DNA from: Acidimicrobiia bacterium | Lineage (GTDB): Bacteria; Actinomycetota; Acidimicrobiia; Spongiisociales; ZC4RG35 | Length of the DNA: 64,000 nucleotides | Reading direction: 5' to 3' | Assembly (NCBI GenBank): GCA_035249605.1 | Contig: DATFGI010000063.1 | Location: forward strand, 65,196 to 129,195 | Part shown: positions 1 through 64,000 of the stretch, in pieces | Layout of the letters: each line of letters starts with the position of its first letter | How positions within the stretch are numbered: position 1 is the stretch's first letter | The notes under the pieces: generated by a model | What the model was told of the DNA's origin: nothing | The model's database searches: none | What the model saw: only the letters and a program-made list of their open reading frames with translations | Made by a program: the position numbers and the translations under genes

Positions 1-1
1 A

Positions 2-301
2 ATGGTCACCTCGGTCGTGGGAGCTGTTGTGGCACATGGGTTCGCCTCCTGGCTCGCCTACAGCGACGACCTAACCAACTGGGGAGCCATCATGTTCGTC
101 GCCATCGGCTTCTCCGCCTTGCAGGGCACCTTCGCCTGGAACGTCCTGCTGGCCGGCGCCGCGGCCATCTCCTTGTTCTGCGCCGGGTTCTACATGGTTT
201 CACTGGGTCTCAAGGACGTCGCATTCCGCGGGGCCGACCAGAGCACACGTCGCCCCGGGTGGGCCCGTCGCCCTCAGGTCTCTGCCAGATCGGACACCTA
301 G
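2..301 (+). CDS. 3' end of an integral membrane protein gene (5' end lies outside the window)
   Basis: Open to the left window edge. The tail has hydrophobic helices ([39 protein letters not shown]). No family recognised. Confidence 0.4.
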
Positions 302-347
302 TGTTGGGCCACGCCTTCGATGGCCCGACCAGCCCAATCCGAACCAG

Positions 348-638
348 ATGACGGCCCAGCCCACCACCACCCCCGTGATCGTGCCCGGCACCGACGAGGA
401 CGTCGACATCGACAAACCCTGGCAGGTCGTGGTCTGGAACGACCCGGTCAACACGATGACCTACGTCGTGTATGTGCTCCGAAAACTCTTCGGATACGAC
501 GAGACCAAGGCCACCAAGCTGATGCTCCAGGTCCACCACGAGGGCCGCGCCATCGTCTCCGATGGGCCCCGGGAGCAAGCTGAGATCGACTGCTTCCGTC
601 TCCACAACCACGGGCTGTGGGCAACGGTGGAGCAGTGA
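348..638 (+). CDS. clpS: ATP-dependent Clp protease adaptor protein ClpS
   Basis: 96 aa with the ClpS core [48 protein letters not shown]. Size is typical. Confidence 0.92.
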
Positions 639-1090
639 GCCATTTCCGGTCGGCCCCCGGTGGCATCGAAGTGGGTCTGACGACCGAGGAGCGGATCTTC
701 CTGGGGGATGTGCTGCCGCTCCTGGCCGGGATCGGTGCCCCGGGCTCTGATCCGGCGGCCGATCGGCTCAACGTGCCGGTGTATCTCGACGACCCGGACT
801 CCAACGAGGAGTGGTGGCGGCTCATGGGCGCCGACCTCGAAGCGGCCCGCCGCGCCGACCGGGCCGTGTTCCACAGGGTGGTGTCCTCGGAGGATCCGGT
901 CACCCTCGACGAGGAGGAGGCCAACGCCGTTCTCCGGGTGCTGAACGAAGCGCGTCTCGCATTGGGAGCTCGTCTCGGGATCGATGTCGAGTCTGATCAC
1001 GAAAAGATTCCCGAAGAGAGCCGCCAGGTGATGGACTACCTGGGCTGGATCGAAGAGGAGCTGACGGTCGAGCTGATGAGTCGTCTGTGA
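617..1090 (+). CDS. DUF2017-like acidic protein that follows clpS in Actinomycetota
   Basis: 157-aa acidic ORF immediately after clpS. An alternative GTG at 635 would give a GTGA overlap with the clpS stop (636-638). The clpS-DUF2017 pairing is known from actinobacterial genomes. Start uncertain. Confidence 0.7.
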
Positions 1091-1094
1091 CGCG

Positions 1095-2267
1095 GTGCGC
1101 GCGGGTGGGTGTAGGTTCGGCGAAGGCTACGGTGACGAACGCTGCACGGAGGCCCGCTTGGCAGGCGATCGCATTGCAGATCTGAGGAGCCACCAAGGCG
1201 CGCTCATCTCTGTGTACGCGGGCAGGCCGAGCCCGGGCGGATTCGGCGCTCTCCTGTCCGCATTGGTCAAACCAATACGAGAGCGGTCCCGCGCCCTCAA
1301 CCGGCGTGTCCAGAAGAGCATCCGTTCGGACACTGACAGGATTCACGGTCTTGCCGACCAGCTCGAGATCGAGTCAGCGCCGGGGTTTGCGATCTTCGCC
1401 TCGGATCTCGACGCCACGTTTGTCCTCGAGCCCCTAGAACATCCAGCCCCTAATGTGGCCACTATCGGCCCGCGGCCCTACATGCGGCCACTTCGGGCCA
1501 TGCCCCGGCCCGCACGCAGCGCCATCCTGGTTGCGGACCGGACCATGGCGCGGACCTACGTGGCCGTCGAGGGGACCGTCGACGAGCTCCACCCTCCGAT
1601 CGGCGCCGATGTCGGCAACCGGAGCTGGGGCGGTTTCTCGGGATATGACGAGCACAACGTCAGGTCCCGAGCAGACGAGGCAACCACCCGCATTTGGAGG
1701 GCAGCCGGCGAGCGCATTCTCGAGCGACACATGGAGCGCAGCTTCGATTATCTCGCCCTCGGCGGTCACGAGGAGACTCTCGACGAGATCGCCCGGACTC
1801 TGCACCCGTATCTGGCAAGACTCCCCCGAGAGACCTTCATGGCCAATCCACAGACACTCCGGCCTGCCCGCCTCCGCGCCGAGGTGTCCGCCATGGACCA
1901 CGAGACGAGACGTCGGAGACATTCGGCCCTCGCCGGGCGTGTCTGTGACACGGCGTGGAGCGGTGGCAACGCCGTGCTCGGACTTCATTCCGTCGTCGCC
2001 GCAGCCAACGCGCAGGCGATCGATGTCCTCGTCGTCGCCGGGCCGTTCGCCAGAGGCGGGACCATCTGCGACAAGTGCGGCCATCTCGCCCGCAATGGAG
2101 AGGGGTGCCCGGTCTGTGGGGCGGAGATGTTTCCCATCGACGACCTGGTCAGTGCGGTGATGGAGTCGACGGTCAGCGCCGGCGGCTCGGTTCACCAGCT
2201 CTCGGTGGCATCACCGCTCGACCGCGAAGGTGTCGGAGCGCTCACCCGCTTCCCGGTGCCCGCCTAG
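1095..2267 (+). CDS. eRF1/Pelota-like (baeRF-type) release-factor-fold protein with an inserted zinc ribbon
   Basis: 390-aa ORF with coding-type third-position GC. N-terminal GALISVYAGRP and C-terminal GGNAVLGLHSVVAAANAQAIDVLVV segments resemble bacterial eRF1-like families. A C-x2-C-x9-C-x2-C ribbon is encoded at 2067-2117. The real start may be the TTG at 1158. Confidence 0.6.
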   Translation: MRAGGCRFGEGYGDERCTEARLAGDRIADLRSHQGALISVYAGRPSPGGFGALLSALVKPIRERSRALNRRVQKSIRSDTDRIHGLADQLEIESAPGFAIFASDLDATFVLEPLEHPAPNVATIGPRPYMRPLRAMPRPARSAILVADRTMARTYVAVEGTVDELHPPIGADVGNRSWGGFSGYDEHNVRSRADEATTRIWRAAGERILERHMERSFDYLALGGHEETLDEIARTLHPYLARLPRETFMANPQTLRPARLRAEVSAMDHETRRRRHSALAGRVCDTAWSGGNAVLGLHSVVAAANAQAIDVLVVAGPFARGGTICDKCGHLARNGEGCPVCGAEMFPIDDLVSAVMESTVSAGGSVHQLSVASPLDREGVGALTRFPVPA

Positions 2268-2276
2268 CCTTCACTC

Positions 2277-2873
2277 ATGTCCACAGCCGCCGTCGTCCTG
2301 GCTGCCGGCGGCTCATCGCGACTCGGTCGCACCAAGCAGCTGGAGCCGTGGGGCGATTCCAATCTCCTCAGCCATGTCGTATCCCGAACGTCAGAGTTCC
2401 CCGTCGACGAAGTATGGGTGATCCTCGGCCATCACTCCGAGCAGATTCTCGCCGAGTCCGACCTCGGTGACGCCTACGTCGTGGAGAACTTGGAGTGGGA
2501 GGAGGGGATCGCCTCGTCGCTACGTGTGGCACTCGATGCACTGACCCGACTGTCCCGCTGCGAGCGCGCCCTCATCGTGATCGGCGACCAGCCCGACATC
2601 CCAGTGGAGCTGGTGGAGGAGCTGCTCGTCTCCCACCGCCGGTCGGGCAAGCCGGTGACCGTTCCCAAGTATCGATACAGCTGGGGAAACCCGGTGGTAG
2701 TTGATCGCTCGCTATGGGCACGGGTGATGTCGCTCGAAGGTGACGAGGGCGCGCAGAGGTTGTGGCAGGCACATCCGGAATGGGTCAACGAGGTGTGGTT
2801 CCCGGGCTCGGCTCCACGTGACGTCGACACCGAAGAGGACGTGACCGAGTTGAGACCACGCCATTCCGCCTGA
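2277..2873 (+). CDS. MobA-like NTP transferase (molybdenum cofactor cytidylyltransferase MocA-type)
   Basis: 198 aa. N-terminal AVVLAAGGSSRLG nucleotide-binding loop and a later IGDQPDIP motif are typical of MobA/MocA nucleotidyltransferases. Confidence 0.8.
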   Translation: MSTAAVVLAAGGSSRLGRTKQLEPWGDSNLLSHVVSRTSEFPVDEVWVILGHHSEQILAESDLGDAYVVENLEWEEGIASSLRVALDALTRLSRCERALIVIGDQPDIPVELVEELLVSHRRSGKPVTVPKYRYSWGNPVVVDRSLWARVMSLEGDEGAQRLWQAHPEWVNEVWFPGSAPRDVDTEEDVTELRPRHSA

Positions 2874-2935
2874 ATCGCCTCTGGCGCGGTGGTCTATATT
2901 CGTAAGGCGATCGAGGTCGGCAACAGAAGGGTGAG

Positions 2936-3340
2936 ATGGCGCGGATCGATCAAGTCGCCGGTATTGATCATCGAGGGGCTACCAAGCTGCGCAAGGCGGG
3001 GGTGCGGACCAGCAAGGCCTTGACCGAGTGTGCCGCTACTCGACGGGGTCGGTCTCAGCTGGCCAAGGCGACCGGGCTCAGCCCCAAAGACCTCCAACTC
3101 TGGGTGCATCATGCCGATCTGCTCCGGGTGCGCGGGGTGGGCGCCGAATATGCATCTCTTCTGGTGGAGGCGGGTGTCGACACCCTCCGCGATCTCCGTC
3201 GTCGCAACCCCACCGCGCTCCTGGCCAAGATCATCGGCATGAACGGCGCCCAGAAGGTGGTGGAGCGTCTCCCCACCGAGTCGATGGTGGAGGGTTGGAT
3301 CGCCGGTGCCGGAGATCTCGACCCCACGATCAACGTTTAG
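2936..3340 (+). CDS. DUF4332-like helix-hairpin-helix protein
   Basis: 134 aa with HhH-like segments (LLRVRGVGAEYASLLVEAGVDTLRDL). Resembles DUF4332 family proteins. Confidence 0.65.
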   Translation: MARIDQVAGIDHRGATKLRKAGVRTSKALTECAATRRGRSQLAKATGLSPKDLQLWVHHADLLRVRGVGAEYASLLVEAGVDTLRDLRRRNPTALLAKIIGMNGAQKVVERLPTESMVEGWIAGAGDLDPTINV

Positions 3341-3350
3341 CGTCAGCGCG

Positions 3351-3561
3351 CGGTTGTCCCCTGGCAACGCGTCATTCGAGGGTTCCGGGGCCAGTCACTC
3401 GAAGTCGGTCGAATATAAAGGGGCGTCTGGCGGGTGCGGCAGCTGTCGACCGACCGGCGTCTGTTCGAGTGGAGCCCTCAGGTCGGATGAGAGGGCTGAG
3501 CGGTTGTCCCCGGCTTCGCGTCATGTGAGGTTTCCGGGGCCAGTCACTCGAAGTCGGTCGA
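3351..3561 (+). repeat. About 1.5 tandem units (period 150 bp) of the ~135-bp modular repeat family also found upstream of rpoB
   Basis: Direct repeat CGGTTGTCCCC..GC..CGCGTCAT..GAGG.TTCCGGGGCCAGTCACTCGAAGTCGGTCGA at 3351-3412 and 3501-3561. Between the copies lies block GGGTGCGGCAGCTGTCGACCGACCGGCGTCTGTT (3432-3465) and a hairpin with a GGATGAGAG loop (3475-3503). Both are shared with 56201-56602. Confidence 0.8.
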
Positions 3562-3571
3562 CCATAAACAA

Positions 3572-3597
3572 AGAAGGGGCCCGGACGGGCCCCTTCT
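3572..3597 (-). terminator. Intrinsic terminator hairpin for the HbhA-like gene (possibly bidirectional)
   Basis: AGAAGGGGCCCG / CGGGCCCCTTCT perfect 11-12 bp GC stem. On the minus strand it is followed by TTTGTTTAT, 22 nt after the stop of the 3619-4122 gene. Confidence 0.7.
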
Positions 3598-3618
3598 TCG
3601 CTGTGAGGAGGAGTGAGC

Positions 3619-4122
3619 TCAGGAAGTCTTGGGCTTGGCGGCCGTTGACTTCGCCGAGCTCTTCTTCGCCGCTGTCGACGACTTGGTCGTCTTGGCGACA
3701 GAAGTCTTGGCGGCCGGCTTCTTGGCTGCCGGCTTCTTGGCTGCCGGCTTCTTGGCTGCCGGCTTGGTGGCCGGAGCTGTCGGTGTGACGACAGGCTGAT
3801 CCTCGGCCTTCTCCGGGCGGAACGAGCTCCGCCAGGTGGCGAGCATGTCCTCCAACTGGTCGCGGAGCTTGCTCACCTGCTCCTTGGCCTGGTCGAGATC
3901 GACCTTGTGGGAGATCTCCTCCACGACCTTGCCGTCGCTGATCCGGGAGACGACCTTCTCGCCTTCGGTGGCCCAGTCGTCGATGACCTTGGTAGCAGCC
4001 TCGGAATAACCTCCGGCCTCCTTCGACACCTTGCCCTTCAGTGTGGCGACCCGGTCGCCCACCTTGCGAGCGGCGACCACGGGGGCACCTACTGCGGCAT
4101 ACAGAACGTTCTTCGCCTGCAT
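3619..4122 (-). CDS. HbhA-like (heparin-binding hemagglutinin family) protein with a lysine/alanine/proline-rich tail
   Basis: 167 aa. The coiled-coil N-terminal part (GYSEAATKVIDDWATEGEKVV) resembles mycobacterial HbhA. The C-terminus is KPAAKKPAAKKPAAKKPAAK plus a further K/A/S/T-rich tail. Confidence 0.75.
   Translation of the reverse strand: MQAKNVLYAAVGAPVVAARKVGDRVATLKGKVSKEAGGYSEAATKVIDDWATEGEKVVSRISDGKVVEEISHKVDLDQAKEQVSKLRDQLEDMLATWRSSFRPEKAEDQPVVTPTAPATKPAAKKPAAKKPAAKKPAAKTSVAKTTKSSTAAKKSSAKSTAAKPKTS
3706..3765 (-). repeat. In-frame 15-bp tandem repeat x4 encoding the PAAKK repeats of the HbhA-like tail
   Basis: Plus-strand units CTTGGC(G/T)GCCGGCTT at 3706, 3721, 3736 and 3751. 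The last three are identical. Confidence 0.9.
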
Positions 4123-4128
4123 CGCTAT

Positions 4129-4491
4129 CTACTCCATTCCTTGTGACATCGTTTCATCGTTCCGGGCCAATGCCCGGTACATGTCGAGCAACACTTTCTT
4201 GTGCTCCCCGGTGAGGCGCTCATCGTTCTCGATCGCTTCGAACACCGTGGCCGGGGGCAAATCCTCGTCGATCAGCCCTGCCCTCTTGTAGAGGGTGTTG
4301 GACGAGATCTCGAGGGCACGGGAGAGATTTCTGAGAATCTCCGCCGAGGGCTTGCGGATCCCCCGCTCGATCTGGCTGAGATACGGGTTGGAGATCCCCG
4401 ACTTCTCCGCCAGTCGTCTGAGGGAGAGGTTCGCTCGCTCTCGCTGGCCCCTGATGAACTCACCCAGATCGCCGTGCTTGCTCTCGTTCAT
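4129..4491 (-). CDS. XRE-family helix-turn-helix transcriptional regulator
   Basis: 120 aa. HTH_3-type motif LSLRRLAEKSGISNPYLSQIERGIRKPS. Lies 6 nt upstream of the HbhA-like gene on the same strand. Confidence 0.88.
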   Translation of the reverse strand: MNESKHGDLGEFIRGQRERANLSLRRLAEKSGISNPYLSQIERGIRKPSAEILRNLSRALEISSNTLYKRAGLIDEDLPPATVFEAIENDERLTGEHKKVLLDMYRALARNDETMSQGME

Positions 4492-4496
4492 CTGGT

Positions 4497-4532
4497 GCTA
4501 GCGTACAGCTAGCTGCTAACAATTGCAAGCAG
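4497..4532. promoter_or_regulatory. Two adjacent palindromes just upstream of the XRE regulator start (candidate operator)
   Basis: GCTAGC-GTACA-GCTAGC at 4497-4513. CTGCTAACAATTGCAAGCAG at 4513-4532 pairs at 8 of 10 positions. Both lie 6-41 nt upstream of the ATG at 4491. Confidence 0.3.
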
Positions 4533-4555
4533 AGCGGTAGCCAGGGATCGCGAAG

Positions 4556-4639
4556 AGCCCCCAAACCCAGGCCCCCCAAACCAAGGCCCCCCAACCCAGG
4601 GTTCGCACCACCAATTCTGGTGGTACCAATCCTGGGTTA
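4556..4639. repeat. REP-like composite palindrome (core type 3) preceded by a triplicated left arm
   Basis: Element CAACCCAGGGTT-CGC-ACCACCA-ATTC-TGGTGGT-ACCAATCCTGGGTTA at 4592-4639. Upstream lie three ~15-nt units CCCCCAAACCCAGG / CCCCCCAAACCAAGG / CCCCCCAACCCAGGG. Confidence 0.75.
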
Positions 4640-4661
4640 CGTGTTCGGGCTCGGTCGGCCG

Positions 4662-5381
4662 TCAAACCGTGCTGCCGACGGCCTGGCCGATCAGCCAGGC
4701 CAGGGCGCCCCCGAGACCGGCGACCACCAGGTTCTCCAAGCCGGAGCGCAGCCACGAGGTCCGGGCGACCCGGGCCTTGACCACTCCGACCAGGAACAGC
4801 CCCGCCATGGAGAGGAGGCTCGCCCAGACCAGGGCGGTTGCCGTGGCCGAGGCCAGCACGAAAGGAAGAACCGATGGGAGAGATCCCGCCAGGAAGAGTC
4901 CCCCGGACATCGCCATCGCCCGAAAGGGGCTTCTCCGCTCCGAGTCCACCACCCCGAACTCGAGGGCGGCCATCGCATTGAGGAGGGCGATGTCATTGCT
5001 CTCGAAACCGGCGAGCACCCCGTCGAGGTCCTCGGGATGCACTCCCATGCCGGCGAAGAAGCCGCGTAACTGATCGAGCTCGAGGTCGCGGAACTCCTTG
5101 ATGTGGGACTGCTCGAGATCGAGCTCGGCGCTGAGCACCTCGTCCTGGGACTTCGTCGCCAGATATTCCCCCGCAGCCATCGAGACCGCTCCGGCGATGG
5201 CTCCGGCAGTACCGGTCAATAGGACTTGCGTCCGGTCGAGCCCGCCGCCGACCACACCTACGACCAGTAGGAACACCGAGACCAGCCCGTCGTTGACACC
5301 GAGGATCATGTCCCGCCAGTACTGCCTGGTTTCACCAATATGGGGGATGTAGCCCATCGGGTACTTCTCGGTGACGCCCAC
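4662..5381 (-). CDS. VIT1/CCC1-family iron/manganese transporter
   Basis: 239 aa. N-terminal YWRDMILGVNDGLVSVFLLVVG and GEYLATKSQ motifs plus C-terminal TM helices are typical of the VIT family. Confidence 0.85.
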   Translation of the reverse strand: MGVTEKYPMGYIPHIGETRQYWRDMILGVNDGLVSVFLLVVGVVGGGLDRTQVLLTGTAGAIAGAVSMAAGEYLATKSQDEVLSAELDLEQSHIKEFRDLELDQLRGFFAGMGVHPEDLDGVLAGFESNDIALLNAMAALEFGVVDSERRSPFRAMAMSGGLFLAGSLPSVLPFVLASATATALVWASLLSMAGLFLVGVVKARVARTSWLRSGLENLVVAGLGGALAWLIGQAVGSTV

Positions 5382-5447
5382 GATGGTGATCGTAGGCCGC
5401 CGTCGCAGTGGAGCCCCCGCACCCGGTTAGTGTGAGCTGGCTCACCG

Positions 5448-6458
5448 ATGATCATCGTCATGCACCCGGACGCGACCGCTGAAGAGGTGGCGCGCGTCGT
5501 CGAGACCCTGCGCACGGCCGGCGCCGAGGTGAGTGTCTCCACCGAAGGCGGCCGCACCGTGGTCAACGGCTCGGTCGACTCAGTCCTGATGGGCGAAGCT
5601 CCCTGGCCCGACTTTCCCGGTGTCGAGCGGGTCATGCCGGTGGTGAGGGGCGGGCGCCGGGTGGGCCGTGGTGTTCGGTCGGAGAACACGGTGGTGTCGG
5701 TCGGGTCGGTCACCATCGGTGACGGCTCGCTCGTCGTCATCGCCGGGCCCTGCGCCGTGGAGGATCGGGATCAACTGCTCGCCACTGCCAGGGCGGTGAA
5801 GGACGCGGGCGCGTCGATGCTGAGGGGCGACGCCTTCAAGCCTCGTACCTCTCCCTACTCCTTTCAGGGATTGGGCAAGGCGGGTCTGGAGCTGCTCGCC
5901 GAGGCGAGGGATGACACCGGGCTTCCCTTCGTGGCCGAGGTGCTCGACCCCAGGCAAGTCGAGCTGGTCGGCTCCTACGCCGACATGCTTCGCATTGGCA
6001 CCCGCAACATGTCGAACCACGCCCTCCTCAAGGAAGTCGGCCGTCAGCAGCGGCCGGTCTTGCTCAAGAGGGGCAGGGCGGCCTCGGTCGAGGAGTGGAT
6101 CGACGCCGCCGAATACGTCCACAGCGAGGGCAACCCCAACATCGTTCTGGTGGAGCGGGGGGTCCGAGGCTTCGGCAACTCCGCTCGGAACACCCTCGAT
6201 CTGACTGCGGTGCCGGTGGCGAAGGCCATCAGCCACCTTCCCGTGATGGTCGATCCATCCCACTCCGCCGGTCGCAAGGACATCGTCCCCGCACTGGCCC
6301 GCGCCGCGGTCGCCGTTGGCGCCGACGGCGTGCTGCTCGATGTCCACGTCAACCCCGACACCGCCTTGGTGGACGGGGCTCAGGCGCTTCTTCCAGAGGA
6401 GTTCGATCGACTGATGGTGGAGTTGCGACGGGTTGCCGAGGCGGTGGGGCCGGGCTGA
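5448..6458 (+). CDS. 3-deoxy-7-phosphoheptulonate (DAHP) synthase, type I-beta with an N-terminal regulatory domain
   Basis: 336 aa. Motifs VIAGPCAVE, LRGDAFKPRTSPYSFQGLG, LRIGTRNM and VDPSHSAGR match KDSA/DAHPS I-beta enzymes. A ~75-aa ferredoxin-like N-terminal extension is present. Confidence 0.9.
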   Translation: MIIVMHPDATAEEVARVVETLRTAGAEVSVSTEGGRTVVNGSVDSVLMGEAPWPDFPGVERVMPVVRGGRRVGRGVRSENTVVSVGSVTIGDGSLVVIAGPCAVEDRDQLLATARAVKDAGASMLRGDAFKPRTSPYSFQGLGKAGLELLAEARDDTGLPFVAEVLDPRQVELVGSYADMLRIGTRNMSNHALLKEVGRQQRPVLLKRGRAASVEEWIDAAEYVHSEGNPNIVLVERGVRGFGNSARNTLDLTAVPVAKAISHLPVMVDPSHSAGRKDIVPALARAAVAVGADGVLLDVHVNPDTALVDGAQALLPEEFDRLMVELRRVAEAVGPG

Positions 6459-6464
6459 GCCCGG

Positions 6465-7616
6465 CTACTCCATCAACCCGAGCAGGGCTGCGACTCCGGC
6501 GTGGATCCCGACCGTGATGCTGCCCTCGTCGAGCATGAATCCCGCAGAGTGGAGGTCGTCGCCGCCGCACTCGGTCCCGAGGCGGAGTAGTGCCCCGGGG
6601 GTCACAGTCAGATAGTCGGAGAAGTCCTCGCCGCCCATCGAAGTCTCCGTGCCCACCACCGTGCCCGGCCCCAGGGCGGAGTCGATGGAGCGGCTGGCCA
6701 TCTCCACGAGCCGCTGGTCGTTCACCACCGGGGCGATGCCCTGCCGGTACTCCAGGGAGTAGCCCGCTCCGGTGGGGGCGAGGACGGCATCTATCGCCTT
6801 GTCGACCAACGAGGGGAGGAGGTCCCACAGAGTTGGATCGAGTGTCCGAACCGTTCCCCGGACGACCACCTCGGTGGGGATGACGTTGGCCGCATCACCA
6901 CCGTGAATCGAGCCGAAGACGACCACCAGTGGTGACCGGGCATCGACCGCCTTCCGGATCATCCCGGGCAGCTCAGCGGCCAGTCGCCCCGCGGCGGAAA
7001 CCAGGTCCACTGTCTTGTGGGGTCGGGACGTGTGGCCACCGGGCCCGCTCACGACGATGGAGACGGTGTCACCGCTCGCGGTGATGGGACCGCTCCGCGC
7101 CCCGATGCGTCCGACCGGGAGGCCGGGATCCACATGAAATGCGAGAAGGCCCTGCAGGGCGTCGACGACACCCTCGCTCACCAGGTCTCGGGCACCGCCC
7201 GGGTTGGACTCCTCGGCAGGCTGGAAGATCACACGAACGCCGTCTCGGGGTCCGAGCCGATGGAGGATGACCGCGATCCCGGCGGCGATGGCGGTGTGGG
7301 CGTCGTGCCCGCACGCATGCATCCAACCCTCATTCTCAGAGCGGTGCGGATGGTCGGATGGCTCGGTGATCGGAAGCGCATCGAGGTCGGCGCGGAACCC
7401 GACCCGGGGACTGGCCCCGATGTCGACCCACCCGCCGGTGGCCGACTCTCTGTCCTGGAAGCGGAGACCGTGGCCTTCGAGGAACCGTCGGACCCGGTCC
7501 GTGGTCTCATACTCGTGGTGCGACGGCTCGGGATGTCGGTGGAGGAGACGGCGTAACTCGACCACATGGGGTGTCATCTCCTCGACCAGCCCGGCGAGAT
7601 CTGACGTGGCGGGCAT
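6465..7616 (-). CDS. M20-family amidohydrolase (N-acyl-amino-acid / hippurate hydrolase type)
   Basis: LRRLLHRHPEPSHHEYET, MHACGHDAHT and FQPAEE motifs. I start it at ATG 7616 (MPATSDL...); the track ORF extends 50 codons further upstream without support. Confidence 0.85.
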   Translation of the reverse strand: MPATSDLAGLVEEMTPHVVELRRLLHRHPEPSHHEYETTDRVRRFLEGHGLRFQDRESATGGWVDIGASPRVGFRADLDALPITEPSDHPHRSENEGWMHACGHDAHTAIAAGIAVILHRLGPRDGVRVIFQPAEESNPGGARDLVSEGVVDALQGLLAFHVDPGLPVGRIGARSGPITASGDTVSIVVSGPGGHTSRPHKTVDLVSAAGRLAAELPGMIRKAVDARSPLVVVFGSIHGGDAANVIPTEVVVRGTVRTLDPTLWDLLPSLVDKAIDAVLAPTGAGYSLEYRQGIAPVVNDQRLVEMASRSIDSALGPGTVVGTETSMGGEDFSDYLTVTPGALLRLGTECGGDDLHSAGFMLDEGSITVGIHAGVAALLGLME

Positions 7617-7768
7617 GGGCCGGAGACTAACGGGCGCCCGAAGCCTGACCCCAACCGGGCACGAGCCGGGTTTGTCGCCGGGACCCGTCGGGGTAATGGC
7701 GGCGAGTAGCCGAGAGGAGGCCCAGACATGACCCGCCGACGTGATCGCAACCGAGCCGGAGCCCACCG

Positions 7769-7927
7769 ATGGGCCTGATCATCTTCCTTCTCATCGTCTG
7801 GCTCGTCATTTCGGTGCTCGGGGTGGTCTTGGAGGGCCTGTTCTGGCTGACCGTGATCGGTCTGATCCTCCTGGTCGGCACTGCGATCTGGGGGTGGACC
7901 AAGCGCAACACCGAGATCGGCGCCTGA
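7769..7927 (+). CDS. Small hydrophobic membrane protein (52 aa), absent from the ORF track
   Basis: ATG 7769 to TGA 7925-7927. Translation MGLIIFLLIVWLVISVLGVVLEGLFWLTVIGLILLVGTAIWGWTKRNTEIGA gives two predicted TM helices. Third codon positions are strongly G/C. The overlapping 75-aa track ORF (7741-7968) is R/P-rich off-frame noise. Confidence 0.45.
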   Translation: MGLIIFLLIVWLVISVLGVVLEGLFWLTVIGLILLVGTAIWGWTKRNTEIGA

Positions 7928-7958
7928 TCGGCCGGGCAGAGCCGATCCAGCCCCGACT

Positions 7959-10592
7959 TCAGTCGTAGAAGACCGACTCGAACGTTCTCCTGGCTCGCCG
8001 GGTGTAAGCCCGGTACTGCTCTCTGAGATCTGCGGTTCGACCGAACCCGAGCGAGGCGGCGAGCCGGGCGGTCGCCGCGGGATCCGTTGGGAGCGAGTCG
8101 GAGGCGCGCCCTCGCTGCAGATGGATTCTCAACCGCACCTGGGTGAGGAACAGGTACGCGTCGTGGAGTGAGTTGTAGTCCGCAGGTGCCAGGATCCCGG
8201 TGTCGCGCAGGGCACGCAGCGCCTCGAACGTCCCGGTCACGCGGATCTCGGGCACGGCGCCGCCGTGGCGAAGCTGCAACAGCTGGACGGCGAACTCGAC
8301 GTCGCTGAGACCGCCCGGGCCAAGTTTGAGGTGGAAGTCGGGATCCTCGTCCACCGGGATCCGCTCTGACTCGACCCTCGCCTTGATCGCTCTCACCTCG
8401 CGAATCACTTCGGAACCGAGTCGTTCTTTCCAGATCACCGACTCGACCATTTCGAAATACGCGTCTAGGAGCCCGGGGTTGCCGGCCACAGGGCGGGCCT
8501 TGACCGTGGCGAGCAACTCCCAGGGGGCAACCCATTCCTCGTAGTAGCGGCGGAACGAGTCGATCGATCGGGAGAGGGGGCCTTTCCGTCCTTCGGGGCG
8601 GAGCCCGGCGTCGATCTCGTATGCCTGACCGTGCCGGCTGGGCTCGGAGAGGATGCGCTCAACGCCGGCCGCCAGGTCGAGACCCCGGTCCGGGTGGTCG
8701 CCGCCGTGGATGTACATCAGATCGAGGTCGGATCCGTAGGACACCTCACGGCCTCCCCACTTGCCCATGGCGATGACCCCGAACTCCTCCCCCGGTTCCA
8801 TCAAGACGTGGAGCGCGGCCCCAACGGCTGCGTCGGCACTGTCGGAGAGAGCATCCAGAGTCGACTCGGACGAGGCGAAACCGAGGATGTCCCGGGCGGC
8901 AATGCGCAGCTTGCGGCGCCGGACGAAACGCCTGATGGTCCCCACCTTGTCCTCGGGCTCGGGCCGACTGTCGAGCAGGGCTCGCAGCCGTTCCGACTCC
9001 TCGGCCAGCCCTCTGACACTGGCGATCATGTCCTCGCTGGCCAGGCGGGGGATGAACTCGGGGATGCGGTCCATCAGATCTCCCACCAGGGTCCCGGTGC
9101 CGAGCAGGGTGCAGAGCCGTTCCCCGGCGACCGGATTGGTCTGCAGGATCGTGACCAAGGCGGCGTGGTCGGTGGAGCGGGCCAGGAGGAGACGGAGCTG
9201 ATCGAGCCCGAGATCTGGATCAGGTGACTGCGAGAGCCAGTCCAGCATCAGGGGAAGGGCCTGGTGCATGACCTGGGAGCGACGGCTCAGCCCGGAGGTC
9301 AGATCGGTCAACGCCCTGCTCGCCGCCACCACGTTGCGGAACCCGAGGGCTTGCAGCCTGACCGCGGCCGCGGCGGGGTCGAGACGGGCGTCTTCGATCC
9401 CGGCCAGCGAGTCGAGAATGGGTCGGAAGTAGAGGCGTTCGTGGAGATCCCGTGCGCTGGAGCGCACGACGGCGAGACGTTGCTCGAACTCGGCCGCCGG
9501 ATCGCGGGTGAACCCGAGCGAGCGGGCGAGGGCCTCCCGTCCCGGCTGGTCCTGGGGGATGGCATGGGTTTGCCTCAGTTGGTGGAGTTGCAACCGGTGC
9601 TCGACGTCGCGCAGGAAGACATAGGCGTCGATCATCCGCTCCGCCTCCTCTTCTTCGATATAACCGTGGCGGCTGAGCGCCTCGATGGCCTCGAGCGTGG
9701 AGGTGACTCGGAGCTCGGTGTCGACCCGCCCGTGGACGAGCTGTAGCAGTTGCACCGCGAATTCGATGTCCCGTATGCCGCCCCGCGACCGTTTGATGTC
9801 AGAGGAGTGCGCACCCTCCTCCGCTCTCGCCTTGAGAGCGCGGATGCTGCGCAGGGCGGCGACGTCGAGCCCGTTGTCCCAGATGATTCGGTCCGCCATC
9901 GCCCGGAAGCCGCGCCCGAGATCCGCATCGCCGGCGGCGGGCCGCACCTTCAGCAATGCCTGTAGCTCCCACGGCTCGCCCCAGCGCTCGTAGTAGCCGG
10001 CGTAGGCGTCGAGACTCCGGCTCAGGGGCCCCATGGTCCCTTCGGGGCGGAGATCGGCGTCGACGTTGAGGCTGGGGCCGTCGAAGGTCGGGGCGGACAG
10101 AGTGGAGATGAGCCGGCTGGCGATGGCCAAACCGGCGGCGCGACTCGCAGTCTCCTCACCCTGAACCGGCTCATGGGCGAAGACGAGGTCGATGTCGGAG
10201 TAGTAGTTGAGCTCCCGGGCGCCCCATTTGCCCATGGCGATCACCGCGAACCGGAGTCCCCGTGCGATCGGGTGACGCTGTGCCGTGTGCTCCACGGCCG
10301 CAGCGAGCTCGGAGGCGACGATCTCGTCGATGGCGTCGGAGAGGCGACGTGTGGTCTCGGCGAACCCGGCGCCGTCGAGGTCGGCTAGGGCGACCTCGAT
10401 GAGTGCGGCGTGCATCCGCGTGCTCACCGTGGCGCCGTCCTCGACGCCCTCGAGTAGTTCCGGCCGGGAAGCCAACGCCTCGGCGAGCGGCGGGCTCACC
10501 TGTGCCAGGGCGGCCACCTTGTCGTCGATCGAGGTCACCGCGACAGGGTATGACGGAAGGAATCGGGGGGTGGCGGCGTATCGTGATGTCAT
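7959..10592 (-). CDS. glnE: Bifunctional glutamine synthetase adenylyltransferase/adenylyl-removing enzyme GlnE
   Basis: 877 aa with two nucleotidyltransferase modules (AVIAMGKWGARELNYYSDIDLVF and GVIAMGKWGGREVSYGSDLDLMY), each followed by a GlnE C-terminal domain. An alternative GTG start exists at 10538. Confidence 0.92.
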   Translation of the reverse strand: MTSRYAATPRFLPSYPVAVTSIDDKVAALAQVSPPLAEALASRPELLEGVEDGATVSTRMHAALIEVALADLDGAGFAETTRRLSDAIDEIVASELAAAVEHTAQRHPIARGLRFAVIAMGKWGARELNYYSDIDLVFAHEPVQGEETASRAAGLAIASRLISTLSAPTFDGPSLNVDADLRPEGTMGPLSRSLDAYAGYYERWGEPWELQALLKVRPAAGDADLGRGFRAMADRIIWDNGLDVAALRSIRALKARAEEGAHSSDIKRSRGGIRDIEFAVQLLQLVHGRVDTELRVTSTLEAIEALSRHGYIEEEEAERMIDAYVFLRDVEHRLQLHQLRQTHAIPQDQPGREALARSLGFTRDPAAEFEQRLAVVRSSARDLHERLYFRPILDSLAGIEDARLDPAAAAVRLQALGFRNVVAASRALTDLTSGLSRRSQVMHQALPLMLDWLSQSPDPDLGLDQLRLLLARSTDHAALVTILQTNPVAGERLCTLLGTGTLVGDLMDRIPEFIPRLASEDMIASVRGLAEESERLRALLDSRPEPEDKVGTIRRFVRRRKLRIAARDILGFASSESTLDALSDSADAAVGAALHVLMEPGEEFGVIAMGKWGGREVSYGSDLDLMYIHGGDHPDRGLDLAAGVERILSEPSRHGQAYEIDAGLRPEGRKGPLSRSIDSFRRYYEEWVAPWELLATVKARPVAGNPGLLDAYFEMVESVIWKERLGSEVIREVRAIKARVESERIPVDEDPDFHLKLGPGGLSDVEFAVQLLQLRHGGAVPEIRVTGTFEALRALRDTGILAPADYNSLHDAYLFLTQVRLRIHLQRGRASDSLPTDPAATARLAASLGFGRTADLREQYRAYTRRARRTFESVFYD

Positions 10593-12249
10593 GTCATTGC
10601 AGGTGGCCGGCGCTCAGATCAACCTCACCGTGGGTGACCTGGAAGGGAACGAGCGGCGCATCGAGGATGCGATGGATCGCGCCTCGCAGGAAGGGGCGGA
10701 TGTGCTCCTGCTCCCCGAGTTGGCCATCTCCGGCTATCCCCCCGAGGACCTGGTCCTGCGCCGCGATTTCGTCGAGGCCAACATCGCGGTGCTGCGTCGA
10801 CTTGCCCGTCGCTCCGACGATCTCATGACCGTGGTCGGGTTCGTCGACTTCGCCACCGGAGCGGGGAGCCGCTCCGTCGATGCCGAGCCCCGGGCAGTGG
10901 CCAATGCCGCCGCCATCCTCTCTCGGGGAAGGATCGAGGGCATCTATCACAAGGTGCACCTTCCCAACTACGGCGTTTTCGACGAGGACCGCTACTTCGT
11001 GGTCGGCTCCGATCCCGATCGTCTCTGGGAGGCGGCCGGGGTGCCCGTCGGAGTGTCGATCTGTGAGGACATCTGGCTCGACGACGGCCCGCCCACGCTG
11101 CAAGCTCGCGCCGGGGCCGAGGTCTTGCTCAACATCAACGCCTCCCCTTTCCACCGGGGCAAGGCGGCGGAGCGCGAGGACATGCTCGCCGCCCGCGCCC
11201 GGGCCGGGAACGCCTCGGTCGTCTATCTCAACCTGTTCGGCGGCCAGGACGAGCTGGTATTCGACGGGGCGTCGGTGGTGATCGCACCGGACGGGACCGT
11301 GCTCCACCGCTCGCCACAGTTCGTCGAGGACTTCTTCGTGGTCGAGGTCCCGACGAGAGGAGAGAGAGCGCCGATCGCCGAAGTCGCCCCCCACCTGGAG
11401 CCCACGGAGGAGGTCTATCGCGCCCTGAGCATCGGTCTCTCCGACTATTGCTCGAAGAACGGGTTCGAGGGGGTGGTCATCGGGCTCTCCGGCGGCATCG
11501 ACTCGGCGCTCACCGCCACCATCGCCACCGACGCACTCGGCGCGGAATCGGTGTGGGGTGTCTCCATGCCGTCGCGGTTCTCGTCGGAGCATTCGATCGA
11601 CGACGCCGCTGCGCTGGCAGCCAACCTGGGCATCCGCTTCGACCGGATCGGGATCGACGGAGTGTTCTCCGCCCAACTCGACGCCCTCTCCGAAGTCTTC
11701 GGCGACTCACAGTTCGGGCTCGCCGAGGAGAATCTGCAGGCGCGTGCCCGGGGTGCGATCCTCATGGCCATCTCCAACAAGCACGGGCCGTTGGTGCTGG
11801 CCACGGGTAACAAGTCGGAGATGGCCGTCGGTTTCGCAACCCTGTACGGCGACATGGTGGGCGGATATGCGGTGCTCAAGGATGTTCTCAAGGGCCTCGT
11901 CTACGAGCTGGCGAGATGGCGCAACAAAGACGGCGAGGTCATCCCTCAGAACACGATCGACAAGCCCCCGTCGGCCGAGTTGCGGCCCGATCAGAAGGAT
12001 TCCGACTCCCTGCCCCCGTATGAGACCCTCGACGCCATCCTGGAGCGGTATGTCGAGGACGACATGGGAGTCGCGGAGATCGTCGCCGACGGATATGACG
12101 CCGACACGGTGCTCACCGTGGCCCGCATGGTCGACCAGGCGGAGTACAAGCGCCGGCAGGCCGCGCCCGGGGTCAAGATATCGACCAAGGCGTTCGGCAA
12201 GGACCGCAGGCTGCCCATCACCAACCGTTACCGGCCCGTCCTCCCGTGA
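10591..12249 (+). CDS. nadE: Glutamine-dependent NAD+ synthetase NadE
   Basis: Starts at ATG 10591 (MSLQVAGAQINLTVGDLEGN...). N-terminal nitrilase/CN-hydrolase domain (LLLPELAISGYPPEDL, VSICEDIW) and C-terminal NAD synthase domain (GLSGGIDSAL). The track ORF has 102 unsupported upstream codons. Confidence 0.92.
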   Translation: MSLQVAGAQINLTVGDLEGNERRIEDAMDRASQEGADVLLLPELAISGYPPEDLVLRRDFVEANIAVLRRLARRSDDLMTVVGFVDFATGAGSRSVDAEPRAVANAAAILSRGRIEGIYHKVHLPNYGVFDEDRYFVVGSDPDRLWEAAGVPVGVSICEDIWLDDGPPTLQARAGAEVLLNINASPFHRGKAAEREDMLAARARAGNASVVYLNLFGGQDELVFDGASVVIAPDGTVLHRSPQFVEDFFVVEVPTRGERAPIAEVAPHLEPTEEVYRALSIGLSDYCSKNGFEGVVIGLSGGIDSALTATIATDALGAESVWGVSMPSRFSSEHSIDDAAALAANLGIRFDRIGIDGVFSAQLDALSEVFGDSQFGLAEENLQARARGAILMAISNKHGPLVLATGNKSEMAVGFATLYGDMVGGYAVLKDVLKGLVYELARWRNKDGEVIPQNTIDKPPSAELRPDQKDSDSLPPYETLDAILERYVEDDMGVAEIVADGYDADTVLTVARMVDQAEYKRRQAAPGVKISTKAFGKDRRLPITNRYRPVLP

Positions 12250-13061
12250 TCACGGCGGTCTCGATCAACGGAGAGGTGTCTACCGCCGGGGTGCCAGTCA
12301 CCGACTCGTCGGTGCTGCGGGGAGACGCCTGTTTCGAGGTTCTGAGGTCCTATGCCGGCCGTCCTTTCGCTCTCGCCGAGCATCTCGACCGTCTCGCGGC
12401 CAGTGCGAAGATGATGGCTATCGAGCTCCCCGACCGCGAGGATCTCAGCCGGTGGGTGCGCGACTCCTCCGCCGAGCTCGGCGACGGTGCGGTCCGGGTG
12501 GTCGTCACCCGGGGCTCGGCATTGCCCGGCATCGACGAACCCTCCAATGTGATCGTCTTCGGCCACAGCTGGGAGCGGGGCCCCGATGTGGCAACACTTC
12601 TGCCGGTAGAGGCTCCGTGGCACGCGGCCGGAGCGGAATGGGACCTCGCCGGAGCCAAGGTGACCTCCTATGCCCCCAACATGGCCGCAGGGCGCCGGGC
12701 GCGGGAGACCGGCTACGACGATGCCCTCCTCGTCTCCAGGGATGGCATGGTGCTCGAGGGCCCGACGTTCTCGGTGGCGTGGGTGGTCGACGGTGTGATG
12801 GAAACCCCCGGTCTCGACCTGGGGATCCTCGATTCGATCACCCGTCGATTCGTCATCGATCTCGCATCGCGGCTCGGGTTGACGGTCAATGAGGGCAGAT
12901 GGCAGCTGAGTCGTCTCGACGAGGCGTCGGAGGTCATGGCATTGTCGACCATCCGCGAGGTGCAGGCGGTGGGTGCGGTGGGCACCACCCGTTTCGTGCC
13001 GGGACCGGTGACCCAGGATCTGGCCGTGGCATTCGCCTCATTGGTGACAGAATCCGATTAG
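12246..13061 (+). CDS. Class IV aminotransferase (branched-chain aminotransferase / aminodeoxychorismate lyase family)
   Basis: 271 aa with a GTGA overlap onto the nadE stop. RGDACFEVLRSY, HLDRL and EGPTFSVAWV segments are typical of fold-type IV PLP enzymes. Confidence 0.8.
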   Translation: MITAVSINGEVSTAGVPVTDSSVLRGDACFEVLRSYAGRPFALAEHLDRLAASAKMMAIELPDREDLSRWVRDSSAELGDGAVRVVVTRGSALPGIDEPSNVIVFGHSWERGPDVATLLPVEAPWHAAGAEWDLAGAKVTSYAPNMAAGRRARETGYDDALLVSRDGMVLEGPTFSVAWVVDGVMETPGLDLGILDSITRRFVIDLASRLGLTVNEGRWQLSRLDEASEVMALSTIREVQAVGAVGTTRFVPGPVTQDLAVAFASLVTESD

Positions 13062-13095
13062 GGAACCCTTCGGCGCTACGGTTCGTTGCGTGCTC

Positions 13096-13611
13096 ATGAG
13101 AATCCGTCTCATTGTGCTTCTCGCAGTCATGGTCGCCCTGGCGGCCTGCACCGGGGACGACCCCGAGCTCTCCACCGACTCGACCATCGTCACCGGTGGC
13201 ACCAACGCCTCCTCGCCCACCACCTCGACGACCGGGGACGGTGGTGCCGGAACCAACGTGTCCCCCTCGACGACTCTGGCCGGCCAGAGTGTCGACAGCT
13301 ACGAGGTCATTGCCACCATTCCCAACGACCGCGGCGTCTCACAACACATCGTCATCCCCAACGGGGCCTACACGGACGTCGACTTGGAGAACTTCGTGAT
13401 CGACCTGATCGAGTCGAACTCCGACCTCTACGGTGCCGAGATCTTCGACGACGCCGAAGCTGCGGCCGCCTTCGCCGTCGAGCCCGATCAGCGCAGCGAG
13501 GACCAGATCGCCCTCATCGAGCGGCACCACTTCGTCTCGCTGGTGGGGAGGGAACGGATCGAGTTCCGCGGCCCGTTCGCCGAGTTCCCCGGCGGTGCCA
13601 TCGGCAGCTGA
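13096..13611 (+). CDS. Secreted lipoprotein, function unknown
   Basis: MRIRLIVLLAVMVALAAC signal peptide with a lipobox, followed by a T/S/P-rich linker. A GTG at 13090 is an alternative start. Confidence 0.65.
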   Translation: MRIRLIVLLAVMVALAACTGDDPELSTDSTIVTGGTNASSPTTSTTGDGGAGTNVSPSTTLAGQSVDSYEVIATIPNDRGVSQHIVIPNGAYTDVDLENFVIDLIESNSDLYGAEIFDDAEAAAAFAVEPDQRSEDQIALIERHHFVSLVGRERIEFRGPFAEFPGGAIGS

Positions 13612-13613
13612 TC

Positions 13614-15020
13614 TCAGGTCAGGAACGCGGCAGTCAGCAGAAATCCGCCGAAGCCGAGGGCGTCGGTGATGAGCGTGAGGAAGATGGTCGAGGCAAGTGC
13701 GGGGTCCTGCCCCATCCTTCGCAGCACCAAAGGGATGGCACTTCCGGCGAGAGATGCGATCGTCAGGTTGACCACCACGGCTATCGCCACCGCGGCTGCG
13801 ATTCTCCAGATGGGGGTTGTGCCGTGATCCATGAATCCGGAGGCCATCAGGAGTGTGGCGACCAATGAGGCGACGGTGGCGAGGATGAACCCGTTCAGCA
13901 CGCCGATTCGCACCTGACGTCCGAGGATGCCGCGGACCTGTGAGCCGGGGACGCTGTCATTGCCCAGGCCGCGGACCATGACGGCGAGGCTCTGCTGGCC
14001 GCTGTTGCCACCGAGGGTGGCCACGACGGGCATGAGGGCAGCCAGGATGGGGAGCTCTGAGATGACGCCGGTGAGTTGTTCGACTATGAGCGCGACGATC
14101 AACGCCAGCGTCAGGTTCAACATCAGCCAAGGTGAGCGGGACCTCACCGAGGTGCCGATCGCCGTGTAAACCGTCTCCTCGACACCGGCGCCCACCGAGA
14201 CGGCGAAGTCCTCGGTTGCCTCGTCTTGGACCGCCTCGATCACCGCCTCGGTGGTGACCATCCCGAGCAGGCGGCCGTCGTCGTCGGTCACCGGGATCCC
14301 GAATAAGTGGTATCGCTGGGCGAGGTCGGCCACCTCCTCACGGTCGGTGAGAGTGCCCACCGAGATCGGGTCGGGCACCATGACGTCGCCGAGGGGGGAC
14401 CCGGGGCGGCGGAACACCAGGTCCCGGAACGAGATCACACCCTGCAGATGGTCCTCGTCGTCCACCACGTAGACATAGGAGAGATCCTCGTACTCGTCGT
14501 GGAGTTGTCTGATCCGCTCGATCGCCTCACCGGTGGTCAGACCCAGGGGAAGGGCGGCGATCTCGGTGGTCATCAAACCCCCTGCCGTGTCGGGTGGGTA
14601 GAGGAGGAGATCGCGTATCTCATCCTCGGCCTGGTCGCTCATCGCGGCGAGCACGTCCTCGCTCACATCCGGGTCGAGCTCGCCGAGGATGTCGGCGGCG
14701 GCCTCGCTGGGCATCTCGCTCAGTGCGGCGGCGAGATCCGCCAGCGGGTAGTTCTCCAGGAGCTCCACGGCCAGCTCGGGCGAGATCTCCTCGAGAATCT
14801 CGGCGGCGTCCGATGGAGGTAGCTCGGCGAGGAGCTCGGCGGCGTCGGCCTCGTCGAGCTGCTCGAGGATGTCGGCGGCGTCACCGGGGGTCGCCTGGGC
14901 GAGCGCCTCCCACTCCTCGCGATTTGCGTCGAGGTAGTCGGCCACCTGATCGTGGTCGCGGCGCGCCACGGCGAGGAGCTGACGTGCAAGTTGACGCGGG
15001 CTTCTGAGTCGAAGTCTCAC
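13614..15020 (-). CDS. mgtE: Magnesium transporter MgtE
   Basis: 468 aa. Acidic MgtE N-domain, a CBS pair (VYVVDDEDHLQGVISFRDL, IPVTDDDGRLLGMVT) and a C-terminal 5-TM MgtE domain. Confidence 0.92.
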   Translation of the reverse strand: MRLRLRSPRQLARQLLAVARRDHDQVADYLDANREEWEALAQATPGDAADILEQLDEADAAELLAELPPSDAAEILEEISPELAVELLENYPLADLAAALSEMPSEAAADILGELDPDVSEDVLAAMSDQAEDEIRDLLLYPPDTAGGLMTTEIAALPLGLTTGEAIERIRQLHDEYEDLSYVYVVDDEDHLQGVISFRDLVFRRPGSPLGDVMVPDPISVGTLTDREEVADLAQRYHLFGIPVTDDDGRLLGMVTTEAVIEAVQDEATEDFAVSVGAGVEETVYTAIGTSVRSRSPWLMLNLTLALIVALIVEQLTGVISELPILAALMPVVATLGGNSGQQSLAVMVRGLGNDSVPGSQVRGILGRQVRIGVLNGFILATVASLVATLLMASGFMDHGTTPIWRIAAAVAIAVVVNLTIASLAGSAIPLVLRRMGQDPALASTIFLTLITDALGFGGFLLTAAFLT

Positions 15021-15066
15021 TGTTGACCCCGGCGACGATGAACCGGGACCAGCGTACTTCCCCGAA

Positions 15067-15543
15067 TCAGCCCTGGTAGGGACGTACCGCCCTGACCTCG
15101 ACGGTCATGGTGCCGACCGGCGCCTCGTACTCCACCTGGTCGCCGACCGTGCTGCCCAGCAACGCGGCGCCAAGTGGGCTGGCGGGCGAGGCGAGAAGGA
15201 CCCCGGGCACCTTGTTCTCCTGGGGAGCGACGAAGTAATCCAGCTCGTCGCCATCGGAGTCGACCACCGTGACCACGCATCCGATCTCGACCCGGCCGGT
15301 GTCTTCCACTTCTCGGACCTCCGCGGTGTGGATCAGGTGCTCCAGCTTGCGGATCCGCGCCTCCATCAGCCCCTGGTCGTTCTTGGCCGCGTCATAGTCG
15401 GCGTTCTCTCGGAGATCGCCATGCGAGCGCGCCTCGGCGATGCGATCCTCGATCTCGCGGCGACCCTCGGTCCGCAGCTGGTCGAGCTCCTCTTCGAGCT
15501 TGGCCAGTGCCGCCGGGGTCAGGAATGTGGTCTCTGCGCTCAT
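15067..15543 (-). CDS. greA: Transcription elongation factor GreA
   Basis: 158 aa from ATG 15543. The LTPAALAKLEEELDQL...GDLRENADYDAAKNDQG coiled coil and C-terminal FKBP-like domain are typical GreA. Confidence 0.93.
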   Translation of the reverse strand: MSAETTFLTPAALAKLEEELDQLRTEGRREIEDRIAEARSHGDLRENADYDAAKNDQGLMEARIRKLEHLIHTAEVREVEDTGRVEIGCVVTVVDSDGDELDYFVAPQENKVPGVLLASPASPLGAALLGSTVGDQVEYEAPVGTMTVEVRAVRPYQG

Positions 15544-15605
15544 TTGGTTGTGGCGGACGGGCAAGGTTAAGCCTGACGCATGGGGTAGCGACAAAGCCGC
15601 ACACG

Positions 15606-15655
15606 CGAACCCAGGGTTCCCAGCGTCGCTCAGCGACGCTACGAACCCTGGGTTG
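15606..15655. repeat. REP-like composite palindrome, core type 1
   Basis: CGAACCCAGGGTTCCCAGCGTCGCTCAGCGACGCTACGAACCCTGGGTTG, identical over 50 bp to 27878-27927. Lies between the divergent greA and selD starts. Confidence 0.9.
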
Positions 15656-15715
15656 GGCGGTGGTCGTCGGCGGCGTCGGGCGGCGGCTGACCGTCGACCG
15701 GCTTAACTTCGCCGG

Positions 15716-16738
15716 GTGACAGAGATCCGTCTCACCAGATACAGCCACGGGGCCGGCTGAGCCTGCAAGCTCGGGGAAGCCGAGTTGGCCCAGGTCCTGG
15801 GTCCCGTGATCGACCATCCCGCCGCAACCCACCCCGATCTGAGTGTCGGTCTGGCCACCGGCGACGACGCCGGCGTCTATGCGCTGGGAGATGGTCGCGC
15901 CCTGGTGCAGACGGTGGACATCTTCACTCCGGTGGTGGACTCGCCGCGCGATTGGGGACGGATCGCGGCCGCCAACGCCCTCTCCGACATCTATGCAATG
16001 GGGGCGACACCACTCACCGCGCTTCAGTACCTGGCCTGGCCCCGCGACGAGCTGCCCTTCGCCGCGGCCAGCGAAGTGATCGCCGGGGGCATGGATGTGA
16101 TGGCCTCGGCGGGATGCACTGTGGTGGGCGGTCACTCCATCGATGGGCCCGAGCCGACTTACGGCTTTGCCGTCACCGGCACGGTCGACCTCGACAGAGT
16201 GGTGACCAACTCCGGGGCTCACCCCGGGGATGTGCTGGTGTTGACCAAGGCACTGGGGATGGGGGTCATCACCACGGCCATCAAGCGAGGGACCTGCCCA
16301 CCGGATCTCGCCGCGGAGGCGATCGATCTGATGGCGGCACTCAACGAAAGGGCCGGTGCGGCCCTCTGGGCGCACCGGGCATCGGCGGCGACCGACGTCA
16401 CGGGCTTCGGCCTGCTCGGGCATCTCCGCGAGATCTGTCGTGCTTCTCACGTGGGTGCTTGGGTCGAGCTGGCCTCGGTGCCGATCCTCGATGGGGTCGG
16501 CGACCTCCTCGCGATGGGAATGTGGGCTGGAGGGTCGGAGCGGAACCGCCGCTCCATCGAGCCCGACCTGGAAAGTGATGTCGACCCCGAGCTCATCCGT
16601 CCGCTACTCGACGCCCAGACCTCCGGTGGCCTCCTGGTCGCATTGCCCGAGGGCCAGGTCGGTGGCTATCTGGAAGCGGTCCCCGGGGCGACCCGCATCG
16701 GTGTCTGCACCGCGGACGAGGTCATCAGAGTGGGATAG
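15716..16738 (+). CDS. selD: Selenide, water dikinase (selenophosphate synthetase) SelD, selenocysteine-containing; TGA 15758-15760 read as Sec
   Basis: GTG 15716 is the first start after in-frame TAA 15704-15706. It gives VTEIRLTRYSHGAG-U-ACKLGEAELAQVLG..., in frame with the track ORF (15785-16738). This matches the SelD catalytic loop (E. coli IRLTQYSHGAGCGCK). The rest is a PurM-like AIR synthase fold (DDAGVY, DIFTPVVD, GGHSID). Confidence 0.85.
15765..15789 (+). promoter_or_regulatory. Candidate bacterial SECIS stem-loop downstream of the selD UGA
   Basis: GCAAGCTCGG-GGAAG-CCGAGTTGGC. Nine of 10 positions pair, including one G-U. The upper stem CTCGG/CCGAG begins about 10 nt after the UGA. 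The apical loop is G-rich. Confidence 0.5.
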
Positions 16739-16784
16739 CCTGCGTGTCGCCCCATGGCGGGCGTCCCGGGTCACATCTCCCCCC

Positions 16785-17213
16785 TCATGGTGCGGAGTCA
16801 GGCTCCGGCTCGCCGCCCTCCGCGGCGATCCCCAGCCGAGCGATGTAGCGATTCCAGCCCTCGGTGTGGATTCCCACCTCTTCGGCAGGCAGGCCGCGGT
16901 GGGTCAGTCGAAGCCGCGTCCCCGAACCTTCGGGACGAAGTTCGATCTCGACGGTCGACGCACCGGGTGGAAGCTCGGGATGCTCTTCCCAACCCCAGGT
17001 GAAGACGACACTCCGGTTCGGTACCAGCTCCACGAAGCGCCCGCCGGCTGTCGCCCCGTTGGGCATGGCGATAGCGAGCGCGCCACCCGGCCGCGGCTCG
17101 AGTTCGACACCGACGCCCTGCCAGCGCGCCCACTTGGAAGGGTCGGTCAGGTACTCGTAGACCACCGAGGGTGGAGCCGCGATGACCCGCTCAACGACTA
17201 TCGGATCGCTCAT
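16785..17213 (-). CDS. SRPBCC/AHSA1-family protein
   Basis: 142 aa. VERVIAAPPSVVYEYLTDPSKWARW is typical of Aha1/START-like SRPBCC proteins. Overlaps the end of the upstream ArsR gene by 23 nt. Confidence 0.8.
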   Translation of the reverse strand: MSDPIVVERVIAAPPSVVYEYLTDPSKWARWQGVGVELEPRPGGALAIAMPNGATAGGRFVELVPNRSVVFTWGWEEHPELPPGASTVEIELRPEGSGTRLRLTHRGLPAEEVGIHTEGWNRYIARLGIAAEGGEPEPDSAP

Positions 17214-17517
17214 CCGAGGTGTCCTTCTCTATCGTCTCCGCCAACTGGTCGAGCGTGTCGGCCCACATCGCCTCCAGCACGAGACGCAGCGAGCCGAGCC
17301 GTTCCCGGTCGGCTCGATACCAGCGTCGATTGCCCTCTCGCCGGACGCTGACCAGACCCGCCTCGCGCAGAACGCCGAGATGTTGGGACACCGCACCAAA
17401 GGTCACGTCGAAGTGGGCAGCGATGTCACCAGCCGACATCTCGTCGGCCCAAACCAGGGCGAGGATCTCACGGCGTCGGGGCTCAGCGATCACCTGAAGG
17501 GCATCCACCACGAGCAT
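17191..17517 (-). CDS. ArsR/SmtB-family transcriptional regulator
   Basis: 108 aa. Winged-helix motif ALQVIAEPRRREILALV...SAGDIAAHFDVTFGAVSQHLGVLREAGLV. Confidence 0.88.
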   Translation of the reverse strand: MLVVDALQVIAEPRRREILALVWADEMSAGDIAAHFDVTFGAVSQHLGVLREAGLVSVRREGNRRWYRADRERLGSLRLVLEAMWADTLDQLAETIEKDTSDERSDSR

Positions 17518-17585
17518 TTTAGTTCATATTGAAATACGGGCGAGGCCGAGATATAGTCGGCGCTTAAATAGATCAAGGAGACCGA

Positions 17586-18020
17586 GTGATGGGCGATTAC
17601 GCGATCAAGGCACAATTGTCCGCACGGTGCCCTCAGGACGAGGTCAGACGATGGCTGGACAGCCCCGCCGGCATCGCCGGCTGGTGGTCCGACCGGGTCG
17701 AAGGGGCGGCAGCCTCGGTCGGGGACCGGTTCCGGGTGAGCTTTCCCACCACACCCGTAGTTTTCGAGCTCGTCGTGGAAGAGACCTCGGACCAGCTGAT
17801 CGACTGGCACGTGCCCGAGAGCCCGCCCTGGTGGAAGGGAACTCACATAGTGTTCGAGCTGTCGAGCGGCGACGGGGAGACCACGCTGCTATTCACCCAC
17901 CGGGGTTTTGACCCCGAAGATCCCATCATTCAGGTCATCACACCGGCGTGGGTCCGCTTCCTCGACAACCTGGTCGCGGTGGCCGAGTCTGGAAAGCCGC
18001 GCCCGGCCGTCGTCAACTGA
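17586..18020 (+). CDS. SRPBCC/AHSA1-family protein (second paralog, divergent from arsR)
   Basis: 144 aa with a START-like fold signature (WWSDRVEG...FRVSF...TLLFTHRGF). AAGGAG RBS at 17574-17579. Confidence 0.8.
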   Translation: MMGDYAIKAQLSARCPQDEVRRWLDSPAGIAGWWSDRVEGAAASVGDRFRVSFPTTPVVFELVVEETSDQLIDWHVPESPPWWKGTHIVFELSSGDGETTLLFTHRGFDPEDPIIQVITPAWVRFLDNLVAVAESGKPRPAVVN

Positions 18021-18098
18021 CGGAACGGCCGTCCAAGAGCTGACCGCCTCGATCCGGCGGCCTCATCAAATCGTCGGATTCAGGCTTTACTTGTTGGG

Positions 18099-18521
18099 GT
18101 GACCCCCGACCAGCGTCTCCACGAGATCGCCGAGGCCCTGTCCATCCCCAGAGTGCAGCGTCACATCTTTCTGTGCGCCGACCAGACCAATCCCAAGTGT
18201 GCTCCGCGTGAGGAGACCAACGCGCTTTGGCGTCATCTCAAGACCCGCCTCAAGGAGGTGGGGGCTTCTTCGGCGCCGCCCAAGTGGCAGGGTGACATGG
18301 ACCACGATCCCGCTCCGGAGGTCCCGGGGACCGGGACGGTGCTGCGCACCAAGGCCGACTGTCTACGCATTTGTGAGCAGGGCTGCATCGCAGTGGTCTA
18401 CCCGGAGGGCACCTGGTACGCCGGTTTGGACATCGAGAAGTTGGACCGGATCATCGACGAGCACCTCATCGGCGGCACCCCGGTCGAAGACCTGGTCTTT
18501 GCTGTGGGCGACCTGAGGTGA
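18099..18521 (+). CDS. Thioredoxin-like [2Fe-2S] ferredoxin-domain protein
   Basis: 140 aa. HIFLCADQTNPKCAP ... CLRICEQGC cysteine pattern and VVYPEGTWY are typical of the (2Fe-2S) ferredoxin / DUF1271-like family. Confidence 0.72.
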   Translation: MTPDQRLHEIAEALSIPRVQRHIFLCADQTNPKCAPREETNALWRHLKTRLKEVGASSAPPKWQGDMDHDPAPEVPGTGTVLRTKADCLRICEQGCIAVVYPEGTWYAGLDIEKLDRIIDEHLIGGTPVEDLVFAVGDLR

Positions 18522-19420
18522 GCCCCTGGCTGAGACGTCTCGGCTGGCTGGCACTGTTGTGGAGGCTGTTCGGGCCCCGGATCCAGCCCAAGTTCGAGCC
18601 TCCCCAGGAGCACCCGCTCCGGATCCCGGGCCGCACCGTGTTCGTCGGCGATGACGAGTATCTGGTCCGGGAGATGGGTGTCGGCGACGGGGCCCCGATC
18701 CTCCTCGTCCACGGGCTGGCCGGGGCCTCTCTCACCGAGTGGTATCAGATCGCGCCGAAGCTGGCTGTGGAACGAAGGGTGATCCTGGTGGATCACCGCG
18801 GGCACGGGCTGTCCACGCGTGGTGATCTTCGTTTCGAGGTGGAGGACGATGCCGACGATCTCGTCGGGGTCCTCGATGCTCTCGGTGTCGGCGAGGCCGA
18901 CGTGGTCGGCTACTCGATGGGTGGGGTGATCGCCCAAGCCATGGCCTCCCGACACCCGGGACGGGTGCGCAAGCTCGCCTTGATCGCGACCTTTGCCTCA
19001 CATTCGGAGGGGTATCGCTGGCTGCGAAGGGTCGGCGCCCTGATCAGCCGGGCCTGGGAGCGACTCGTCGGGTTCGGCACGCCGGAGGTGCGCAGCGGTT
19101 ACCTGATAGCGCGGGGTGCGGTCCGGCCCGAGCACGCCCGCTGGATGTGGCGGGAGACCCTGCGTCATGACCTGGAGAGTGCTGCTCAAGCCACCTTCGC
19201 CCTGCTCCGTTTCGACTCCAGGGACTGGGTGGGCCGTCTCGGCGTGGAGACCATGGTCGTGGTCCCCACCGAGGATTTCCTCGTGCCCGCCGGTTGGCAA
19301 TACCAGCTCGCCGACGCCATCCCCGGCGTCGAGCTGGTCGAGGTGGAGGGGGCGCGCCACGAGCTGGTCTGGACCCACGCCGACCGGGTCGCCGACGAGC
19401 TGCGGCGTTTTCTCGCGTGA
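18518..19420 (+). CDS. Alpha/beta-fold hydrolase
   Basis: 300 aa with a GTGA overlap onto the ferredoxin stop. HG oxyanion motif LLVHGLAG, nucleophile elbow GYSMGG, and C-terminal GARHEL histidine. Confidence 0.85.
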   Translation: MSPWLRRLGWLALLWRLFGPRIQPKFEPPQEHPLRIPGRTVFVGDDEYLVREMGVGDGAPILLVHGLAGASLTEWYQIAPKLAVERRVILVDHRGHGLSTRGDLRFEVEDDADDLVGVLDALGVGEADVVGYSMGGVIAQAMASRHPGRVRKLALIATFASHSEGYRWLRRVGALISRAWERLVGFGTPEVRSGYLIARGAVRPEHARWMWRETLRHDLESAAQATFALLRFDSRDWVGRLGVETMVVVPTEDFLVPAGWQYQLADAIPGVELVEVEGARHELVWTHADRVADELRRFLA

Positions 19421-19425
19421 AACCA

Positions 19426-19534
19426 CGAACCCGGGGTTCCTGGCGCCGGATACGGCGCGACGAACCCGGGGTTGCGCGGCTCCCACGAACCCGGGGTTCC
19501 TGGCGCCGGATATGGCGTGACGAACCCGGGGTTG
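19426..19534. repeat. Two tandem REP-like composite palindromes, core type 2 (period 60 bp)
   Basis: CGAACCCGGGGTT-CCTG-GCGCCG-GATA-CGGCGC-GA-CGAACCCGGGGTTG at 19426-19474. It repeats at 19486-19534 with two C-to-T changes in the core stem. Confidence 0.9.
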
Positions 19535-19569
19535 CGCGGTTGGGCGTCCTGCCGTATACGGTCCTCTCG

Positions 19570-20013
19570 ATGCCACGACGTGCCGCGATCGCGCTCATCG
19601 GGCTTCTCGGCGCCGCCTGCGCGCCCGGTCAACCCGACACGGTGGCCCCGAGCACGACCGTGATCGCGGGATCCTCCACCTCGGTGCCGCCGACCACCGC
19701 AGCAATGGCTCCGGCGGCCACCACGACCGTCGAGCCGGCGTCAACGACCACCGCGAGCGCGGACCGCTACGAGATCGTCGACGGGGAGTTCAAGGGACCG
19801 GGCTCGTTCGCGGTGACGGTCGGTGACACCTTCCGGATCGAGGTTGTTTCGGATCGCGGTGGGGAGCTCCACGTTCACGGCTTCGACCTGCTGTTCGAAC
19901 TGGCTGCCGGCGAGGTCACGCTGATCGAGGTCGTCGCCACCGCACCCGGGATCTACGAGGTCGAGTTGGAGGGCAGCCACGCCCATCTCTTCGACATCGA
20001 GGTCGGTGGTTGA
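19570..20013 (+). CDS. Secreted lipoprotein, beta-rich, possibly cupredoxin-like; His-rich C-terminal part
   Basis: Starts at ATG 19570 (MPRRAAIALIGLLGAAC lipobox). T/P/A linker, then ~85 aa with HVHGFD and GSHAHLFD. The upstream part of the track ORF (19294-) merely translates the REP repeats. Confidence 0.6.
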   Translation: MPRRAAIALIGLLGAACAPGQPDTVAPSTTVIAGSSTSVPPTTAAMAPAATTTVEPASTTTASADRYEIVDGEFKGPGSFAVTVGDTFRIEVVSDRGGELHVHGFDLLFELAAGEVTLIEVVATAPGIYEVELEGSHAHLFDIEVGG

Positions 20014-21302
20014 TCCTCGCTCACGCCATCGGTGGCCGCACCGATCTGCCCATCCCGACATCGATCCTCCTCTTCGCGTCGGCGGCCGTCCTGGTGATCA
20101 CCTTCCTCGGCCTGTCCCTCATCTGGCCCCGGCCCCGTCTCCAGGAAGGGCCCCGCTACGAGGAGGGTCTGGTGGCAATCCCTACCCGGCCCGTCTTCGG
20201 CCTCCTGGGGTTGCTCGCGCTGCTCCTCGTGATCGGACAGGTGGTGCCCGACTTGCTCGACCTGGAGCGAGAGACCCTCCGGGCCACCATCGCTCCGGTC
20301 ACGGTCTGGGTGGTCTTCTGGCTGGCAGTGCCTTTCCTCGGTGCGCTGTGGGGCAATTGGTACACCGACCTCAACCCCTGGCGCGCACTGGGGCGCCTCG
20401 GGATCGGGAGGATGGAGCGGATCGGACTCCCGCACTCGCTCGGTGTCTGGCCCGCCACGGTCACCCTGGTCTGCTTCGCCTGGCTCGAGCTGATCTACCC
20501 CGCGTCGGGCGATCCGGTCGTCCTCGGTATCGCCGCCATCATCTACACGGGGTGGCTACTCGGGTGGATGGCGATGGTGGGCAGGGAGACCGCCCTCGCC
20601 GTGTTCGACGTCTTCACCCCCTACAACCGGCTCATCTCGGCGATCTCCCCCCTGGGAAGACGAGACGACGGTCGGCTGGTCTGGCGTGGATGGCTCCGCT
20701 CCCTGCCGGTGCTTCCCGAGTGGCCCGGGTTGTGGGCCTTCGTGGCCGCGATGATCGGAACAGTCAGCTACGACGGGGCTTCGGGTGCGGCTTGGTTCCG
20801 CAACCTAACCGGTGGGATCGGCGAGACGACCGCAGGCGCCAGCTTCCTGCTGGTCGCAGTGGTGGGCGTGGTCATGTTCGGCTATTACCTGGCCTGCTGG
20901 CTGGCGGCCCGGAGCAGCGGCGGCGACTGGAGCCCGGACCGGGTGGCCCGGAGATTCGCCCATACCCTGGTGCCCATCGGTCTGGCCTACGCGGTCTCTC
21001 ACTACTTCACGCTGATCTTGTTCGAGGGACAGCAGGTGCTGGCCGCGGTGTCCGATCCGTTCGGGTTGGATTGGGACCTGTTCGGTACCGCCGATCGGCG
21101 TGTCCAGTTCTTCCTCACCTCATCGACGGTGATTTGGTTGCTCCAGGTCGGGTTTATCGTCATAGGGCACATCGTCGGGGTGATCCTCGCCCATGACCGG
21201 GCACTGCTCGACTTCGGGCCGGATGCGGTCAGGTCGCAGTATGCGATGCTCGGTCTGATGATCGCTCTGACCAGTCTGGGCCTGATGATTCTCTCCGGAT
21301 GA
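20010..21302 (+). CDS. Polytopic integral membrane protein (about 10-12 TM), function unknown
   Basis: 430 aa with a TTGA overlap onto the lipoprotein stop. Hydrophobic throughout. No family recognised by eye. Confidence 0.7.
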   Translation: MILAHAIGGRTDLPIPTSILLFASAAVLVITFLGLSLIWPRPRLQEGPRYEEGLVAIPTRPVFGLLGLLALLLVIGQVVPDLLDLERETLRATIAPVTVWVVFWLAVPFLGALWGNWYTDLNPWRALGRLGIGRMERIGLPHSLGVWPATVTLVCFAWLELIYPASGDPVVLGIAAIIYTGWLLGWMAMVGRETALAVFDVFTPYNRLISAISPLGRRDDGRLVWRGWLRSLPVLPEWPGLWAFVAAMIGTVSYDGASGAAWFRNLTGGIGETTAGASFLLVAVVGVVMFGYYLACWLAARSSGGDWSPDRVARRFAHTLVPIGLAYAVSHYFTLILFEGQQVLAAVSDPFGLDWDLFGTADRRVQFFLTSSTVIWLLQVGFIVIGHIVGVILAHDRALLDFGPDAVRSQYAMLGLMIALTSLGLMILSG

Positions 21303-22198
21303 CCGAATTGCACTACCCCGCCACCGTCGAATTGGCCCCGGCCACCCGCTCCCGGCTGGCCGCGTATGTCGCGTTGACCAAGCCCAGGATCATCGAGCTG
21401 CTTCTGATCACCACGGTTCCGGCGATGGTCCTCGCCGCCCGAGGCTGGCCCGGCACTTGGCTGGTGGTGGCCACGCTCATCGGGGGCACCCTTTCCGCGG
21501 GCGGGGCGAACACCCTCAACATGTTCTACGACCGCGACATCGACGAGGTGATGCGACGCACCAGCTCACGGCCGTTGGCTCGGCACGAGGTCTTGCCCCG
21601 CAACGCCATGATCTTCGGGATCGCGCTGGGGATCGCCGGCTTCGCCTGGCTCTGGGTGTTCACCAACCTCCTCGCCGCCCTGATCTCCACCGCCGCCCTC
21701 GTCTTCTACGTCCTCGTCTACACCCGGATGCTGAAGCGGGTCACGGTGCAGAACATCGTCATCGGCGGGGCTGCCGGGGCCGCGCCCGCCCTGGTGGGAT
21801 GGGCCGCGGTCACCGGAACCGTCTCGGTCCCGGCATGGGTGCTCTTCCTCATCGTCTTCTACTGGACACCGCCCCACTTCTGGGCACTCGCCGTCCGCTA
21901 CCGGGACGACTACGCCGCCGCCGGGGTCCCCATGCTCCCAGTGGTCGCAGGGATAGAGACGACCACCAGGCGCATGCTTCTCTACACCGCACTCATGGTG
22001 GGAGTCTCGCTGCTCCTGGTGCCCCTGGCGACCATGTCCTGGGTCTATCTGGCGGCCGCGGTGATCCTGGGCGGTTGGTTCCTCTGGGACACCTGGCGTG
22101 TCGTCGCCGACCCGGGTCAGGCGATGCGGCTGTTCACCACCTCCACCGTGTACCTCTCCGCCCTGTTCGCCTCGGTCATGCTCGACGTGTTGCTGTGA
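21299..22198 (+). CDS. ctaB: Protoheme IX farnesyltransferase (heme O synthase) CtaB
   Basis: 299 aa with an ATGA overlap. UbiA-family motifs LTKPRIIELLLITT and NMFYDRDIDEVMRRTSSRP. Confidence 0.92.
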   Translation: MTELHYPATVELAPATRSRLAAYVALTKPRIIELLLITTVPAMVLAARGWPGTWLVVATLIGGTLSAGGANTLNMFYDRDIDEVMRRTSSRPLARHEVLPRNAMIFGIALGIAGFAWLWVFTNLLAALISTAALVFYVLVYTRMLKRVTVQNIVIGGAAGAAPALVGWAAVTGTVSVPAWVLFLIVFYWTPPHFWALAVRYRDDYAAAGVPMLPVVAGIETTTRRMLLYTALMVGVSLLLVPLATMSWVYLAAAVILGGWFLWDTWRVVADPGQAMRLFTTSTVYLSALFASVMLDVLL

Positions 22199-23019
22199 GT
22201 CGCCTCCTCGCCGCCGCAGTCTGCCTGCTGACGCTGGCCGCGTGCTCGGGGAATGCCGACACCGACGGGCGAATCGCGTCGAGCCCGGGCACGATCGGGG
22301 TGGGAGAGCAGCGCATCCTGGTGGCGGTCACCGATCGCCCCACCGGTGGTCTGGTGGCCACACCGGACATCACCCCGGTGGCCATCCTTCGTGACGACAT
22401 CGGCTCTCCCCTCGGCGAATACGAAGGCGAGTTCGTCTGGACGATCCCCGATGTCCACGGGCTCTACGCCTTCCAGGTGGACATCCCCGGGCCGGCCACT
22501 TATCAACTCACCATCGACGCCGGGTCCCTCGGCGAGCTGGGGCCCATCGGGTTCGTCGCCGCTGAGGACCCGATCCAGGTCACGGTGGGTGATCAGGCGC
22601 CGCAGTCGGACACCCGGACTCTCGAAGACGCCGGAATGGACGAGCTCACCTCGGATCCCACCCCCGAGGAGTTCTTCTATCAGATGTCGGTGGCCGAGGC
22701 GGTGAGCTCGGGGCCGTCGGTGATCGTCTTCGCCACACCGGAGTGGTGCACCTCACGGGCGTGCGGTCCCATGCTCGACCAGGTGGGTGCCATCGCGCCC
22801 GACTACCCCTCGCTCAACTTCGTGCACGTCGAGGTCTACGAGAACATCCAGGTGCCCGATCCCAACGACCTGGTCCTGGTGCCAGCTGTCGAGGAGTGGG
22901 GGCTTCCCACCGAGCCCTGGCTATACGTCATCGACGACGCCGGAACCGTGACCGCCGCGTTCGAGGGCGCCGTCTCCGACGATGAGTTGCAGACGGCCCT
23001 GGACGCGGTGGCGGGTTGA
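22195..23019 (+). CDS. Lipoprotein with C-terminal thioredoxin-like fold (atypical WCxxxxC motif)
   Basis: GTG 22195 (GTGA overlap with the ctaB stop) gives VSRLLAAAVCLLTLAAC, a signal peptide with a lipobox. The C-terminal VIVFATPEWCTSRACGPMLD resembles the TlpA/Sco-type thioredoxin fold. The first 246 codons of the track ORF (21457-) overlap ctaB out of frame. Confidence 0.7.
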   Translation: MSRLLAAAVCLLTLAACSGNADTDGRIASSPGTIGVGEQRILVAVTDRPTGGLVATPDITPVAILRDDIGSPLGEYEGEFVWTIPDVHGLYAFQVDIPGPATYQLTIDAGSLGELGPIGFVAAEDPIQVTVGDQAPQSDTRTLEDAGMDELTSDPTPEEFFYQMSVAEAVSSGPSVIVFATPEWCTSRACGPMLDQVGAIAPDYPSLNFVHVEVYENIQVPDPNDLVLVPAVEEWGLPTEPWLYVIDDAGTVTAAFEGAVSDDELQTALDAVAG

Positions 23020-23651
23020 CCGGCTCGGCCACCGGTCTCCCGACCGACGAGGCCGCACGTCTCCTCCGGCGGTCCCTCCTCCTCGAGTACGCCACCATCG
23101 GCTGGAATGTGGGCGAGGCCGTGCTCACCATCGCACTGGGCTCGGTGGCCGGGTCCCTCGCCCTGATCGGGTTCGGCACGGTGTCGGTAGTCGAAGTCTT
23201 CGCGTCGTCGGTGGTTGTGTGGCATCTCCGCTCTCCCGACGACCAGCATCACGTCCGCCGCACCCGGGTGGCGCTTCGCCTCATCGCCGGGGCATTCCTG
23301 GTCCTTTCGGTCGCCCTGGTCGTCGCCGCCATCGGCGACCTCGTCTCGGGGCGCCGAGCCGGCGAGTCTCATTGGGGGATCGCCTACCTGGCCATCACCG
23401 CCCTGGTCATGTTCGGCCTCGCCCGGGCCAAGCGGCGTCTGGCCGACAGCCTCGACTCGGGACCGCTGCGCTCGGAGGCAACCGTCACCTTTCTCGATGG
23501 CATCCTCTCCACATCCACCCTGGTCGGACTGGCTCTCAACGCCTACCTCGGAGTGTGGTGGGCGGATCCCCTCGCCGGTCTGCTGGTGGCTGTGGCCGCC
23601 GCCAACGAGGCCCGCCAGACCTGGGCGGAGGCCGGCGAGCTCGCCGAGTAA
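23016..23651 (+). CDS. Cation-efflux (CDF-like) transmembrane-domain-only protein
   Basis: 211 aa with a TTGA overlap. LEYATIGWNVGEAVLTIALG..SLALIGFGTVSVVEVFAS resembles the N-terminal TM bundle of cation diffusion facilitators. No cytoplasmic domain. Confidence 0.6.
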   Translation: MTGSATGLPTDEAARLLRRSLLLEYATIGWNVGEAVLTIALGSVAGSLALIGFGTVSVVEVFASSVVVWHLRSPDDQHHVRRTRVALRLIAGAFLVLSVALVVAAIGDLVSGRRAGESHWGIAYLAITALVMFGLARAKRRLADSLDSGPLRSEATVTFLDGILSTSTLVGLALNAYLGVWWADPLAGLLVAVAAANEARQTWAEAGELAE

Positions 23652-23670
23652 GCGGTATGCCCTCAAACCG

Positions 23671-23720
23671 GCAACCCAGGTTTCCCACCACCAAAAACCT
23701 GGGGTAGGAACCCTGGGTTG
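23671..23720. repeat. REP-like composite palindrome, decayed core type 3
   Basis: GCAACCCAGGTTT-CCCACCACCAAAAACCTGGGGTAG-GAACCCTGGGTTG. Lies between the CDF-like gene and ctaC. Confidence 0.7.
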
Positions 23721-23797
23721 GCGTGATCAGGCGGTCGCGCCGGGTGGAGACGGCCAAGTTGGGCGCTACTTCTCAATGTTCGTATGATGCCGTCCCG

Positions 23798-24862
23798 ATG
23801 GCTCCACTTCGCCGACGCCTGACCCGTCTCGCCGCAATCGTCGGCCCGGCGGTCCTCCTCGCCGGCTGCGCCATCATCGAGGTCGACGACAACCCGCTCA
23901 CCACCCTCGAGCCGGCCGGTCCCAACGCCGAGCAGATCGACGGGCTGTTCTGGATGGTCTTCTGGATCGCCACCGGGGTCTTCGCGTTGGTCATGGGCGG
24001 ACTGCTGGTCATCGTGTTCTTCTTCAGGGACCGGGGCAATGGTGATGCCAAGGAGCCGAAGCAGCTTCACGGCAATCCCAAACTCGAGGTGGCGTGGACG
24101 GTGATCCCGGCCCTCATCCTCGCCGCCATCGCCGTCCCCTCGGTGTCGTCCATCTTCGAGCTGACCGAGTGCAGCTCCGATGCGATGGAGATAGAGGTCA
24201 TCGGTCACCAGTGGTGGTTCGAGTACTACTACCCCGACCACGACTTCCGCACCGCCAACGTGATGGTGATCCCGACAGGACAGGAGATCTGCGCCGTGAT
24301 GACCTCCGACGACGTGATCCACAGCTTCTGGGTTCCCGCCCTCGCCGGGAAGAGGGATGTGATCCCGGGTCAGACCGAGATACTCCCGTTCCAGGCTGCC
24401 GAGCCCGGTGACTATTGGGGTCACTGCGCCGAGTTTTGCGGTCTCTCCCACTCCCTGATGCGAGCCCGGGTCCAGGCGCTCCCGCGAGCCGAGTTCGACT
24501 CCTGGGCTGCCGCGCAACAGGAGCCGACCCATCTTCCCGCCGAGGGGGAACCGGGGTACGAGGGCTATCAGGTGTACCTGAACAAACAGTGCATCCAGTG
24601 CCATCAGGTCCGCTTCGACGAAGCGGAGGCCTCGGTCCTGGTCCCGCCTGAGGCCTTCCACGGGCCCGAGCTGACCCACTTCGCCTCCCGTGACGTCTTC
24701 GCCGGCGCCACGCTCCCCGAGGAGGGCGAAAGCCACGATGAGGCCTTGGCCCGCTGGTTGGCGGACCCGCCGACGGTCAAGCCGGGCAGCTACATGCCCG
24801 ATCTGGCATTGACGGCACAGGAGATCGACGCACTCGTCGTGTGGCTGGAGGGCAACGAATGA
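23798..24862 (+). CDS. ctaC: Cytochrome c oxidase subunit II with fused C-terminal cytochrome c (caa3-type)
   Basis: Starts at ATG 23798 (signal/lipobox LLAGC). CuA motif HSFWVP...GHCAEFCGLSHSLM. C-terminal heme c site CIQCH. Confidence 0.92.
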   Translation: MAPLRRRLTRLAAIVGPAVLLAGCAIIEVDDNPLTTLEPAGPNAEQIDGLFWMVFWIATGVFALVMGGLLVIVFFFRDRGNGDAKEPKQLHGNPKLEVAWTVIPALILAAIAVPSVSSIFELTECSSDAMEIEVIGHQWWFEYYYPDHDFRTANVMVIPTGQEICAVMTSDDVIHSFWVPALAGKRDVIPGQTEILPFQAAEPGDYWGHCAEFCGLSHSLMRARVQALPRAEFDSWAAAQQEPTHLPAEGEPGYEGYQVYLNKQCIQCHQVRFDEAEASVLVPPEAFHGPELTHFASRDVFAGATLPEEGESHDEALARWLADPPTVKPGSYMPDLALTAQEIDALVVWLEGNE

Positions 24863-26919
24863 CCGCCACCGCCGAACGACCCACCACCACGATCTTCCGT
24901 CGCCCCAAGACGACATCGGGGCTCTGGGGCTGGGTCACCACCGTCGACCACAAGAAGATCGGGATCATGTACGGCTACGCAGCCTTCACGTTCTTCATCC
25001 TCGGTGGCGTGGAGGCCCTGCTCCTCCGCATCCAGCTGGCTCAGGCCGACGCGGAGTTCCTCACCGCCGGTGCCTACAACGCCCTGTTCACCATGCACGG
25101 CACCACCATGATCTTCTTGTTCATAATGCCGATCTCGTCGGCTTTCATGAACTATCTGCTCCCGCTTCTCATCGGAGCCCGCGACGTCGCCTTCCCCCGC
25201 CTCAATGCCCTCTCGTGGTGGATCTTCTTCTTTGGTGGCATCTTCTTGTACAGCACCTTCATCTTCGGGACCTCCTTGCCCCCGATCAGCCCCGACGGCA
25301 TCACCGGCAACCTCGCCCCCGGCGGAGGTCCGGGGTCGTTCAATTTCCTCGCCGTCTCACCGGACGGGGGGTGGTTCGGCTACCAGCCCAATGCGGGCCC
25401 GCTGTACTCACCCGGCACCGCCATGGACTTCTGGGCGCTGGGCCTGCAGCTGCTCGGCCTGGCTTCGCTGGTGTCTGCGATCAACTTCATCGTCACCACG
25501 TTCAACATGCGAGCCAAGGGGATGCGTCTGCTCCGCATGCCCGTCTTCGCCTGGATGACGACCGTGGTCGCCTTCCTCCTCCTCTTCTCGCTCCCAATCA
25601 TCGCCGTGGCTCTCTTCATGGTGACCTTCGATCGGCAGTTCGGGACCCTCTTCTTCGCCCCATATGGGGGCGGTGACCCCATCCTCTGGCAGCACCTGTT
25701 CTGGCTGTTCGGCCATCCCGAGGTCTACATCCTGATCCTCCCTGCGATGGGGATCGTCTCCGAGATCCTGCCCACGTTCTCCCGCAAGCCTCTGTTCGGC
25801 TACTCCGCGGTGGTGTTCGCCGGCGCCGCCATCGCCTTCCTCGGCTTCGGTGTCTGGGCCCACCACATGTTCTCCTCGGGGATCACGCCGGTGGCGCAGG
25901 CGGCGTTTGGCCTGGCAACCATGACCATCGCCATCCCGACCGGGATCAAGATCTTCAACTGGATGGGGACGATGTGGGGCGGGCGATTACAGCTGAAGAC
26001 CCCGATGCTGTTCGCCATGGGCTTCCTGGCGATGTTCACCATCGGTGGGCTGTCCGGTGTGACCCACTCGATCGTGCCTGCCGACTGGCAGCAGACCGAC
26101 ACCTATTACATCGTGGCCCATTTCCACTATGTGATCTTCGGAGGCTCCGTCTTCGGCCTCTTCGGAGGCGCCTATTACTGGTTCCCCAAGCTGTCGGGGA
26201 GGGTGATGAGCGAGAGACTGGGGAAGACGCATTTCTGGTTGATGTTCATCGGCTTCAATCTCACCTTCGCCCCGATGCACTGGCTCGGCCTGCAAGGGAT
26301 GGTCCGTCGCACCTGGCAATACGCTCCTGAGGCCGGGCTCGAGTTCTGGAATTTGATGGAGACGATCGGCGCTTTCATCATCGCGCTCAGCATCGCGACT
26401 TTCATCTACAACTGGTGGCATAGCCGACGCCACGGCGAGCCCTCCGGTCTCGACCCGTGGGACGCCCGCACCATCGAATGGTCGATCCCCAATCCCACCC
26501 CTGAGTACAACTTCGCCCAGGCGCCGGTGGTGACCCGTCTCGACCATTTCTGGCATATGAAGTACGACGAGGACGAGGAGGGCCGCGCCGTCCGCAAGCC
26601 GGACGCCGACCAGATCATCACCGGTCTCGAATACGACGGGCTCAACCCGACGAGCCCGATCCATCTCCCCGCCCCTTCCTACTTCCCCGTGATCGTGGGG
26701 CTCGGCCTCCCCATCGCCTTCTACGGGGTCATCTACCACGAGGCGATGTGGGGCAAGGCGCTCATCATCATCGGCGTGCTGATCACGCTCTCGGCGCTGA
26801 TCGGTTGGGCGATCGAGCCCCTCGAGGAGCCGGTGGCCGGCCACGAGGAGCACGAGGACGACCCGCGCACCGATCTCGAGGAGCCCGAGCCGGTGGGCGA
26901 CGATGAGGTGATCCGGTGA
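24859..26919 (+). CDS. ctaD: Cytochrome c oxidase subunit I (14-TM form)
   Basis: ATG 24859 (ATGA overlap with the ctaC stop). Canonical GWVTTVDHKKIGIMY, WFFGHPEVYILILP and HHMF motifs. C-terminal extension has two extra TM helices (IHLPAPSYFPVIVGLG...) and an acidic tail. Confidence 0.96.
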   Translation: MTATAERPTTTIFRRPKTTSGLWGWVTTVDHKKIGIMYGYAAFTFFILGGVEALLLRIQLAQADAEFLTAGAYNALFTMHGTTMIFLFIMPISSAFMNYLLPLLIGARDVAFPRLNALSWWIFFFGGIFLYSTFIFGTSLPPISPDGITGNLAPGGGPGSFNFLAVSPDGGWFGYQPNAGPLYSPGTAMDFWALGLQLLGLASLVSAINFIVTTFNMRAKGMRLLRMPVFAWMTTVVAFLLLFSLPIIAVALFMVTFDRQFGTLFFAPYGGGDPILWQHLFWLFGHPEVYILILPAMGIVSEILPTFSRKPLFGYSAVVFAGAAIAFLGFGVWAHHMFSSGITPVAQAAFGLATMTIAIPTGIKIFNWMGTMWGGRLQLKTPMLFAMGFLAMFTIGGLSGVTHSIVPADWQQTDTYYIVAHFHYVIFGGSVFGLFGGAYYWFPKLSGRVMSERLGKTHFWLMFIGFNLTFAPMHWLGLQGMVRRTWQYAPEAGLEFWNLMETIGAFIIALSIATFIYNWWHSRRHGEPSGLDPWDARTIEWSIPNPTPEYNFAQAPVVTRLDHFWHMKYDEDEEGRAVRKPDADQIITGLEYDGLNPTSPIHLPAPSYFPVIVGLGLPIAFYGVIYHEAMWGKALIIIGVLITLSALIGWAIEPLEEPVAGHEEHEDDPRTDLEEPEPVGDDEVIR

Positions 26920-27542
26920 GTGACGTCGCCCACGACGATGTGCTCGCCCACCACGATGAGCATGAGTCGACCGGCATCGAGAATCGCAAGCTGGGGATGT
27001 GGGTCTTCCTCAGCTCGGAGTTCTTGTTCTTCGGCGCCCTCATCACCAACTACCTGCTCTACTCGAACCGGGGAGGCTTCGAAGGGATCTACCCCGCCGC
27101 GATCTACGACATCCCCTTCACCTCGGTCAGCTCGTTCGTCCTCCTGATGTCGTCGCTCACCATGGTGCTGGCCCACAACGCGTTGAGCCGGGAGGACCAG
27201 AACGGTGCCCGCACCTGGCTCTTCGCCACCGCAGCCCTCGGATCGATATTCCTCGGCGGCCAGGTCTTCGAGTTCACCGAGTTCATCGTCGAGCACGACA
27301 TGACCCTCTCCACCAACCCGGCGGCGTCGGCGTTCTACGTGCTCACCGGTTTCCATGGCACCCACGTCGCCATCGGGGTGATCATGCTGCTCTCTCTTTG
27401 GGGAATCTCACGACGCCAGGGCGGCCTGAGTGACAAGCGGGGGCTCAACCTCGAGCTGGTCGGGCTCTACTGGCACTTCGTCGACATCATCTGGATCGTG
27501 ATCTTCACCGTCGTCTACCTGCTCTCGGTGCCCCCTGCATGA
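26916..27542 (+). CDS. ctaE: Cytochrome c oxidase subunit III
   Basis: 208 aa with a GTGA overlap. KLGMWVFLSSEFLFFGALI, FHGTHV and YWHFVDIIWIVIF motifs. Confidence 0.92.
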   Translation: MSDVAHDDVLAHHDEHESTGIENRKLGMWVFLSSEFLFFGALITNYLLYSNRGGFEGIYPAAIYDIPFTSVSSFVLLMSSLTMVLAHNALSREDQNGARTWLFATAALGSIFLGGQVFEFTEFIVEHDMTLSTNPAASAFYVLTGFHGTHVAIGVIMLLSLWGISRRQGGLSDKRGLNLELVGLYWHFVDIIWIVIFTVVYLLSVPPA

Positions 27543-27558
27543 CCACCACCCACCAGGC

Positions 27559-27873
27559 ATGAGCAGCGAACAGCCCCATCACCCCACTCCCGGGCAGTAC
27601 TGGAAGATCGCCGCCTTCCTCGCTCTGGTCACCGCGGCCGAGGTGGCCATGTTCTACATCGACCGTCAGCTCGAGCTGGGCTTCTTCAACTCCGCCATCC
27701 TGATCGTCCTATCCGCGGTCAAGTTCCTGGTGGTGATCGGCTGGTTCATGCACGTCCGTTTCGAGAAGCCCATCATCAGCCGTTTCTTCGGCGCCGGGTT
27801 CGCCCTCGCCATCATCCTCTACCTGGTCGTCCTCTCCGCCCTCGGTGTGGTCGCAGCCCGCGGCGGGGCGTGA
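27559..27873 (+). CDS. ctaF: Cytochrome c oxidase subunit IV (prokaryotic COX4 family)
   Basis: 104 aa with 3 TM helices. YWKIAAFLALVTAAEV and KFLVVIGWFMHVRFE are typical of bacterial caa3 subunit IV. Confidence 0.78.
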   Translation: MSSEQPHHPTPGQYWKIAAFLALVTAAEVAMFYIDRQLELGFFNSAILIVLSAVKFLVVIGWFMHVRFEKPIISRFFGAGFALAIILYLVVLSALGVVAARGGA

Positions 27874-27877
27874 TCAG

Positions 27878-27927
27878 CGAACCCAGGGTTCCCAGCGTCG
27901 CTCAGCGACGCTACGAACCCTGGGTTG
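27878..27927. repeat. REP-like composite palindrome, core type 1
   Basis: Identical to 15606-15655. Starts 5 nt after the ctaF stop. Confidence 0.9.
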
Positions 27928-27983
27928 CGCGTTGATCGGCCCTCGTCTTCGCCATCCCGGCCTGCCGTGTTAGAACAGTGGGG

Positions 27984-29072
27984 ATGAGCCAGCCACTGGA
28001 GCCGGGTCGCTTCTTCCTCCCCGGGCCGACCGAGGTCCACCCCGACGTTCTCGCCGCTCAGAACGGGCCGATGATCGGCCATCGGGGCGAGGCGATCCAG
28101 GAGCTCATGCGCCGCATCGACCAGGGGTTGAAGCCGGTCTTCCAGACCGAGCGAGCGGTGATCGTGTCCACCTCGTCCGCTACCGGACTGATGGAGGCGG
28201 GAGTGCGCAACGGTGTGCTCGACGGCCGGGTGCTCAGCCTGGTGAACGGGGCCTTCTCCAAGCGCTTCTCCGAGATCGCCATGGCCTGTGGTCTCGACGT
28301 CGAGGTCTGGAATGTGGACTGGGGCCAGGTCCACCCTCCGGAAGCCCTGGAGGAGCGGCTCGCCGCGGAGCACTACGAAGCGGTGACGCTCTCCCAATCG
28401 GAGACGTCGACCGGGGCACTCCAGGACCTGGAGTCGATCGCCCGGGTGGTCGGCGGGCACGAGGGCACCCTCCTCCTCGTCGACTCGGTCACCGGCATCG
28501 GAGGGGTCGAGACACTTACCGACGACTGGGGGGTGGACTACATCCTCACCGGCTCGCAGAAGGCGCTGGCCCTACCCCCCGGGCTCTCCTTCGCCGTGGC
28601 CGACGAGGCGATGTTGGAGCGCTCGGCCAAGTCACCCAACAAGGGTTGGTATTTCGACCTGGCGATGCTCTACGAGCAGGTCATGGAGGGCCAGACCCCG
28701 GCGACGCCGGCGATCTCACTGCTCTACGCCCTCGACTTCCAGCTGCAGCGGATCGCCGACGAAGGGGTGAAGAAGCGGTGGGAGCGTCACCTCGACATGC
28801 AGCAGCGGACATTCGACTGGGTCGAGGAGATGAGAGACGCCGGGGCCGACGTCGATGTCTTCGCCGCCGAGGGGCATCGCTCTCCCACGGTCACCTGTGT
28901 CGCCAGCGACGACGCCGCTCGGATCGCCCCCGAGATGTTCTCCCGCGGTTGGGTGGTCGGCGGCGGTTACGGCAAGCTGAAGGACGCCACGTTCCGGATC
29001 GGCCACATGGGCGATCACACGATGGGTGAGCTGGAAGAGCTGCTCGCCGTGCTCACCGACGTGGTGAAGTGA
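27984..29072 (+). CDS. Class V aminotransferase (serine-pyruvate / phosphoserine aminotransferase family)
   Basis: About 362 aa. FLPGPTEV start, TGSQKALALPPGLSF PLP-lysine motif, FRIGHMG near the C-terminus. GTG 27978 is an alternative start. Confidence 0.85.
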   Translation: MSQPLEPGRFFLPGPTEVHPDVLAAQNGPMIGHRGEAIQELMRRIDQGLKPVFQTERAVIVSTSSATGLMEAGVRNGVLDGRVLSLVNGAFSKRFSEIAMACGLDVEVWNVDWGQVHPPEALEERLAAEHYEAVTLSQSETSTGALQDLESIARVVGGHEGTLLLVDSVTGIGGVETLTDDWGVDYILTGSQKALALPPGLSFAVADEAMLERSAKSPNKGWYFDLAMLYEQVMEGQTPATPAISLLYALDFQLQRIADEGVKKRWERHLDMQQRTFDWVEEMRDAGADVDVFAAEGHRSPTVTCVASDDAARIAPEMFSRGWVVGGGYGKLKDATFRIGHMGDHTMGELEELLAVLTDVVK

Positions 29073-30040
29073 CCACAGTCCTCGTCACCGACAAGGTCAA
29101 TCTCTCCGGTCTCCATCCGCTCACCGACGACGACCTCTACTCGGTGGTGTCGATCGACGACTCGGCGGGCGAGGAGTTCTTTTCGGCTTTGGAGGCGGCG
29201 CAGGCCCTTATCGTGCGGAGCGCCACCACCGTGTCCTCGGAGCTGATCTCCCGGGCGTCTGCGTTGAAGGCGATCGGGCGGGCAGGCGTCGGTGTGGACA
29301 ACGTCGACATCCCCGCGGCCAGTGAGCGTGGGATCGCGGTGTTCAACGCGCCCGGGGGCAACACCCTGGCCGCAGCCGAGCTGACCGTGGGCCTCATCCT
29401 GTCCCTCGCCCGAAAGATCCCCCAGGCAGACGCCTCCCTTCGCTCCGGGCGGTGGGACCGTGCAGAGTTCAAGGGCGTCGAGCTGGCCGGCAAGACGCTC
29501 GGTCTGATTGGTGCGGGTCGGATCGGTGGCGAGGTAGCCGTCAGATGCCGGGCATTCGCGATGGACGTCCTGGTGTACGACCCCTACCTGTCGGCCAGTC
29601 GGGCCGACGAGCTGGGCGCGGAGTTGGTCGGCTTGGAGGTGGTCCTGGAACGGGCCGATTTCATCTCCATCCATGTCCCTCTCAGCGATGAGACCAGGGG
29701 GATCGTCGGCGCGGATGCCCTGGCCGCGATGAAGACAACTGCCTTCGTGGTGAACGCCTCCCGTGGTGGCGTCGTCGACGAGGAGGCCCTGGCCACTGCG
29801 CTTGTGGATGGTGTCATCGCCGGTGCCGCTCTCGATGTGTACGAGCGTGAGCCGCTCGACTCCGACAGCCCGCTCCGGCAAGCTCCCAACCTGGTCTTGA
29901 CTCCCCATCTCGGCGCATCCACCGCCGAGGCCCAGGAGGGTGTGGCCACCGAGGTGGCGGAGAAGATCAAAACCATGTTCGAGACCGGCGACGTCTCCAC
30001 GGCGGTGAACGCCGCCGACCTGGCCGACCGCGCTCCTTAG
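29069..30040 (+). CDS. D-3-phosphoglycerate dehydrogenase-like 2-hydroxyacid dehydrogenase (short form, no ACT domain)
   Basis: 323 aa with a GTGA overlap onto the aminotransferase. GLIGAGRIGGEVA NAD-binding loop, ASRGGVVDEEAL and TPHLGAST catalytic His region. Confidence 0.85.
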   Translation: MTTVLVTDKVNLSGLHPLTDDDLYSVVSIDDSAGEEFFSALEAAQALIVRSATTVSSELISRASALKAIGRAGVGVDNVDIPAASERGIAVFNAPGGNTLAAAELTVGLILSLARKIPQADASLRSGRWDRAEFKGVELAGKTLGLIGAGRIGGEVAVRCRAFAMDVLVYDPYLSASRADELGAELVGLEVVLERADFISIHVPLSDETRGIVGADALAAMKTTAFVVNASRGGVVDEEALATALVDGVIAGAALDVYEREPLDSDSPLRQAPNLVLTPHLGASTAEAQEGVATEVAEKIKTMFETGDVSTAVNAADLADRAP

Positions 30041-30097
30041 GAGCGGGAGCCCATCATTGGGCTCTTGGGCGTCTCGATCGCGGGACCCACCCCCGAT

Positions 30098-31285
30098 CTA
30101 GACGAGATGGACGATCGCCTCGGGCTCGGCGGGCTCTTCGGCTTCCTCATCGGGGCCGGCGTAGAGAAGCACCGAGATGATGATGGTGAGCACCACGCCC
30201 AGACCGATGAGTGCCCACATCAGGTCACCTAGTGAGATCCGCATCTGCGGCTTGCTGCCGGCAAGGGCGGAGAAACCGAGGATCCCGCCGGCGGCGATGA
30301 TGGCGACGATGGCCCCTCCGTTGGGTGCCAGGTGATTCGACTGGATCAGGGCATAGGCGAAAGGAAGGACCAAGAGGAGCAGCAACAAGATGCCGGCGAG
30401 GGGGATGCTCACCGCGTTGGTCAACCGGGTGCGCATGGTGGCCACCTCCTCATCGTCTGACTCGTCCACGGCCACCGGCACTCCGAGGACCTGGGGTACC
30501 AACGCAGTCACCGCGCCCAGCACCGCACCGCCCAGGATCATCACGAAGAGGGTGGCCAGGATGGGCAGCTGTACCATCGGTGGGTCGGAGCCTTCCACAA
30601 CCGTGCCCAGTCCGTTGAGCATCGCACCGGCCACGATCCCCAGGACGAGACCGATTGCCGCTCCGATCCACACGGTGACCCCCTTGGAGCTGGACAGCTG
30701 CATCGCAGGGTTGGTCCACGCCGTCGCGGCGCGGGACATCCCGGCGACGATGGCCCCGAACACCACACTGACCAGGGCGATGCCCAGGACGACGCTGCTC
30801 GGGCTCACCTGGACCAGGGGGCCCGACTCGGGCAGGGTGGTGGCATTGGGAGCCCAGAACGCGCTGGCAGCGAGAAACCCGACCACTCCGAGGGCGGCTC
30901 CGGTCCAGGCCCCGACCCGGACCGCGGTCTTCAACCTCGTCGCCATTGGCACCGGCTCCAGCACGATCTCCGGCTCCGGATCAGCCATCGCGGCGGGGAG
31001 TGCCACCTCGACCACCGGCTCCTCGATGACGGCGACCGTAGCGGGCTCTCGGGATTCGGTGGTCTCCGCTGCCGGCTCCGCAGGCTCCGCCGCATCCACC
31101 GGCTCCGGCTCGGGCGCAGCTTCGGCGGCGGGGGCGGGCGCGCCTCCGGACCAGGCGGCGAGAATGTCGTCGACCGTTGTCCCGTTGGCCTGGGCTCGAG
31201 CTGCTGCCGAGCGTCTGACCAACTCCGGTGGGGTGCCCAGGGCTGCGCTGGCTGCCTCGAGTAGATCACTCACGGTGCGCGACAA
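30098..31285 (-). CDS. Membrane protein with an acidic Ala/Pro/Glu-rich linker, function unknown
   Basis: 395 aa. ~45-aa soluble N-terminus, A/P/E low-complexity region, then about 8 TM helices. No family recognised. Confidence 0.6.
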   Translation of the reverse strand: MSRTVSDLLEAASAALGTPPELVRRSAAARAQANGTTVDDILAAWSGGAPAPAAEAAPEPEPVDAAEPAEPAAETTESREPATVAVIEEPVVEVALPAAMADPEPEIVLEPVPMATRLKTAVRVGAWTGAALGVVGFLAASAFWAPNATTLPESGPLVQVSPSSVVLGIALVSVVFGAIVAGMSRAATAWTNPAMQLSSSKGVTVWIGAAIGLVLGIVAGAMLNGLGTVVEGSDPPMVQLPILATLFVMILGGAVLGAVTALVPQVLGVPVAVDESDDEEVATMRTRLTNAVSIPLAGILLLLLLVLPFAYALIQSNHLAPNGGAIVAIIAAGGILGFSALAGSKPQMRISLGDLMWALIGLGVVLTIIISVLLYAGPDEEAEEPAEPEAIVHLV

Positions 31286-31321
31286 TAGTGGCCGGAGAGC
31301 TGGTCAAAGAGTCGACGAGAG

Positions 31322-32110
31322 TCAGGCTCTGGCGGCGTTCCGCTCGTCGCGCCAGGCCAGCCAATCCGCCGCCGGCGAGAGGTCGAATCCGTTTCTCCCG
31401 TCGAAGCCCAGCGTTACCAGGGTGGCCCCGGCGTCGACCAGAGCATCGCCCCGCTCGATGTCACGGGCCGGTGCCCCGCAGGAACGCTCTATCTCGGCCG
31501 GGTCCCGCCCGATGTCGGCGCAGTGTCGGTCGAGCACCTCGTTCTTGTGACGGATCAGGTCGGGTTGGCCGAACCCGTGCCAGATGTGGGCGAACTCCGC
31601 CGTATAGCGAAGGGTCTTCCGCTCTCCGCCCCCTCCGATCAGGATCGGGATGTCTCGGGTCGGGGGCGGGTTGAGCTTGGCGAATCGCTGGCGAATGCGG
31701 GGCAGCGCCTGGCGCAGGTCGGCGAGTCGCTCGCCGGGGGTCCCGAACTCGTAGCCGTACTCGTCGTAGTCCCTCTCGAACCACCCGGCGCCGATGCCGA
31801 GGATGAGCCGACCCCCCGAGGCGTGATCGACCGTGCGCGCCATGTCGGCGAGGAGGTCGGGATTGCGATAGGAGTTGCAGGTGACCAGCGGGCCGATCTC
31901 GACACGCTCGGTGATCTCGGCCCATGTGCCCAGCATGGTCCAGGACTCGAAGTGCTTCCCATCCGGATCACCGGAGAGTGGGAAGAAGTGGTCCCAGTTG
32001 AAGATGATGTCGACACCCATCTCCTCCCCACGAACCACCGCGTCACGTATCTCGGAGAACTCGGCGTGCTGTGGCTGGAGGTCGAGGGCTATGCGGATGG
32101 GGCGGGTCAT
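31322..32110 (-). CDS. LLM-class F420-dependent oxidoreductase (luciferase-like)
   Basis: 262 aa. NSYRNPDLLADMARTVDHASGGRLILGIGAGW is typical of luciferase-like monooxygenase/F420 enzymes. Confidence 0.85.
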   Translation of the reverse strand: MTRPIRIALDLQPQHAEFSEIRDAVVRGEEMGVDIIFNWDHFFPLSGDPDGKHFESWTMLGTWAEITERVEIGPLVTCNSYRNPDLLADMARTVDHASGGRLILGIGAGWFERDYDEYGYEFGTPGERLADLRQALPRIRQRFAKLNPPPTRDIPILIGGGGERKTLRYTAEFAHIWHGFGQPDLIRHKNEVLDRHCADIGRDPAEIERSCGAPARDIERGDALVDAGATLVTLGFDGRNGFDLSPAADWLAWRDERNAARA

Positions 32111-32136
32111 CAGGTCAACTTATCCGAGACTGACCC

Positions 32137-33270
32137 TCAGAGACCGTAGAGCGTGTCCGCGATCAACTCGTCCACCACCGCCTGCAGCGCCTCGTCGTCG
32201 GAGGACCCGGCCGCGATCGCCTTTTCGTAGGCGGCGATCTGGCGGTTGGCGCTGGTCCCCACGTCGATGATGTCACGTGCGTGGCTTATCTCCTCGACCA
32301 CGTCGAATTCGACCGCATCCTCGGCGACCAACTCGATGATCTCCTCGACCAGGTCGGTGAAGGGCACGAGGGTCCCCTTGCCGAAGTCGACCAGAGTCCC
32401 CTCGATGCCATAGCGCTGGGCTCTCCACACGTTCTCCTCGATGATCCCCGGCGAGTAGACCCGCCACCGCTGGTTGTTGCGGCGTAGGCGGTAGAGATAG
32501 CCGAGCAGCGACTGGTACAGGGCGGCGATGGTCATTGCGTCGTCCAGACGGGTGCACACGTCGGAGATGCGCATCTCCAGGGTCGGATAGCGGGTTGAGG
32601 GCCTGATGTCCCACCACAGCTTGGAGGCGTCCTCGATCAGCCCGGCGCTGGTCAGGATGTCGACGTGGCGGGCGTACTCACCCCAGGAGAGGAACTCCTC
32701 GGGCATCCCGGTGCGGGGCAGGTTCTGGAAGATCACCAGCCGGTAAGCGTGCAGCCCGGTGAGGGCGCCGTCCCAGAACGGCGACGAGCAGGAGAGGGCG
32801 AGTAGGTGGGGTAGGAAGTACCGGATCTGATTCATCAGGTCGATGCGGAGGTGATCGTCGCCGATCCCGACATGGACGTGCATGCCGCAGATGACCAGCT
32901 GGCGGGCGACCTGTTGGTAGTCGGCTTGGATCCGCATGTAGCGGGGGTCGGGTGTCGTCTCCTGCTTCGCCCAGTTGGCGAAGGGGTGGGTCGAAGAGGC
33001 GATGATCGCGGCTCCGTACTCGGACACCACCTTGGAGAGGTCTCGGCGCAGCCCGGCGAGGTCCTCCCGGGCCTCGGAGACCTTGGCGCATACCTTGGTG
33101 CCCACCTCGATCTGGGCTTGGAGGAACTCTTGAGTCACCTGGGAGCCGATCACCTCGCCGAGGGCGTCCCACATCTCCTGGGGAGGCTTCTGGAAGAGGT
33201 CGCGTGTCTCCCGATCCACGACGAGATACTCCTCCTCGATCCCGATGGTGAACTCAGGCCGCTCTATCAC
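32137..33270 (-). CDS. Carboxylate-amine ligase, YbdK / glutamate-cysteine ligase family 2
   Basis: 377 aa from GTG 33270. FTIGIEEEYLVVD start and CGMHVHVGI motif are typical of GCS2. Confidence 0.87.
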   Translation of the reverse strand: MIERPEFTIGIEEEYLVVDRETRDLFQKPPQEMWDALGEVIGSQVTQEFLQAQIEVGTKVCAKVSEAREDLAGLRRDLSKVVSEYGAAIIASSTHPFANWAKQETTPDPRYMRIQADYQQVARQLVICGMHVHVGIGDDHLRIDLMNQIRYFLPHLLALSCSSPFWDGALTGLHAYRLVIFQNLPRTGMPEEFLSWGEYARHVDILTSAGLIEDASKLWWDIRPSTRYPTLEMRISDVCTRLDDAMTIAALYQSLLGYLYRLRRNNQRWRVYSPGIIEENVWRAQRYGIEGTLVDFGKGTLVPFTDLVEEIIELVAEDAVEFDVVEEISHARDIIDVGTSANRQIAAYEKAIAAGSSDDEALQAVVDELIADTLYGL

Positions 33271-33872
33271 CCCGGGGACACTAGAGAGCGACGCTCCTCC
33301 TCACAGGCCTGGCGAACATGGCAATCGGAGAGATGATCGTTGACCAGACCCATCGCCTCCATGAAGGCGTAGATCGTGGTGGGGCCGACGAAGGACCAGC
33401 CGCGCTTCTTCAGGTCCTTGGACAACGCCGTCGAGGTCTCCGTGGTCGCAGCGATCACCTCGGGCGCCGTCTCCTCCGGCCTCGCCCAGGACCAGAAGTA
33501 GGCCGCCAGCGAGCCATGCTCGTCGATCAGGTCGAGGGCTCGTCCGGCGTTGTTGATCGTCGAGCGGATCTTCCCCTCGTGACGGACGATGCCGGCGTCT
33601 CCGAGCAGTCGGGCCACGTCATCCTCGCCGAACACCGCCACCTCTCCCGGGTCGAACCCGGCGAAGGCGGCCCGGAAGCTGTCCCGCTTCCGCAGGATCG
33701 TCAGCCATGACAGCCCGGCTTGAAAACCCTCGAGGCAGATCTTTTCGAAGAGCAGGTGGTCGTCGGTGGTGGCCCGTCCCCACTCCTCGTCGTGGTAGAC
33801 CCGATAGATCTCCGGCTCGACACCCCACCAGCACCGGGCGAGCCCATCGTCACCATTGACCACTTCCATCAT
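33267..33872 (-). CDS. tag: DNA-3-methyladenine glycosylase I (Tag)
   Basis: 201 aa from ATG 33872. RCWW...YHDEEWG...LFEKICLEGFQAGLSWLTILRKR...GPTTIYAFMEAMGLVNDH. The track ORF has 73 unsupported upstream codons. Confidence 0.92.
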   Translation of the reverse strand: MMEVVNGDDGLARCWWGVEPEIYRVYHDEEWGRATTDDHLLFEKICLEGFQAGLSWLTILRKRDSFRAAFAGFDPGEVAVFGEDDVARLLGDAGIVRHEGKIRSTINNAGRALDLIDEHGSLAAYFWSWARPEETAPEVIAATTETSTALSKDLKKRGWSFVGPTTIYAFMEAMGLVNDHLSDCHVRQACEEERRSLVSPG

Positions 33873-34852
33873 GAGACGGCGGGTATCACTTCTTTGGCCA
33901 CCAGCTCCAGGCTCTCCCGGTCGAAGGCGACGTCGGCGATGTGCATGATCACGTAGCTCAACCCGGCGGCTTCGAAGTCCTTCAGCCACGAGACGATCTG
34001 CTCCGGAGTGCCCGACGTCTCCCTGTAGAGGGCGACGTGGCGCTCGGCGCGGTCGTCGGCGACGTATCTCTTGAGGCGGTGCTCGAGCCACTCCAGCTTC
34101 TCTTCGACTCCCGCCTCGGTCGCGGCGCAGAGCACGTTGAAGTTGGCGGAACGGGTGATGGCCTCGAAATCGGTCCCGACGTCCCCGCAGTGCTCTCTCA
34201 GGACCTCCGACTTGGCTTTGAAAGCCTCGAGATCGCCCCCGCCGAAGTTGGCGTATTGCGCGTAGCGGGCGGCGATCTTGAGTGTCACCTGCTCACCTCC
34301 CCCGGCTATCCAGAAGGGGATGTGCGGCTCTTGGAGGGGTTTGGGCTGACAGATCGCTCCCTTCAGGGTGTAGTGCTCACCCTCGTATTCGACGACATCC
34401 TCGGTCCACATCGCCTTCATGATCTCCACGCCCTCGCGCAACATCCCCAGCCGCCCACCGGGTGGAAGGAAGGGATAGCCGTAGCCGTCATGCTCGCCCT
34501 CGTACCACCCGGCTCCGATCCCCATCTCGAGCCGCCCCCCGGATATGACGTCAATGGAGGCGGCAACTTTGGCCAGGTAGGAGGGCTGGCGGTAGGTGTT
34601 GCAGGTGCACATCTGGCCGAGACGTATCGTCTCGGTGCTGGCGGCAAACGCAGCCATCAAAGCCCATGCCTCGTAGGTCACTTCCTGGGTGGCCTCGGGC
34701 ACTGTGTGGAAGTGGTCGTATACCCACAGTGACTCGTAGCCGAGGCTCTCCATGTCGCGGGCGATACCGAGCATGGTGGGCCAGTGATCCTCCCGATCGA
34801 TGTCAGCGAGGTCGTGTCGCCAGCCCTGGGGTACGAAGGCTCCGAATCTCAT
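33869..34852 (-). CDS. LLM-class F420-dependent oxidoreductase
   Basis: 327 aa from ATG 34852 (MRFGAFVPQGW...). NTYRQPSYLAKVAASIDVISGGRLEMGIGAGW. ATGA overlap with the tag start. The first 142 track codons are low-complexity off-target sequence. Confidence 0.87.
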   Translation of the reverse strand: MRFGAFVPQGWRHDLADIDREDHWPTMLGIARDMESLGYESLWVYDHFHTVPEATQEVTYEAWALMAAFAASTETIRLGQMCTCNTYRQPSYLAKVAASIDVISGGRLEMGIGAGWYEGEHDGYGYPFLPPGGRLGMLREGVEIMKAMWTEDVVEYEGEHYTLKGAICQPKPLQEPHIPFWIAGGGEQVTLKIAARYAQYANFGGGDLEAFKAKSEVLREHCGDVGTDFEAITRSANFNVLCAATEAGVEEKLEWLEHRLKRYVADDRAERHVALYRETSGTPEQIVSWLKDFEAAGLSYVIMHIADVAFDRESLELVAKEVIPAVS

Positions 34853-34895
34853 AGCTGCCGAGGGTAGAGCATCGGCTTTACCCCTGGTTAGCGGG

Positions 34896-36431
34896 ATGTT
34901 TCCTACGGTTGCGTCCGTGACCCCCGCCCGCGCCCGTGACGCCCTCGCCGGCGCCCTCGCTGCCGGGCTCGGTCTCGGTGTCTCCGAGTTGATCGCCGGT
35001 CTGGTCCTGTGGGCGCCCTCTCTCGTCGAGGGGCTGGGCGATCTGGTGATCGACAACGTACCCGGCCCGGTCAAGGACTGGGCCATCTCGGTCTTCGGGA
35101 CCAACGACAAGCTCGCCTTGCTGATCGGCATCACAGTTGTCACCCTGATCATCGGTGGTGTGGCCGGGGTGCTGGCCCGGGATCGGTTCTCGCTGGCGGT
35201 CGCGGTCTTCGTCGGGTTCGGGCTGCTGGCGGCTTGGGCCGCTGCCGTCGAGCCGGTTTCGCTGGTGGCCGCGTTCATCCCTGCCGCGGCCGCGGTGGTC
35301 GTGGGGCTGGGGACCTTGCGGATGCTCTACGACGTCGCGGTTCCTTCGCAGACAGATGACACCCGGCGCCGATTCATCCTCGCCGCCGGCGCAGTCGTCG
35401 GAGTGGCCGCCCTCTCCGCCGGTTTCGGGAGGGTGCTCATCGAGAAGGCTAAGCGGGCCGTGTCCGGTAGGGAGGAAGTCGTCCTCCCCACCGCGGCGCA
35501 GCCCCTGCCCCCGGTGCCGGAGCCGGCTGATCTCGATGTCGAAGGGCTGACTCCGATCATCGTGCCCAACGAGGACTTCTACCGGATCGACACCGCCCTC
35601 TCCGTCCCCAGGGTGAATCTCCAGGAATGGACGCTCGGGGTCACCGGGTTGGTCGACCGTCCCTACACCATCGACTTCTACGACCTGTTGGACATGAGGA
35701 TGGTGGAACGAGACATCACGCTCTCGTGTGTCTCCAACCAGGTAGGGGGTGGCCTCGTCGGGAATGCCCGCTGGCTGGGCGTGCCCCTGGTCGAGATCCT
35801 GGACAGGGCCGGGGTGCAGAGCCAGGCCTCCCAGATCGTGGGTCGCTCCGACCGGTTCACCGTCGGGTTCCCGGTCGAGGCTGCCTATGACGGCCGCGAC
35901 GCTCTGGTCGCAGTGGGGATGAACGGAGAGCCGCTTCCCTTCGAACATGGTTTCCCCGCTCGGCTCGTGGTGGCCGGGCTCTACGGCTACGTCTCGGCGA
36001 CCAAATGGCTCACCGAGATCGAGTTGACCACCTGGGACGGATTCGACGCCTACTGGGTGCCCCGCGGCTGGGCCAAGGAAGGCCCGGTCAAGACCCAGTC
36101 CCGTATCGACACCCCGGGGCCGGGCGCCCGGGTGGCGCTGGGAACCGTCACCGTTGCCGGCGTGGCTTGGGCACCATCCCGGGGTATCTCCAGGGTCGAG
36201 CTGCAGCTGGGCGAGGGTGGGGATTGGGTCGAAGCCGAGCTGTCCGAGCCACTGTCCGACAACGCATGGGTGCAATGGCGCGTCGATTGGGAGCCGGCGG
36301 AGCCGGGAAGGCACATCCTCACCTGCCGGGCCACCGACGGTGAGGGAGATCTGCAGACCGAAGAGATGGTGCCGCCCGCCCCCGACGGGGCCAGCGGCTG
36401 GCACAGAAGGTCCTTCCAGGTCGAAACCTGA
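34896..36431 (+). CDS. Sulfite-oxidase-family molybdopterin oxidoreductase with an N-terminal multi-TM domain
   Basis: 511 aa from ATG 34896. About 5 TM helices, then a Moco-binding core (ITLSCVSNQVGG, GFPARLVVAGLYGYVSATKW) and a C-terminal Ig-like dimerisation domain. Confidence 0.85.
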   Translation: MFPTVASVTPARARDALAGALAAGLGLGVSELIAGLVLWAPSLVEGLGDLVIDNVPGPVKDWAISVFGTNDKLALLIGITVVTLIIGGVAGVLARDRFSLAVAVFVGFGLLAAWAAAVEPVSLVAAFIPAAAAVVVGLGTLRMLYDVAVPSQTDDTRRRFILAAGAVVGVAALSAGFGRVLIEKAKRAVSGREEVVLPTAAQPLPPVPEPADLDVEGLTPIIVPNEDFYRIDTALSVPRVNLQEWTLGVTGLVDRPYTIDFYDLLDMRMVERDITLSCVSNQVGGGLVGNARWLGVPLVEILDRAGVQSQASQIVGRSDRFTVGFPVEAAYDGRDALVAVGMNGEPLPFEHGFPARLVVAGLYGYVSATKWLTEIELTTWDGFDAYWVPRGWAKEGPVKTQSRIDTPGPGARVALGTVTVAGVAWAPSRGISRVELQLGEGGDWVEAELSEPLSDNAWVQWRVDWEPAEPGRHILTCRATDGEGDLQTEEMVPPAPDGASGWHRRSFQVET

Positions 36432-36442
36432 TTCGGTCGGCT

Positions 36443-37402
36443 TCAGTCGGCCGTGTCGACCGCCGAGATCGCCCAGGCAATTCGATTTCGGGGGTCTTCC
36501 ATGGCGAGACGGAGGGCCCATCCCGTTCCCGGTGAACCGTCGTCGAACCACTGGTAGCGGAGACTCTCGACGCAACGAGAGAGCTCTTCGGGGTCAGGGG
36601 GCCAGGTCACGTCGCACAGTGTCGCGATAAGCCACCAGACCCCGAACCGTCCGGCCGCGGCGCCCCGACGATGGCCATGGGCGCCCCCCGAGGCGGCGGC
36701 CCAACCCAGCCACCGAATCGCCTCCTCGGCTGTCAAGACCCCGACCCGGGCCCGGGTCAGCCCGAGGGCTCGGATCGCGGTCAGGGAGGTCCCCTGCACC
36801 GTCGTCATGTCCGCCCGCCCATTCGATTGGGTCACCCAGGGCTCGACCAGGTCGTAGAGCGCCCCCTCCGATTGAGGGTCGGTGATCTCCTCGAACGACT
36901 CGGGCAACTCCACCTCATCGACTTCAGGTGGGGTCGGCGATGGTGTCTCGACCTTGTCGGCCTTGTAGGTGGGTAAAAGATACGCCTCCCAGGCCATCAG
37001 GGCCGGAGGGAGATCTTCGATCTCCGCGACGTCGTCATCACCCCTGACCACCCGCTCGGCGGCGGTCACCCTCCGCCAGGGGCCGTCACTCAGATGGCGG
37101 TCGAGCTCGGCCCAGGTCTTGGTGGAGGCTGCCACCTCGGGGAGCGGGCCCAGGGCAAATCGGGCGACGCCCTCGCTGACCGCGGCCCCGGCCCAGGGCC
37201 CGGGCGCTTCCAGGGCGAGCCGGTAACGGATGTGCTCCTCGACGCCCCAGACCTGTTTGGCCCGGGTCACCGCTTCGGCACATCGCTGCTTCAGCTCGGC
37301 CAATCCGTCCCAGTCTCCCGTCTCGCAGAGACCGTCCACCACCCGAATCAGCTCGTCGGTGTCGGAGGCCTCGATGGCGTCGACGGCGCGCTGGCTGATC
37401 AA
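36443..37402 (-). CDS. Hypothetical soluble protein
   Basis: About 319 aa if started at TTG 37402 (TTGA overlap with the rhodanese stop). Coding-like composition. No family recognised. The track start (37516) lies inside the rhodanese gene. Confidence 0.55.
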   Translation of the reverse strand: MISQRAVDAIEASDTDELIRVVDGLCETGDWDGLAELKQRCAEAVTRAKQVWGVEEHIRYRLALEAPGPWAGAAVSEGVARFALGPLPEVAASTKTWAELDRHLSDGPWRRVTAAERVVRGDDDVAEIEDLPPALMAWEAYLLPTYKADKVETPSPTPPEVDEVELPESFEEITDPQSEGALYDLVEPWVTQSNGRADMTTVQGTSLTAIRALGLTRARVGVLTAEEAIRWLGWAAASGGAHGHRRGAAAGRFGVWWLIATLCDVTWPPDPEELSRCVESLRYQWFDDGSPGTGWALRLAMEDPRNRIAWAISAVDTAD

Positions 37403-38244
37403 GGCTCGGAGCCGGTGTGGACCGGGAGATCGAGACGCGACCACTCCGAGTACGAGCCCACGTAGACCGCGGGCATCTCCCGACCGGCGATGACCATGGC
37501 CAGGGCGTCGTGACATGCCGTCACCCCGCTGCCACAGGAAACTGCCACCGGGTCGGGCAGCTCTGCGTACACCGACGCCAAGGAGCGAGCGTCGAGGAAC
37601 CGCCCCGAACCGTCGAGGTTTGCGTCGGTGGGAATGTTGATCGCCCCGGGGATGTGACCGGGCCTGGGGTCGACCGGCTCGAGCTCGCCGCGATATCTGG
37701 ACCCGGCCCGGGCGTCGACCAGAGTCATCCCATCCAGGTCCCCGGGGCCCACTACCCCGCTGAACTCGATCGGGCCGGGATAGTCAGCCGGCTCGGGTGT
37801 CACCCCGCCCTTCGCTATGACCTGGCCAGCATCCACCCACGCCCGATAGCCACCGTCGAGCAGCTGCACCCTGTCGTGACCGATGGAGAGGAGCATCCAC
37901 CACAACCGGGCGGCGATCCGCCCTGCAACGTCGTCGTAGGCCACCACGTGGCTGTCCGGCGTGATCCCGAGGGATCCCAGAGTAGCGGCGAAGTCGTCGG
38001 GGTCGGGGAGCGGATGGCGCCCGTTCTCGCCGGGGGCCGAGGCGAGATCGCTGTCCAGGTCGACGAAGACCGCTCCGGGTATGTGACCTTCCTCATATGT
38101 GGCGCGGCCCTTGCCCCGGTCAGTCAAGTCCCACCGCAGATCACAGATCCGAACCCGATCCCGGGCCCGTGCCAACTCCTCAACCGAGATCAGAGGGATT
38201 TCTTCAGGAGTGGGAGCCCGATACCGGGCTCGGCGGGGTCTCAT
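37399..38244 (-). CDS. Thiosulfate / 3-mercaptopyruvate sulfurtransferase (tandem rhodanese domains)
   Basis: 281 aa. Two rhodanese domains with the active-site loop CGSGVTACH in the C-terminal one. Confidence 0.87.
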   Translation of the reverse strand: MRPRRARYRAPTPEEIPLISVEELARARDRVRICDLRWDLTDRGKGRATYEEGHIPGAVFVDLDSDLASAPGENGRHPLPDPDDFAATLGSLGITPDSHVVAYDDVAGRIAARLWWMLLSIGHDRVQLLDGGYRAWVDAGQVIAKGGVTPEPADYPGPIEFSGVVGPGDLDGMTLVDARAGSRYRGELEPVDPRPGHIPGAINIPTDANLDGSGRFLDARSLASVYAELPDPVAVSCGSGVTACHDALAMVIAGREMPAVYVGSYSEWSRLDLPVHTGSEP

Positions 38245-38266
38245 ACGAGGGTGTCGACGAGCCGGC

Positions 38267-38659
38267 TCATCGAGGAGTCAGGTCCTGATCGCCGGGTCCA
38301 TCACCGGTCCCCTCGTCGCTCGGCTTGCTCGGGCGCCAGGTCTCCCGGTCGACCAGCTCGGAGCCGAGATCGGACATGGTCCGGCCCACCGCGGCGACGA
38401 ATGCCCCTGCTGCCTCCTTGAGCCGCTCTCTCACCTCGGGGTCCTGCAGGGCTGAGGACACCGTTCCGGCCACCTGGCTCCAGGCGCCGGCCAACGTGCC
38501 CAACGCGTCTCTTATGTCCGCTTCGGTGGGCCCATCATCGGAGGCCGATCTGCGATAGGTGTCCCGGAGCCGGTCGCCCAGCTCGCCGAACTCGTCTTGG
38601 AACCTCGTCCACGGGTCGGTCTCCTCGCCACCCCTAGGATCCGGTTCGTGCGTCTCCAC
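38267..38659 (-). CDS. Hypothetical small acidic protein
   Basis: About 130 aa from GTG 38659 (VETHEPDPRGGEETDPWTRFQDEFGELGDRLRDTYRR...). Helical, coding-like. The remainder of the 517-aa track ORF is antisense to the exonuclease gene and is rejected. Confidence 0.45.
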   Translation of the reverse strand: METHEPDPRGGEETDPWTRFQDEFGELGDRLRDTYRRSASDDGPTEADIRDALGTLAGAWSQVAGTVSSALQDPEVRERLKEAAGAFVAAVGRTMSDLGSELVDRETWRPSKPSDEGTGDGPGDQDLTPR

Positions 38660-39520
38660 CTCCTCGATGGTACCTACGAGTTGTTTCGTTCCCACTACGG
38701 CAGGAAGGACACGGTCATCGCGCCCGACGGTCATGACATACATGCCACGCTGGGCATTCTCGAGTCCACACTGGCGCTGCTTCGTGAGCCGGGGGTGACC
38801 CATCTGGCGGCCAGTTTCGACACCGTGATCGAGTCGTTCCGCAACGACATGTTCCCCGGGTACAAGTCCTCGGCGGGCATGGACCCCGAACTGTTGCGGC
38901 AGTTCCCCTTCGCCGAGGACGCTCTCGAGGCGATCGGTGTCGTGGTGTGGCGCAACATCGAGTTCGAGGCCGACGACGCCTTGGCGGCGGCGGCGATCCG
39001 CTGGGTGGACGATGTCGAGCAGGTGGTGATCTGCAGCCCGGACAAGGACATGTCCCAGATCGTGGTGGGTGACCGCATCGTCACCTACAACCGCAGGGAG
39101 CAGAAGATCCTGGACGAGGAGGCCGTCGTCGCCAAGTTCGGGATCCATCCCGAGTCGATCCCCGACTACCTGGCCCTGGTTGGTGACACTGCCGACGGGG
39201 TTCCCGGCCTCCCCGGGTGGGGCGCGAAGTCGGCGTCGGTGGTGCTGGCCCACTTCCCCCGTCTCGAGTTGATCCCGCCCGACTCCGACGACTGGGGTGT
39301 GGCGGTCCGAGGAGCTTCCAAATTGGCCGCCACCCTCGTCGAGAATCGGGAGCTGGCTCACATGTATCGGGAGCTGACCACCCTGCGACTCGACGTCGCC
39401 ATCGAGGAGGATCTCGCCGATCTGGAGTGGCGAGGCGTCCCCGAGGCGAGATTCCGGTCCTTCTGCACCGCGATGGCCCTCGACGCCGATGCGATCAACG
39501 TCCACCGTTGGGCAAACTGA
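38648..39520 (+). CDS. Standalone 5'-3' exonuclease / flap endonuclease (Pol I N-terminal domain homolog)
   Basis: LLDGTYELFRSHY, EADDALAAAA, CSPDKDMSQ and the H3TH motif LVGDTADGVPGLPGWGAKSA. GTG 38648 is the proposed start. Confidence 0.87.
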   Translation: MRLHLLDGTYELFRSHYGRKDTVIAPDGHDIHATLGILESTLALLREPGVTHLAASFDTVIESFRNDMFPGYKSSAGMDPELLRQFPFAEDALEAIGVVVWRNIEFEADDALAAAAIRWVDDVEQVVICSPDKDMSQIVVGDRIVTYNRREQKILDEEAVVAKFGIHPESIPDYLALVGDTADGVPGLPGWGAKSASVVLAHFPRLELIPPDSDDWGVAVRGASKLAATLVENRELAHMYRELTTLRLDVAIEEDLADLEWRGVPEARFRSFCTAMALDADAINVHRWAN

Positions 39521-39542
39521 GACCGGGTCCGAGGTAGTCAGC

Positions 39543-39593
39543 CGTTCTGTGCGGGTTTGTAGACACTGGGGGTGCATAGACCCGCACAGAACG
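39543..39593. repeat. Perfect 13-bp inverted repeat with a 25-nt spacer between convergent genes (possible bidirectional terminator)
   Basis: CGTTCTGTGCGGG (39543-39555) and CCCGCACAGAACG (39581-39593). Confidence 0.6.
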
Positions 39594-39597
39594 AAGG

Positions 39598-39771
39598 TCA
39601 GTCCTCCAGGTCTTCGCTTTCCCAGATCACGTCGAATCGGTCCATGCAGTCGGCGCAGCGGTAGGCGACCGGGAATCCCTCTTCCAGCGGCTCGTCCTCG
39701 GGGAGGAAGGTGATCAGGTGGGCGGTCCCGCCACACTCGACACAGACGATGGTCTCCGTCGGTCGGCTCAT
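39598..39771 (-). CDS. Small zinc-ribbon protein (57 aa)
   Basis: MSRPTETIVCVECGGTAHLITFLPEDEPLEEGFPVAYRCADCMDRFDVIWESEDLED has CxxC...CxxC. ATGA overlap with the nhaA stop. The longer track ORF is unsupported. Confidence 0.55.
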   Translation of the reverse strand: MSRPTETIVCVECGGTAHLITFLPEDEPLEEGFPVAYRCADCMDRFDVIWESEDLED

Positions 39772-41114
39772 CGCGCAGTCCTCGGCCCGGCGCGTCGCAA
39801 TAGGAGCGACCCGATGACACCGGCTACCAGGGAGCCGGAGAAGATCCCCGCCTTGGCCAGGTCCGTCGTCGCTTGGTCGGAGAAGGCCAGGCTGGCCACG
39901 AACAAGGCCACTGTGAAACCAACCCCTCCGACCGCCGCCATCCCGACGATGTGCCACCAGGTCGTCCCCGGTGGGAGCTTGCCCAACCCCAATCGAACCG
40001 CGATCACAGAGGCAAGCGAGATGCCCACCGTCTTGCCCAGGACCAATCCCAACGACACCCCCAACGCGACACTGGAGCCGAGGGCGGCCATCAGGTCGAC
40101 TCCACGGAAGTCGATGCCGGCATTGGCCAGGGCGAAGATTGGGACGACGACGAATGAGCTCCAGGTGACCAGCTTGTTCTCGAGACGGGTGAGCGGAGAC
40201 ACGGACTCGGTCGCGATGCCGGAGAGGAGCAGGGTCTCATGGTCGGCATGCTCCTGGGCCTGCTGATCGGTGACGTCGTCGGTGGGGAACTGGTCGAGTA
40301 TGGCTCGAGCACGCTCGTCGAACTCGTGACGGCGGTAGAAGGGCCAGGCCGGGGTGAGGAAGGCGAGGGCGACGCCGGCGAGGGTGGCGTGCACTCCCGA
40401 CTCCAGCGTCAGGTACCAGATGACGAAGGCCATGGGCACGTAGAACCACGGGGCTCGAACATGGATCCTGCCCGCCAACCAGACCAGGATCAAACCGGTC
40501 ACTGCCGCGGCCAGGTATCCCGGTGCCAGATCAGCGGTGTAGAAGAGGGCGATCACCGCGATGGCCCCGATGTCGTCGGCGATGGCCACGGCGAGCAGGA
40601 ACAGTTTCGCTCCGGGGGGCACCCGCGAGCCGAGCAAGGCGACTACACCCACCGCGAACGCGATGTCGGTTGCCATGGGCACGCCCCACCCGTGGGCGGC
40701 CGCGGTGCCGGCGTTGAAGAACAGATAGATGAGGGCGGGCACCACCATGCCGCCGAGCGCGCCCATCACGGGAAGCGCCGCCGACCGGGGATCTCGCAAG
40801 TCTCCGTGCACCATCTCCCGTTTGATCTCGAGACCGACCACGAAGAAGAACACCGTCATCAGCCCGTCGTTGATCAGGTGCAGGACAGACTCGTCGAGAT
40901 GGAAGCCGAGGAAATCGACGGTCAGACGTTGCTCGAGTAGGGAGAAGTAGGTCGCCGACCACCCGCTGTTCGCCCAGATCAGCGCGACCACTGCCGCGAT
41001 GAGCAGAGCGATGCCCGATGAGGCCTCGATCTCGCTGAAACGCACGAACGGGCGTATGAAGGTCTTCGGGACCCAGCGCTCCGAGGTGGCCCAGGTCCGA
41101 CGTCTCGAGTCCAT
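39768..41114 (-). CDS. nhaA: Na+/H+ antiporter NhaA
   Basis: 448 aa. FFFVVGLEIKRE, LAVAIADDIGAI and FALANAG motifs are typical of NhaA. Confidence 0.93.
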   Translation of the reverse strand: MDSRRRTWATSERWVPKTFIRPFVRFSEIEASSGIALLIAAVVALIWANSGWSATYFSLLEQRLTVDFLGFHLDESVLHLINDGLMTVFFFVVGLEIKREMVHGDLRDPRSAALPVMGALGGMVVPALIYLFFNAGTAAAHGWGVPMATDIAFAVGVVALLGSRVPPGAKLFLLAVAIADDIGAIAVIALFYTADLAPGYLAAAVTGLILVWLAGRIHVRAPWFYVPMAFVIWYLTLESGVHATLAGVALAFLTPAWPFYRRHEFDERARAILDQFPTDDVTDQQAQEHADHETLLLSGIATESVSPLTRLENKLVTWSSFVVVPIFALANAGIDFRGVDLMAALGSSVALGVSLGLVLGKTVGISLASVIAVRLGLGKLPPGTTWWHIVGMAAVGGVGFTVALFVASLAFSDQATTDLAKAGIFSGSLVAGVIGSLLLRRAGPRTAR

Positions 41115-41115
41115 G

Positions 41116-42144
41116 TCAGCCGATGGACTTCCCCGCCGACCTCAACACCTCGCACGCCTCGACGACCCGCGCCGCCATCCCGGTCTCGGCCAACTTCATG
41201 TAGGACCGGGGATCGTAGGTCTTCTTGTCCCCGACCTCGCCGTCCACTTTGAGCACGCCGGAGTAATTGGAAAAGATGTGGTCGACTATCGGTCGGGTGT
41301 AGGCGTACTGACAGTCGGTGTCGACGTTCATCTTGATCACCCCGTAGTCGAGCGTCTCGTGAATCTCCTCGATCGTCGAGCCGCTCCCGCCGTGGAAGAC
41401 CAGGTAGTGCCGGGCATCGGCACCGAACCTCTCGGTGACCGCCTCCTGGCCCTCGCGGAGGATCTTGGGCTCCAGCTTGACCGCCCCCGGCTTGTAGACC
41501 CCGTGGACATTGCCGAACACGGCGGCGAGCAGATAGCGGCCCCGGTCGAAGGTCCCCAACACATCGGACACCCGGACCATGTCCTCAGGCGAGGTGTAGA
41601 GCTTGGTGCGGTCGATGTCGGAGTGGTCGGACGCATCCTCGACGCCACCCACGATCCCGATCTCCAACTCCAGGATGATGTCCAGAGCAGAGCATCTCTC
41701 CAACAGCTCGTCGGCGAGGGCGAGGTTCTCGTCCATGGGCAGCGCCGATGCGTCGAGCATGTGACTCTGGAAGATGGGCCCGTTGCCGGAGGCGACCGTC
41801 TCCTCGCTCATGGCGAGGAGGGGCCGAATAAAGCCGTCGACCCGGTCGGGCGGGCAATGATCGGTGTGCAACGCGATGTTGGCCGGGTACTGCGGGGCGA
41901 CGACCCGGGCGAACTCGGCCAGCGCCCTGGCCCCGACGGCCATGTCCTTGTTGGACTGTCCCGAGGCGAACTCCCCGGCGCCATAGGAGAACTGGATGAT
42001 CCCGTCGGACTCAGCCTCGGAGAAGCCTTCGAAGGCGGCGATGATCGTGGACGAGGACGTGGCATTGATCGCGGGGAAGGCGTACCGGCCTGTGCGGGCC
42101 GCGTCGAGCATCTCCCGGTACTTATCAGGTGTGGCGAGTGGCAA
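41116..42144 (-). CDS. fba: Class II fructose-bisphosphate aldolase
   Basis: 342 aa. YAFPAINATSS, HTDHC, LELEIGIVGG and FHGGSGS motifs. Confidence 0.93.
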   Translation of the reverse strand: MPLATPDKYREMLDAARTGRYAFPAINATSSSTIIAAFEGFSEAESDGIIQFSYGAGEFASGQSNKDMAVGARALAEFARVVAPQYPANIALHTDHCPPDRVDGFIRPLLAMSEETVASGNGPIFQSHMLDASALPMDENLALADELLERCSALDIILELEIGIVGGVEDASDHSDIDRTKLYTSPEDMVRVSDVLGTFDRGRYLLAAVFGNVHGVYKPGAVKLEPKILREGQEAVTERFGADARHYLVFHGGSGSTIEEIHETLDYGVIKMNVDTDCQYAYTRPIVDHIFSNYSGVLKVDGEVGDKKTYDPRSYMKLAETGMAARVVEACEVLRSAGKSIG

Positions 42145-42234
42145 GCGTTCACGCTCCCTTGTGTGCTGGCCGCGAAGGTAGTCGGTCCCATTTGCCGACT
42201 CGCCGTCGGCACCCCGCGGGGATAGGTTCAGTGC

Positions 42235-42663
42235 ATGGGTCGGCCCGTGGAGACACCCGTGGAGACCAGAGCGCCCCGCAAGGCACGCAGCCCCGTCGTT
42301 CGCGCCCTCCTCTTCGCCCTCGGCCTGATCTGTCTGGCCCTCATCCCGTTCAGCTATCTCCCCGGCATCCCAACCTTCGATCTGGTGCTCCTGGCTGCGT
42401 TCTGCTTCTCGATGTCATCGGATCGGATGTACGGGTGGATGGTCAACCATCCCTACTTCGGCAGGATCATCCGGGGCTATCGGGATCACGGACTGACCAT
42501 GCGAATGAAGTGGATCGCAGCGGTCGCCATCACCACGTCACTACTGGCCTCGGGAATCTTCCTCACCGACCTGTGGTGGGTGCGGGCTGTCCTTGCCGGG
42601 GTCGGGGTCTACGCCCTCTGGTTCGTCTTCTCCCGCCCCACCAGGGACCCGGCCACCACCTGA
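42235..42663 (+). CDS. DUF454 / YbaN-family inner membrane protein
   Basis: 142 aa. GIPTFDLVLLAAFCFSMSSDRMYGWMVNHPYFG is characteristic of YbaN. Confidence 0.8.
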   Translation: MGRPVETPVETRAPRKARSPVVRALLFALGLICLALIPFSYLPGIPTFDLVLLAAFCFSMSSDRMYGWMVNHPYFGRIIRGYRDHGLTMRMKWIAAVAITTSLLASGIFLTDLWWVRAVLAGVGVYALWFVFSRPTRDPATT

Positions 42664-42683
42664 CCGGCACTACCGTCCCGTCG

Positions 42684-43862
42684 ATGCGGTCCTTCTCCCG
42701 GATGGGTCTGGGCGCGGTCGCCGCCGTGACGATGGCCGTTGCCACCTTCCCCATCATCGTGGCCAGCGTGCTCGCCGCCCAGCTGATCGACGAGTTCTCC
42801 ATTTCCCGGGCGGAGGTCGGCCTGCTGGTGACCGCCTCCGGTCTGGTCGGCGCACTCTCCTCGCCGTTCTTCGGCAGGCTCACCGACCGTCTCGGGGCGG
42901 TGAGGTCGAGCGTCGGAGTCCTCGTGGCGGGTGGGGTGGCTCTCACCGCCTTCGCCCTCAGCCCAAGCTACGGGGCTCTGTTGTCAGCCACGCTGCTCGC
43001 CGGGCTGCCCAACGGGTGGGGTAACCCGGCGACCAACGCCCTGGTCGTCGACAACGTGCCGTCGGGTGCCCGCGGTGTCGTCACCGGGGTCAAACAGTCC
43101 GGTGTGCAGATCGGGACCTTCCTCGGAGGGCTCCTGCTCCCCATCTTCGCCGGGTTGTGGTCGTGGCGGGTCGCCGTTCTCATGTTCCTCGCCATGCCGC
43201 TCGGGGCCTTGATCGCCATGATCGGTCGTCGCGATGTCGAGCGGCATCGTGTGACCGCGTGGAGAGGCGGTGGGCCGCTACCCACGGTGGTCCGCTGGAT
43301 CACCCTCTACGGGTTCATGTCCGGGGTGGCCACCTCGGCCATCGTGGGATTTCTCCCGCTGTTTGCCAATGAGGCGATGGGATGGTCGGAGCAGGCGGCG
43401 GGCAGGCTGATCGCCATCGTGGGGATCGCCGGCGTCGCTGCCCGCATCTACTGGCCCCGGCTGGCCGAGCGGTCGATGGGGCACGGGTGGACGTTGCGAT
43501 TGCTCTCCTGGATGACGATGGTCACCGGGCTGGTGCTGGTCGCGGCCGAGCTGGGTTGGGCCCCGGGTTGGGCTCTGGTTCCGGCTGCGCTGCTGCTCGG
43601 TGGCGGGGCGGTGGCCTGGAACGCGGTGGGGATGCTGGCCGTCATGGACATCGCTCCCGAGGGCATGGTGGGCAAGGGGACCGGTCTGGTTCTCTTCGGG
43701 TTTCTCCTGGGTCTCGCCATCGGGGCCCCGTTGATGGGGCTCTCCGTGGATGCCCTCGGCTCCTACTGGCCGGGCTGGGCTTTCACCACGGCGCTGCTCG
43801 CGGTGGCCGGCCTGCTGGCTTTCAAGGTCCCCTCCGGATCCACTGCTGGGGTTCCGACATGA
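42684..43862 (+). CDS. MFS transporter
   Basis: 392 aa from ATG 42684. 12 TM helices with the MFS loop motif [12 protein letters not shown]. The upstream 185 codons of the track ORF overlap ybaN out of frame. Confidence 0.82.
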
Positions 43863-44527
43863 GACTGGTGGTGGCGAGGTGCACTGTGGAGTACTCCGGC
43901 CGGCTCTCCGCCCACCTCCCCGAGGCGGTGCGCCTCATCATGGTCAAGGCGGACGGAACGCTCGCCATCCACTCCGACGGCAACGCCTCCAAGCCCCTCA
44001 ACTGGATGATCGCTCCCAATCTGCTCGAGACACGGGAAGACCGGTGGGTGGTGACCAACTCCAAAGGGGAGCGCCTGGTCATCTCGATATCCGAAGTGCT
44101 CGAGGACGTGACCCATCACCTCGGCGACGATCCCGGGCTGGTCAAGGACGGTGTCGAGGCGCATCTGCAGAGTCTCCTCGCCAGCCGGCCCGACACCCTC
44201 GAGGAGGGGCTGACCCTGATCCGCCGCGAGTACCCGACCGACATCGGGCCGGTCGACCTGCTCTGCGCCGATCAGACCGGGGCGACGGTGGCCGTCGAGG
44301 TGAAGCGGCGGGGCGAGATCGATGGTGTCGAGCAGCTGGCGAGGTACATCGAGCGACTCGACCACGATCCCCGACTCGCTCCGGTGCGCGGGATCTTCGC
44401 CGCCCAGTCGATCACACCCCAGGCCCGGGTCATCGCCGAGGCACGGGGAATCGAGGCGATCGAGGTCGACTACGAAGGGTTGCGTGAGATCGAGCACACC
44501 GAGTTGCGCCTCTTCGACCTGCGCTGA
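43859..44527 (+). CDS. nucS: Endonuclease NucS (EndoMS, non-canonical mismatch repair)
   Basis: 222 aa from ATG 43859 (ATGA overlap). [21 protein letters not shown]...[27 protein letters not shown] matches NucS. Confidence 0.93.
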
Positions 44528-44991
44528 TGTTCCACGTTGTCTTCTACGCCCCGGAGATCCCGCCCAACACCGGCAACGCCATGCGCCTCGCTGCCGTCAC
44601 CGGTTGCCGTCTCCATCTCATCGAGCCGCTCGGCTTCGACATGGACGACGCCAAGTTGCGCCGGGCCGGGATGGACTACCGGGACAAGGCGACGGTGACC
44701 GTGCACCCCGACCTGGAGTCATGGCGGAACCGGGTCGGGCCCGGTCGTGTCTTCGCCCTCAGCGTCGATGGCGTGACTCTCTACACCGACCAGAAGTTCG
44801 CCGAGGGCGACAGCTTCTTGTTCGGCCCGGAATCAGTCGGACTGCCCGACCCGGTCAAGAGATCGCCATGGGTCACCGCCCGGGTCCGACTCCCCATGGT
44901 CCCCGGGGTCCGGTCGATCAACCTCTCCAACGCGGCGGCCATCGTGATTTACGAGGCATGGCGCCAGATCGGATTCACGGGCTCGGCCTGA
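44527..44991 (+). CDS. trmL: tRNA (cytidine/uridine-2'-O-)-methyltransferase TrmL (SpoU family)
   Basis: 154 aa with a TGATG overlap. VVFYAPEIPPNTGNAMRLAAVTG and LFGPESVGLP motifs. Confidence 0.9.
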   Translation: MFHVVFYAPEIPPNTGNAMRLAAVTGCRLHLIEPLGFDMDDAKLRRAGMDYRDKATVTVHPDLESWRNRVGPGRVFALSVDGVTLYTDQKFAEGDSFLFGPESVGLPDPVKRSPWVTARVRLPMVPGVRSINLSNAAAIVIYEAWRQIGFTGSA

Positions 44992-45006
44992 CCCCGTGCC
45001 CATCGC

Positions 45007-45056
45007 GCAACCCAGGGTTCGCAGCGTCGCTCAGCGACGCTACGAACCCTGGGTTC
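45007..45056. repeat. REP-like composite palindrome, core type 1
   Basis: GCAACCCAGGGTTCGCAGCGTCGCTCAGCGACGCTACGAACCCTGGGTTC. Lies between convergent trmL and the M20 dipeptidase gene. Confidence 0.9.
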
Positions 45057-45066
45057 GCTGATCGGG

Positions 45067-46410
45067 TCAACCCCGCTCGGCGAGGAGGCGGAAGGCGATT
45101 GCCTCGCTCAAGGCCGCCTTCTCCAGATCTCCCAGATCCTGGCTCTCGTTGGGGGCGTGATAGGCGCTGGTCGGGTCGCCGCCCCCCACCACCAGGATCG
45201 GAGCGCCCGGGAAGAGCTCTTTGAAGGTGGCGATGAACGGGATGGATCCGCCGGCGCCCATTTCCACCGCCTCGTTGCCGAAGCCCTCGAGAAAAGCCTC
45301 CCGCCACACGTCGACCGCGTAATTGTCCGATCCGAGGATCGTGGCGTCACCGGCCTCCTCGTGGAGGAAGCCCAGACTGGCACCCCAGGGGACGTTGGCC
45401 CGCAGATGATCCTTCAGCGCCTGAAGCGCCGCCTGGGTGTCCTGGCCCGGCGGGATGCGCACGCTCACTTTGGCCCGGGCCACCGGGACGAGCTGGTTGA
45501 TCGCCTCCGAGACCGGTGGGGCGTCGATTGCCAGCACCGACACCGCGGGCCGGGTCCAGAGTCGAGACGGTATCGACCCCTCCCCGATCAACTCGAGACC
45601 ATCGACGGCGCCCGCCAGGGCCCTGGCCATCTCGTCCGGGATCTCCGGCGCTTCGCCGATCTCCTCGGAGACCAGCCCTGAGATGGCGACATTGCCCTGG
45701 TCGTCGTGGAGGGTGGCGAGGAGTCGGGAGAGGGCCATCAGTGCGTCGGGCACGTAGCCGCCGTACTGGCCGGAGTGCACCGCCGAATGAAGTGTGCGCA
45801 GCTCGACCACGACACCGACGACGCCACGCAGCGAAGAGATGTAGGCCGGGGTACCGACCTCCCAGTTGCCACCGTCGCCGATGACGATGACGTCGGGGTG
45901 GAGTATCTCGGAGTGCTTCTCCAGGATCTCGGGGAGCCCGACCGATCCTGCCTCCTCCTCACCCTCCAAGAAGAGCTGGACCCCGACGGGAAGGTTGTCT
46001 CCATGCGCCGCGATGGCACCGAGATGCATCACGATGCCGGCCTTGTCGTCGCTGGCACCCCTCCCGTAGATCCGACCATCCCGCTCGGCGGGCTCGAAGG
46101 CCGGTGTCTGCCATTCGTGGTCGGGGCCGGGGGGCTGCACGTCGTAGTGGGCGTAGAGCAGCAGGGTTGGCGCCCCCTCTGGTGTCGGCAGCTCGGCGAA
46201 CACTGCCGGATGGCCGTTGGACGACTCGAGCAGCCGGGCGTTGTCGAATCCGAGATCATCGAGCATGCCCACGATCTCGCTGCCTGCGTCTCGCACCCCG
46301 GACGGGTCGTAACCTGGGGCACTGACCGACTTCATCCGTATCAGGGTCGCCAGTAGGTCCTTGAGGCGGGGCATGTCGGCCGCGATCGCGGCTCGCAGGT
46401 CGTCGTGCAT
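45067..46410 (-). CDS. M20-family dipeptidase
   Basis: 447 aa. LLLYAHYDVQP, GRGASDDKAG and FLEGEEEAGS metal-site motifs. Confidence 0.87.
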   Translation of the reverse strand: MHDDLRAAIAADMPRLKDLLATLIRMKSVSAPGYDPSGVRDAGSEIVGMLDDLGFDNARLLESSNGHPAVFAELPTPEGAPTLLLYAHYDVQPPGPDHEWQTPAFEPAERDGRIYGRGASDDKAGIVMHLGAIAAHGDNLPVGVQLFLEGEEEAGSVGLPEILEKHSEILHPDVIVIGDGGNWEVGTPAYISSLRGVVGVVVELRTLHSAVHSGQYGGYVPDALMALSRLLATLHDDQGNVAISGLVSEEIGEAPEIPDEMARALAGAVDGLELIGEGSIPSRLWTRPAVSVLAIDAPPVSEAINQLVPVARAKVSVRIPPGQDTQAALQALKDHLRANVPWGASLGFLHEEAGDATILGSDNYAVDVWREAFLEGFGNEAVEMGAGGSIPFIATFKELFPGAPILVVGGGDPTSAYHAPNESQDLGDLEKAALSEAIAFRLLAERG

Positions 46411-46436
46411 GCGGAGCAGGGTACCGATGCCATGAT

Positions 46437-47210
46437 GTGCCCGTGCTGCGCTTCCACCTCTTGGGCATGCCGGTCGTCGTGCGCGGGTCGTTCCTGCTCA
46501 TCGCGGCCTTCATCGGCTTCGTTGGGGTCGGCGACATCCCGAGGACCGCGGCCTGGATCACCATCGTTTTCCTGTCCATCCTCATCCACGAGCTGGGCCA
46601 TGCCCTCACCGCACGGACCTACGGCTCGGCGGTGGCCATCGAGCTCAATGGCTTGGGCGGCCTCACACGCTGGGAGGCCCGCGACGGTGAGCTGACGCCG
46701 GGAAGACGGGCGTTGATCGCTGCCGCCGGCTCGGCAACCGGGTTGGTCTTCGGTGGGCTGGTCTGGTTGGTGGCCAACCAGTTCGGCCCCTACTCATCGT
46801 TGGGTGCGTTCATCCTGGAGAGCACGATCTACGTCAACGTCTTCTGGGGGTTGCTGAATTGGCTGCCCATACGGGCTCTCGACGGTGGTCATCTCCTCGA
46901 GTCTTTCCTGGAGAAGGTCGTCCCGGAGAAGGTCGAGAAGGTGAGCCGGGTGGTGTTCATCGCCACCGCGGCCGTCGCGCTGGGCATCGCCATCTGGCTC
47001 GACCTGTTCTTCATCGCCATCCTCGCCGGGTGGATGCTGCTCTCCGAGTTCAGTGTCGGGCGTCAAGAGCGCCCCGCCGTCACCGGCCTGCCGATACTCG
47101 ACTACGACCAGCGGGAGGAGGGTCTGGAGACTCATGAGGGAGCGACTTGGCCCGTGACCGGCGATGAAGAGGGCGAGATCCGGAAAGACCCCGGGGACGG
47201 GACCCCCTAG
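46437..47210 (+). CDS. M50-family (site-2 protease-like) membrane metalloprotease
   Basis: 257 aa. HELGH zinc motif in a TM helix (ILIHELGHAL) and later NWLPIRALDGGH. Confidence 0.78.
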   Translation: MPVLRFHLLGMPVVVRGSFLLIAAFIGFVGVGDIPRTAAWITIVFLSILIHELGHALTARTYGSAVAIELNGLGGLTRWEARDGELTPGRRALIAAAGSATGLVFGGLVWLVANQFGPYSSLGAFILESTIYVNVFWGLLNWLPIRALDGGHLLESFLEKVVPEKVEKVSRVVFIATAAVALGIAIWLDLFFIAILAGWMLLSEFSVGRQERPAVTGLPILDYDQREEGLETHEGATWPVTGDEEGEIRKDPGDGTP

Positions 47211-47235
47211 CGACGGGCCACTAGCGTCCCCGGCG

Positions 47236-48471
47236 ATGGACTTCTCCTACAGCGACAAGGTCGAGGACTTGAGGGGCCGGCTCCTCGAGTTCATGGACAG
47301 CCATGTGTACCCGGCCGAGCCCTTGTACCGGCATCAGATGGAGGAGGCGGGCGATCCCCATCACCACCCCGCCGTGATCGAGGACCTGAAGAAGGAGGCC
47401 CGCTCCCGCGGCTTGTGGAATCTCTTCCTCCCCGACCCCGAGCTCGGCGCCGGGCTCTCGGTCCTCGAATATGCCCCGCTGGCCGAGATCACCGGTCGCA
47501 GCGTCCACCTGGCACCCGAGGCGCTGAACTGTTCCGCCCCCGACACCGGGAACATGGAGATCCTCCACATGTTCGGCACGCCGGAGCAGAAGGAAGTGTG
47601 GCTCCACCCGCTGCTCGAAGGCGAGATCCGCTCCTGTTTCTCGATGACCGAGCCCGACGTCGCCAGTTCGGACGCCACCAACATCCGCACCCGCATCGAT
47701 CGGGACGGGGACGATTACGTCATCACCGGTCGGAAGTGGTTCAGCTCCGGGGCCGCCTCGACCAGGTGCAAGTTCTCCATCGTGATGGGCGTCAGCAACC
47801 CCGAAGCCGACCGTCACCGGATGCAGTCGATGGTGATAGTCCCGATGGACACCCCCGGAGTCGTCATCGAGCGCGAGCCGCTGGTCTTCGGCTATCAGGA
47901 CCGCGGGGGCCATCCCCAGATCCTCTTCGACGGGGTCAGGGTTCCCGTCTCCAACCTCCTCGGCGAGGAGGGTGGGGGCTTCGCCATCGCCCAGGCGCGT
48001 CTCGGCCCGGGGCGTGTCCATCACTGCATGCGGGCGATCGGAGCGGCCGAGCGTTGCCTCGACCTGATGGTGCAACGCTCCCAGGCCCGGACCGCCTTCG
48101 GCAGGCCACTCTCCGAGCAAGGGGTGGTGAGAGAGTGGATCGCCAACGCCCGGATCCAGATCGAACAGGTACGTCTCCTGGTGCTGAAGACGGCGTGGAT
48201 GATCGACAACATGGGGACGAAGTCGGCTCGAGTCGAGATCGCGGCCATCAAGGTGGCTGCTCCCAACCTGCTCACATCCATCGCCGACGACGCCATGCAA
48301 CTGTTCGGCGCAGCAGGCTTCACCGAGGACTGGCCGCTGGCCAACCTCTACTCGATGGGTCGTTGGCTGCGCATCGCCGACGGGCCCGATGAGGTGCATC
48401 TGCGATCGGTTGCCCGTGCCGAGTTGGGCCGTCTCGGGCCGGGTGCCGTGCCCGAGCCCTTCCAGTTCTGA
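47236..48471 (+). CDS. Acyl-CoA dehydrogenase
   Basis: 411 aa from ATG 47236 (MDFSYSDKVEDLR...). CFSMTEPDVASSD and GFTEDWPLANLY are typical of ACAD family (FadE-type) enzymes. Confidence 0.9.
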   Translation: MDFSYSDKVEDLRGRLLEFMDSHVYPAEPLYRHQMEEAGDPHHHPAVIEDLKKEARSRGLWNLFLPDPELGAGLSVLEYAPLAEITGRSVHLAPEALNCSAPDTGNMEILHMFGTPEQKEVWLHPLLEGEIRSCFSMTEPDVASSDATNIRTRIDRDGDDYVITGRKWFSSGAASTRCKFSIVMGVSNPEADRHRMQSMVIVPMDTPGVVIEREPLVFGYQDRGGHPQILFDGVRVPVSNLLGEEGGGFAIAQARLGPGRVHHCMRAIGAAERCLDLMVQRSQARTAFGRPLSEQGVVREWIANARIQIEQVRLLVLKTAWMIDNMGTKSARVEIAAIKVAAPNLLTSIADDAMQLFGAAGFTEDWPLANLYSMGRWLRIADGPDEVHLRSVARAELGRLGPGAVPEPFQF

Positions 48472-48586
48472 ACCGCCGCTGCCCGAACCGGGAACCCGCC
48501 GAATACGTAATGACGGTGCAGGTTTGGCACGACCCGAACACGGGAACGATCGCCGTTGACTGTGCGTTTATCCGGCTCTGGAGATT

Positions 48587-48862
48587 ATGGGGCGAGCAGT
48601 GATCGACCTGACAGTGACACCGTGGCGGGAGGCGGCTTCCTGTCTCGACGCGCCTGCCGAGGTCACCTTCTTCCCGCACAAGGAGGACCTCGTCGCCATC
48701 GTCCAGGCGAAGGCGGTCTGTGCCACCTGTCCGGTCGCCGACGTCTGCCTGAGCTGGGCGATCGAGACCAACCAGAGTGAGGGGATCTGGGGCGGTCACA
48801 CCGCCAAGGAGCGTCGCAAGCTGCGCCGCCATTGGCTGGAGGAGATCAAGAAGGCCAGCTAG
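48587..48862 (+). CDS. WhiB-family (Wbl) [4Fe-4S] transcriptional regulator
   Basis: 91 aa. Four-Cys pattern C..x..C-x2-C-x5-C (ASCL...AVCATCPVADVC), the GIWGG turn and a basic tail KERRKLRR. Confidence 0.9.
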   Translation: MGRAVIDLTVTPWREAASCLDAPAEVTFFPHKEDLVAIVQAKAVCATCPVADVCLSWAIETNQSEGIWGGHTAKERRKLRRHWLEEIKKAS

Positions 48863-48865
48863 TTT

Positions 48866-49864
48866 TCAGCGCTTCTTCTCGGCCGGCTCGTCCCGGTCCG
48901 GGCCGCGTTCGGTGCCGATGTGGACCAGCGAGTCGCCCGAGTTGACCAACGGCCGCAGCGACCTCGCCAGCACCCACCCGCCCTCCGAAGCCCTGACTCG
49001 AGCCGGGCGGATGCCGAATGCGTCCGAGATCGATGCGATCGGCTGGCCCCTCTCCACCCTCTCCCCGAGCCTCACCTCCATCTCGACTATTCCGCCGCGT
49101 CGGGCGCGCGCCCAGTGGGTCCGCCTGATGAGCCGGCTCGGTCTCGCCCGGGGGAGCCTGGCGTCGATCATCCCCATCGCCCGCAGAGTGCGCATCACCC
49201 CGGCCACGCCGGCCTCGATCGCATCGCGATCGAATCGGTTCGCCTGCCCGGCCTCGTACAGGATCACTGTCTTGCCCTGCTCGGTGGCGGCCTGACGCAA
49301 GGAACCGTCGCGCAGCCGGGCATGGATCGAGAAGGGTGCGCCAAATGCACGCGCCAGTCGCAGGGTGGGCCGGTCGTCGAGGTTGGCGCGGATCTGCGGG
49401 ATGTTGATCCTGTGGTTGGAGGCGGTGTGCAGGTCGATGCCGACGCTGCATTGGGCCACGATCTGATCCATGAACAGGTGGGCGAGCCGCGATGCGGTCG
49501 ATCCCCGCGCCGAGCCGGGGAAGGAGCGGTTCAGGTCACGACGATCGGGCAGGTAGCGGGACTGCGTGATGAACCCGAGCGGGTTGACGATCGGCACCGC
49601 GATGAGAGCACCCCTCAGCTTCTTGGCGTCGATCTCACGCAGTACACGCCGAATGATCTGGATCCCGTTCAGCTCGTCACCGTGGATGGCGGCCGACAGC
49701 CAGATGTTGGGCCCGGCGGACCGGCCATTGACCACTTTGACCGGGAGCGACTCGGTGGCCCCGGTGACCACGCGGGCGAAAGGGAGATCGATCTGCACCT
49801 TTCGTCCCGGGGCGACGGTGACGTCACCGACCGTTATCGGATCATTGACCTTGCCGTCAGTCAC
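48866..49864 (-). CDS. Succinylglutamate desuccinylase/aspartoacylase (AstE/AspA, M14-like) family zinc hydrolase
   Basis: 332 aa. [15 protein letters not shown] zinc-site motif. Last gene of the rimK module. Confidence 0.85.
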
Positions 49865-50732
49865 CGACGTTGTCTTCGATGTACTCGATGATGAGGTCGG
49901 CGATGCCGAATCCGCTCGTCTCCTCGATGCCCTCGAGCCCAGGGGAGGAGTTGACCTCGAGCACCATCGGCCCTTCGTCCGACTGGAGGAGATCGACGCC
50001 GGCCACGTTGAGACCCATCGCCTTGGCAGCCCGCACCGCAGTGGATCGCTCGGAGGGGGAGAGCTTGATGGCTTCCGCCTGGCCTCCGCGATGCAGGTTG
50101 GAGCGGAAGTCCCCGGGCGCGCCCTGGCGGCGCATCGAGGCGACCACCTTGCCCCCGACGACGAAGGCCCGGATGTCGGACCCCCCCGCCTCCTTGATGT
50201 ACTGCTGGACCAGAATGTTGGCGTCGAGCTGGCGGAACGCCCCGATCACCGACTCGGCTGCCTTCTTGGTCTCGGCGAGCACCACCCCGATCCCCTGCGT
50301 GCCCTCGAGCAGCTTGACCACCACCGGGGTGCCCCCGACCACGTCGAGGAGCCCATTGATGTCCTGGATGGAGTGGGCGAAGCTGGTGGTCGGCAGACCG
50401 ACCCCGGCGCGGGAGAGGATCTGCATGGAGCGCAGCTTGTCCCGGGAGCGACTGATCCCGTCGGAGCTGTTCAGGGTGAAGATGTCGGCCATCTCGAACT
50501 GACGCACCACCGCGGCCCCATAGAAGGTGTAGGTGGCTCCGATGCGGGGGATGATGGCGTGTGGTCTGACCTCCTCACCCTTGTAGAGCACCTTTGGCCG
50601 TCGTGCGGTGATGTCCATGTAGCAGCGCAGGTAGTCGACCACTGCCACCTCGTGACCCCTCGACAACGCCGCCTCCCTCAGTCGCGCCGTCGAGTAGAGG
50701 CTGGCCCCGCGGGAGAGGATGGCGATCTTCAT
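49857..50732 (-). CDS. rimK: RimK-family alpha-L-glutamate ligase (ATP-grasp)
   Basis: 291 aa. MKIAILSR start, [15 protein letters not shown] and [11 protein letters not shown] are typical of RimK. Confidence 0.92.
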
Positions 50733-51193
50733 GACGCCGGCTTGTGGTTGGCCCGCCCCGGTCGCGGCCCCAGATAGCTTCGACCCGGGTCGATGACAAA
50801 GTCATTTCGGATCGTCCTCCGACCGAGGAGCATCCTGAAAGTCATCTCGTCCCTCGTCGTCAGATTCACCAGCGCCTCCAGTTCCCTCCCCGCAATGATC
50901 AGCGTGGTCTTGATCGTCGGGCGCAACTCGGTCCGGCCGCCGGGGTTCTTCACTTTACGCTCGCCGACCACCTGAGCCACGCAGAGGATGCTCGGCTTCT
51001 TCTTGCGTTGACGGGGGTGGATCTCGAATCGGACCATGGCGACACCGTCCTCGCTGAACCGCTCGATGTTGAAGGCATGCAACGAGGAGTTGTCCGCGCC
51101 GGTATCCACCTTCGCCTTGATCTCGCCGACTCCGAGATCGGGCAGTGAGACCCACTCCCGCCATCCGATGGTCTTTGGTCTCGCCTTCTTCAC
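50729..51193 (-). CDS. RimK-associated retropepsin-like protease (annotated family: putative ATP-dependent zinc protease)
   Basis: 154 aa. [30 protein letters not shown] with a DTGA aspartic-protease signature. ATGA overlap with rimK. Confidence 0.85.
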
Positions 51194-51282
51194 CGGCGGT
51201 GAGGATAGGAGCTATTCGAATGCCACCGTGCCCTGCGGCCCCGATGCTTCATCACGCAGCAGACCATCACTAAATCTGATAC

Positions 51283-51311
51283 TTGACATGTCAGATTTCA
51301 TGTCGGATAAT
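51283..51311 (+). promoter_or_regulatory. Near-consensus sigma-70-type promoter of hsp20 overlapped by palindromes
   Basis: TTGACA (51283-51288), 17-nt spacer, GATAAT (51306-51311). Sits in an AT-rich gap 42 nt upstream of the ATG. AGGAGG RBS at 51339-51344. Confidence 0.6.
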
Positions 51312-51352
51312 AGGCAAGTAGTCACAGTGTTCGACCAAAGGAGGAAGCAGCG

Positions 51353-51763
51353 ATGCTGATGCGTTTCGACCCATTCTCGGACCTGGATCGTCTAACCCGA
51401 CAGGTCTGGGGCAACAGCCGCAACTTCATGCCCGCCGACGCCTATCGCAAGGAGGATCGGTTCTATCTCCACATCGACCTACCAGGAGTCGACCCCGATT
51501 CCATCGACGTGACGGTGGAGAAGAACGCGCTCACCATCTCGGCAGAGCGCCGATGGGAGAAGGAGGGCAACGAGCAGCTGCTGCTCAACGAGCGACCCAT
51601 CGGCGAGTTCTCTCGTCAGTTCTTCCTCGGAGAGAACCTGGACACCGAAGCCATCGAGGCCGGATACGACCATGGTGTGCTGACACTCGCCATCCCGGTG
51701 GCGGAGACCGCCAAGGCTCGCAAGATCCAGGTGAACCCAACCCAGGCGGCACTGTCCGCCTGA
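51353..51763 (+). CDS. Hsp20/alpha-crystallin-family small heat shock protein
   Basis: 136 aa. Alpha-crystallin domain (DAYRKEDRFYLHIDLPGVDPDSIDVTVEKNALTISAER ... GVLTLAIPV). Confidence 0.92.
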   Translation: MLMRFDPFSDLDRLTRQVWGNSRNFMPADAYRKEDRFYLHIDLPGVDPDSIDVTVEKNALTISAERRWEKEGNEQLLLNERPIGEFSRQFFLGENLDTEAIEAGYDHGVLTLAIPVAETAKARKIQVNPTQAALSA

Positions 51764-51784
51764 GCTCGCCCAGACCAGCGGAGA

Positions 51785-51820
51785 GAGCCCCGACCGCCAG
51801 CAACGGTCGGGGCTCGTTTC
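51785..51820 (+). terminator. Intrinsic terminator after hsp20
   Basis: GAGCCCCGACCG-CCAGCAA-CGGTCGGGGCTC, a perfect 12-bp stem followed by GTTTC. Begins 22 nt after the stop. Confidence 0.65.
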
Positions 51821-51857
51821 ATGCCGCCTCCCGGACGGGTACCAGTAGCCTCAAGTC

Positions 51858-52184
51858 ATGAATCGGCAAGTGTTGTCCTACAAGATGGCGTTGGGAACGC
51901 TCGCCAGCGACGAGCCCTACTCCGAGGTGATCAGGGAAGGCAGGCTCAGCGCCGGCATCTACGCCCCACACGATTCCGACGACCAGAGCACCCATGAGGA
52001 GGACGAGTTCTACGTGGTCCTCAACGGGTCGGGCTTCGTCAACATCGAAGGCGACCGCCAGCCCTTCGGGCCGGGTGATCTCGTCTTCGTGGGAGCGGGC
52101 GTCTCTCATCAGTTCGAGGACTTCACTCCGGACTTCGCGGTGTGGGCCATCTTTTGCGGCCGCTCCGACGCCCCGGCCTCCTAG
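51858..52184 (+). CDS. Cupin-domain protein
   Basis: 108 aa with cupin motifs HEEDEFYVVLNGSG and GDLVFVGAGVSHQF. Confidence 0.78.
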   Translation: MNRQVLSYKMALGTLASDEPYSEVIREGRLSAGIYAPHDSDDQSTHEEDEFYVVLNGSGFVNIEGDRQPFGPGDLVFVGAGVSHQFEDFTPDFAVWAIFCGRSDAPAS

Positions 52185-52193
52185 TCTTCCCGC

Positions 52194-52340
52194 ATGCCCA
52201 AGCACGCCCCGGCCCTCCCTGCCTGGCTGGTGGGATTGATGATCGCCGGCGTTGTCTTCGCCCTCGTCTTGTTCCTGGCCTCGGTACTCGGCTACGGGGA
52301 CGACCCGGTGGTCGAGGGATTGGCCGCCGCTCTCGGTTGA
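52194..52340 (+). CDS. Small single-TM membrane protein (48 aa), absent from the ORF track
   Basis: ATG 52194 to TGA 52338-52340. MPKHAPALPAWLVGLMIAGVVFALVLFLASVLGYGDDPVVEGLAAALG. G/C-rich third positions. Its stop overlaps the proposed TTG start (52337) of the next MFS gene. Confidence 0.4.
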   Translation: MPKHAPALPAWLVGLMIAGVVFALVLFLASVLGYGDDPVVEGLAAALG

Positions 52341-53545
52341 GCACCCAACAGGGGGACCGACGTCGCGCCCTCTTCCTGATCGCCATCGGCCAGCTGCTCG
52401 CCTTGAGTCTGTGGTTCTCCGCGTCCGCGGTGGCGCCCCAACTCAGTGATGTCTGGGGTCTCAGCATCGGTGAGGAGGCCGGGCTCACCCTGGCGGTTCA
52501 GATCGGCTTCGTCGCCGGTGCCGTGGTCTCCGCCCTGCTCAACCTGGCCGATGTGGTCCCGGCGCGGCGTCTCTTCTTCCTCAGCGCGTTGGGTGGCGCG
52601 ATGGCCAATCTCGCACTACTCGGTGTCGGCCAAGAAGGGGCCGGCCTCGCCATCGGACTGCGGCTCCTCACCGGCGTCTTTCTCGCCGGCGTCTACCCCT
52701 CCGGGCTCAAAGTCATGGCGGGGTGGTTCCGGAGCGGCCGGGGCATGGCGTTGGGGGTCCTGGTGGGAGCGCTGACCGTGGGCACTGCGTCACCCCATCT
52801 CGTCCGTGGGATCGGCCTCGATTGGAGGGGCGTCCTCGCCACCGCATCCGGCATGGCCATGATCGCCGCGTTCCTGATGCTCGGGGTCGGTGACGGCCCG
52901 CACGAGTCGCCCCAGCAACGGTTTCGCTGGTCCCAGGTGGCCCTGGTCGCCTCCAATCGCGGAGTGCGTCTCTCCACGTTCGGCTATCTGGGCCACATGT
53001 GGGAGTTGTACGGAATGTGGACCTGGGCGGCCGCCTTTCTCACCGCTTCGGCGGCCAGCGCCGGGGTGAGCTACGGGTCGGTCCCCGTCATCACCTTCTT
53101 CGTGATCGCCATCGGTGGGATCGGCTCGTGGTGGGCAGGTCTCCTCGCCGACCGGTTGGGACGCACCCGTGTTGCCGGTGGGGCGATGATCGTCTCCGGC
53201 ACGTGTGCGGTGCTGTCCGCCCTCGTGTTCGGGGCCGGGCCCTGGTTGGTGGTCCCGTTGATGCTCCTCTGGGGTCTGACGGTGGTCGCCGACAGTGCGC
53301 AGTTCTCGGCGATGGTCACCGAGACCGCCGAGGACGACACCAGAGGGACGGCGCTCACCCTGCAGACCGCACTCGGATTCCTGCTCACCCTGGTAACGAT
53401 TCGCGCGGTACCCGCCATCGCCGGGGTCGCCACTTGGCGTTGGGCTTTCCCCATCCTTGCCCTGGGCCCGGCCCTGGGCACTTTGGCGATGGTGCGGCTC
53501 GCCCGTAGCCCGATGGCTTCCCAGCTCGCCGGGGGAAGGGGCTGA
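52337..53545 (+). CDS. MFS transporter
   Basis: About 402 aa from TTG 52337 (start uncertain). 12 TM helices. The first ~65 codons of the track ORF are R/P/G-rich and overlap the cupin gene. Confidence 0.8.
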   Translation: MSTQQGDRRRALFLIAIGQLLALSLWFSASAVAPQLSDVWGLSIGEEAGLTLAVQIGFVAGAVVSALLNLADVVPARRLFFLSALGGAMANLALLGVGQEGAGLAIGLRLLTGVFLAGVYPSGLKVMAGWFRSGRGMALGVLVGALTVGTASPHLVRGIGLDWRGVLATASGMAMIAAFLMLGVGDGPHESPQQRFRWSQVALVASNRGVRLSTFGYLGHMWELYGMWTWAAAFLTASAASAGVSYGSVPVITFFVIAIGGIGSWWAGLLADRLGRTRVAGGAMIVSGTCAVLSALVFGAGPWLVVPLMLLWGLTVVADSAQFSAMVTETAEDDTRGTALTLQTALGFLLTLVTIRAVPAIAGVATWRWAFPILALGPALGTLAMVRLARSPMASQLAGGRG

Positions 53546-54432
53546 TGGCCGCGGGCAACATGCCCGCCGCCGAGGTCGAGGTGACCGTGGCCGTGGTGCG
53601 GGAGCTCATGGCCTCACAGCGTCCCGACCTCGCCGATCGAGACATCTCCCTGCTCTCCTTCGGCTGGGACAACCTGTCGTTCCGTGTTGGGCCCGATCTG
53701 GTGGCCCGGCTACCGAGACGCGCCGTCGCGGTCGAGCTCCTGGGCAACGAGGCGCGTTGGCTCCCCGGGCTGGCCCCGAATCTCCCGCTCCCCATCCCGG
53801 CGCCGCTGTTCGTCGGGGAGCCCGACGAGAATTACCCATGGCCCTGGTCGCTGGTTCCACTCATACCGGGCGAGACGGCGGCGGAGTCCGAAACCCTCGA
53901 CCAGGAACGATGTGCGGTCCAACTCGCCGAGTTCCTCCGTGCCCTCCATCAACCTGCTCCCCAAGGTGCGCCGGCCAATCCATACCGGGGAGTTCCACTG
54001 ATCGATCGAGACCACGTGGTCGGGGAGCGCCTCGAGTCGCTTGGTGAGCTGGTCGACCGCCCCATCCTGGAGGAGATCTGGCGTGGTGCCCTGGCCGCCC
54101 CCGTCTTTCCCGGGCCACCGCTCTGGCTGCACGGTGACCTCCACCCCATGAACCTCCTCGTCGTCGCGGGCTCCCTCTCGGGTGTCATCGATTTCGGTGA
54201 TCTCACCGCAGGCGACCCGGCCACCGACCTGGGTGTCGCGTGGATGCTCTTCGACGGGCCTGGGCGGGCACGGTTCAAATCGCTCCATGGGGGAGGAGAC
54301 GATGGCATCTGGGCACGGTCGGCCGGCTGGGCGCTGTCCCTGGGGTTGGCCTATCTGTCCCACTCGGCGGACAACCCGGTGATGGAGCGCATCGGGGAGC
54401 GGACTCTGGCTGCGGTCATCGAGGAGGTCTGA
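53545..54432 (+). CDS. Aminoglycoside phosphotransferase (APH)-family kinase
   Basis: 295 aa with a TGATG overlap. Catalytic loop LHGDLHPMNLLV and GVIDFGDLTAGDPATDL. Confidence 0.87.
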   Translation: MAAGNMPAAEVEVTVAVVRELMASQRPDLADRDISLLSFGWDNLSFRVGPDLVARLPRRAVAVELLGNEARWLPGLAPNLPLPIPAPLFVGEPDENYPWPWSLVPLIPGETAAESETLDQERCAVQLAEFLRALHQPAPQGAPANPYRGVPLIDRDHVVGERLESLGELVDRPILEEIWRGALAAPVFPGPPLWLHGDLHPMNLLVVAGSLSGVIDFGDLTAGDPATDLGVAWMLFDGPGRARFKSLHGGGDDGIWARSAGWALSLGLAYLSHSADNPVMERIGERTLAAVIEEV

Positions 54433-54438
54433 GGAGCC

Positions 54439-56109
54439 TCATGGCTCCGGGATCGTGTTCCCGCTGCAGTCGAGGCCGTCACCGGGTCGGTAGAAGGCGA
54501 CGATCGTGTCGACCACCACTCTCCCGTCGGAGAAGGTCCGCTGCCGGTCCGTCGCCGTCTGACGGCACTGGTTTCGGAAGCTGACCCTCTGGTCCAACTC
54601 GACCACCTCCACGTTATGGGTCGAGTACATCGTGACCGTGATCGAGGTGGCGTCGTAGGTCGGCCAGATCAGCACCGGGTAGGCGGTGGCATTGGTCACC
54701 ACCAGGTCCGGCCCAGGCATCGAGAGGGTGGCCTCCCTGCCAAATGGATATCTGGAGAAGTAGACGGAATGGCTCTGGTACTCGTCGAGATCGAGACCGG
54801 CGAAGTAGGCGGCGTTGAACATCGTCGTAGTGAATTGGGAGACCCCACCACCAACCTCGTCAGTCATGTGACCGCCCCGGATGGCGCCGGCGGCCAGGTA
54901 GCCCTTCTCCCGGGTGCGGGGCCCGATGAAGTCGTTGAGGCTCAAGGTCTGGCCGGGGATCAGGTACACGCCGCGGACGGCGTCGGCCATGGTCTGGATG
55001 TTGGTGACACGATTCTCGCAGCAGGCATGTCTCGTGGTGAACTCGGAGACCGGTTCGACGATCTGGGAGCCGTCAGCCCAGGCGAGCCTGGTCGGGTCGT
55101 CCTCAGGTCGGGTTTCGACCTGATAGAGGGCGGAGCCACCGTCGAGCAGACGTTCGGCCACTGCAGCGACCGACTCCTCCGAGCAGCAGACCGGTGCCGC
55201 CGAGCCCTTCTCGACCACGACCACCTCGCCGTCCACGATCTCGAGCACCGGAGGGACGAGCTCGCCGCTCGGGTCGGGAAATGCCGCCTCGATCTCCCCT
55301 TGCAGCTCCTCGAGATCGACCGTCGCCCTCAAGTCGCCGTCCCCGGCTGTCGAGTGGATATGCCGGCGGATCCGCAGGGGCGCGACCGTCGCCTCCTTCC
55401 CGTCGAGAGCCAGGAGCAAACCGTGCTCGGTCTGCTCGTTGAGGCTGCGGGCGAGGGCATCTACCTCTTCATCGCTCACCGTGGGTGGGAGCGCCTCAGT
55501 TCCCGCCACTATTTCCACCGCTCCGGCGGCGACGTCAGACTCGGAGAGAGCATCAATCAACTCGTTGGTGTCGACACCGGTTCCGTCCTCGCCGGGCACG
55601 ACCCGGAGACCCACGCCGGCAGCGTGTTCGAGGGTCGGCTCGACGGGAGATTCGAGCACGAACTCTTCGGCGGCAAGCCGCTGACGTGCAATAGCCGAAT
55701 CGAGGTGAAATCGATCCTCGACCGTGATCTCCCGGAAGGGTGTGCTCGCCCATGCCGCGAACTCGCTGATCGCCCCATCGCCATGTCTCGCCGAGACGGC
55801 CTCTTCCAGGGTCGCCTGGTCGTCGTACTCGAAGCCGATGTCCCCGGCGTCGGTGACGATGCGTCGCCCGCCGATCTCGATGATCACGGGGGTGGCCAGG
55901 AACTCCTGCTCGCGCCGCTCGACAACCGTCGCGACCTCATCGCGGCTCATTCCGGAGACGTCGGAGCCGGCAAAGCTGACGTTGGGAGCAACCTCGGTGC
56001 CTTCGGCCGCGACGTGGTTGGTCCAGGCCACCGCGGAGACGGCCAGGGGTATCAGGAACGAGGGGAAGACCCACACCCAGTTGTTCACTCGGTCCCGATG
56101 ACGCCCCAT
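54439..56109 (-). CDS. VanW-family protein (YoaR-like) with an N-terminal membrane anchor
   Basis: 556 aa. TM anchor, then the VanW core GYLAAGAIRGGHMTDEVGGGVSQFTTTMFNAAYFAGL...YPFGREATL. Confidence 0.87.
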   Translation of the reverse strand: MGRHRDRVNNWVWVFPSFLIPLAVSAVAWTNHVAAEGTEVAPNVSFAGSDVSGMSRDEVATVVERREQEFLATPVIIEIGGRRIVTDAGDIGFEYDDQATLEEAVSARHGDGAISEFAAWASTPFREITVEDRFHLDSAIARQRLAAEEFVLESPVEPTLEHAAGVGLRVVPGEDGTGVDTNELIDALSESDVAAGAVEIVAGTEALPPTVSDEEVDALARSLNEQTEHGLLLALDGKEATVAPLRIRRHIHSTAGDGDLRATVDLEELQGEIEAAFPDPSGELVPPVLEIVDGEVVVVEKGSAAPVCCSEESVAAVAERLLDGGSALYQVETRPEDDPTRLAWADGSQIVEPVSEFTTRHACCENRVTNIQTMADAVRGVYLIPGQTLSLNDFIGPRTREKGYLAAGAIRGGHMTDEVGGGVSQFTTTMFNAAYFAGLDLDEYQSHSVYFSRYPFGREATLSMPGPDLVVTNATAYPVLIWPTYDATSITVTMYSTHNVEVVELDQRVSFRNQCRQTATDRQRTFSDGRVVVDTIVAFYRPGDGLDCSGNTIPEP

Positions 56110-56200
56110 AGACCGGTGGCATGGTAGGAGGAGATCCCCTCGGATTGGGGACAGTCACGCCGACCCCATGGGTCCTGCTCCGTGCTGCGAAGAATGGTGT

Positions 56201-56602
56201 GGGCGCGGCAGCTGTCGGCCGACCGGCGTCTGTTTGGGCCATTGACCCAGGGGGGAGGGGAGAACATCTAGGTGATCCCCGGCGACGGGATGAGAGTGGT
56301 CGCCGGGAGGCAAGGCCCAAGTCGGTGACTGGTTGCGGGCGCGGTAGCTGTCGGCCGACCGGCGTCTGTTTGGGCCGCTGACCCAGAGAGATGGGAGAAT
56401 CCTTAGGTGTGATCCCCGGCTACGGGATGAGAGCGGTCACCGGGCGGCAGGGGCCCAAAGTCGGTGACTGGTTGCGGGCGCGGTAGCTGTCGGCCGACCG
56501 GCGTCTGTTTGGGCCGGTGATCCAGAGGGGATGGGAGAACCGCTAGGTGATCCCCGGCGGCGGGATGAGAGTGGTCGCCGGGAGGCAGGGCCCCAAAGTC
56601 GG
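56201..56602 (+). repeat. Tandem array of three ~136-139-bp non-coding units upstream of rpoB
   Basis: Units at 56201-56336, 56337-56475 and 56476-56602 (3' truncated). Each begins GGGCGCGGYAGCTGTCGGCCGACCGGCGTCTGTTTGGGCC and ends GGCCCAA(A)GTCGGTGACTGGTTGC. The period is not a multiple of 3. Confidence 0.92.
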
Positions 56603-56646
56603 CCGACCATCAAGACTGTCGGCCGACCATGAATACAGCTTCATCC

Positions 56647-56676
56647 TTGACGCGTTTCTCTCCCGTGCGATAGAGT
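56647..56676 (+). promoter_or_regulatory. Candidate rpoB promoter
   Basis: TTGACG (56647-56652), 18-nt spacer, TAGAGT (56671-56676). About 160 nt upstream of the rpoB start. Confidence 0.4.
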
Positions 56677-56756
56677 GGGCGGCGAGCAGTGATGCTCCGA
56701 GACGTCCTGACTGGCGTGGCCGGATGGACCTCTCTACAACTGAGTTTTCCTTTTGA

Positions 56757-56792
56757 GGACATGTTCCCGCCTGTGCTAACATGTCCTTTCTT
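56757..56792 (+). promoter_or_regulatory. Leader hairpin followed by a T-rich run (possible attenuator) upstream of rpoB
   Basis: GGACATGTT (56757-56765), 12-nt loop, AACATGTCC (56778-56786), then TTTCTT. Ends about 42 nt before the rpoB TTG start. Confidence 0.4.
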
Positions 56793-56833
56793 GCGTTACC
56801 CGGTTACTATCCACCACCTCAAGGAGGCACCCC

Positions 56834-60202
<3,369 letters not shown>

Positions 60203-60217
60203 ATTCCGATCGAAATA

Positions 60218-60267
60218 CGAACCCTGGGTTGCCAGCGTCGCTCAGCGACGCTGTGAACCCTGGGTTG
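60218..60267. repeat. REP-like composite palindrome, core type 1, inside the rpoB-rpoC spacer
   Basis: CGAACCCTGGGTTGCCAGCGTCGCTCAGCGACGCTGTGAACCCTGGGTTG. Starts 16 nt after the rpoB stop. Confidence 0.9.
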
Positions 60268-60346
60268 GCGAAAAGTGCGAGTGATCCCCATAAGGAGATG
60301 AGGGCGGACGAGAGGAGACTCTCGCCCAAAGTCCGCCGATAACAAC

Positions 60347-63300
60347 ATGGCGCAGCAGATATTCGATGAACTGAGAATCGGCCTCGCCTCCTCGGACCAG
60401 GTCCGCGCCTGGTCCTATGGAGAGGTGAAGAAGCCGGAGACGATCAACTACCGGACCCTTCGTCCCGAGAAGGAGGGTCTCTTCGACGAGCGCATCTTCG
60501 GTCCTCAGCGGGACTGGGAGTGCTACTGCGGCAAGTACAAGAGGATCCGGTACAAGGGGATCATCTGTGAGCGCTGCGGCGTCGAGGTCACCCGCTCCAA
60601 GGTGCGACGCGAGCGCATGGGCCATATCGAGCTGGCCGCGCCGGTCACCCATATCTGGTTCTTCAAGGGCGTCCCCAGCCGTCTCGGCTATCTCCTCGAC
60701 ATGTCCCCCAAGGAGCTGGAGAAGGTCATCTACTTCGCCAGCTACATCGTCACCTCGGTCAACGACGAGACCCGTCAGAAGGACCTGCCCGAGCTGGAGG
60801 CGGCGATGGGCGACGAGATCGAGGTCGTCCGTAACGAGTTCAAGGAATGGCACGAGGTCCGTCTCGAGGCGCTCGAGGACGAGTTGGAGCGCATGGAGGA
60901 GGGCGGGGCCAAGACCCAGGAGATCAACGCCCGCCGCAAGGAAGTCGAGAAGGAGATCAAAGAGCGCGAAGAGCGGACCAACCGCGAGATCGAGCTCATC
61001 GAGGAGGCCTTCTCAACGTTCCGCACCATGGGGCCCAAGCAGCTCATCGAGTCCGAACAGCTCTGGCGTGAGATCTACTTCCGCTATGCCGACTACTTCC
61101 AGGGCGGCATGGGCGCCGAGGCGGTGAAGACACTGCTGCTCGGCCTCGACCTCGACGCCGAGATGGAGTCGTTGGAGCAGAACCTCGACGGCTCCTCACA
61201 GCAACGCCGCCAGCGGGCCACGCAGCGGATGAAGGTGGTCAAGCCGTTCTGGGAGGGCCAGAACCGCCCCGAGGACATGATCCTGGAGACGGTCCCGGTC
61301 ATCCCTCCCGACCTCCGCCCCATGGTCCAGCTCGACGGCGGCCGTTTTGCCACCTCCGACCTGAACGACCTGTATCGACGGGTGATCAACCGCAACAACC
61401 GGCTCAAGAGGCTGCTGGACCTGGGTGCCCCCGAGATCATCGTCAACAACGAGAAGCGGATGCTCCAGGAGGCCGTCGACGCTCTGTTCGACAACGGCCG
61501 CCGCGGGCGCGCGGTCACCGGTCCGGGCAACCGGGCCCTGAAGTCGCTCTCCGACATGCTCAAGGGCAAGCAGGGCCGGTTCCGTCAGAATCTGCTCGGC
61601 AAGCGGGTCGATTACTCGGGCCGCTCTGTGATCGTGGTCGGGCCCCAGCTCAAGCTGCACCAGTGCGGTCTCCCCAAGATCATGGCCCTCGAGCTGTTCA
61701 AGCCCTTCGTGATGAAGCGGCTCGTCGACCTCGACCTGGCCCAGAACATCAAGGCGGCCAAGCGCATGGTGGAGCGCCAGCGTCCCCAGGTCTGGGACGT
61801 GCTCTCCGACGTGATCCAGGAGCACCCGGTGCTCCTGAACCGGGCGCCGACCCTGCACCGTCTCGGTATCCAGGCATTCGAGCCGGTGCTGGTGGAGGGC
61901 AAGGCCATCCAAATCCACCCGCTGGTCTGTGAGGCATTCAACGCCGACTTCGACGGGGACCAGATGGCCGTCCATCTCCCGCTGTCCGCCGAGGCCCAGG
62001 CCGAGGCGAGGGTGTTGATGCTGTCCAGCAACAACGTGCTGTCCCCGGCCTCGGGCCGCCCGATCGTGACCCCGTCCCAGGACATGGTCATCGGGGTCTA
62101 CTACCTCTCCGAGTTCGTGGAGGACGCTCTGGGCGCGGGTCGCCACTTCGCCGACGTCGACGAGGCTGTCATGGCCTACGAGATCGGCGACCTGTCCCTG
62201 CATGCCCCGATCAAGCTCCGTCTCGGCGAGCTCGCCGGTGATCCCGAGGTCCACACCGACCTCAAGACGACACTGAGGAAGCTGATCGCAGAAGAGCCGG
62301 ACGACCCCAAGGCCCTCACCGAGACCACCCTGGGCCGTGCCCTGTTGAACACGGTGTTCCCCGAGGACTTCCCGTATATCAACTCGACGGTGATCAAGAC
62401 AGACATCAAGCTGTTGATCGAGACCATCATCGAGCGTTATCCCCGCTCGGCAGTGGCCAACACCTTGGACGGGATCAAGGAGTTGGGTTTCACCTTCGCG
62501 ACCCGCGCCGGTCTCACCATCGCCCTCGACGACGTCCGCACCCCTGCCGACAAGGCGCAGATCCTGGCCGAGTACGAGGAGCGGGCGGAGAAGGTGCAGA
62601 ACCTGTTCGCCAAGGGTGTGGTCACCGACGATGAGCGTCGTCAGGAGCTGATCGAGATCTGGACAGAGGCCACCGAGAAGGTGACCGACGCCATGAAGGC
62701 CGGTCTGAAGACCGAGCAGTTCAACTCGCTCGACATGATGGTGGGCTCGGGTGCCCGGGGGAACATGATGCAGGTGCGTCAGATCGCCGGCATGCGCGGG
62801 CTGGTGGCCAACCCCAAGGGTGACATCATCCCCCGGCCGATCATCTCCAACTTCCGTGAGGGACTGTCGGTGCTCGAGTACTTCATCTCGACCCATGGTG
62901 CCCGAAAGGGCCTGGCCGACACGGCCTTGCGTACCGCCGACTCCGGCTACCTGACCCGTCGACTCGTCGACGTCTCCCAGGAGATGATCGTTCTCGAGGA
63001 CGACTGTGGGACCGATCGTGGCATCGTGATCAAGGTGGTCGACGAGCGTTCGGGCGGCAAGATCCGAAACCTGCGCTCCCGCATCTACGGGCGTTTCCTG
63101 GCCGATGACGTCAAGGAGGGCCGGAGCCTGGTCGCCACCGACGACGACAACAAGCTTCGAGCCGGGACCGTGATCGGCACCAAGGAGCTGCACGCCATCG
63201 AGGAGGCGGATATCGAGTCGATTCGGGTCCGCTCACCGCTGACCTGTGACACCAGGTCCGGGGTGTGCCAGACCTGTTATGGCCTGTCCCTCGCCACCGG

Positions 63301-64000
63301 GCGGATCGTGGAGACGGCCGAGGCGGTCGGGATCATGGCCGCCCAGTCGATCGGCGAGCCCGGCACCCAGCTGACCATGCGTACCTTCCACACCGGCGGC
63401 GTCGCAGGTGAGGACATCACCCATGGCCTGCCCCGCGTGGTCGAGCTCTTCGAGGCCCGGACCCCGAAGGGGAAGGCCGTTCTCTCCGAGATCGCCGGTG
63501 TTGCCCGTGTCCTCGACGACGAGGAGGGGCGCCGTATCGTGGTCGCCAAGGGCGATGAGGAGGTCATCTACAAGATCTCCCGCTTCTCCAAGCTGCGCAT
63601 CCTGGACGGGACCGAGGTCGAGGCAGGTAGCCAACTCACCGAGGGCCCGCTCGACCCCAAGGAGGTGCTGGTCATCCGGGGCGTGCGCGCCACCCAGCAG
63701 TACCTGGTCGACCAGGTGCAGGAGGTGTACCGCTCCCAGGGTGTTGAGATCCACGACAAGCACATCGAGATGATCGTGCGTCAGATGCTGCGTCGGGTCA
63801 GGGTCGTTGCCCCCAACGACTCCGACTTCCTGCCCGCCGCGCTCATCGACGACCAGACCTTCCGGGACACCAACCGGGCGCTGGTGGCCGAGGGCAAGAA
63901 GCCGGCGGAGGGCCGCCCCGAGCTGATGGGAATCACCAAGGCGTCGTTGGCAACGGACTCGTGGCTTTCCGCAGCCTCGTTCCAGGAGACGACCAAGGTG
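60347..64000 (+). CDS. rpoC: DNA-directed RNA polymerase subunit beta-prime (3' end outside the window)
   Basis: ATG 60347 is open in frame to the window end (1218 codons), so it has no stop and is absent from the ORF track. [37 protein letters not shown], zinc site [53 protein letters not shown], and it ends ...[10 protein letters not shown]. Confidence 0.97.

Follow-up and report, generated by a model that had tools for sequence, protein, structure and literature searches.

The 64,000-nt stretch of DNA analysed here (the window; 66% G+C), which derives, judging by exact protein matches and the names of ctaF homologues, from a soil population of Acidimicrobiia, contains a series of short composite palindromes in the spaces between its genes, and the question they raise is what these units are and how they came to be dispersed. 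In each unit two copies of an 11-bp arm, AACCC-N-GGGTT, bracket a small hairpin-forming core. A first-pass annotation described seven loci with this shared design, and every coordinate and sequence that it gave was correct when re-read from the sequence. The motif is in large excess: AACCCNGGGTT occurs 14 times in the window compared with 0.05 expected from shuffles, and there are six instances of the pair GAACCCNGGGTT-N-AACCCNGGGTT, where none is expected. There are eight units at the seven loci, each 47–51 bp long and all eight located outside coding sequences (CDS), in agreement with the intergenic location first proposed. A covariance model (R1), built from 42 related units and run over the whole window with filters off, recovered exactly these eight units (E values from 1e-9 to 1e-22), and since its next-best match (E=0.077) falls within a CDS the census of the window is complete. 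The units are the longest inverted repeats of the window. Open reading frames that run across them are spurious, the arms appearing as NPGF in their translations.

Core type 1 (AGCGTCGCT-C-AGCGACGCT) is present at 15606–15655 (E 2e-22; −44.4/−47.9 kcal/mol), in the middle of the 172-bp spacer between the divergent greA (start 15543) and selD (start 15716) genes, and at 27878–27927 (E 1e-21), which begins 4 nt past the ctaF (COX4_pro) stop codon; the identity of these two units over the full 50 bp was confirmed. The same core type is found at 45007–45056 (E 4e-22; −46.7/−52 kcal/mol), a perfect hairpin on the minus strand that lies between convergent stop codons, 15 nt from that of a SpoU methylase gene and 10 nt from that of an M20 peptidase gene, and at 60218–60267 (E 8e-20; −36.2 kcal/mol) in the rpoB–rpoC spacer, where 15 nt separate it from the rpoB stop upstream and 79 nt from the rpoC start downstream. 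Core type 2 (GCGCCG-GATA-CGGCGC) is carried by the two members of a tandem array at 19426–19534, of which the first (19426–19474; E 7e-14) begins 5 nt past the stop of an α/β hydrolase gene, and the second (19486–19534; E 2e-9), differing from the first by two substitutions, is ∼40 nt upstream of a lipoprotein-like ORF. The unit with core type 3 (ACCACCA-ATTC-TGGTGGT), at 4592–4639 (E 7e-11; −35.9 kcal/mol), is located 22 nt past the stop of VIT1, which is on the minus strand, and upstream of an HTH gene; its left arm (4593–4603) is exact and its right arm has a single mismatch (AATCCTGGGTT). A type-3-like unit at 23671–23720 (E 6e-12; −34.7 kcal/mol), 19 nt past the stop of a cation-efflux gene and just upstream of ctaC (COX2), had been described as decayed, and does indeed have one mismatch in its left arm (AACCCAGGTTT), the right arm (23709–23719) being exact. 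No strand is assigned to any of the units. The flanking genes named in the annotation were substantiated by Pfam, which identified the neighbours as VIT1/HTH, GreA/SelD-like AIRS, α/β hydrolase, cation efflux/COX2, COX4_pro, SpoU/M20 and rpoB/rpoC.

Other features of the window were recorded in passing. Codon 15 of selD (15716–16738, plus strand) is an in-frame TGA in the context HGAG-U-ACK, which makes the product a selenocysteine-type SelD with its start at the GTG at 15716; in ORF lists the gene begins only past the TGA, at 15785. A hairpin directly after this TGA (CTCGG-GGAAG-CCGAG) could be a SECIS element. An unrelated inverted repeat at 39543–39593, 23 nt past the stop of a 5′-3′ exonuclease gene, pairs perfectly over 14 nt (CGTTCTGTGCGGGT / ACCCGCACAGAACG) to form a hairpin whose loop is 23 nt long. 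Upstream of rpoB, a stretch of ∼725 bp (56110–56833) contains no called gene, and stops interrupt each of the three forward frames that were checked; the rplJ–rplL genes that usually neighbour rpoB are missing, and ahead of it, on the other strand, is a gene encoding a VanW domain. Genes for the actinobacterial mismatch-repair nuclease NucS/EndoMS (43382–44527) and for a regulator of the WhiB family (48587–48862) fit an assignment to Actinomycetota.

The modal unit is 47 bp (11 + 25 + 11) with an arm-to-arm distance of 36 bp, and the units of Cellulosimicrobium (see below) form a 52-bp class with a longer core. The arm is an 11-bp self-palindrome, often embedded in CGAACCCNGGGTTCG, and the unit usually has C/G-G on each outer side; past 2–4 nt, no convincing conserved flank or tail was found outside the arms of the window units. 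The arms are 35–37 bp apart in 108 of 154 units, including those whose linkers fold poorly. Lone arms are rare: of 302 arms, 276 are paired with an exact arm and 11 with a degenerate one. A search of 1.4 Mb for self-palindromic 11-mers paired at 30–44 bp found none but AACCC-N-GGGTT.

The view that the whole unit can fold into a hairpin is supported by structure prediction, in which single window units gave −35 to −52 kcal/mol (z-scores of −4.6 to −10.6) on both strands, and the two tandem type-2 units folded jointly gave −79 kcal/mol. In a stack of 42 distinct solo units the consensus pairing comprises one outer pair, the 11 arm pairs, two further pairs, an unpaired 2×2 internal loop and a stem of 6–7 bp, closed by an apical loop of 3 nt (3–5 nt in the window cores), such that a single strand forms a hairpin of ∼21 bp with a small internal loop. 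Paired cells amount to 88.2% in these solo units, compared with 75.5% in shuffles, and the covariation score is 0.309 compared with 0.104 (reached by 0 of 500 shuffles), while controls in which the alignment was slid did not exceed 0.096; double changes occur at 11 pairs. As both pairing and covariation exceed those of shuffles, the hairpin itself, beyond the arms, is maintained. These data show that self-complementarity is kept by compensatory changes and is under selection.

The three core types of the window, which had been considered unrelated, are in fact length-matched variants of one design; on the plus strand most of the window cores end in (T/G)AC directly before the 3′ arm. By the TAG/GTAG asymmetry, a weak criterion, the window units have a single orientation on the plus strand. 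The same asymmetry was rejected as a general guide to polarity, as it could orient only 18 of 62 solo units.

A scan of reference genomes, one per species, for exact arms returned at least 111 loci, among which the invariance of the arms is partly imposed by the exact-arm search pattern. Among the matches listed, ∼80 loci are from MAGs labelled Acidimicrobiia, Acidimicrobiaceae or Actinomycetota, 22 are from eight Cellulosimicrobium assemblies, and a handful are from other phyla; the last are mostly different tandem repeats, at about the level expected by chance in 596 Gb. Judged by these sequences, the repeat has spread through the Acidimicrobiia and has a longer-cored variant in Cellulosimicrobium. 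The proposal that the arms are the constrained part, and that the centre need only be a hairpin, fits these data: units from well over 50 assemblies have both arms identical, with covarying core stems and a core identity of ∼45%. Cores of one genome share an identity of 0.76, compared with 0.45, a near-random value, for cores of different genomes (p=4e-32), showing that cores are homogenised within each genome by amplification or concerted evolution.

In other genomes neighbouring units share arms, forming arrays with a period of 35–37 bp. Many of the arms without an exact or degenerate partner are paired there with a different, non-self-palindromic arm, GAACCGTGGGC/GCCCACGGTTC. This second type lies 36–38 bp from canonical arms in 30 cases (1–2 for most control offsets, 15 at two periods) and starts or caps arrays (L003, L005, L020, L027, L063, L075, L093 and others); none is present in the window. 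The mixed arrays of canonical and second-type arms are BIME-like mosaics, and the two-unit tandem of the window likewise has a BIME-type arrangement. The units are scattered between genes and form hairpins, neighbours in tandem arrays have arms in common, and the cores are specific to each genome; the REP/BIME-like character that the annotation had proposed holds up. Blastn found no match in plasmids or phages. A pattern scan of IMG/VR returned ten loci, nine of which are unrelated direct repeats in contigs of 49–58% GC, a count that leaves out the tenth locus, L206 (70% GC). Five of the phage contigs (L199, L200, L204, L205 and L208; ∼51% GC) have two 15-bp palindromes, GTAACCCAGGGTTAC, as operator-like direct repeats 41 bp apart, which are unrelated to the AACCC-N-GGGTT repeats. 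Rfam 15 gave no match at gathering thresholds; below threshold the best matches were to generic miRNA-precursor hairpins, followed by a few weaker matches to other families. A literature search found no mention of the arm sequence, and the 47–51 bp repeat is apparently undescribed.

Presence/absence polymorphism, which the annotation had suggested looking for in relatives, was found in the form of empty, filled and replaced orthologous sites. The syntenic relatives were reached via ctaF and hence were not chosen for the motif; sites are empty in them at four or five of the window loci. In L218 (ctaF 80% identical at the amino-acid level) the gene order is that of the window from greA to the rhodanese gene, and there is no unit between greA and selD, 3′ of the hydrolase gene, upstream of ctaC or 3′ of ctaF, nor elsewhere in 20 kb. 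An inverted repeat, AAGGTTAAGCC ... GGCTTAACTT, that brackets the greA/selD spacer of the window (15563–15573 and 15700–15709) is kept in L218 (∼143–155 and 207–218), where the unit is absent; possibly this repeat forms a regulatory structure, which the unit entered at the loop. The ctaF unit is present in L210–212 (ctaF 91%), where one pair of the stem has switched from T-A to C-G, a compensatory change, and in L213 (89%) and L214 (83%) the site is occupied by a decayed unit with a type-2-like core, the arms of which have altered to the still-palindromic AACCTCAGGTT. After ctaF in L216 (7400–7530) are two tandem copies of a different palindromic element, consisting of GTGCAC-based arms around a GCGCG-CTCAC-CGCGC hairpin; different repeat families have thus used one and the same site. 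Two Logan short-read contigs from the same population as the window, L116 and L117, end inside the ctaF unit. Across the syntenic stretches there is no recognisable unit in L218, L214, L216 or L213 and a single degenerate array in L217, whereas the matching 23 kb of the window hold five units at four loci, indicating that the units have expanded in the lineage of the window.

Elsewhere, L021 (94% amino-acid identity over a C-terminal segment of rpoB) has a 46-bp rpoB–rpoC spacer without a unit and carries a unit after rpoC. The rpoB–rpoC spacers of 80 metagenome relatives contain no arms, a result that says little on recent events because all of these relatives are ≤80% identical (amino acids) over the query segment. 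In L062 and L067 the unit is inverted relative to the same gene. L036 and L072, whose neighbouring genes are 67% identical at the amino-acid level, have in common a site that is old and vertically kept. The existence of such old sites means that part of the pattern could reflect conservation and gene conversion, not transposition. No recent filled/empty pair with alignable flanks was found among the relatives compared. These comparisons show that, at individual sites between genes, the lineage has acquired copies, replaced them and turned them round.

The proximity of the units to stop codons bears on whether they are primarily terminators or 3′-end stabilisers of mRNA, selected as such, with a factor of termination or RNA processing recognising the arm duplex; they would then be the Acidimicrobiia counterpart of TRIT, a sequence-conserved palindrome located near stops in another actinobacterial lineage (PMC3152330). 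We consider this decidedly unlikely. The hairpins are very stable, and of 56 units in co-directional spacers 39 are closer to the stop than to the other end (p=0.005; medians of 20.5 and 96.5 nt, respectively). The distance from stop to arm peaks at 7–17 nt, 60 of 102 stop-facing ends are within 25 nt, and the units start 3–25 nt past the stop codon and do not overlap the CDS end. E. coli REPs within 15 nt of a stop also affect translation (work cited in PMC12306157). Against a selected 3′-end role, units in co-directional, convergent and divergent spacers number 56, 20 and 18, respectively, compared with 378, 125 and 121 background gene pairs; as these proportions match, the units do not favour 3′ ends in themselves, although the spacer classes carry error because genes at the related loci were called by a crude GC3-based caller. 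The ∼19% of units between divergent starts, including that at 15606, are the same share as in the background, and one window unit lies within the normally co-transcribed rpoB–rpoC spacer. U-tract or A-tract flanks were found at a few copies only, and downstream flanks are not T-rich; a canonical Rho-independent terminator was rejected on these grounds, the units being GC-rich hairpins without a following U-tract. A terminator scan of 13000–31000 predicted six sites compared with 5.3 expected, none of which is at a unit; the terminator role that the annotation had proposed checking is not supported as the general function. Selection on the sense-strand RNA was likewise rejected, as G-U is not favoured over A-C on that strand (8 versus 17, p=0.11, the opposite direction). 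Furthermore, close syntenic relatives lack units at the same gene ends, and TRITs themselves overlap only 2–4% of mapped 3′ ends (bioRxiv 10.1101/2022.06.01.494293). A transcribed unit probably functions as a 3′ hairpin.

In anatomy and dynamics the units match REP/BIME/REPIN elements, and they could be true REPs or REPINs moved by a cognate RAYT (a Y1 HUH tyrosine transposase) that reads the single-stranded hairpin. The lack of target-site duplication is as expected for HUH enzymes, and REPs without a resident RAYT are documented (PMC6006769). A conserved 5′ guide tetranucleotide, GT[AG]G, stands at the foot of REP hairpins (PMC6006769); by eye GT[AG]G is found at the arm/core junction, on one strand, in ∼30% of solo units, and three window units read arm-C-GTAG-stem on the minus strand. 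However, the foot of the hairpin is (C/G)G-AACCC and lacks the tetranucleotide, and where GTAG is present (three of the eight window units, and a minority elsewhere) it is base-paired inside the stem. REP families normally co-evolve with their RAYT and differ between genera (PMC6006769), but here the arms span two classes of Actinomycetota. A cognate RAYT gene typically has REPs on its flanks, an arrangement called a REPtron. In accord with the annotation, Pfam finds no RAYT or other transposase in the window, in particular no Y1_Tnp domain among its proteins, and a phmmer search with E. coli RayT, although of low power, found no homologues in six-frame ORFs of the window and ∼130 loci (∼1 Mb). 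A gene flanked by two units in L025 was considered as a candidate RAYT and rejected, as by eye it is not transposase-like. Movement by a RAYT is, on balance, unlikely. An alternative, which we view as still less probable than either of the foregoing, is that the arms are double-stranded sites of a conserved dimeric host protein, held at a fixed 36-bp phase and serving chromosome organisation or regulation; candidates would be a nucleoid-associated protein, a gyrase-like enzyme or a LexA-like HTH protein. Each arm is a perfect dyad, often within the longer sequence given above, and the half-sites appear similar to the GAAC/GTTC half-sites of actinobacterial SOS boxes, but with a 5-nt spacer. 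The sharp 36-bp arm distance even across linkers that make poor hairpins, the near absence of lone arms and a placement that is independent of spacer type also favour such sites. The covariation of the core stem and the N-N complementarity in solo units, by contrast, point to selection on a folded single strand, copies are freely gained and lost between close relatives, and no candidate protein was identified. The narrow length distribution is explicable by common descent, as an indel in a palindrome needs a matching indel opposite. That the units are MITEs moved by a DDE transposase is highly improbable, even though the arms are terminal and inverted like terminal inverted repeats, the expansion is lineage-specific, and composite arrays elsewhere are bounded by GAACCGTGGGC...GCCCACGGTTC. 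Direct repeats of ≥5 nt in the flanks number 10 compared with 6.2 expected from a mismatched-pair control, and there are none of ≥6 nt; the unit is far shorter than typical MITEs, its self-palindromic ends are unlike any IS ends that we know of, and nearby there was no transposase in the window (Pfam) and no RayT homologue in ∼1 Mb of flanks.

We therefore favour the reading that the units are non-coding, non-autonomous palindromic repeats of the REP/BIME kind, which spread in trans and have constrained arms; this is probably correct. New copies would be made in trans, either by an enzyme encoded elsewhere, for which a RAYT-type protein is one candidate, or by host recombination and repair, and no mobilising enzyme was found in the window (Pfam) or in the flanks of units (∼1 Mb, RayT query). 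The arms would be what the copying machinery, or another conserved protein, recognises. Any two arms, each being identical to its reverse complement, form a direct and an inverted repeat at once, so that recombination or gene conversion via the arms could build arrays and delete, invert or swap cores; the cores would be interchangeable because they can be swapped in this way. Because an arm is self-palindromic, its 11-bp duplex would also look alike whether the DNA is linear or folded into the hairpin. The constancy of this duplex, and the status of the arms as both direct and inverted repeats, would account for arm-sharing arrays, core inversion and the replacement of a core at one site. Copies would persist in places that can bear a strong hairpin, namely intergenic DNA at some distance from the promoter and ribosome-binding site of the next gene, and it is the avoidance of these that would explain the closeness to stop codons. 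When transcribed, the hairpin would most likely block 3′ exonucleases or act as a partial pause or termination signal, and at ∼15 nt or less from a stop it may interfere with terminating ribosomes, an effect reported for E. coli REPs in work cited by PMC12306157. Such RNA effects would be a side effect or a secondary co-option, and not the reason the repeat exists. A more specific proposal is that the arms are the site of a non-RAYT protein conserved across Actinomycetota and, at the same time, a universal recombination handle by which cores are copied, inverted and exchanged like cassettes. This is possible, though we doubt it; if true, it would represent a REP-type system with a different mobilisation logic in two actinobacterial classes.

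REP-type repeats and their mobilising enzymes are well studied in Proteobacteria, and we know of no comparable characterisation in Actinomycetota, for which a literature search also returned none; nor did it find a paper joining REP, Actinobacteria and RAYT. If the mobiliser is not a RAYT it would constitute a new way of spreading palindromic repeats. The repeat makes a tractable system: the 11-bp arm duplex is defined and usable as bait, natural arm and core variants exist, lineages with and without the repeat suit comparative genomics, and Cellulosimicrobium is a cultured genus. The units break short-read assemblies and create spurious NPGF ORFs, which matters for the annotation of MAGs.

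Among known systems, Correia/NEMIS, ERIC, SMAG and RUP/BOX elements are also non-autonomous intergenic hairpin repeats with lineage-specific expansion, and some of them affect mRNA stability or processing. They are mostly longer (100–150 bp or more), have terminal inverted repeats with target-site duplications or other signatures, and occur in other phyla; to our knowledge none has the 11-bp arm sequence. Canonical terminators are scarce in Actinomycetota, where TRIT, the one conserved 3′ palindrome, is functionally unexplained, and we know of no description of its copy dynamics. TRIT resembles the units in being a sequence-conserved, largely bidirectional actinobacterial palindrome with no canonical U-tract and a tight position relative to stop codons, for which a duplex-binding factor has been proposed (PMC3152330). 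It differs in that it is reported to be confined to Mycobacterium and centred ∼8 nt before the CDS end (PMC3152330), whereas the present units begin past the stop; as TRIT is absent from Rfam, the two are set side by side by description and position, not by sequence.

The closest likeness is to the REP/BIME elements of Enterobacteria and the REPINs of Pseudomonas, which are likewise short, extragenic, imperfect palindromes in many copies. These occur as solo units and as mosaic tandem arrays, often just past stops, and form genome-specific families that are gained and lost between relatives without target-site duplication. The eight units in 64 kb conform to REPs in size and dispersal (21–65 nt, extragenic, multiple copies). 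They depart from the definition of a REP as a species- or genus-specific family, in that the cores are genome-specific but the arms are common to Acidimicrobiia and Cellulosimicrobium, and membership of a RAYT-linked REP family is not established. In contrast to REPs and REPINs, the units are composite, with two self-palindromic 11-bp arms around a small covarying hairpin; they have no GT[AG]G foot, and no RAYT was found in the DNA sampled; approximately one-fifth lie in divergent promoter spacers; and the arms are identical across the two lineages, where REPs normally diverge with their RAYT. What is unusual here is the combination of this composite design with arms common to two actinobacterial classes and with the exchange of cores at a fixed site.

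What the first reader, a model, noticed from the sequence alone, without database searches (positions are those of the whole stretch)
15716..15789. selD is itself a selenoprotein: in-frame UGA at the catalytic position plus a SECIS-like hairpin; the ORF track truncates the gene
The track starts SelD at TTG 15785. Reading from GTG 15716, the first start after in-frame TAA 15704-15706, gives V-T-E-I-R-L-T-R-Y-S-H-G-A-G-[TGA 15758-15760]-A-C-K-L-G-E-A-E-L, in the same frame. This reproduces the glycine-rich catalytic N-terminal loop of selenophosphate synthetase. E. coli has IRLTQYSHGAGCGCK, and its first Cys is the residue replaced by selenocysteine in Sec-type SelDs. A stem-loop follows: 15765-15774 pairs with 15780-15789, with 9 of 10 positions paired, one of them G-U. 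Its loop is GGAAG, and the upper stem starts about 10 nt after the UGA, which is the geometry expected for a bacterial SECIS. This implies a complete Sec-insertion system (selA, selB, tRNA-Sec) elsewhere in the genome, with autoregulatory dependence of selD on selenium. No other sel gene is in this window.
Basis: partly seen in the sequence, partly recalled or inferred. Interest (0 to 1): 0.7.

Follow-up and report, generated by a model that had tools for sequence, protein, structure and literature searches.

The report
Selenocysteine-type selD gene, miscalled as truncated
This is an ordinary example of a well-known case: the selenophosphate synthetase gene selD itself encodes selenocysteine at its catalytic residue through an in-frame UGA, which gene callers read as a stop and so cut off the start of the gene.

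Summary
Reading from GTG 15716 gives VTEIRLTRYSHGAG-UGA-ACKLG. This matches the SelD N-terminal catalytic loop, and the UGA (15758-15760) aligns with Cys17 of E. coli SelD. The full gene is 15716-16738, and the TTG 15785 start is a gene-calling artefact. The same UGA occurs in syntenic orthologs (83-87% identical) and in 55 distinct selD genes from about six phyla. TGA is otherwise this genome's normal stop codon.

Its loop sequence is not conserved, and it lies 14 nt from the UGA, which is too close for the published bacterial SECIS model. The adjacent hairpin (hp2, 15787-15803, loop GUC, apex CAGGUCCUG) meets every criterion of that model. hp2 shows covariation, is absent from Cys-type genes and resembles the E. 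coli fdhF SECIS apex. hp2 is therefore the likely SelB-binding site, and hp1 is a preceding stem. Mariotti et al. 2015 already described this stem1-then-stem2 layout for Clostridiales SelD.

No selA, selB or tRNA-Sec lies in the window, and the rest of the genome could not be examined. Sec-type SelD is the second most widespread prokaryotic selenoprotein family, so novelty is low.

The parts
15716..16738 (+). Full-length selD coding sequence (340 codons plus stop), with UGA = Sec at codon 15
   Evidence: Translation. TIGR00476 selD at 377 bits from profile position 1. E. coli SelD 3U0O matched at E = 3.6e-77 over residues 3-314. The GTG start is conserved in 6 of 6 close relatives, and conservation begins exactly there.
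15758..15760 (+). In-frame UGA, predicted selenocysteine codon at the catalytic position (equivalent to E. coli Cys17)
   Evidence: The same codon is TGA in 55 distinct orthologs and TGC/TGT in 75 others. TGA is the ordinary stop for 27 of 33 confident ORFs in the window.
Probably a spacer or positioning stem ('stem1'), not the SelB-binding apex.
   Evidence: -10.4 kcal/mol. More stable in Sec-type than in Cys-type genes (-9.8 against -5.6 kcal/mol, p = 1e-4). 81% of cells paired, with compensatory changes at 4 of 7 pairs. Meets all bSECIS criteria in only 2 of 55 genes, and its spacing in the window is 14 nt. RNAalifold did not recover it.
15787..15803 (+). hp2: 7-bp hairpin GGCCCAG-GUC-CUGGGUC, loop 15794-15796. 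Best candidate for the SelB-binding SECIS apex ('stem2').
   Evidence: Meets all published bSECIS criteria in the window (loop GUC, 7 bp, 33 nt from the UGA, -10.2 kcal/mol), in 42 of 55 Sec-type genes and in 3 of 75 Cys-type genes. 89.6% paired, 6 of 7 pairs with double changes, 0 of 500 shuffles as good. Cys-type control 49% paired. Recovered independently by RNAalifold on close relatives. Its apex CAGGUCCUG resembles E. coli fdhF GCAGGUCUGC.
15785..15787 (+). TTG used as the start by the ORF track. This is an artefact: it is the internal Leu codon of ...AELAQVL...
   Evidence: Homologs in the public protein set are truncated at assorted downstream starts (43 of the top 120). The two checked at DNA level (P0003, P0004) carry the TGA upstream.

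Best explanation
The gene at 15716-16738 is a selenocysteine-type selenophosphate synthetase (SelD). Translation starts at GTG 15716. Codon 15 (UGA, 15758-15760) is decoded as selenocysteine, giving the catalytic loop SHGAG-U-ACK.

Inferred: with the UGA in the ribosomal A site, hp1 sits just outside the mRNA entry channel. By folding on itself it brings hp2, which is 33 nt away in sequence, to roughly the distance seen in E. coli fdhF, and it may also pause the ribosome.

Shown here: the sequence features, membership of the SelD family, conservation of the UGA, and the Sec-specific conservation and covariation of both hairpins. Inferred: actual Sec insertion, SelB binding to hp2, the role of hp1, and the presence of selA, selB and selC elsewhere in the genome. 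Because SelD makes the selenium donor needed for its own Sec residue, its synthesis should depend on selenium supply. That is a hypothesis from the literature and was not tested.
For: - Family and catalytic position.
- Orthology: the greA-selD neighbourhood is syntenic in L162-L166.
- The GTG start, the 14 upstream codons and the TGA are conserved in close relatives, with non-conserved DNA just upstream.
- TGA occurs at this codon in 55 distinct selD genes from Actinomycetota, Gemmatimonadota, Chloroflexota, Marinimicrobia/FCB, Latescibacterota and Dormibacterota.
- TGA is the normal stop in this genome (27 of 33 confident ORFs).
- Both hairpins are more stable in Sec-type than in Cys-type genes, and an upstream control segment shows no difference.
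- Covariation: Sec-type 85.5% paired with 0 of 500 shuffles as good; Cys-type 56.3% with 179 of 500.
- hp2 meets the published bSECIS criteria in 42 of 55 Sec-type and 3 of 75 Cys-type genes (criteria from PMC13188914).
- With the mRNA held single-stranded up to +10, hp1 and hp2 form with probability 1.00 and 0.97 in the window, and with medians 0.93 and 0.96 across the 55 genes.
- The hp2 apex resembles the fdhF SECIS apex.
- Literature: Sec-SelD is a major selenoprotein family (PMC1794560, PMC13188914). A stem1-then-stem2 bSECIS was described for Clostridiales SelD (PMC4561486, Supplement S6). Complete Acidimicrobiia (Actinomarina) genomes carry selA, selB and selC, with Sec-type SelD in about half (bioRxiv 10.64898/2026.04.03.716425).
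Against: - No selA, selB or tRNA-Sec lies in the 64-kb window, and the rest of the genome was not available.
- No other selenoprotein gene was found in the window.
- There is no Rfam hit, although Rfam covers bacterial SECIS elements poorly.
- RNAalifold on all 55 sequences recovered neither hairpin.
- On the close-relative subset RNAalifold recovered hp2, but it replaced hp1 with a competing helix that includes the UGA.
- hp2's loop lies 33 nt from the UGA. This is near the upper limit of the model (37 nt) and much further than in E. coli fdhF (18 nt).
- Part of hp2's sequence conservation could come from the conserved peptide AQVL.
- The Sec-type genes are related to one another, so the shuffle controls overstate significance.
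Confidence: 0.85

Rival explanations
1. One reading: hp1 (15765-15789, loop GGAAG) is itself the SelB-binding SECIS, and hp2 is incidental or has another role.
For: hp1 is stable (-10.4 kcal/mol), Sec-specific and shows compensatory changes. In the window its loop begins with GG. Its loop position (+18 to +22) is close to that of E. coli fdhF (+22 to +25).
Against: The spacing is 14 nt in the window and 13-15 nt in most orthologs, below the model's 16-37. hp1 meets all bSECIS criteria in only 2 of 55 genes, with G in the first two loop positions in only 24 of 55. Among close relatives, which should share the same SelB specificity, the loop changes freely: GGAAG, AGUUG, CGUCG, UCCUG, CCCCG. The 5' arm shifts register in the GACC-type sequences. 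hp2 has a nearly invariant G-U loop (54 of 55 genes).
Confidence: 0.12
2. Pseudogene or sequencing error: a single TGC-to-TGA change has inactivated selD, or is an assembly artefact.
For: TGC to TGA is a single substitution. Cys-type orthologs exist at 82% identity (P0002/L164). No Sec machinery lies in the window.
Against: The TGA is present in independent assemblies of syntenic orthologs and in 55 distinct genes. The downstream 325 codons are intact, with coding-type GC3 of 0.81. A Sec-specific RNA structure follows the TGA.
Confidence: 0.02
3. The gene really starts at TTG 15785 (or later) and encodes an N-terminally shortened SelD-like protein.
For: This is what the mechanical ORF track and many database entries show.
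Against: Such a protein would lack the Gly-rich loop that carries the catalytic Sec/Cys and Lys. The family model aligns from profile position 1 upstream of the TGA. The upstream 14 codons and the GTG start are conserved, whereas the intergenic DNA is not. Database 'starts' scatter over 295-323 aa, as expected for artefacts.
Confidence: 0.01

Closest known systems
Selenocysteine-containing SelD / SPS2 (for example Haemophilus influenzae, Aquifex aeolicus, Clostridia); described as the second most widespread prokaryotic selenoprotein family (PMC13188914; PMC1794560)
   Same: UGA at the catalytic residue of the N-terminal Gly-rich loop. A coding-region stem-loop element lies directly downstream. 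Sec and Cys forms interchange among close relatives. The gene is routinely truncated by gene callers.
   Different: Nothing essential. This copy comes from an uncultured Acidimicrobiia-like lineage and is not next to other sel genes.
Clostridiales SelD bSECIS as modelled by Mariotti et al. 2015 (PMC4561486, Supplement S6, Fig. SM6.1A)
   Same: Two stems follow the UGA. Stem2 lies downstream of stem1 rather than nested inside it, and stem2 alone fits the bSECIS consensus.
   Different: Different phyla. I could read the text description but not the figure, so base-level similarity was not compared.
E. coli fdhF SECIS
   Same: An apical G-U-containing loop on a G+C-rich stem: fdhF GCAGGUCUGC against window CCCAGGUCCUGGG. 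It lies in the coding region downstream of the UGA.
   Different: In fdhF the loop starts 18 nt after the UGA, on one continuous bulged hairpin. Here the matching loop starts 33 nt after the UGA, and a separate 7-bp hairpin fills the gap.
Sec-type SelD in Ca. Actinomarina (class Acidimicrobiia), bioRxiv 10.64898/2026.04.03.716425
   Same: Same class. Sec-type SelD occurs in about half of the genomes, alongside selA, selB and selC. My set independently contains an Actinomarina locus with the TGA (L027).
   Different: Different order and very different genome composition. The preprint did not describe the SECIS.
Cys-type SelD (E. coli SelD, PDB 3U0O)
   Same: Same fold family. It aligns over residues 3-314, with Cys17 at the position of the UGA.
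   Different: It has Cys instead of Sec and no SECIS. Cys-type genes lack hp1 and hp2, apart from a few with remnants.

Membership tests
SelD (selenide, water dikinase; TIGR00476) | Whole-protein score above the curated cut-off of the equivalog model | tested here: met
   377.3 bits against a cut-off of 125, with profile positions 1-308 of 311 matched. NF002098 scores 335.7 against a cut-off of 299.
SelD (selenide, water dikinase; TIGR00476) | N-terminal Gly-rich loop carrying the catalytic Cys/Sec and Lys (SHGAG-[C/U]-x-C-K) | tested here: met
   YSHGAG-UGA-ACK aligns to E. coli YSHGAGCGCK in 3U0O.
SelD (selenide, water dikinase; TIGR00476) | ATP-dependent synthesis of selenophosphate | not testable with these tools
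   Requires an enzyme assay.
Bacterial selenoprotein gene | In-frame UGA aligned with Cys in homologs and conserved as UGA in orthologs | tested here: met
   55 distinct TGA-type and 75 distinct Cys-type genes at the same codon. Close syntenic orthologs keep the TGA.
Bacterial selenoprotein gene | UGA is otherwise a stop codon in the organism (no code reassignment) | tested here: met
   27 of 33 confident ORFs in the window end in TGA.
Bacterial selenoprotein gene | selA, selB and tRNA-Sec present in the same genome | not testable with these tools
   None lie in the window. In the fetched loci, sel genes sit next to selD only in Cys-type actinomycetes.
Bacterial selenoprotein gene | Selenium actually incorporated at the UGA | not testable with these tools
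   Needs 75Se labelling or mass spectrometry.
   Loop of 5 nt, stem of 7 bp, -10.4 kcal/mol.
   14 nt in the window. Only 15 of 55 orthologs fall in the range.
   Met in the window (GGAAG), but in only 24 of 55 orthologs, and not in the close relatives L081 and L082.
bSECIS consensus, applied to hp2 (15787-15803) | All five criteria: loop 3-9 nt, stem 4-16 bp, G in the first two loop positions, spacing 16-37 nt, MFE of -7.5 kcal/mol or lower | tested here: met
   Loop GUC, 7 bp, 33 nt, -10.2 kcal/mol. All criteria are met in 42 of 55 Sec-type and 3 of 75 Cys-type genes.
bSECIS consensus, applied to hp2 (15787-15803) | Binding by SelB | not testable with these tools
   Requires a binding or reporter assay.
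Rfam SECIS families | Covariance-model hit | tested here: not met
   No hit at gathering thresholds in the window, and none at E up to 10 in 15700-15860. Rfam represents bacterial SECIS elements poorly, as also noted in the preprint read.

The most novel reading that the evidence does not exclude
The tandem hp1-hp2 arrangement, conserved with covariation in UGA-type selD genes of about six phyla, could be a distinct class of bacterial SECIS. In this reading a self-folding spacer hairpin sits at the ribosome's mRNA entrance while the UGA is in the A site. It pauses the ribosome and brings a SelB-binding hairpin, 33 nt away in sequence, to an E. coli-like working distance. Only a one-sentence description for Clostridiales SelD exists so far.
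Probability: 0.35. Interest if true: 0.35.

Novelty: new member of a known kind. Interest (0 to 1): 0.15.

Why it matters
The main value is for annotation. The gene should be called 15716-16738 with UGA translated as Sec, not 15785-16738. The same error affects many public entries: 43 of the 120 closest database homologs start downstream of the catalytic loop.

The corrected call flags this organism as a likely selenocysteine user, so other UGA-containing genes elsewhere in its genome are probably miscalled as well.

The comparative set also gives a clean Sec-versus-Cys contrast for a two-hairpin selD SECIS. That contrast could help train bacterial SECIS predictors, but it does not change what is known about the system.

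Tried and rejected
- Rfam at gathering thresholds over the whole window, and at E up to 10 around the site, gave no SECIS family and only two chance-level hits on the opposite strand.
- ARAGORN found no tRNA in the window.
- NCBIfam scans of the ten largest other ORFs, and tblastn with E. coli SelA and SelB, found no sel genes in the window.
- I scanned for other TGA-interrupted coding regions and for other TGAs followed by an hp2-like hairpin. The candidates at 62781(-), 22755(-), 18018(+) and 44274(-) are off-frame or antisense artefacts, or simply adjacent genes.
- I looked for tRNA-Sec, selA and selB next to selD in 160 related loci. They occur only in Cys-type actinomycete, Ignavibacteriaceae and Pirellulales loci, and never beside an Acidimicrobiia Sec-type selD. 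Same-genome evidence was therefore not obtained.
- The window's own genome was not among the reference-genome hits (best identity 62%).
- RNAalifold on all 55 Sec-type sequences returned only a weak helix (-2.5 kcal/mol) that includes the UGA. I treat this helix, hp0, as irrelevant to decoding, because it cannot exist while the UGA is inside the ribosome. All its pairs are invariant coding positions, so it remains untested.
- I considered UGA reassignment and rejected it on stop-codon usage.

Full report
**Observation.** The sequence is as described. An in-frame TAA lies at 15704-15706. The first start codon after it is GTG 15716. TGA is at 15758-15760, TTG at 15785, and the stop TAG at 16736-16738. 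The mechanical ORF list begins the ORF at TTG 15785 (317 aa). Reading from GTG 15716 gives VTEIRLTRYSHGAG*ACKLGEAELAQVLG.

With Cys placed at the TGA, the 340-aa protein scores 377 bits on NCBIfam TIGR00476 (selD, cut-off 125). The alignment starts at profile position 1 at residue 5, so the residues upstream of the TGA are part of the family. Against solved structures, E. coli SelD (3U0O) aligns SIRLTQYSHGAGCGCKIS to EIRLTRYSHGAG[TGA]ACKLG, which puts the TGA at Cys17.

Its solid core is 7 bp, 15768-15774 with 15780-15786, at -10.4 kcal/mol. On its own it is not remarkable in 66% G+C DNA, because the local segment folds with z = -0.37 against shuffles.

**Surroundings.** selD is transcribed divergently from greA (15067-15543, minus strand), with mgtE beyond greA. 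Two AHSA1/SRPBCC genes, a 140-aa ferredoxin-like gene and an alpha/beta hydrolase follow selD. The window holds no tRNA and no Rfam family at gathering thresholds. It holds no selA or selB, judged by NCBIfam scans of the large ORFs and by tblastn with the E. coli proteins. TGA ends 27 of 33 confident ORFs, so UGA is not reassigned. Scans for other TGA-interrupted coding regions, and for TGAs followed by a SECIS-like hairpin, found only selD. The other candidates were antisense or off-frame artefacts.

**Relatives.** The closest proteins come from Acidimicrobiia MAGs and metagenomes. They fall into a full-length Cys type (GAGCACKL; P0002 is 82% identical) and a large group that starts at assorted positions downstream of the catalytic loop (43 of the top 120).

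DNA for P0003 (87% identical) and P0004 (83%) shows the same gene order: aminotransferase IV, hypothetical, mgtE, greA, selD, 140-aa gene, hydrolase. These are therefore orthologs. Aligning the 5' regions shows that conservation begins abruptly at the GTG start. The 14 upstream codons are almost identical, and the TGA is present in five of six sequences. The sixth, Cys-type L164, has TGC.

Scans of reference genomes and metagenomes gave 160 selD loci. Of these, 55 distinct sequences have TGA at this codon and 75 have TGC or TGT. By their record titles, the TGA-type loci come from Actinomycetota, Gemmatimonadota, Chloroflexota, Marinimicrobia/FCB, Latescibacterota and Dormibacterota.

**The RNA element.** I number positions from the U of the UGA as position 1. 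Two adjacent hairpins follow the UGA. hp2 spans positions 30-36 and 40-46, which is window 15787-15793 and 15797-15803, with loop GUC.

- **Folding of single sequences.** hp1 plus hp2 is the minimum-energy fold for the window and for most Sec-type sequences.
- **Sec against Cys stability.** Both hairpins are more stable in Sec-type than in Cys-type genes. hp1 averages -9.8 against -5.6 kcal/mol (p = 1e-4). hp2 averages -10.3 against -4.5 kcal/mol (p = 6e-7). An upstream control segment shows no such difference.
- **hp2 base pairing.** All six core hp2 pairs form in 43 of 55 Sec-type genes and in 2 of 75 Cys-type genes.
- **Covariation, Sec type.** On the Sec-type alignment 85.5% of cells are paired, and 0 of 500 shuffles reach this. 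Sliding the partners drops pairing to 28-42%. hp2 has compensatory changes at 6 of 7 pairs; for example one pair reads GC:31, CG:11, UA:4, UG:3. hp1 has them at 4 of 7 pairs.
- **Covariation, Cys type.** The same structure on Cys-type genes is 56.3% paired, no better than shuffles (179 of 500).
- **Remnants.** A few Cys-type genes (L093, L128, L144, L164) keep remnants of the structure. Such remnants are known for recent Sec-to-Cys conversions (PMC1794560).

**Which hairpin is the SECIS?** The published consensus model is quoted in PMC13188914. It requires:
- a loop of 3-9 nt;
- a stem of 4-16 bp;
- a G in the first two loop positions, usually G[G/U];
- 16-37 nt between the UGA and the loop;
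- an MFE of -7.5 kcal/mol or lower.

hp2 meets all of these in the window (GUC, 7 bp, 33 nt, -10.2 kcal/mol). It also meets them in 42 of 55 Sec-type and 3 of 75 Cys-type genes. hp1 meets them all in only 2 of 55. Its spacing is 14 nt in the window and 13-15 nt in most genes, and its loop G is not conserved.

Among the closest relatives the hp1 loop varies freely (GGAAG, AGUUG, CGUCG, UCCUG, CCCCG) while its stem is constant. The hp2 loop stays GUC or GUU. The hp2 apex (CCCAGGUCCUGGG) resembles the apex of the E. coli fdhF SECIS (GCAGGUCUGC), which I read from the E. coli genome. I therefore assign SelB binding to hp2, with confidence of about 0.7 for this sub-claim, and treat hp1 as a preceding stem.

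Mariotti et al. 2015 describe this layout for Clostridiales Sec-SelD. [quoted passage not shown] The arrangement is therefore a known variant.

**Caveats on the structure.** RNAalifold on all 55 diverse sequences recovered neither hairpin. It gave only a weak helix (-2.5 kcal/mol) that includes the UGA. On an objectively chosen subset (SelD at least 55% identical to the window's, 16 sequences) it recovered hp2 with covariation. For the 5' part it preferred a competing helix, hp0, which pairs UGAGC with GCUCG. All hp0 pairs are invariant coding positions, so covariation says nothing about it. In the window hp0 is weaker than hp1 (-8.4 against -10.4 kcal/mol).

When the mRNA up to +10 is held single-stranded, as it would be with the UGA in the A site, hp1 and hp2 form with probability 1.00 and 0.97 in the window. 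The medians across the 55 genes are 0.93 and 0.96. hp2 is robust in every analysis, while hp1 is probable rather than certain.

**Mechanism.** Shown here: SelD family membership, the UGA at the catalytic codon, its conservation across orthologs, and the Sec-specific conserved hairpins. Inferred from established knowledge of bacterial Sec decoding: SelB carrying Sec-tRNA(Sec) binds the hp2 apex and delivers Sec when the UGA reaches the A site.

My own inference concerns hp1. It begins 7 nt after the UGA, so it would sit at the mRNA entrance of a ribosome positioned on the UGA. By folding, it would shorten the effective distance to hp2 to something like the fdhF geometry, and it may pause the ribosome.

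The idea that a Sec-dependent SelD makes its own synthesis depend on selenium is an old hypothesis. The preprint read credits the Sec/Cys polymorphism of SelD to Guimaraes et al. 1996. Nothing here tests that hypothesis.

**Sec machinery.** tRNA-Sec, selA and selB lie next to selD in several fetched loci, but only in Cys-type actinomycetes and a few other lineages, and never beside an Acidimicrobiia Sec-type selD.

Indirect support comes from a 2026 preprint. It reports selA, selB and selC in all 84 complete Ca. Actinomarina genomes (class Acidimicrobiia), with Sec-type SelD in about half. My set independently shows the TGA in an Actinomarina locus (L027).

**Novelty.** Sec-type SelD has been known since the 1990s. 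It is described as the second most widespread prokaryotic selenoprotein family (PMC13188914), and Sec/Cys switching in SelD is documented (PMC1794560). Truncation by gene callers is the expected artefact. This is a new member of a known kind. The only mildly new element is the breadth of conservation of the two-hairpin layout.

Noticed in passing
window 15596-15665; also 4592-4640, 19427-19474, 19487-19534, 23672-23720, 27879-27927, 45008-45056, 60219-60267: A family of nested palindromic repeats of about 50 nt lies in intergenic regions, much like REP elements. The outer arms are GAACCCNGGGTTC ... GAACCCNGGGTT(G/C), 36 nt apart, around an inner hairpin (AGCGTCGC-TCA-GCGACGCT in four copies). 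There are 14 half-site matches against 0.3 expected by shuffles. The copy upstream of selD folds at -46.8 kcal/mol (z = -6.4). It is absent from the same intergenic region in orthologs L162 and L164, so it is a variable insertion and not part of selD recoding.
   Followed up: partly
window 16785-18020 and 18099-18521; L162-L166: In close relatives selD is followed after about 10 nt by a 140-aa gene and then an alpha/beta hydrolase. In the window two AHSA1/SRPBCC genes are inserted between selD and that gene. The 140-aa protein has no Pfam hit and only a sub-threshold match to thioredoxin-like 2Fe-2S ferredoxins (NF041612, E = 2e-11, 44 bits against a cut-off of 150). Whether it works with SelD is unknown.
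   Followed up: partly
L164 6421-6486; L093 2187-2252; L128 10022-10087; L144 6853-6918: These Cys-type selD genes keep a nearly intact or partly decayed copy of hp1 and hp2 after the TGC. This looks like a recent Sec-to-Cys conversion. L164 is 82% identical to the window's SelD and syntenic with it.
   Followed up: partly
protein hits P0001-P0120: 43 of the 120 closest SelD homologs in the public protein set start downstream of the catalytic loop (295-323 aa), including one NCBI entry (P0120). The two checked at DNA level have the in-frame TGA, which points to systematic mis-calling of Sec-type selD.
   Followed up: partly
L026, L030, L032, L038, L045, L046, L057, L061, L063, L069, L072 (actinomycetes) and L059 (Ignavibacteriaceae): tRNA-Sec lies within a few kb of selD in these loci, and in most of them selA and selB are there as well. 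All loci in this group where the catalytic motif was found have Cys-type selD.
   Followed up: no
L049, L060, L074 (Dormibacterota-like), positions +4 to +37 after the TGA: These three Sec-type genes lack hp2. They fold instead into one longer hairpin built on the hp1 position, with a lower stem GCCUGC/GCAGGU. The selD SECIS layout is therefore not uniform across phyla.
   Followed up: no
window 15757-15774: An alternative helix, hp0, pairs the UGA-containing segment (C)UGAGC with GCUCG(G), the 5' arm of hp1. It scores -8.4 kcal/mol, and RNAalifold prefers it on close relatives. All its pairs are invariant coding positions, so it is untestable by covariation. It matches the 'additional stem that includes the Sec TGA' mentioned by Mariotti et al. 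2015.
   Followed up: partly

Follow-up and report, generated by a model that had tools for sequence, protein, structure and literature searches.

A tandem hairpin array upstream of rpoB as a probable member of an interspersed repeat family in Acidimicrobiia

What is a tandem array of structured, non-coding units doing directly upstream of the promoter of rpoB? The Acidimicrobiia, common in soil, freshwater and marine samples but mostly uncultured, have a largely uncharted non-coding genome content. The window analyzed here, a 64,000-nucleotide stretch of one such genome, carries the array in the spacer that separates a VanW-like gene from rpoB. A first-pass annotation of the bare sequence had described three units of about 135 bp, non-coding and modular, as a candidate regulator or small RNA of the two flanking genes, with a plain miniature inverted-repeat transposon (MITE) as the competing reading. 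Both the existence of the array and its non-coding, modular character are borne out: Tandem Repeats Finder (TRF) reports a single array at 56201-56602 (period 139, 2.9 copies, 87% matches, score 601), a covariance model, R1, recovers each of the three units, and Pfam agrees with the two genes on either side of a 724-bp gap (Table 1).

Each unit follows the same order: a conserved 5' box, an outer helix strand (P0), a 9-nt bulge, an inner helix strand (P1), a variable interior, the partner strand P1', the P0 3' strand and a CAT tail. The sequence-conserved base of the unit thus consists of GGYGCGGYAGCT, the P0 5' strand, the bulge CGGCGTCTG, P1 with P1', the P0 3' strand and CAT, and it closes a variable interior of ~75 nt. 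P0 is a 10-bp helix in which GTCGGCCGAC of the 5' box pairs with GTCGGCCGAC of the 3' box. P1 is an 8-bp helix that opens with two T-A pairs and otherwise varies in sequence from locus to locus. The bulge between them is conserved, and the unit length of 131-137 nt is tightly conserved as well, with short forms of 106-116 nt.

Table 1. Coordinates of the features discussed, numbered from the first letter of the window
Feature	Position	Strand	Basis and remarks
VanW-like gene	54439-56109	minus	Pfam
rpoB	56834-60202	plus	Pfam
Unit 1	56202-56332	+	Model R1 80 bits, E 4e-17; TRF; sequence
Unit 2	56338-56471	+	Model R1 97 bits, E 5e-21; TRF; degenerate 3' box as in unit 1
Unit 3, canonical full-length	56477-56610	+	Model R1 116.8 bits, E 1.5e-25; helix columns from alignments A2 and A3
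Unit 3, 5' flank	56477-56488	+	
Unit 3, P0 5' strand	56489-56498	+	
Unit 3, bulge CGGCGTCTG	56499-56507	+	
Unit 3, P1 5' strand	56508-56515	+	
Unit 3, variable interior	56516-56589	+	
Unit 3, P1 3' strand	56590-56597	+	
Unit 3, P0 3' strand	56598-56607	+	
Unit 3, CAT tail	56608-56610	+	
'Solo' box GTCGGCCGACCAT	56618-56630	+	Exact match; 7 nt past unit 3
Far locus, partial unit (3' half only)	3341-3416	+	Direct-repeat family D15; weak R1 match 3305-3416, 14.1 bits
Far locus, full-length diverged copy	3433-3565	+	Model R1 120.9 bits, E 1.7e-26; sequence

Unit 1 retains an intact 5' box and P0 5' strand and ends in a degenerate 3' box (GTCGGTGAC), after which comes the linker TGGTTGC (56330-56336). 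Unit 3 had been taken for 3' truncated; it is instead the canonical complete unit, ending in AAGTCGGCCGACCAT, and it is units 1 and 2 that carry the degenerate 3' boxes (GTCGGTGAC plus TGGTTGC). The doublet of GTCGGCCGACC at 56598 and 56618 is exact. Its second member, the 'solo' box, is a P0 box and tail with the interior absent. Comparable 3' box doublets follow the arrays of three other loci in a comparison of 3' flanks (L010, L035, L032), and the 'solo' box probably represents a collapsed fourth unit. At the far end of the window, the diverged copy that had already been noticed does exist, between a DUF4332 gene (end 3340) and a bidirectional terminator hairpin at ~3571-3600. It is not a single copy, however: a partial unit, 87% identical to 3508-3568, lies directly 5' of it, making a tandem of about 1.5 units. 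The full far copy has a compensated A/T change in P0, and its P1 is TTCGAGTG/CACTCGAA.

Pairing of the unit base is supported by compensatory changes, judged over about 40 copies. For P0 and P1 together, 96.6% of cells are paired, and 83 double-change cells are counted versus 20.6 in shuffles (0/500 shuffles reach the observed value); this support collapses once the partners are slid. Variant P0 boxes are not palindromic themselves, yet they are reverse complements of the partner box ~110 nt away: A..T in the far copy, L003, L010 and L016, C..G in L015a, and GCGGGCCGAC/GTCGGCCCGC in L015b. No copy was seen to lose the complementary segments. As judged from these abundant compensatory changes, the bulged hairpin is under selection for secondary structure, as had been proposed. 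The earlier pairing scheme fares less well in its details. Its blocks A and B, its pairing of TTTGGGCC with GGCCCAA (56233-56240 with 56314-56320) and its CCCGGCGAC...GTCGCCGGG hairpin are all read in the sequence as described, but it missed the P0 outer helix, and its inner GGGA...TCCC pairing and hairpin are unit-specific rather than general. Averaged pairing probabilities, a covariation scan of all column pairs and fixed-register diagonals gave no family-wide inner helix, and the three helix searches left only a near-invariant TCC/GGA contact of 2-3 bp in the interior. Likewise, no covarying partner columns were found that would place the bulge or the 5' flank in a pseudoknot. A local 5' hairpin, TGTCGG-CCGA-CCGGCG plus TCTGTTTG, had been flagged as terminator-like; it was rejected as a selected structure, since the substitutions that compensate for a changed P0 5' strand fall in the distant 3' box, and CCGGCG stays invariant.

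The element proved to be widespread. The exact 5'-box pattern occurs at 11 Acidimicrobiia/Actinomycetota loci in species-representative genomes and at 15 true metagenome loci, among which model R1 finds 54 true copies or fragments (56 model rows minus the coding false positive L030). The covariance model overall returns >50 copies at about 30 Acidimicrobiia loci from metagenome-assembled genomes (MAGs) and metagenomes, many of them tandem; two- or three-unit arrays are present at L006, L010, L022, L026, L027, L029, L032, L033, L037 and L044. Chance matches were discarded (L002, L004, L009, L011-L014, L017, L030, L036), several of them in coding sequence with an LSADRRL-type peptide. The first-pass annotation had recognized no known RNA family, and this holds: Rfam gave no gathering-score match for the window and four related loci, and on 56000-56900, at E up to 10, only a chance sR44 match of 11 bits. 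Searches of plasmids, phages and viral contigs gave no matches, a full-text literature search for GTCGGCCGAC returned unrelated papers only, and the element is not described in REP surveys. ARAGORN finds no tRNA or tmRNA in the window, and the tRNA-like look of the 5' flank, GGCGCGG-TA-GCTG as acceptor plus D arm, is superficial and was dropped because the would-be D stem does not pair. The family of interspersed, often tandem hairpin repeats across Acidimicrobiia is thus apparently undescribed.

Copies of the element occupy many kinds of intergenic and intercistronic site and face either way. Of the 32 arrays with a callable 5' neighbor, 25 lie just 3' of a co-oriented gene, and by context 11 are convergent, 7 unidirectional sense, 4 unidirectional antisense and 3 divergent. 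Among intercistronic copies, those in rplN-rplX and nuoK-nuoL are antisense and those in rpoB-rpoC sense; further sites are the spacer after rpoC, both dnaE2 flanks, trxA and FTHFS. The element precedes a terminator in the far copy of the window and in L010/L037, and follows it in L007. No consensus promoter was found in or upstream of the units. The density of ~1 array per 35-40 kb, like any orientation bias, is extrapolated from loci found via the element itself. Apparent enrichment near genes for RNA polymerase, ribosomal proteins, EF-G and ATP synthase may be an ascertainment effect, or may hint at a function more specific than that of a generic repeat. An enzyme tied to the inverted pair of L008 was also considered and set aside: the pair brackets an ordinary AMP-binding enzyme gene.

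Comparison of orthologous sites reveals which parts of the unit are retained. In the flanking genes, identity at four-fold synonymous sites is 45-61% for 9/10 pairs, and the closest pair reaches 75%. For most orthologous pairs the corresponding value is 85-100% over the 5' flank, P0, the bulge, the locus-specific P1 and the 3' box, with a few of these segments dropping to about 67-75% where divergence is greatest; over the interior it is 41-71%. By this measure, purifying selection acts on the stem base, at a distance where synonymous sites are close to saturation.

On this evidence we favor, with moderate confidence, the view that one member of an Acidimicrobiia-wide interspersed hairpin repeat family, REP/BIME-, ERIC- or MIRU-like in character, has been amplified locally in tandem to give the array. 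The palindromic P0 box, standing at both unit ends, would serve as a direct and an inverted repeat at once, and slippage or unequal exchange would therefore be favored; such events would yield tandem arrays, half-units, solo boxes and copy-number differences. Copies would settle where intergenic space tolerates them: past the 3' ends of genes, in intercistronic gaps, in the stretch from a terminator to the following promoter and, as an occasional case seen in the window, between divergent promoters. What is selected may be hairpin formation, in RNA copied from whichever of the two strands is expressed, in DNA that is single-stranded or cruciform, or in both, with the invariant unpaired boxes read by a putative host factor. 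The effect would be generic: the element might, e.g., punctuate mRNA or affect its stability, or act as a topological site or a site of protein binding.

A stronger claim, which we put forward tentatively as a real but lesser possibility, is that the element is a vertically maintained functional module and not selfish. Its bulged stem base, comprising two boxes and two helices, would be read by a putative conserved host factor at the edges of, or within, the operons with the heaviest transcription (rpoBC, rpsL-fusA, spc, nuo, atp). Such a module could be an RNA-processing or stability signal in either orientation, or a cruciform topological or protein-binding site near strong promoters, and tandem copy number would tune its strength.

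A multi-copy structured RNA or RNA module, acting in trans or in cis, is somewhat unlikely. The conserved bulged stem base would serve for binding or processing, with, e.g., an RNase III-type enzyme or a dedicated RNA-binding protein as its partner; the variable interior would either be tolerated or confer specificity, and the tandem arrays would give polycistronic precursors. The strong covariation of two helices, the class-wide invariant unpaired boxes and the purifying selection on the base at orthologous sites would all suit such an RNA, and most copies are in places that would be transcribed, namely 3' UTRs and intercistronic spacers. The asymmetry of near-pairs points the same way: G.U-type cells outnumber A.C-type cells by 15 to 4 in the element orientation, and the trend is reversed in the few copies that run antisense to their operon (1 G.U to 2 A.C, versus 14 to 2 for the rest; one-sided Fisher p ~0.1). 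This bias could, however, reflect transcription-linked C-to-T mutation rather than selection. The antisense copies in the spc and nuo operons keep the asymmetric boxes perfectly; they count against an RNA reader because a sequence-specific one could not see the boxes there. No known transcript covers those copies that follow a terminator and precede the next promoter, or those that, as in the window, separate divergent genes. Covariation is found for P0 and P1 and not for any interior helix; the interior has no conserved structure. There is no conserved promoter upstream of the 5' box, where flanks are unrelated, nor a consistent position or orientation (7 sense versus 4 antisense in unidirectional contexts; before or after terminators).

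Mobility is the next alternative. As a plain MITE, the element would be a selfish, non-autonomous cut-and-paste transposon without host function, with P0 as 10-bp terminal inverted repeats, mobilized in trans by an insertion-sequence transposase. The inverted termini expected of a MITE are present, since P0 is a 10-bp inverted repeat at both ends; the target-site duplications are not, with none in the flanks of 35 arrays. In keeping with a MITE, multiple copies are scattered through intergenic DNA in both orientations, some of them truncated, and orthologous spacers differ in whether they hold one. On the other hand, transposase, integrase and reverse transcriptase families are represented by 0/137 ORFs within 3 kb of the arrays, the Y1 transposase included, and about 300 kb of loci contained no insertion sequence with matching ends that could be its parent. 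The copies within one genome all differ in P1, each locus having its own, and no near-identical dispersed copies were seen. Dispersal by transposition therefore lacks support from a mobilizing enzyme, from target-site duplications or from near-identical copies. Moreover, orthologous copies are retained with a base conserved far above the synonymous rate, which is not expected of decaying selfish insertions, and the frequent head-to-tail tandems are rare for cut-and-paste MITEs. A plain MITE is accordingly quite improbable. The outcome lies between the two options of the first-pass annotation, functional RNA or MITE: a dispersed repeat family whose stem base is nonetheless under purifying selection.

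A role specific to rpoB and/or the divergent VanW-like gene, as a cis-regulatory element or sRNA gene, was the initial proposal and is very improbable, given the many unrelated sites in both orientations (dnaE2, nuo, spc, trxA, FTHFS and other loci), the lack of a promoter in the array and its absence from the orthologous spacer of a relative. The array does stand directly upstream of the rpoB promoter, and in three lineages (window, L044, L033) a distance of 5-39 nt separates the end of a copy from the -35 of this promoter, so a promoter-proximal role is conceivable; copies in the rpoBC region are also all in sense orientation. P1 differs, however, between the three rpoB-upstream copies, and the rpoBC spacers are variously occupied: L043 carries the element in rpoB-rpoC alone, L044 in all three spacers, and L033 only upstream of rpoB. 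In L041, L043 and L025 the element is absent upstream of rpoB while promoter and leader are almost identical. L041, whose VanW protein is 73% identical, keeps this same promoter and leader in a VanW-rpoB spacer of 321 bp, i.e., 724 minus the array; upstream of the promoter, the flanks of L041 and the window have diverged beyond alignment, and exact insertion boundaries are therefore not definable. Unit number changes from 1 to 3 even within near-identical sequences: a contig with an identical VanW protein has a single chimeric unit as opposed to the three of the window. At rpoB, the array would do no more than space or insulate the promoter from its upstream side, and rpoB-specific control would reside downstream of the array, in the conserved promoter and leader hairpin, which is where it should be sought.

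The remaining reading, a double-stranded DNA protein-binding array with GTCGGCCGAC and the 33-bp 5' block as operator-like sites and the hairpin irrelevant, is the least probable of all: a perfect 10-bp palindrome about every 135 bp, a doublet 20 bp apart beside a promoter and the fit of an orientation-independent function to the mixed orientations speak for it, but the compensated non-palindromic P0 variants and a fully variable P1 that stays complementary indicate selection on pairing and not on independent binding sites.

A constrained, class-wide repeat inside core operons (rpoB-rpoC, rplN-rplX, nuoK-nuoL) provides a test case for whether REP-like repeats are host-beneficial or selfish, and its invariant 33-nt 5' box can be used as a probe for the putative host factor. 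The repeat interrupts short-read assemblies at predictable positions, with breaks in 11 contigs at the rpoB site and in 6 at the far site, so intergenic lengths in MAGs near the element need caution, because the element can also collapse tandem copies.

Among known systems, the closest terms of comparison are the palindromic repeats tagged GTAG or CGTC, REP/BIME and REPINs (Di Nocera et al. 2013, PMC3733652). CGTC REPs have a stem of 8-9 bp starting with A-T pairs, a loop of 4-5 nt and a CCA tail, with no associated transposase gene reported, whereas GTAG REPs are linked to a RAYT (Y1 transposase) gene flanked by repeats (PMC3733652); Acidimicrobiia are not in the text of that survey. The element shares with REP/BIME its dispersal as intergenic hairpins, which mostly sit just 3' of genes or separate convergent or unidirectional neighbors, may point either way and often cluster. 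Both tags occur unpaired in its 5' box, GYAG 2 nt before P0 and CGTC 2 nt before P1, in columns that are near-invariant apart from T/C variation at the GTAG position. Like a CGTC REP, it has an 8-bp stem (P1) that opens with two A-T pairs, an end in CCA(T), and no transposase gene among the 137 neighboring ORFs. It differs in that CCA(T) follows P0 and not P1, and in that P1 encloses ~75 nt instead of 4-5. In general, REPs measure 20-40 nt with loops of 2-20 nt, whereas the element is ~135 nt long, too large for the size class, has a variable domain of ~75 nt for a 'loop' and stacks two helices split by a conserved 9-nt bulge; its arrays run head-to-tail rather than as head-to-head dimers. The class-wide invariant unpaired boxes and the unit length of 131-137 nt go beyond what is seen in simple REP-like hairpins and would also fit a dedicated RNA or protein-binding function.

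Integron attC sites are built from an outer conserved stem, an unpaired spacer or bulge, a second stem and a variable terminal structure; they reach about 140 nt and conserve structure over sequence. The element shares this layout of outer stem, bulge, second stem and variable interior. Its boxes, GTCGGCCGAC, are without the RYYYAAC/GTTRRRY core sites, however, its units abut with no gene cassettes between them, no integrase is found among its neighbors, and it is dispersed through core operons rather than gathered in one cassette array.

ERIC/IRU elements of enterobacteria and Correia/NEMIS elements of Neisseria are imperfect palindromes of ~100-150 bp that lie at transcribed intergenic or intercistronic sites in both orientations, form long RNA hairpins able to affect mRNA processing or stability, and are patchy between related strains. 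Size, intergenic and intercistronic sites, both orientations and patchy presence are common to the element and to these families. Their sequences are unrelated, though, and they are near-complete palindromes, whereas here only the base pairs and the interior does not fold back. Correia elements have TA target-site duplications, which the element lacks, and tandem arrays are untypical of both families. Head-to-tail organization is instead shared with the mycobacterial MIRUs, repeats of 46-101 bp that form VNTR loci and often contain short reading frames coupled to the flanking genes. MIRUs are not defined by a covarying hairpin and have no sequence similarity to the element, but the two are alike in being actinobacterial and intercistronic, and in differing in unit number among close relatives, as in the three-unit and one-unit forms described here.

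The tandem array that the first-pass annotation had described between the VanW-family gene and rpoB is real: in this 724-bp gap, Tandem Repeats Finder returned one strong array (56201–56602; period 139, 2.9 copies, 87% matches, score 601), and the sequence bears out the described blocks, together with the TTTGGGCC/GGCCCAA pairing, the inner hairpin and the GTCGGCCGACCAT doublet (at 56598 and 56618). The diverged copy reported near 3432–3561 is genuine as well, and another 3' half-unit (direct-repeat family D15) lies before it. A covariance model built on two helices, P0 and P1, recovered the four window units, this far copy among them, at 80–121 bits; beyond these units and the half-unit, the scan of 64 kb yielded nothing else credible. 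The third unit, previously called 3'-truncated, is the canonical complete unit; in units 1 and 2 the 3' box is degenerate. Convergent with the far copy is a gene (3619–4122, minus) in which a 15-nt tandem repeat at 3690–3765 encodes a Lys/Ala-rich tail, and whose product has a weak HC2/histone-H1-like Pfam match.

A search with the block-B core (CTGTCGNCCGACCGGCGTCTG) in one genome per species gave 19 loci, 11 of them true copies, all from Acidimicrobiia or Actinomycetota MAGs, and 15 further true loci came from metagenomes. Pattern-only matches in L012, L013, L030 and similar loci were rejected as chance: there, a 21–23-nt 5'-box pattern lies in proteobacterial oxidoreductase-type coding sequence and encodes the peptide LSADRRL, a recurrent false positive of such searches. 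The copies share a common plan: a 5' flank GGYGCGGYAGCT followed by GTCGNCCGAC, CGGCGTCTG and TTYGnnnn; a variable interior of ~75 nt with the islands GATC, GAGGGTGGA, CCCC and GGAGGCA; and a 3' end composed of nnnnCRAA, GTCGGN'CGAC and CAT. The two palindromic boxes form the outer helix, P0, because their variable bases change together, A with T in the far copy, L003, L010 and L016, C with G in L015a, and GCGGGCCGAC with GTCGGCCCGC in L015b. The TTTGGGCC/GGCCCAA pairing stands as the second, inner helix, P1; P0 had been overlooked, and the inner pairings, present in the window units, are local to them, with no conserved interior helix among the aligned copies. Over 42 aligned copies, 96.6% of P0 and P1 cells are paired, and double-sided changes occur in 83 cells versus 20.6 in shuffles, the observed value being reached by none of 500; sliding the partner columns collapses this support. 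The P0/P1 covariation thus supports and extends the earlier reading of selection on secondary structure.

These copies make up a dispersed family and not a device of rpoB. It is common for two or three units to stand in tandem (L006, L010, L022, L026, L027, L029, L032, L033, L037, L044). Of the 38 arrays in the context table, which include the coding-sequence false positive L030, 32 have a callable 5' neighbour, and for 25 of these a co-oriented gene lies shortly upstream. Convergent contexts are commonest (n = 11), unidirectional ones comprise 7 sense and 4 antisense, and divergent ones, as at rpoB, are rare (n = 3); copies in the spc and nuo operons are antisense to the operon and the rpoBC copies sense. 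A terminator lies 3' of the element in the far copy and in L010/L037, and a canonical one 5' of it in L007. No consensus promoter was found in or before the units, the rpoB promoter at 56647–56676 being the only one in the region, and neither an Rfam family nor a tRNA was found for the element. In the nuoK–nuoL spacer, the unit is long-form in L003 (134 nt, 6821–6954) and short-form in another species, L016 (~108 nt, 6202–6309), which probably represents this spacer too; if these sites are equivalent, as judged from similar 3' flanks, the interior can be largely lost with the base kept.

Positions and contexts of the element and of neighbouring features (L numbers denote related loci)
Feature	Locus and position	Strand	Remarks
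VanW-family gene	window 54439–56109	minus	Pfam
rpoB	window 56834–60202	plus	Pfam
rpoBC sites	window		upstream of rpoB: 3 units + solo box; rpoB–rpoC: none (different palindrome)
rpoBC sites	L041 (VanW 73% identical)		upstream: none, spacer 321 bp
rpoBC sites	L043 (VanW 61%)		upstream: none; rpoB–rpoC: 1 copy + partial; after rpoC: none detected
rpoBC sites	L025		upstream: none; rpoB–rpoC: 1 copy + partial; after rpoC: 1 copy
rpoBC sites	L044 (VanW 60%)		upstream: 2 units + partial; rpoB–rpoC: 2 units; after rpoC: ~1.5 units
rpoBC sites	L033		upstream: 1 unit; rpoB–rpoC: none (66-nt spacer)
Arrays, rpoB–rpoC spacer	L043, L044, L025
Arrays, downstream of rpoC	L006/L044, L007, L020, L025
Array, after DUF4332	window
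Arrays, both flanks of dnaE2	L015, L028
Arrays, rplN–rplX spacer	L023, L024, L031/L034
Arrays, nuoK–nuoL spacer	L003, probably L016
Arrays, other			adjoining trxA, FTHFS, obg and others
7–8-nt tandem repeats	L041 ~985–1045; L021 directly 5' of element at 6940; L016 ~6310–6370; L044 9230–9260
Post-rpoC promoter-like block	L007 3678–3720; L020 3657–3700; L025 upstream of 75; L044 ~660–716
Nested-palindrome repeats	window 15605–15666, 27877–27938, 45006–45067, 60217–60278
Related to nested-palindrome repeats	window 4588–4644, 19423–19539, 23670–23731		19423–19539: tandem pair

Occupancy of the rpoBC spacers is patchy. The window spacer less its array equals the L041 spacer in length, and the TTGACG...GATAGAGT promoter and leader are shared by both; promoter and leader are independent of the array. 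The rpoB-specific role proposed earlier is not supported, given the many unrelated contexts and the retention of promoter and leader in array-less L041. The L044 array and the L033 unit end 26 nt and 5 nt, respectively, upstream of the same promoter, and the P1 stems of the three rpoB-upstream copies differ (TTTGGGCC, TTCGAGCG, TTTGGACGG).

Window positions 56647–56833 comprise the conserved rpoB promoter (TTGACG-18 nt-TAGAGT) and, after it, a ~150-nt leader with a hairpin, GGACATGTT...AACATGTCC, at ~56758–56787; TTTCTTGCGTTA, a ribosome-binding site (AAGGAGG) and the TTG start come next. This region is alignable in five lineages, with one stem position being T-A, T.G or C-G, so that the changes form a compensatory series. 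The hairpin resembles an attenuator or terminator, had no Rfam match, and is kept whether the upstream array is present or absent. Tandem repeats of 7–8 nt (GTACTCG, GAGTATC and GGTATCA types) fill several relatives' intergenic spacers, including the array-less L041 spacer. A second, unrelated family of nested palindromes (AACCCAGGGTT...AGCGTCGCTCAGCGACGCT...AACCCTGGGTT) has one copy in the rpoB–rpoC spacer, 15 nt past the rpoB stop, a position occupied by the hairpin element in L043, L044 and L025. Downstream of rpoC, four lineages have a conserved promoter-like block (GGTCGTTGACTT, 17 nt, TAACTT) lying 6–10 nt past the element; the ~1 kb from there to rpsL contains solely an unannotated ORF of 206–233 aa (L043 997–1617, L044 1–637), with no Pfam match.

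A contig with an identical VanW protein (L001, 2775–2908) has a single chimeric unit joining the 5' part of unit 1 to the 3' end of unit 3, a pattern due either to assembly collapse or to genuine variation in copy number. Breaks fall ~20 nt into unit 1 in eleven other contigs and within the far locus in six; L038–L040 (at position 1) and L047–L052 (at their ends) are among the contigs concerned. Short-read assemblies reduce three units to one chimera or stop inside the repeat, and because of this, MAG unit counts and intergenic lengths near the element are unreliable.

Judged by duplications, the element does not qualify as a MITE: no target-site duplications were found at the array flanks. 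Transposases, integrases and reverse transcriptases number zero among 137 neighbouring ORFs, and no plasmid, phage or viral contig matched the element. For same-site copies from different species (ten pairs), identity along the element was compared with four-fold synonymous identity of flanking genes, which is near saturation in nine pairs (45–61%) and 75% in the closest, L020–L025. The interior is roughly neutral (41–71% identity); the 5' flank, P0, bulge, locus-specific P1 and 3' box are 85–100% identical in most pairs, a few base segments dropping to ~67–75% in the most divergent. P1 differs from locus to locus, so copies elsewhere cannot preserve it by conversion. It follows that the base is under purifying selection, which speaks against plain, decaying selfish DNA.

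Cells of G.U type outnumber those of A.C type 15 to 4 in element orientation; the ratio is 1:2 in operon-antisense copies versus 14:2 in the rest (one-sided Fisher p ~0.1, not significant). This pattern is consistent with pairing being selected in the transcribed strand, whichever that is, and a transcription-linked C-to-T mutation bias would yield the same. Antisense copies keep the asymmetric boxes perfectly, and since these would be invisible to a reader of mRNA sequence, their retention suggests that recognition takes place on DNA, or that the boxes are a legacy of the way copies are made. The best-supported reading is a generic hairpin-forming intergenic module, its base read by a putative protein, that would be amplified locally via exchange between its palindromic end boxes.

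Among known systems, tagged REPs as defined by Di Nocera et al. 2013 (PMC3733652) share with the element the unpaired tetranucleotides GTAG and CGTC, a stem of 8 bp that opens with two A-T pairs, the CCA tail and the same genomic distribution; CGTC REPs also share the lack of a transposase. They differ in size, in loop length and in lacking the element's two-helix bulged architecture. In size and placement the element recalls ERIC and Correia elements, its tandem copy-number variation is like that of MIRUs, and its architecture resembles that of attC sites, although it is a member of none of these; it is filed as a new variant within the interspersed hairpin-repeat class.
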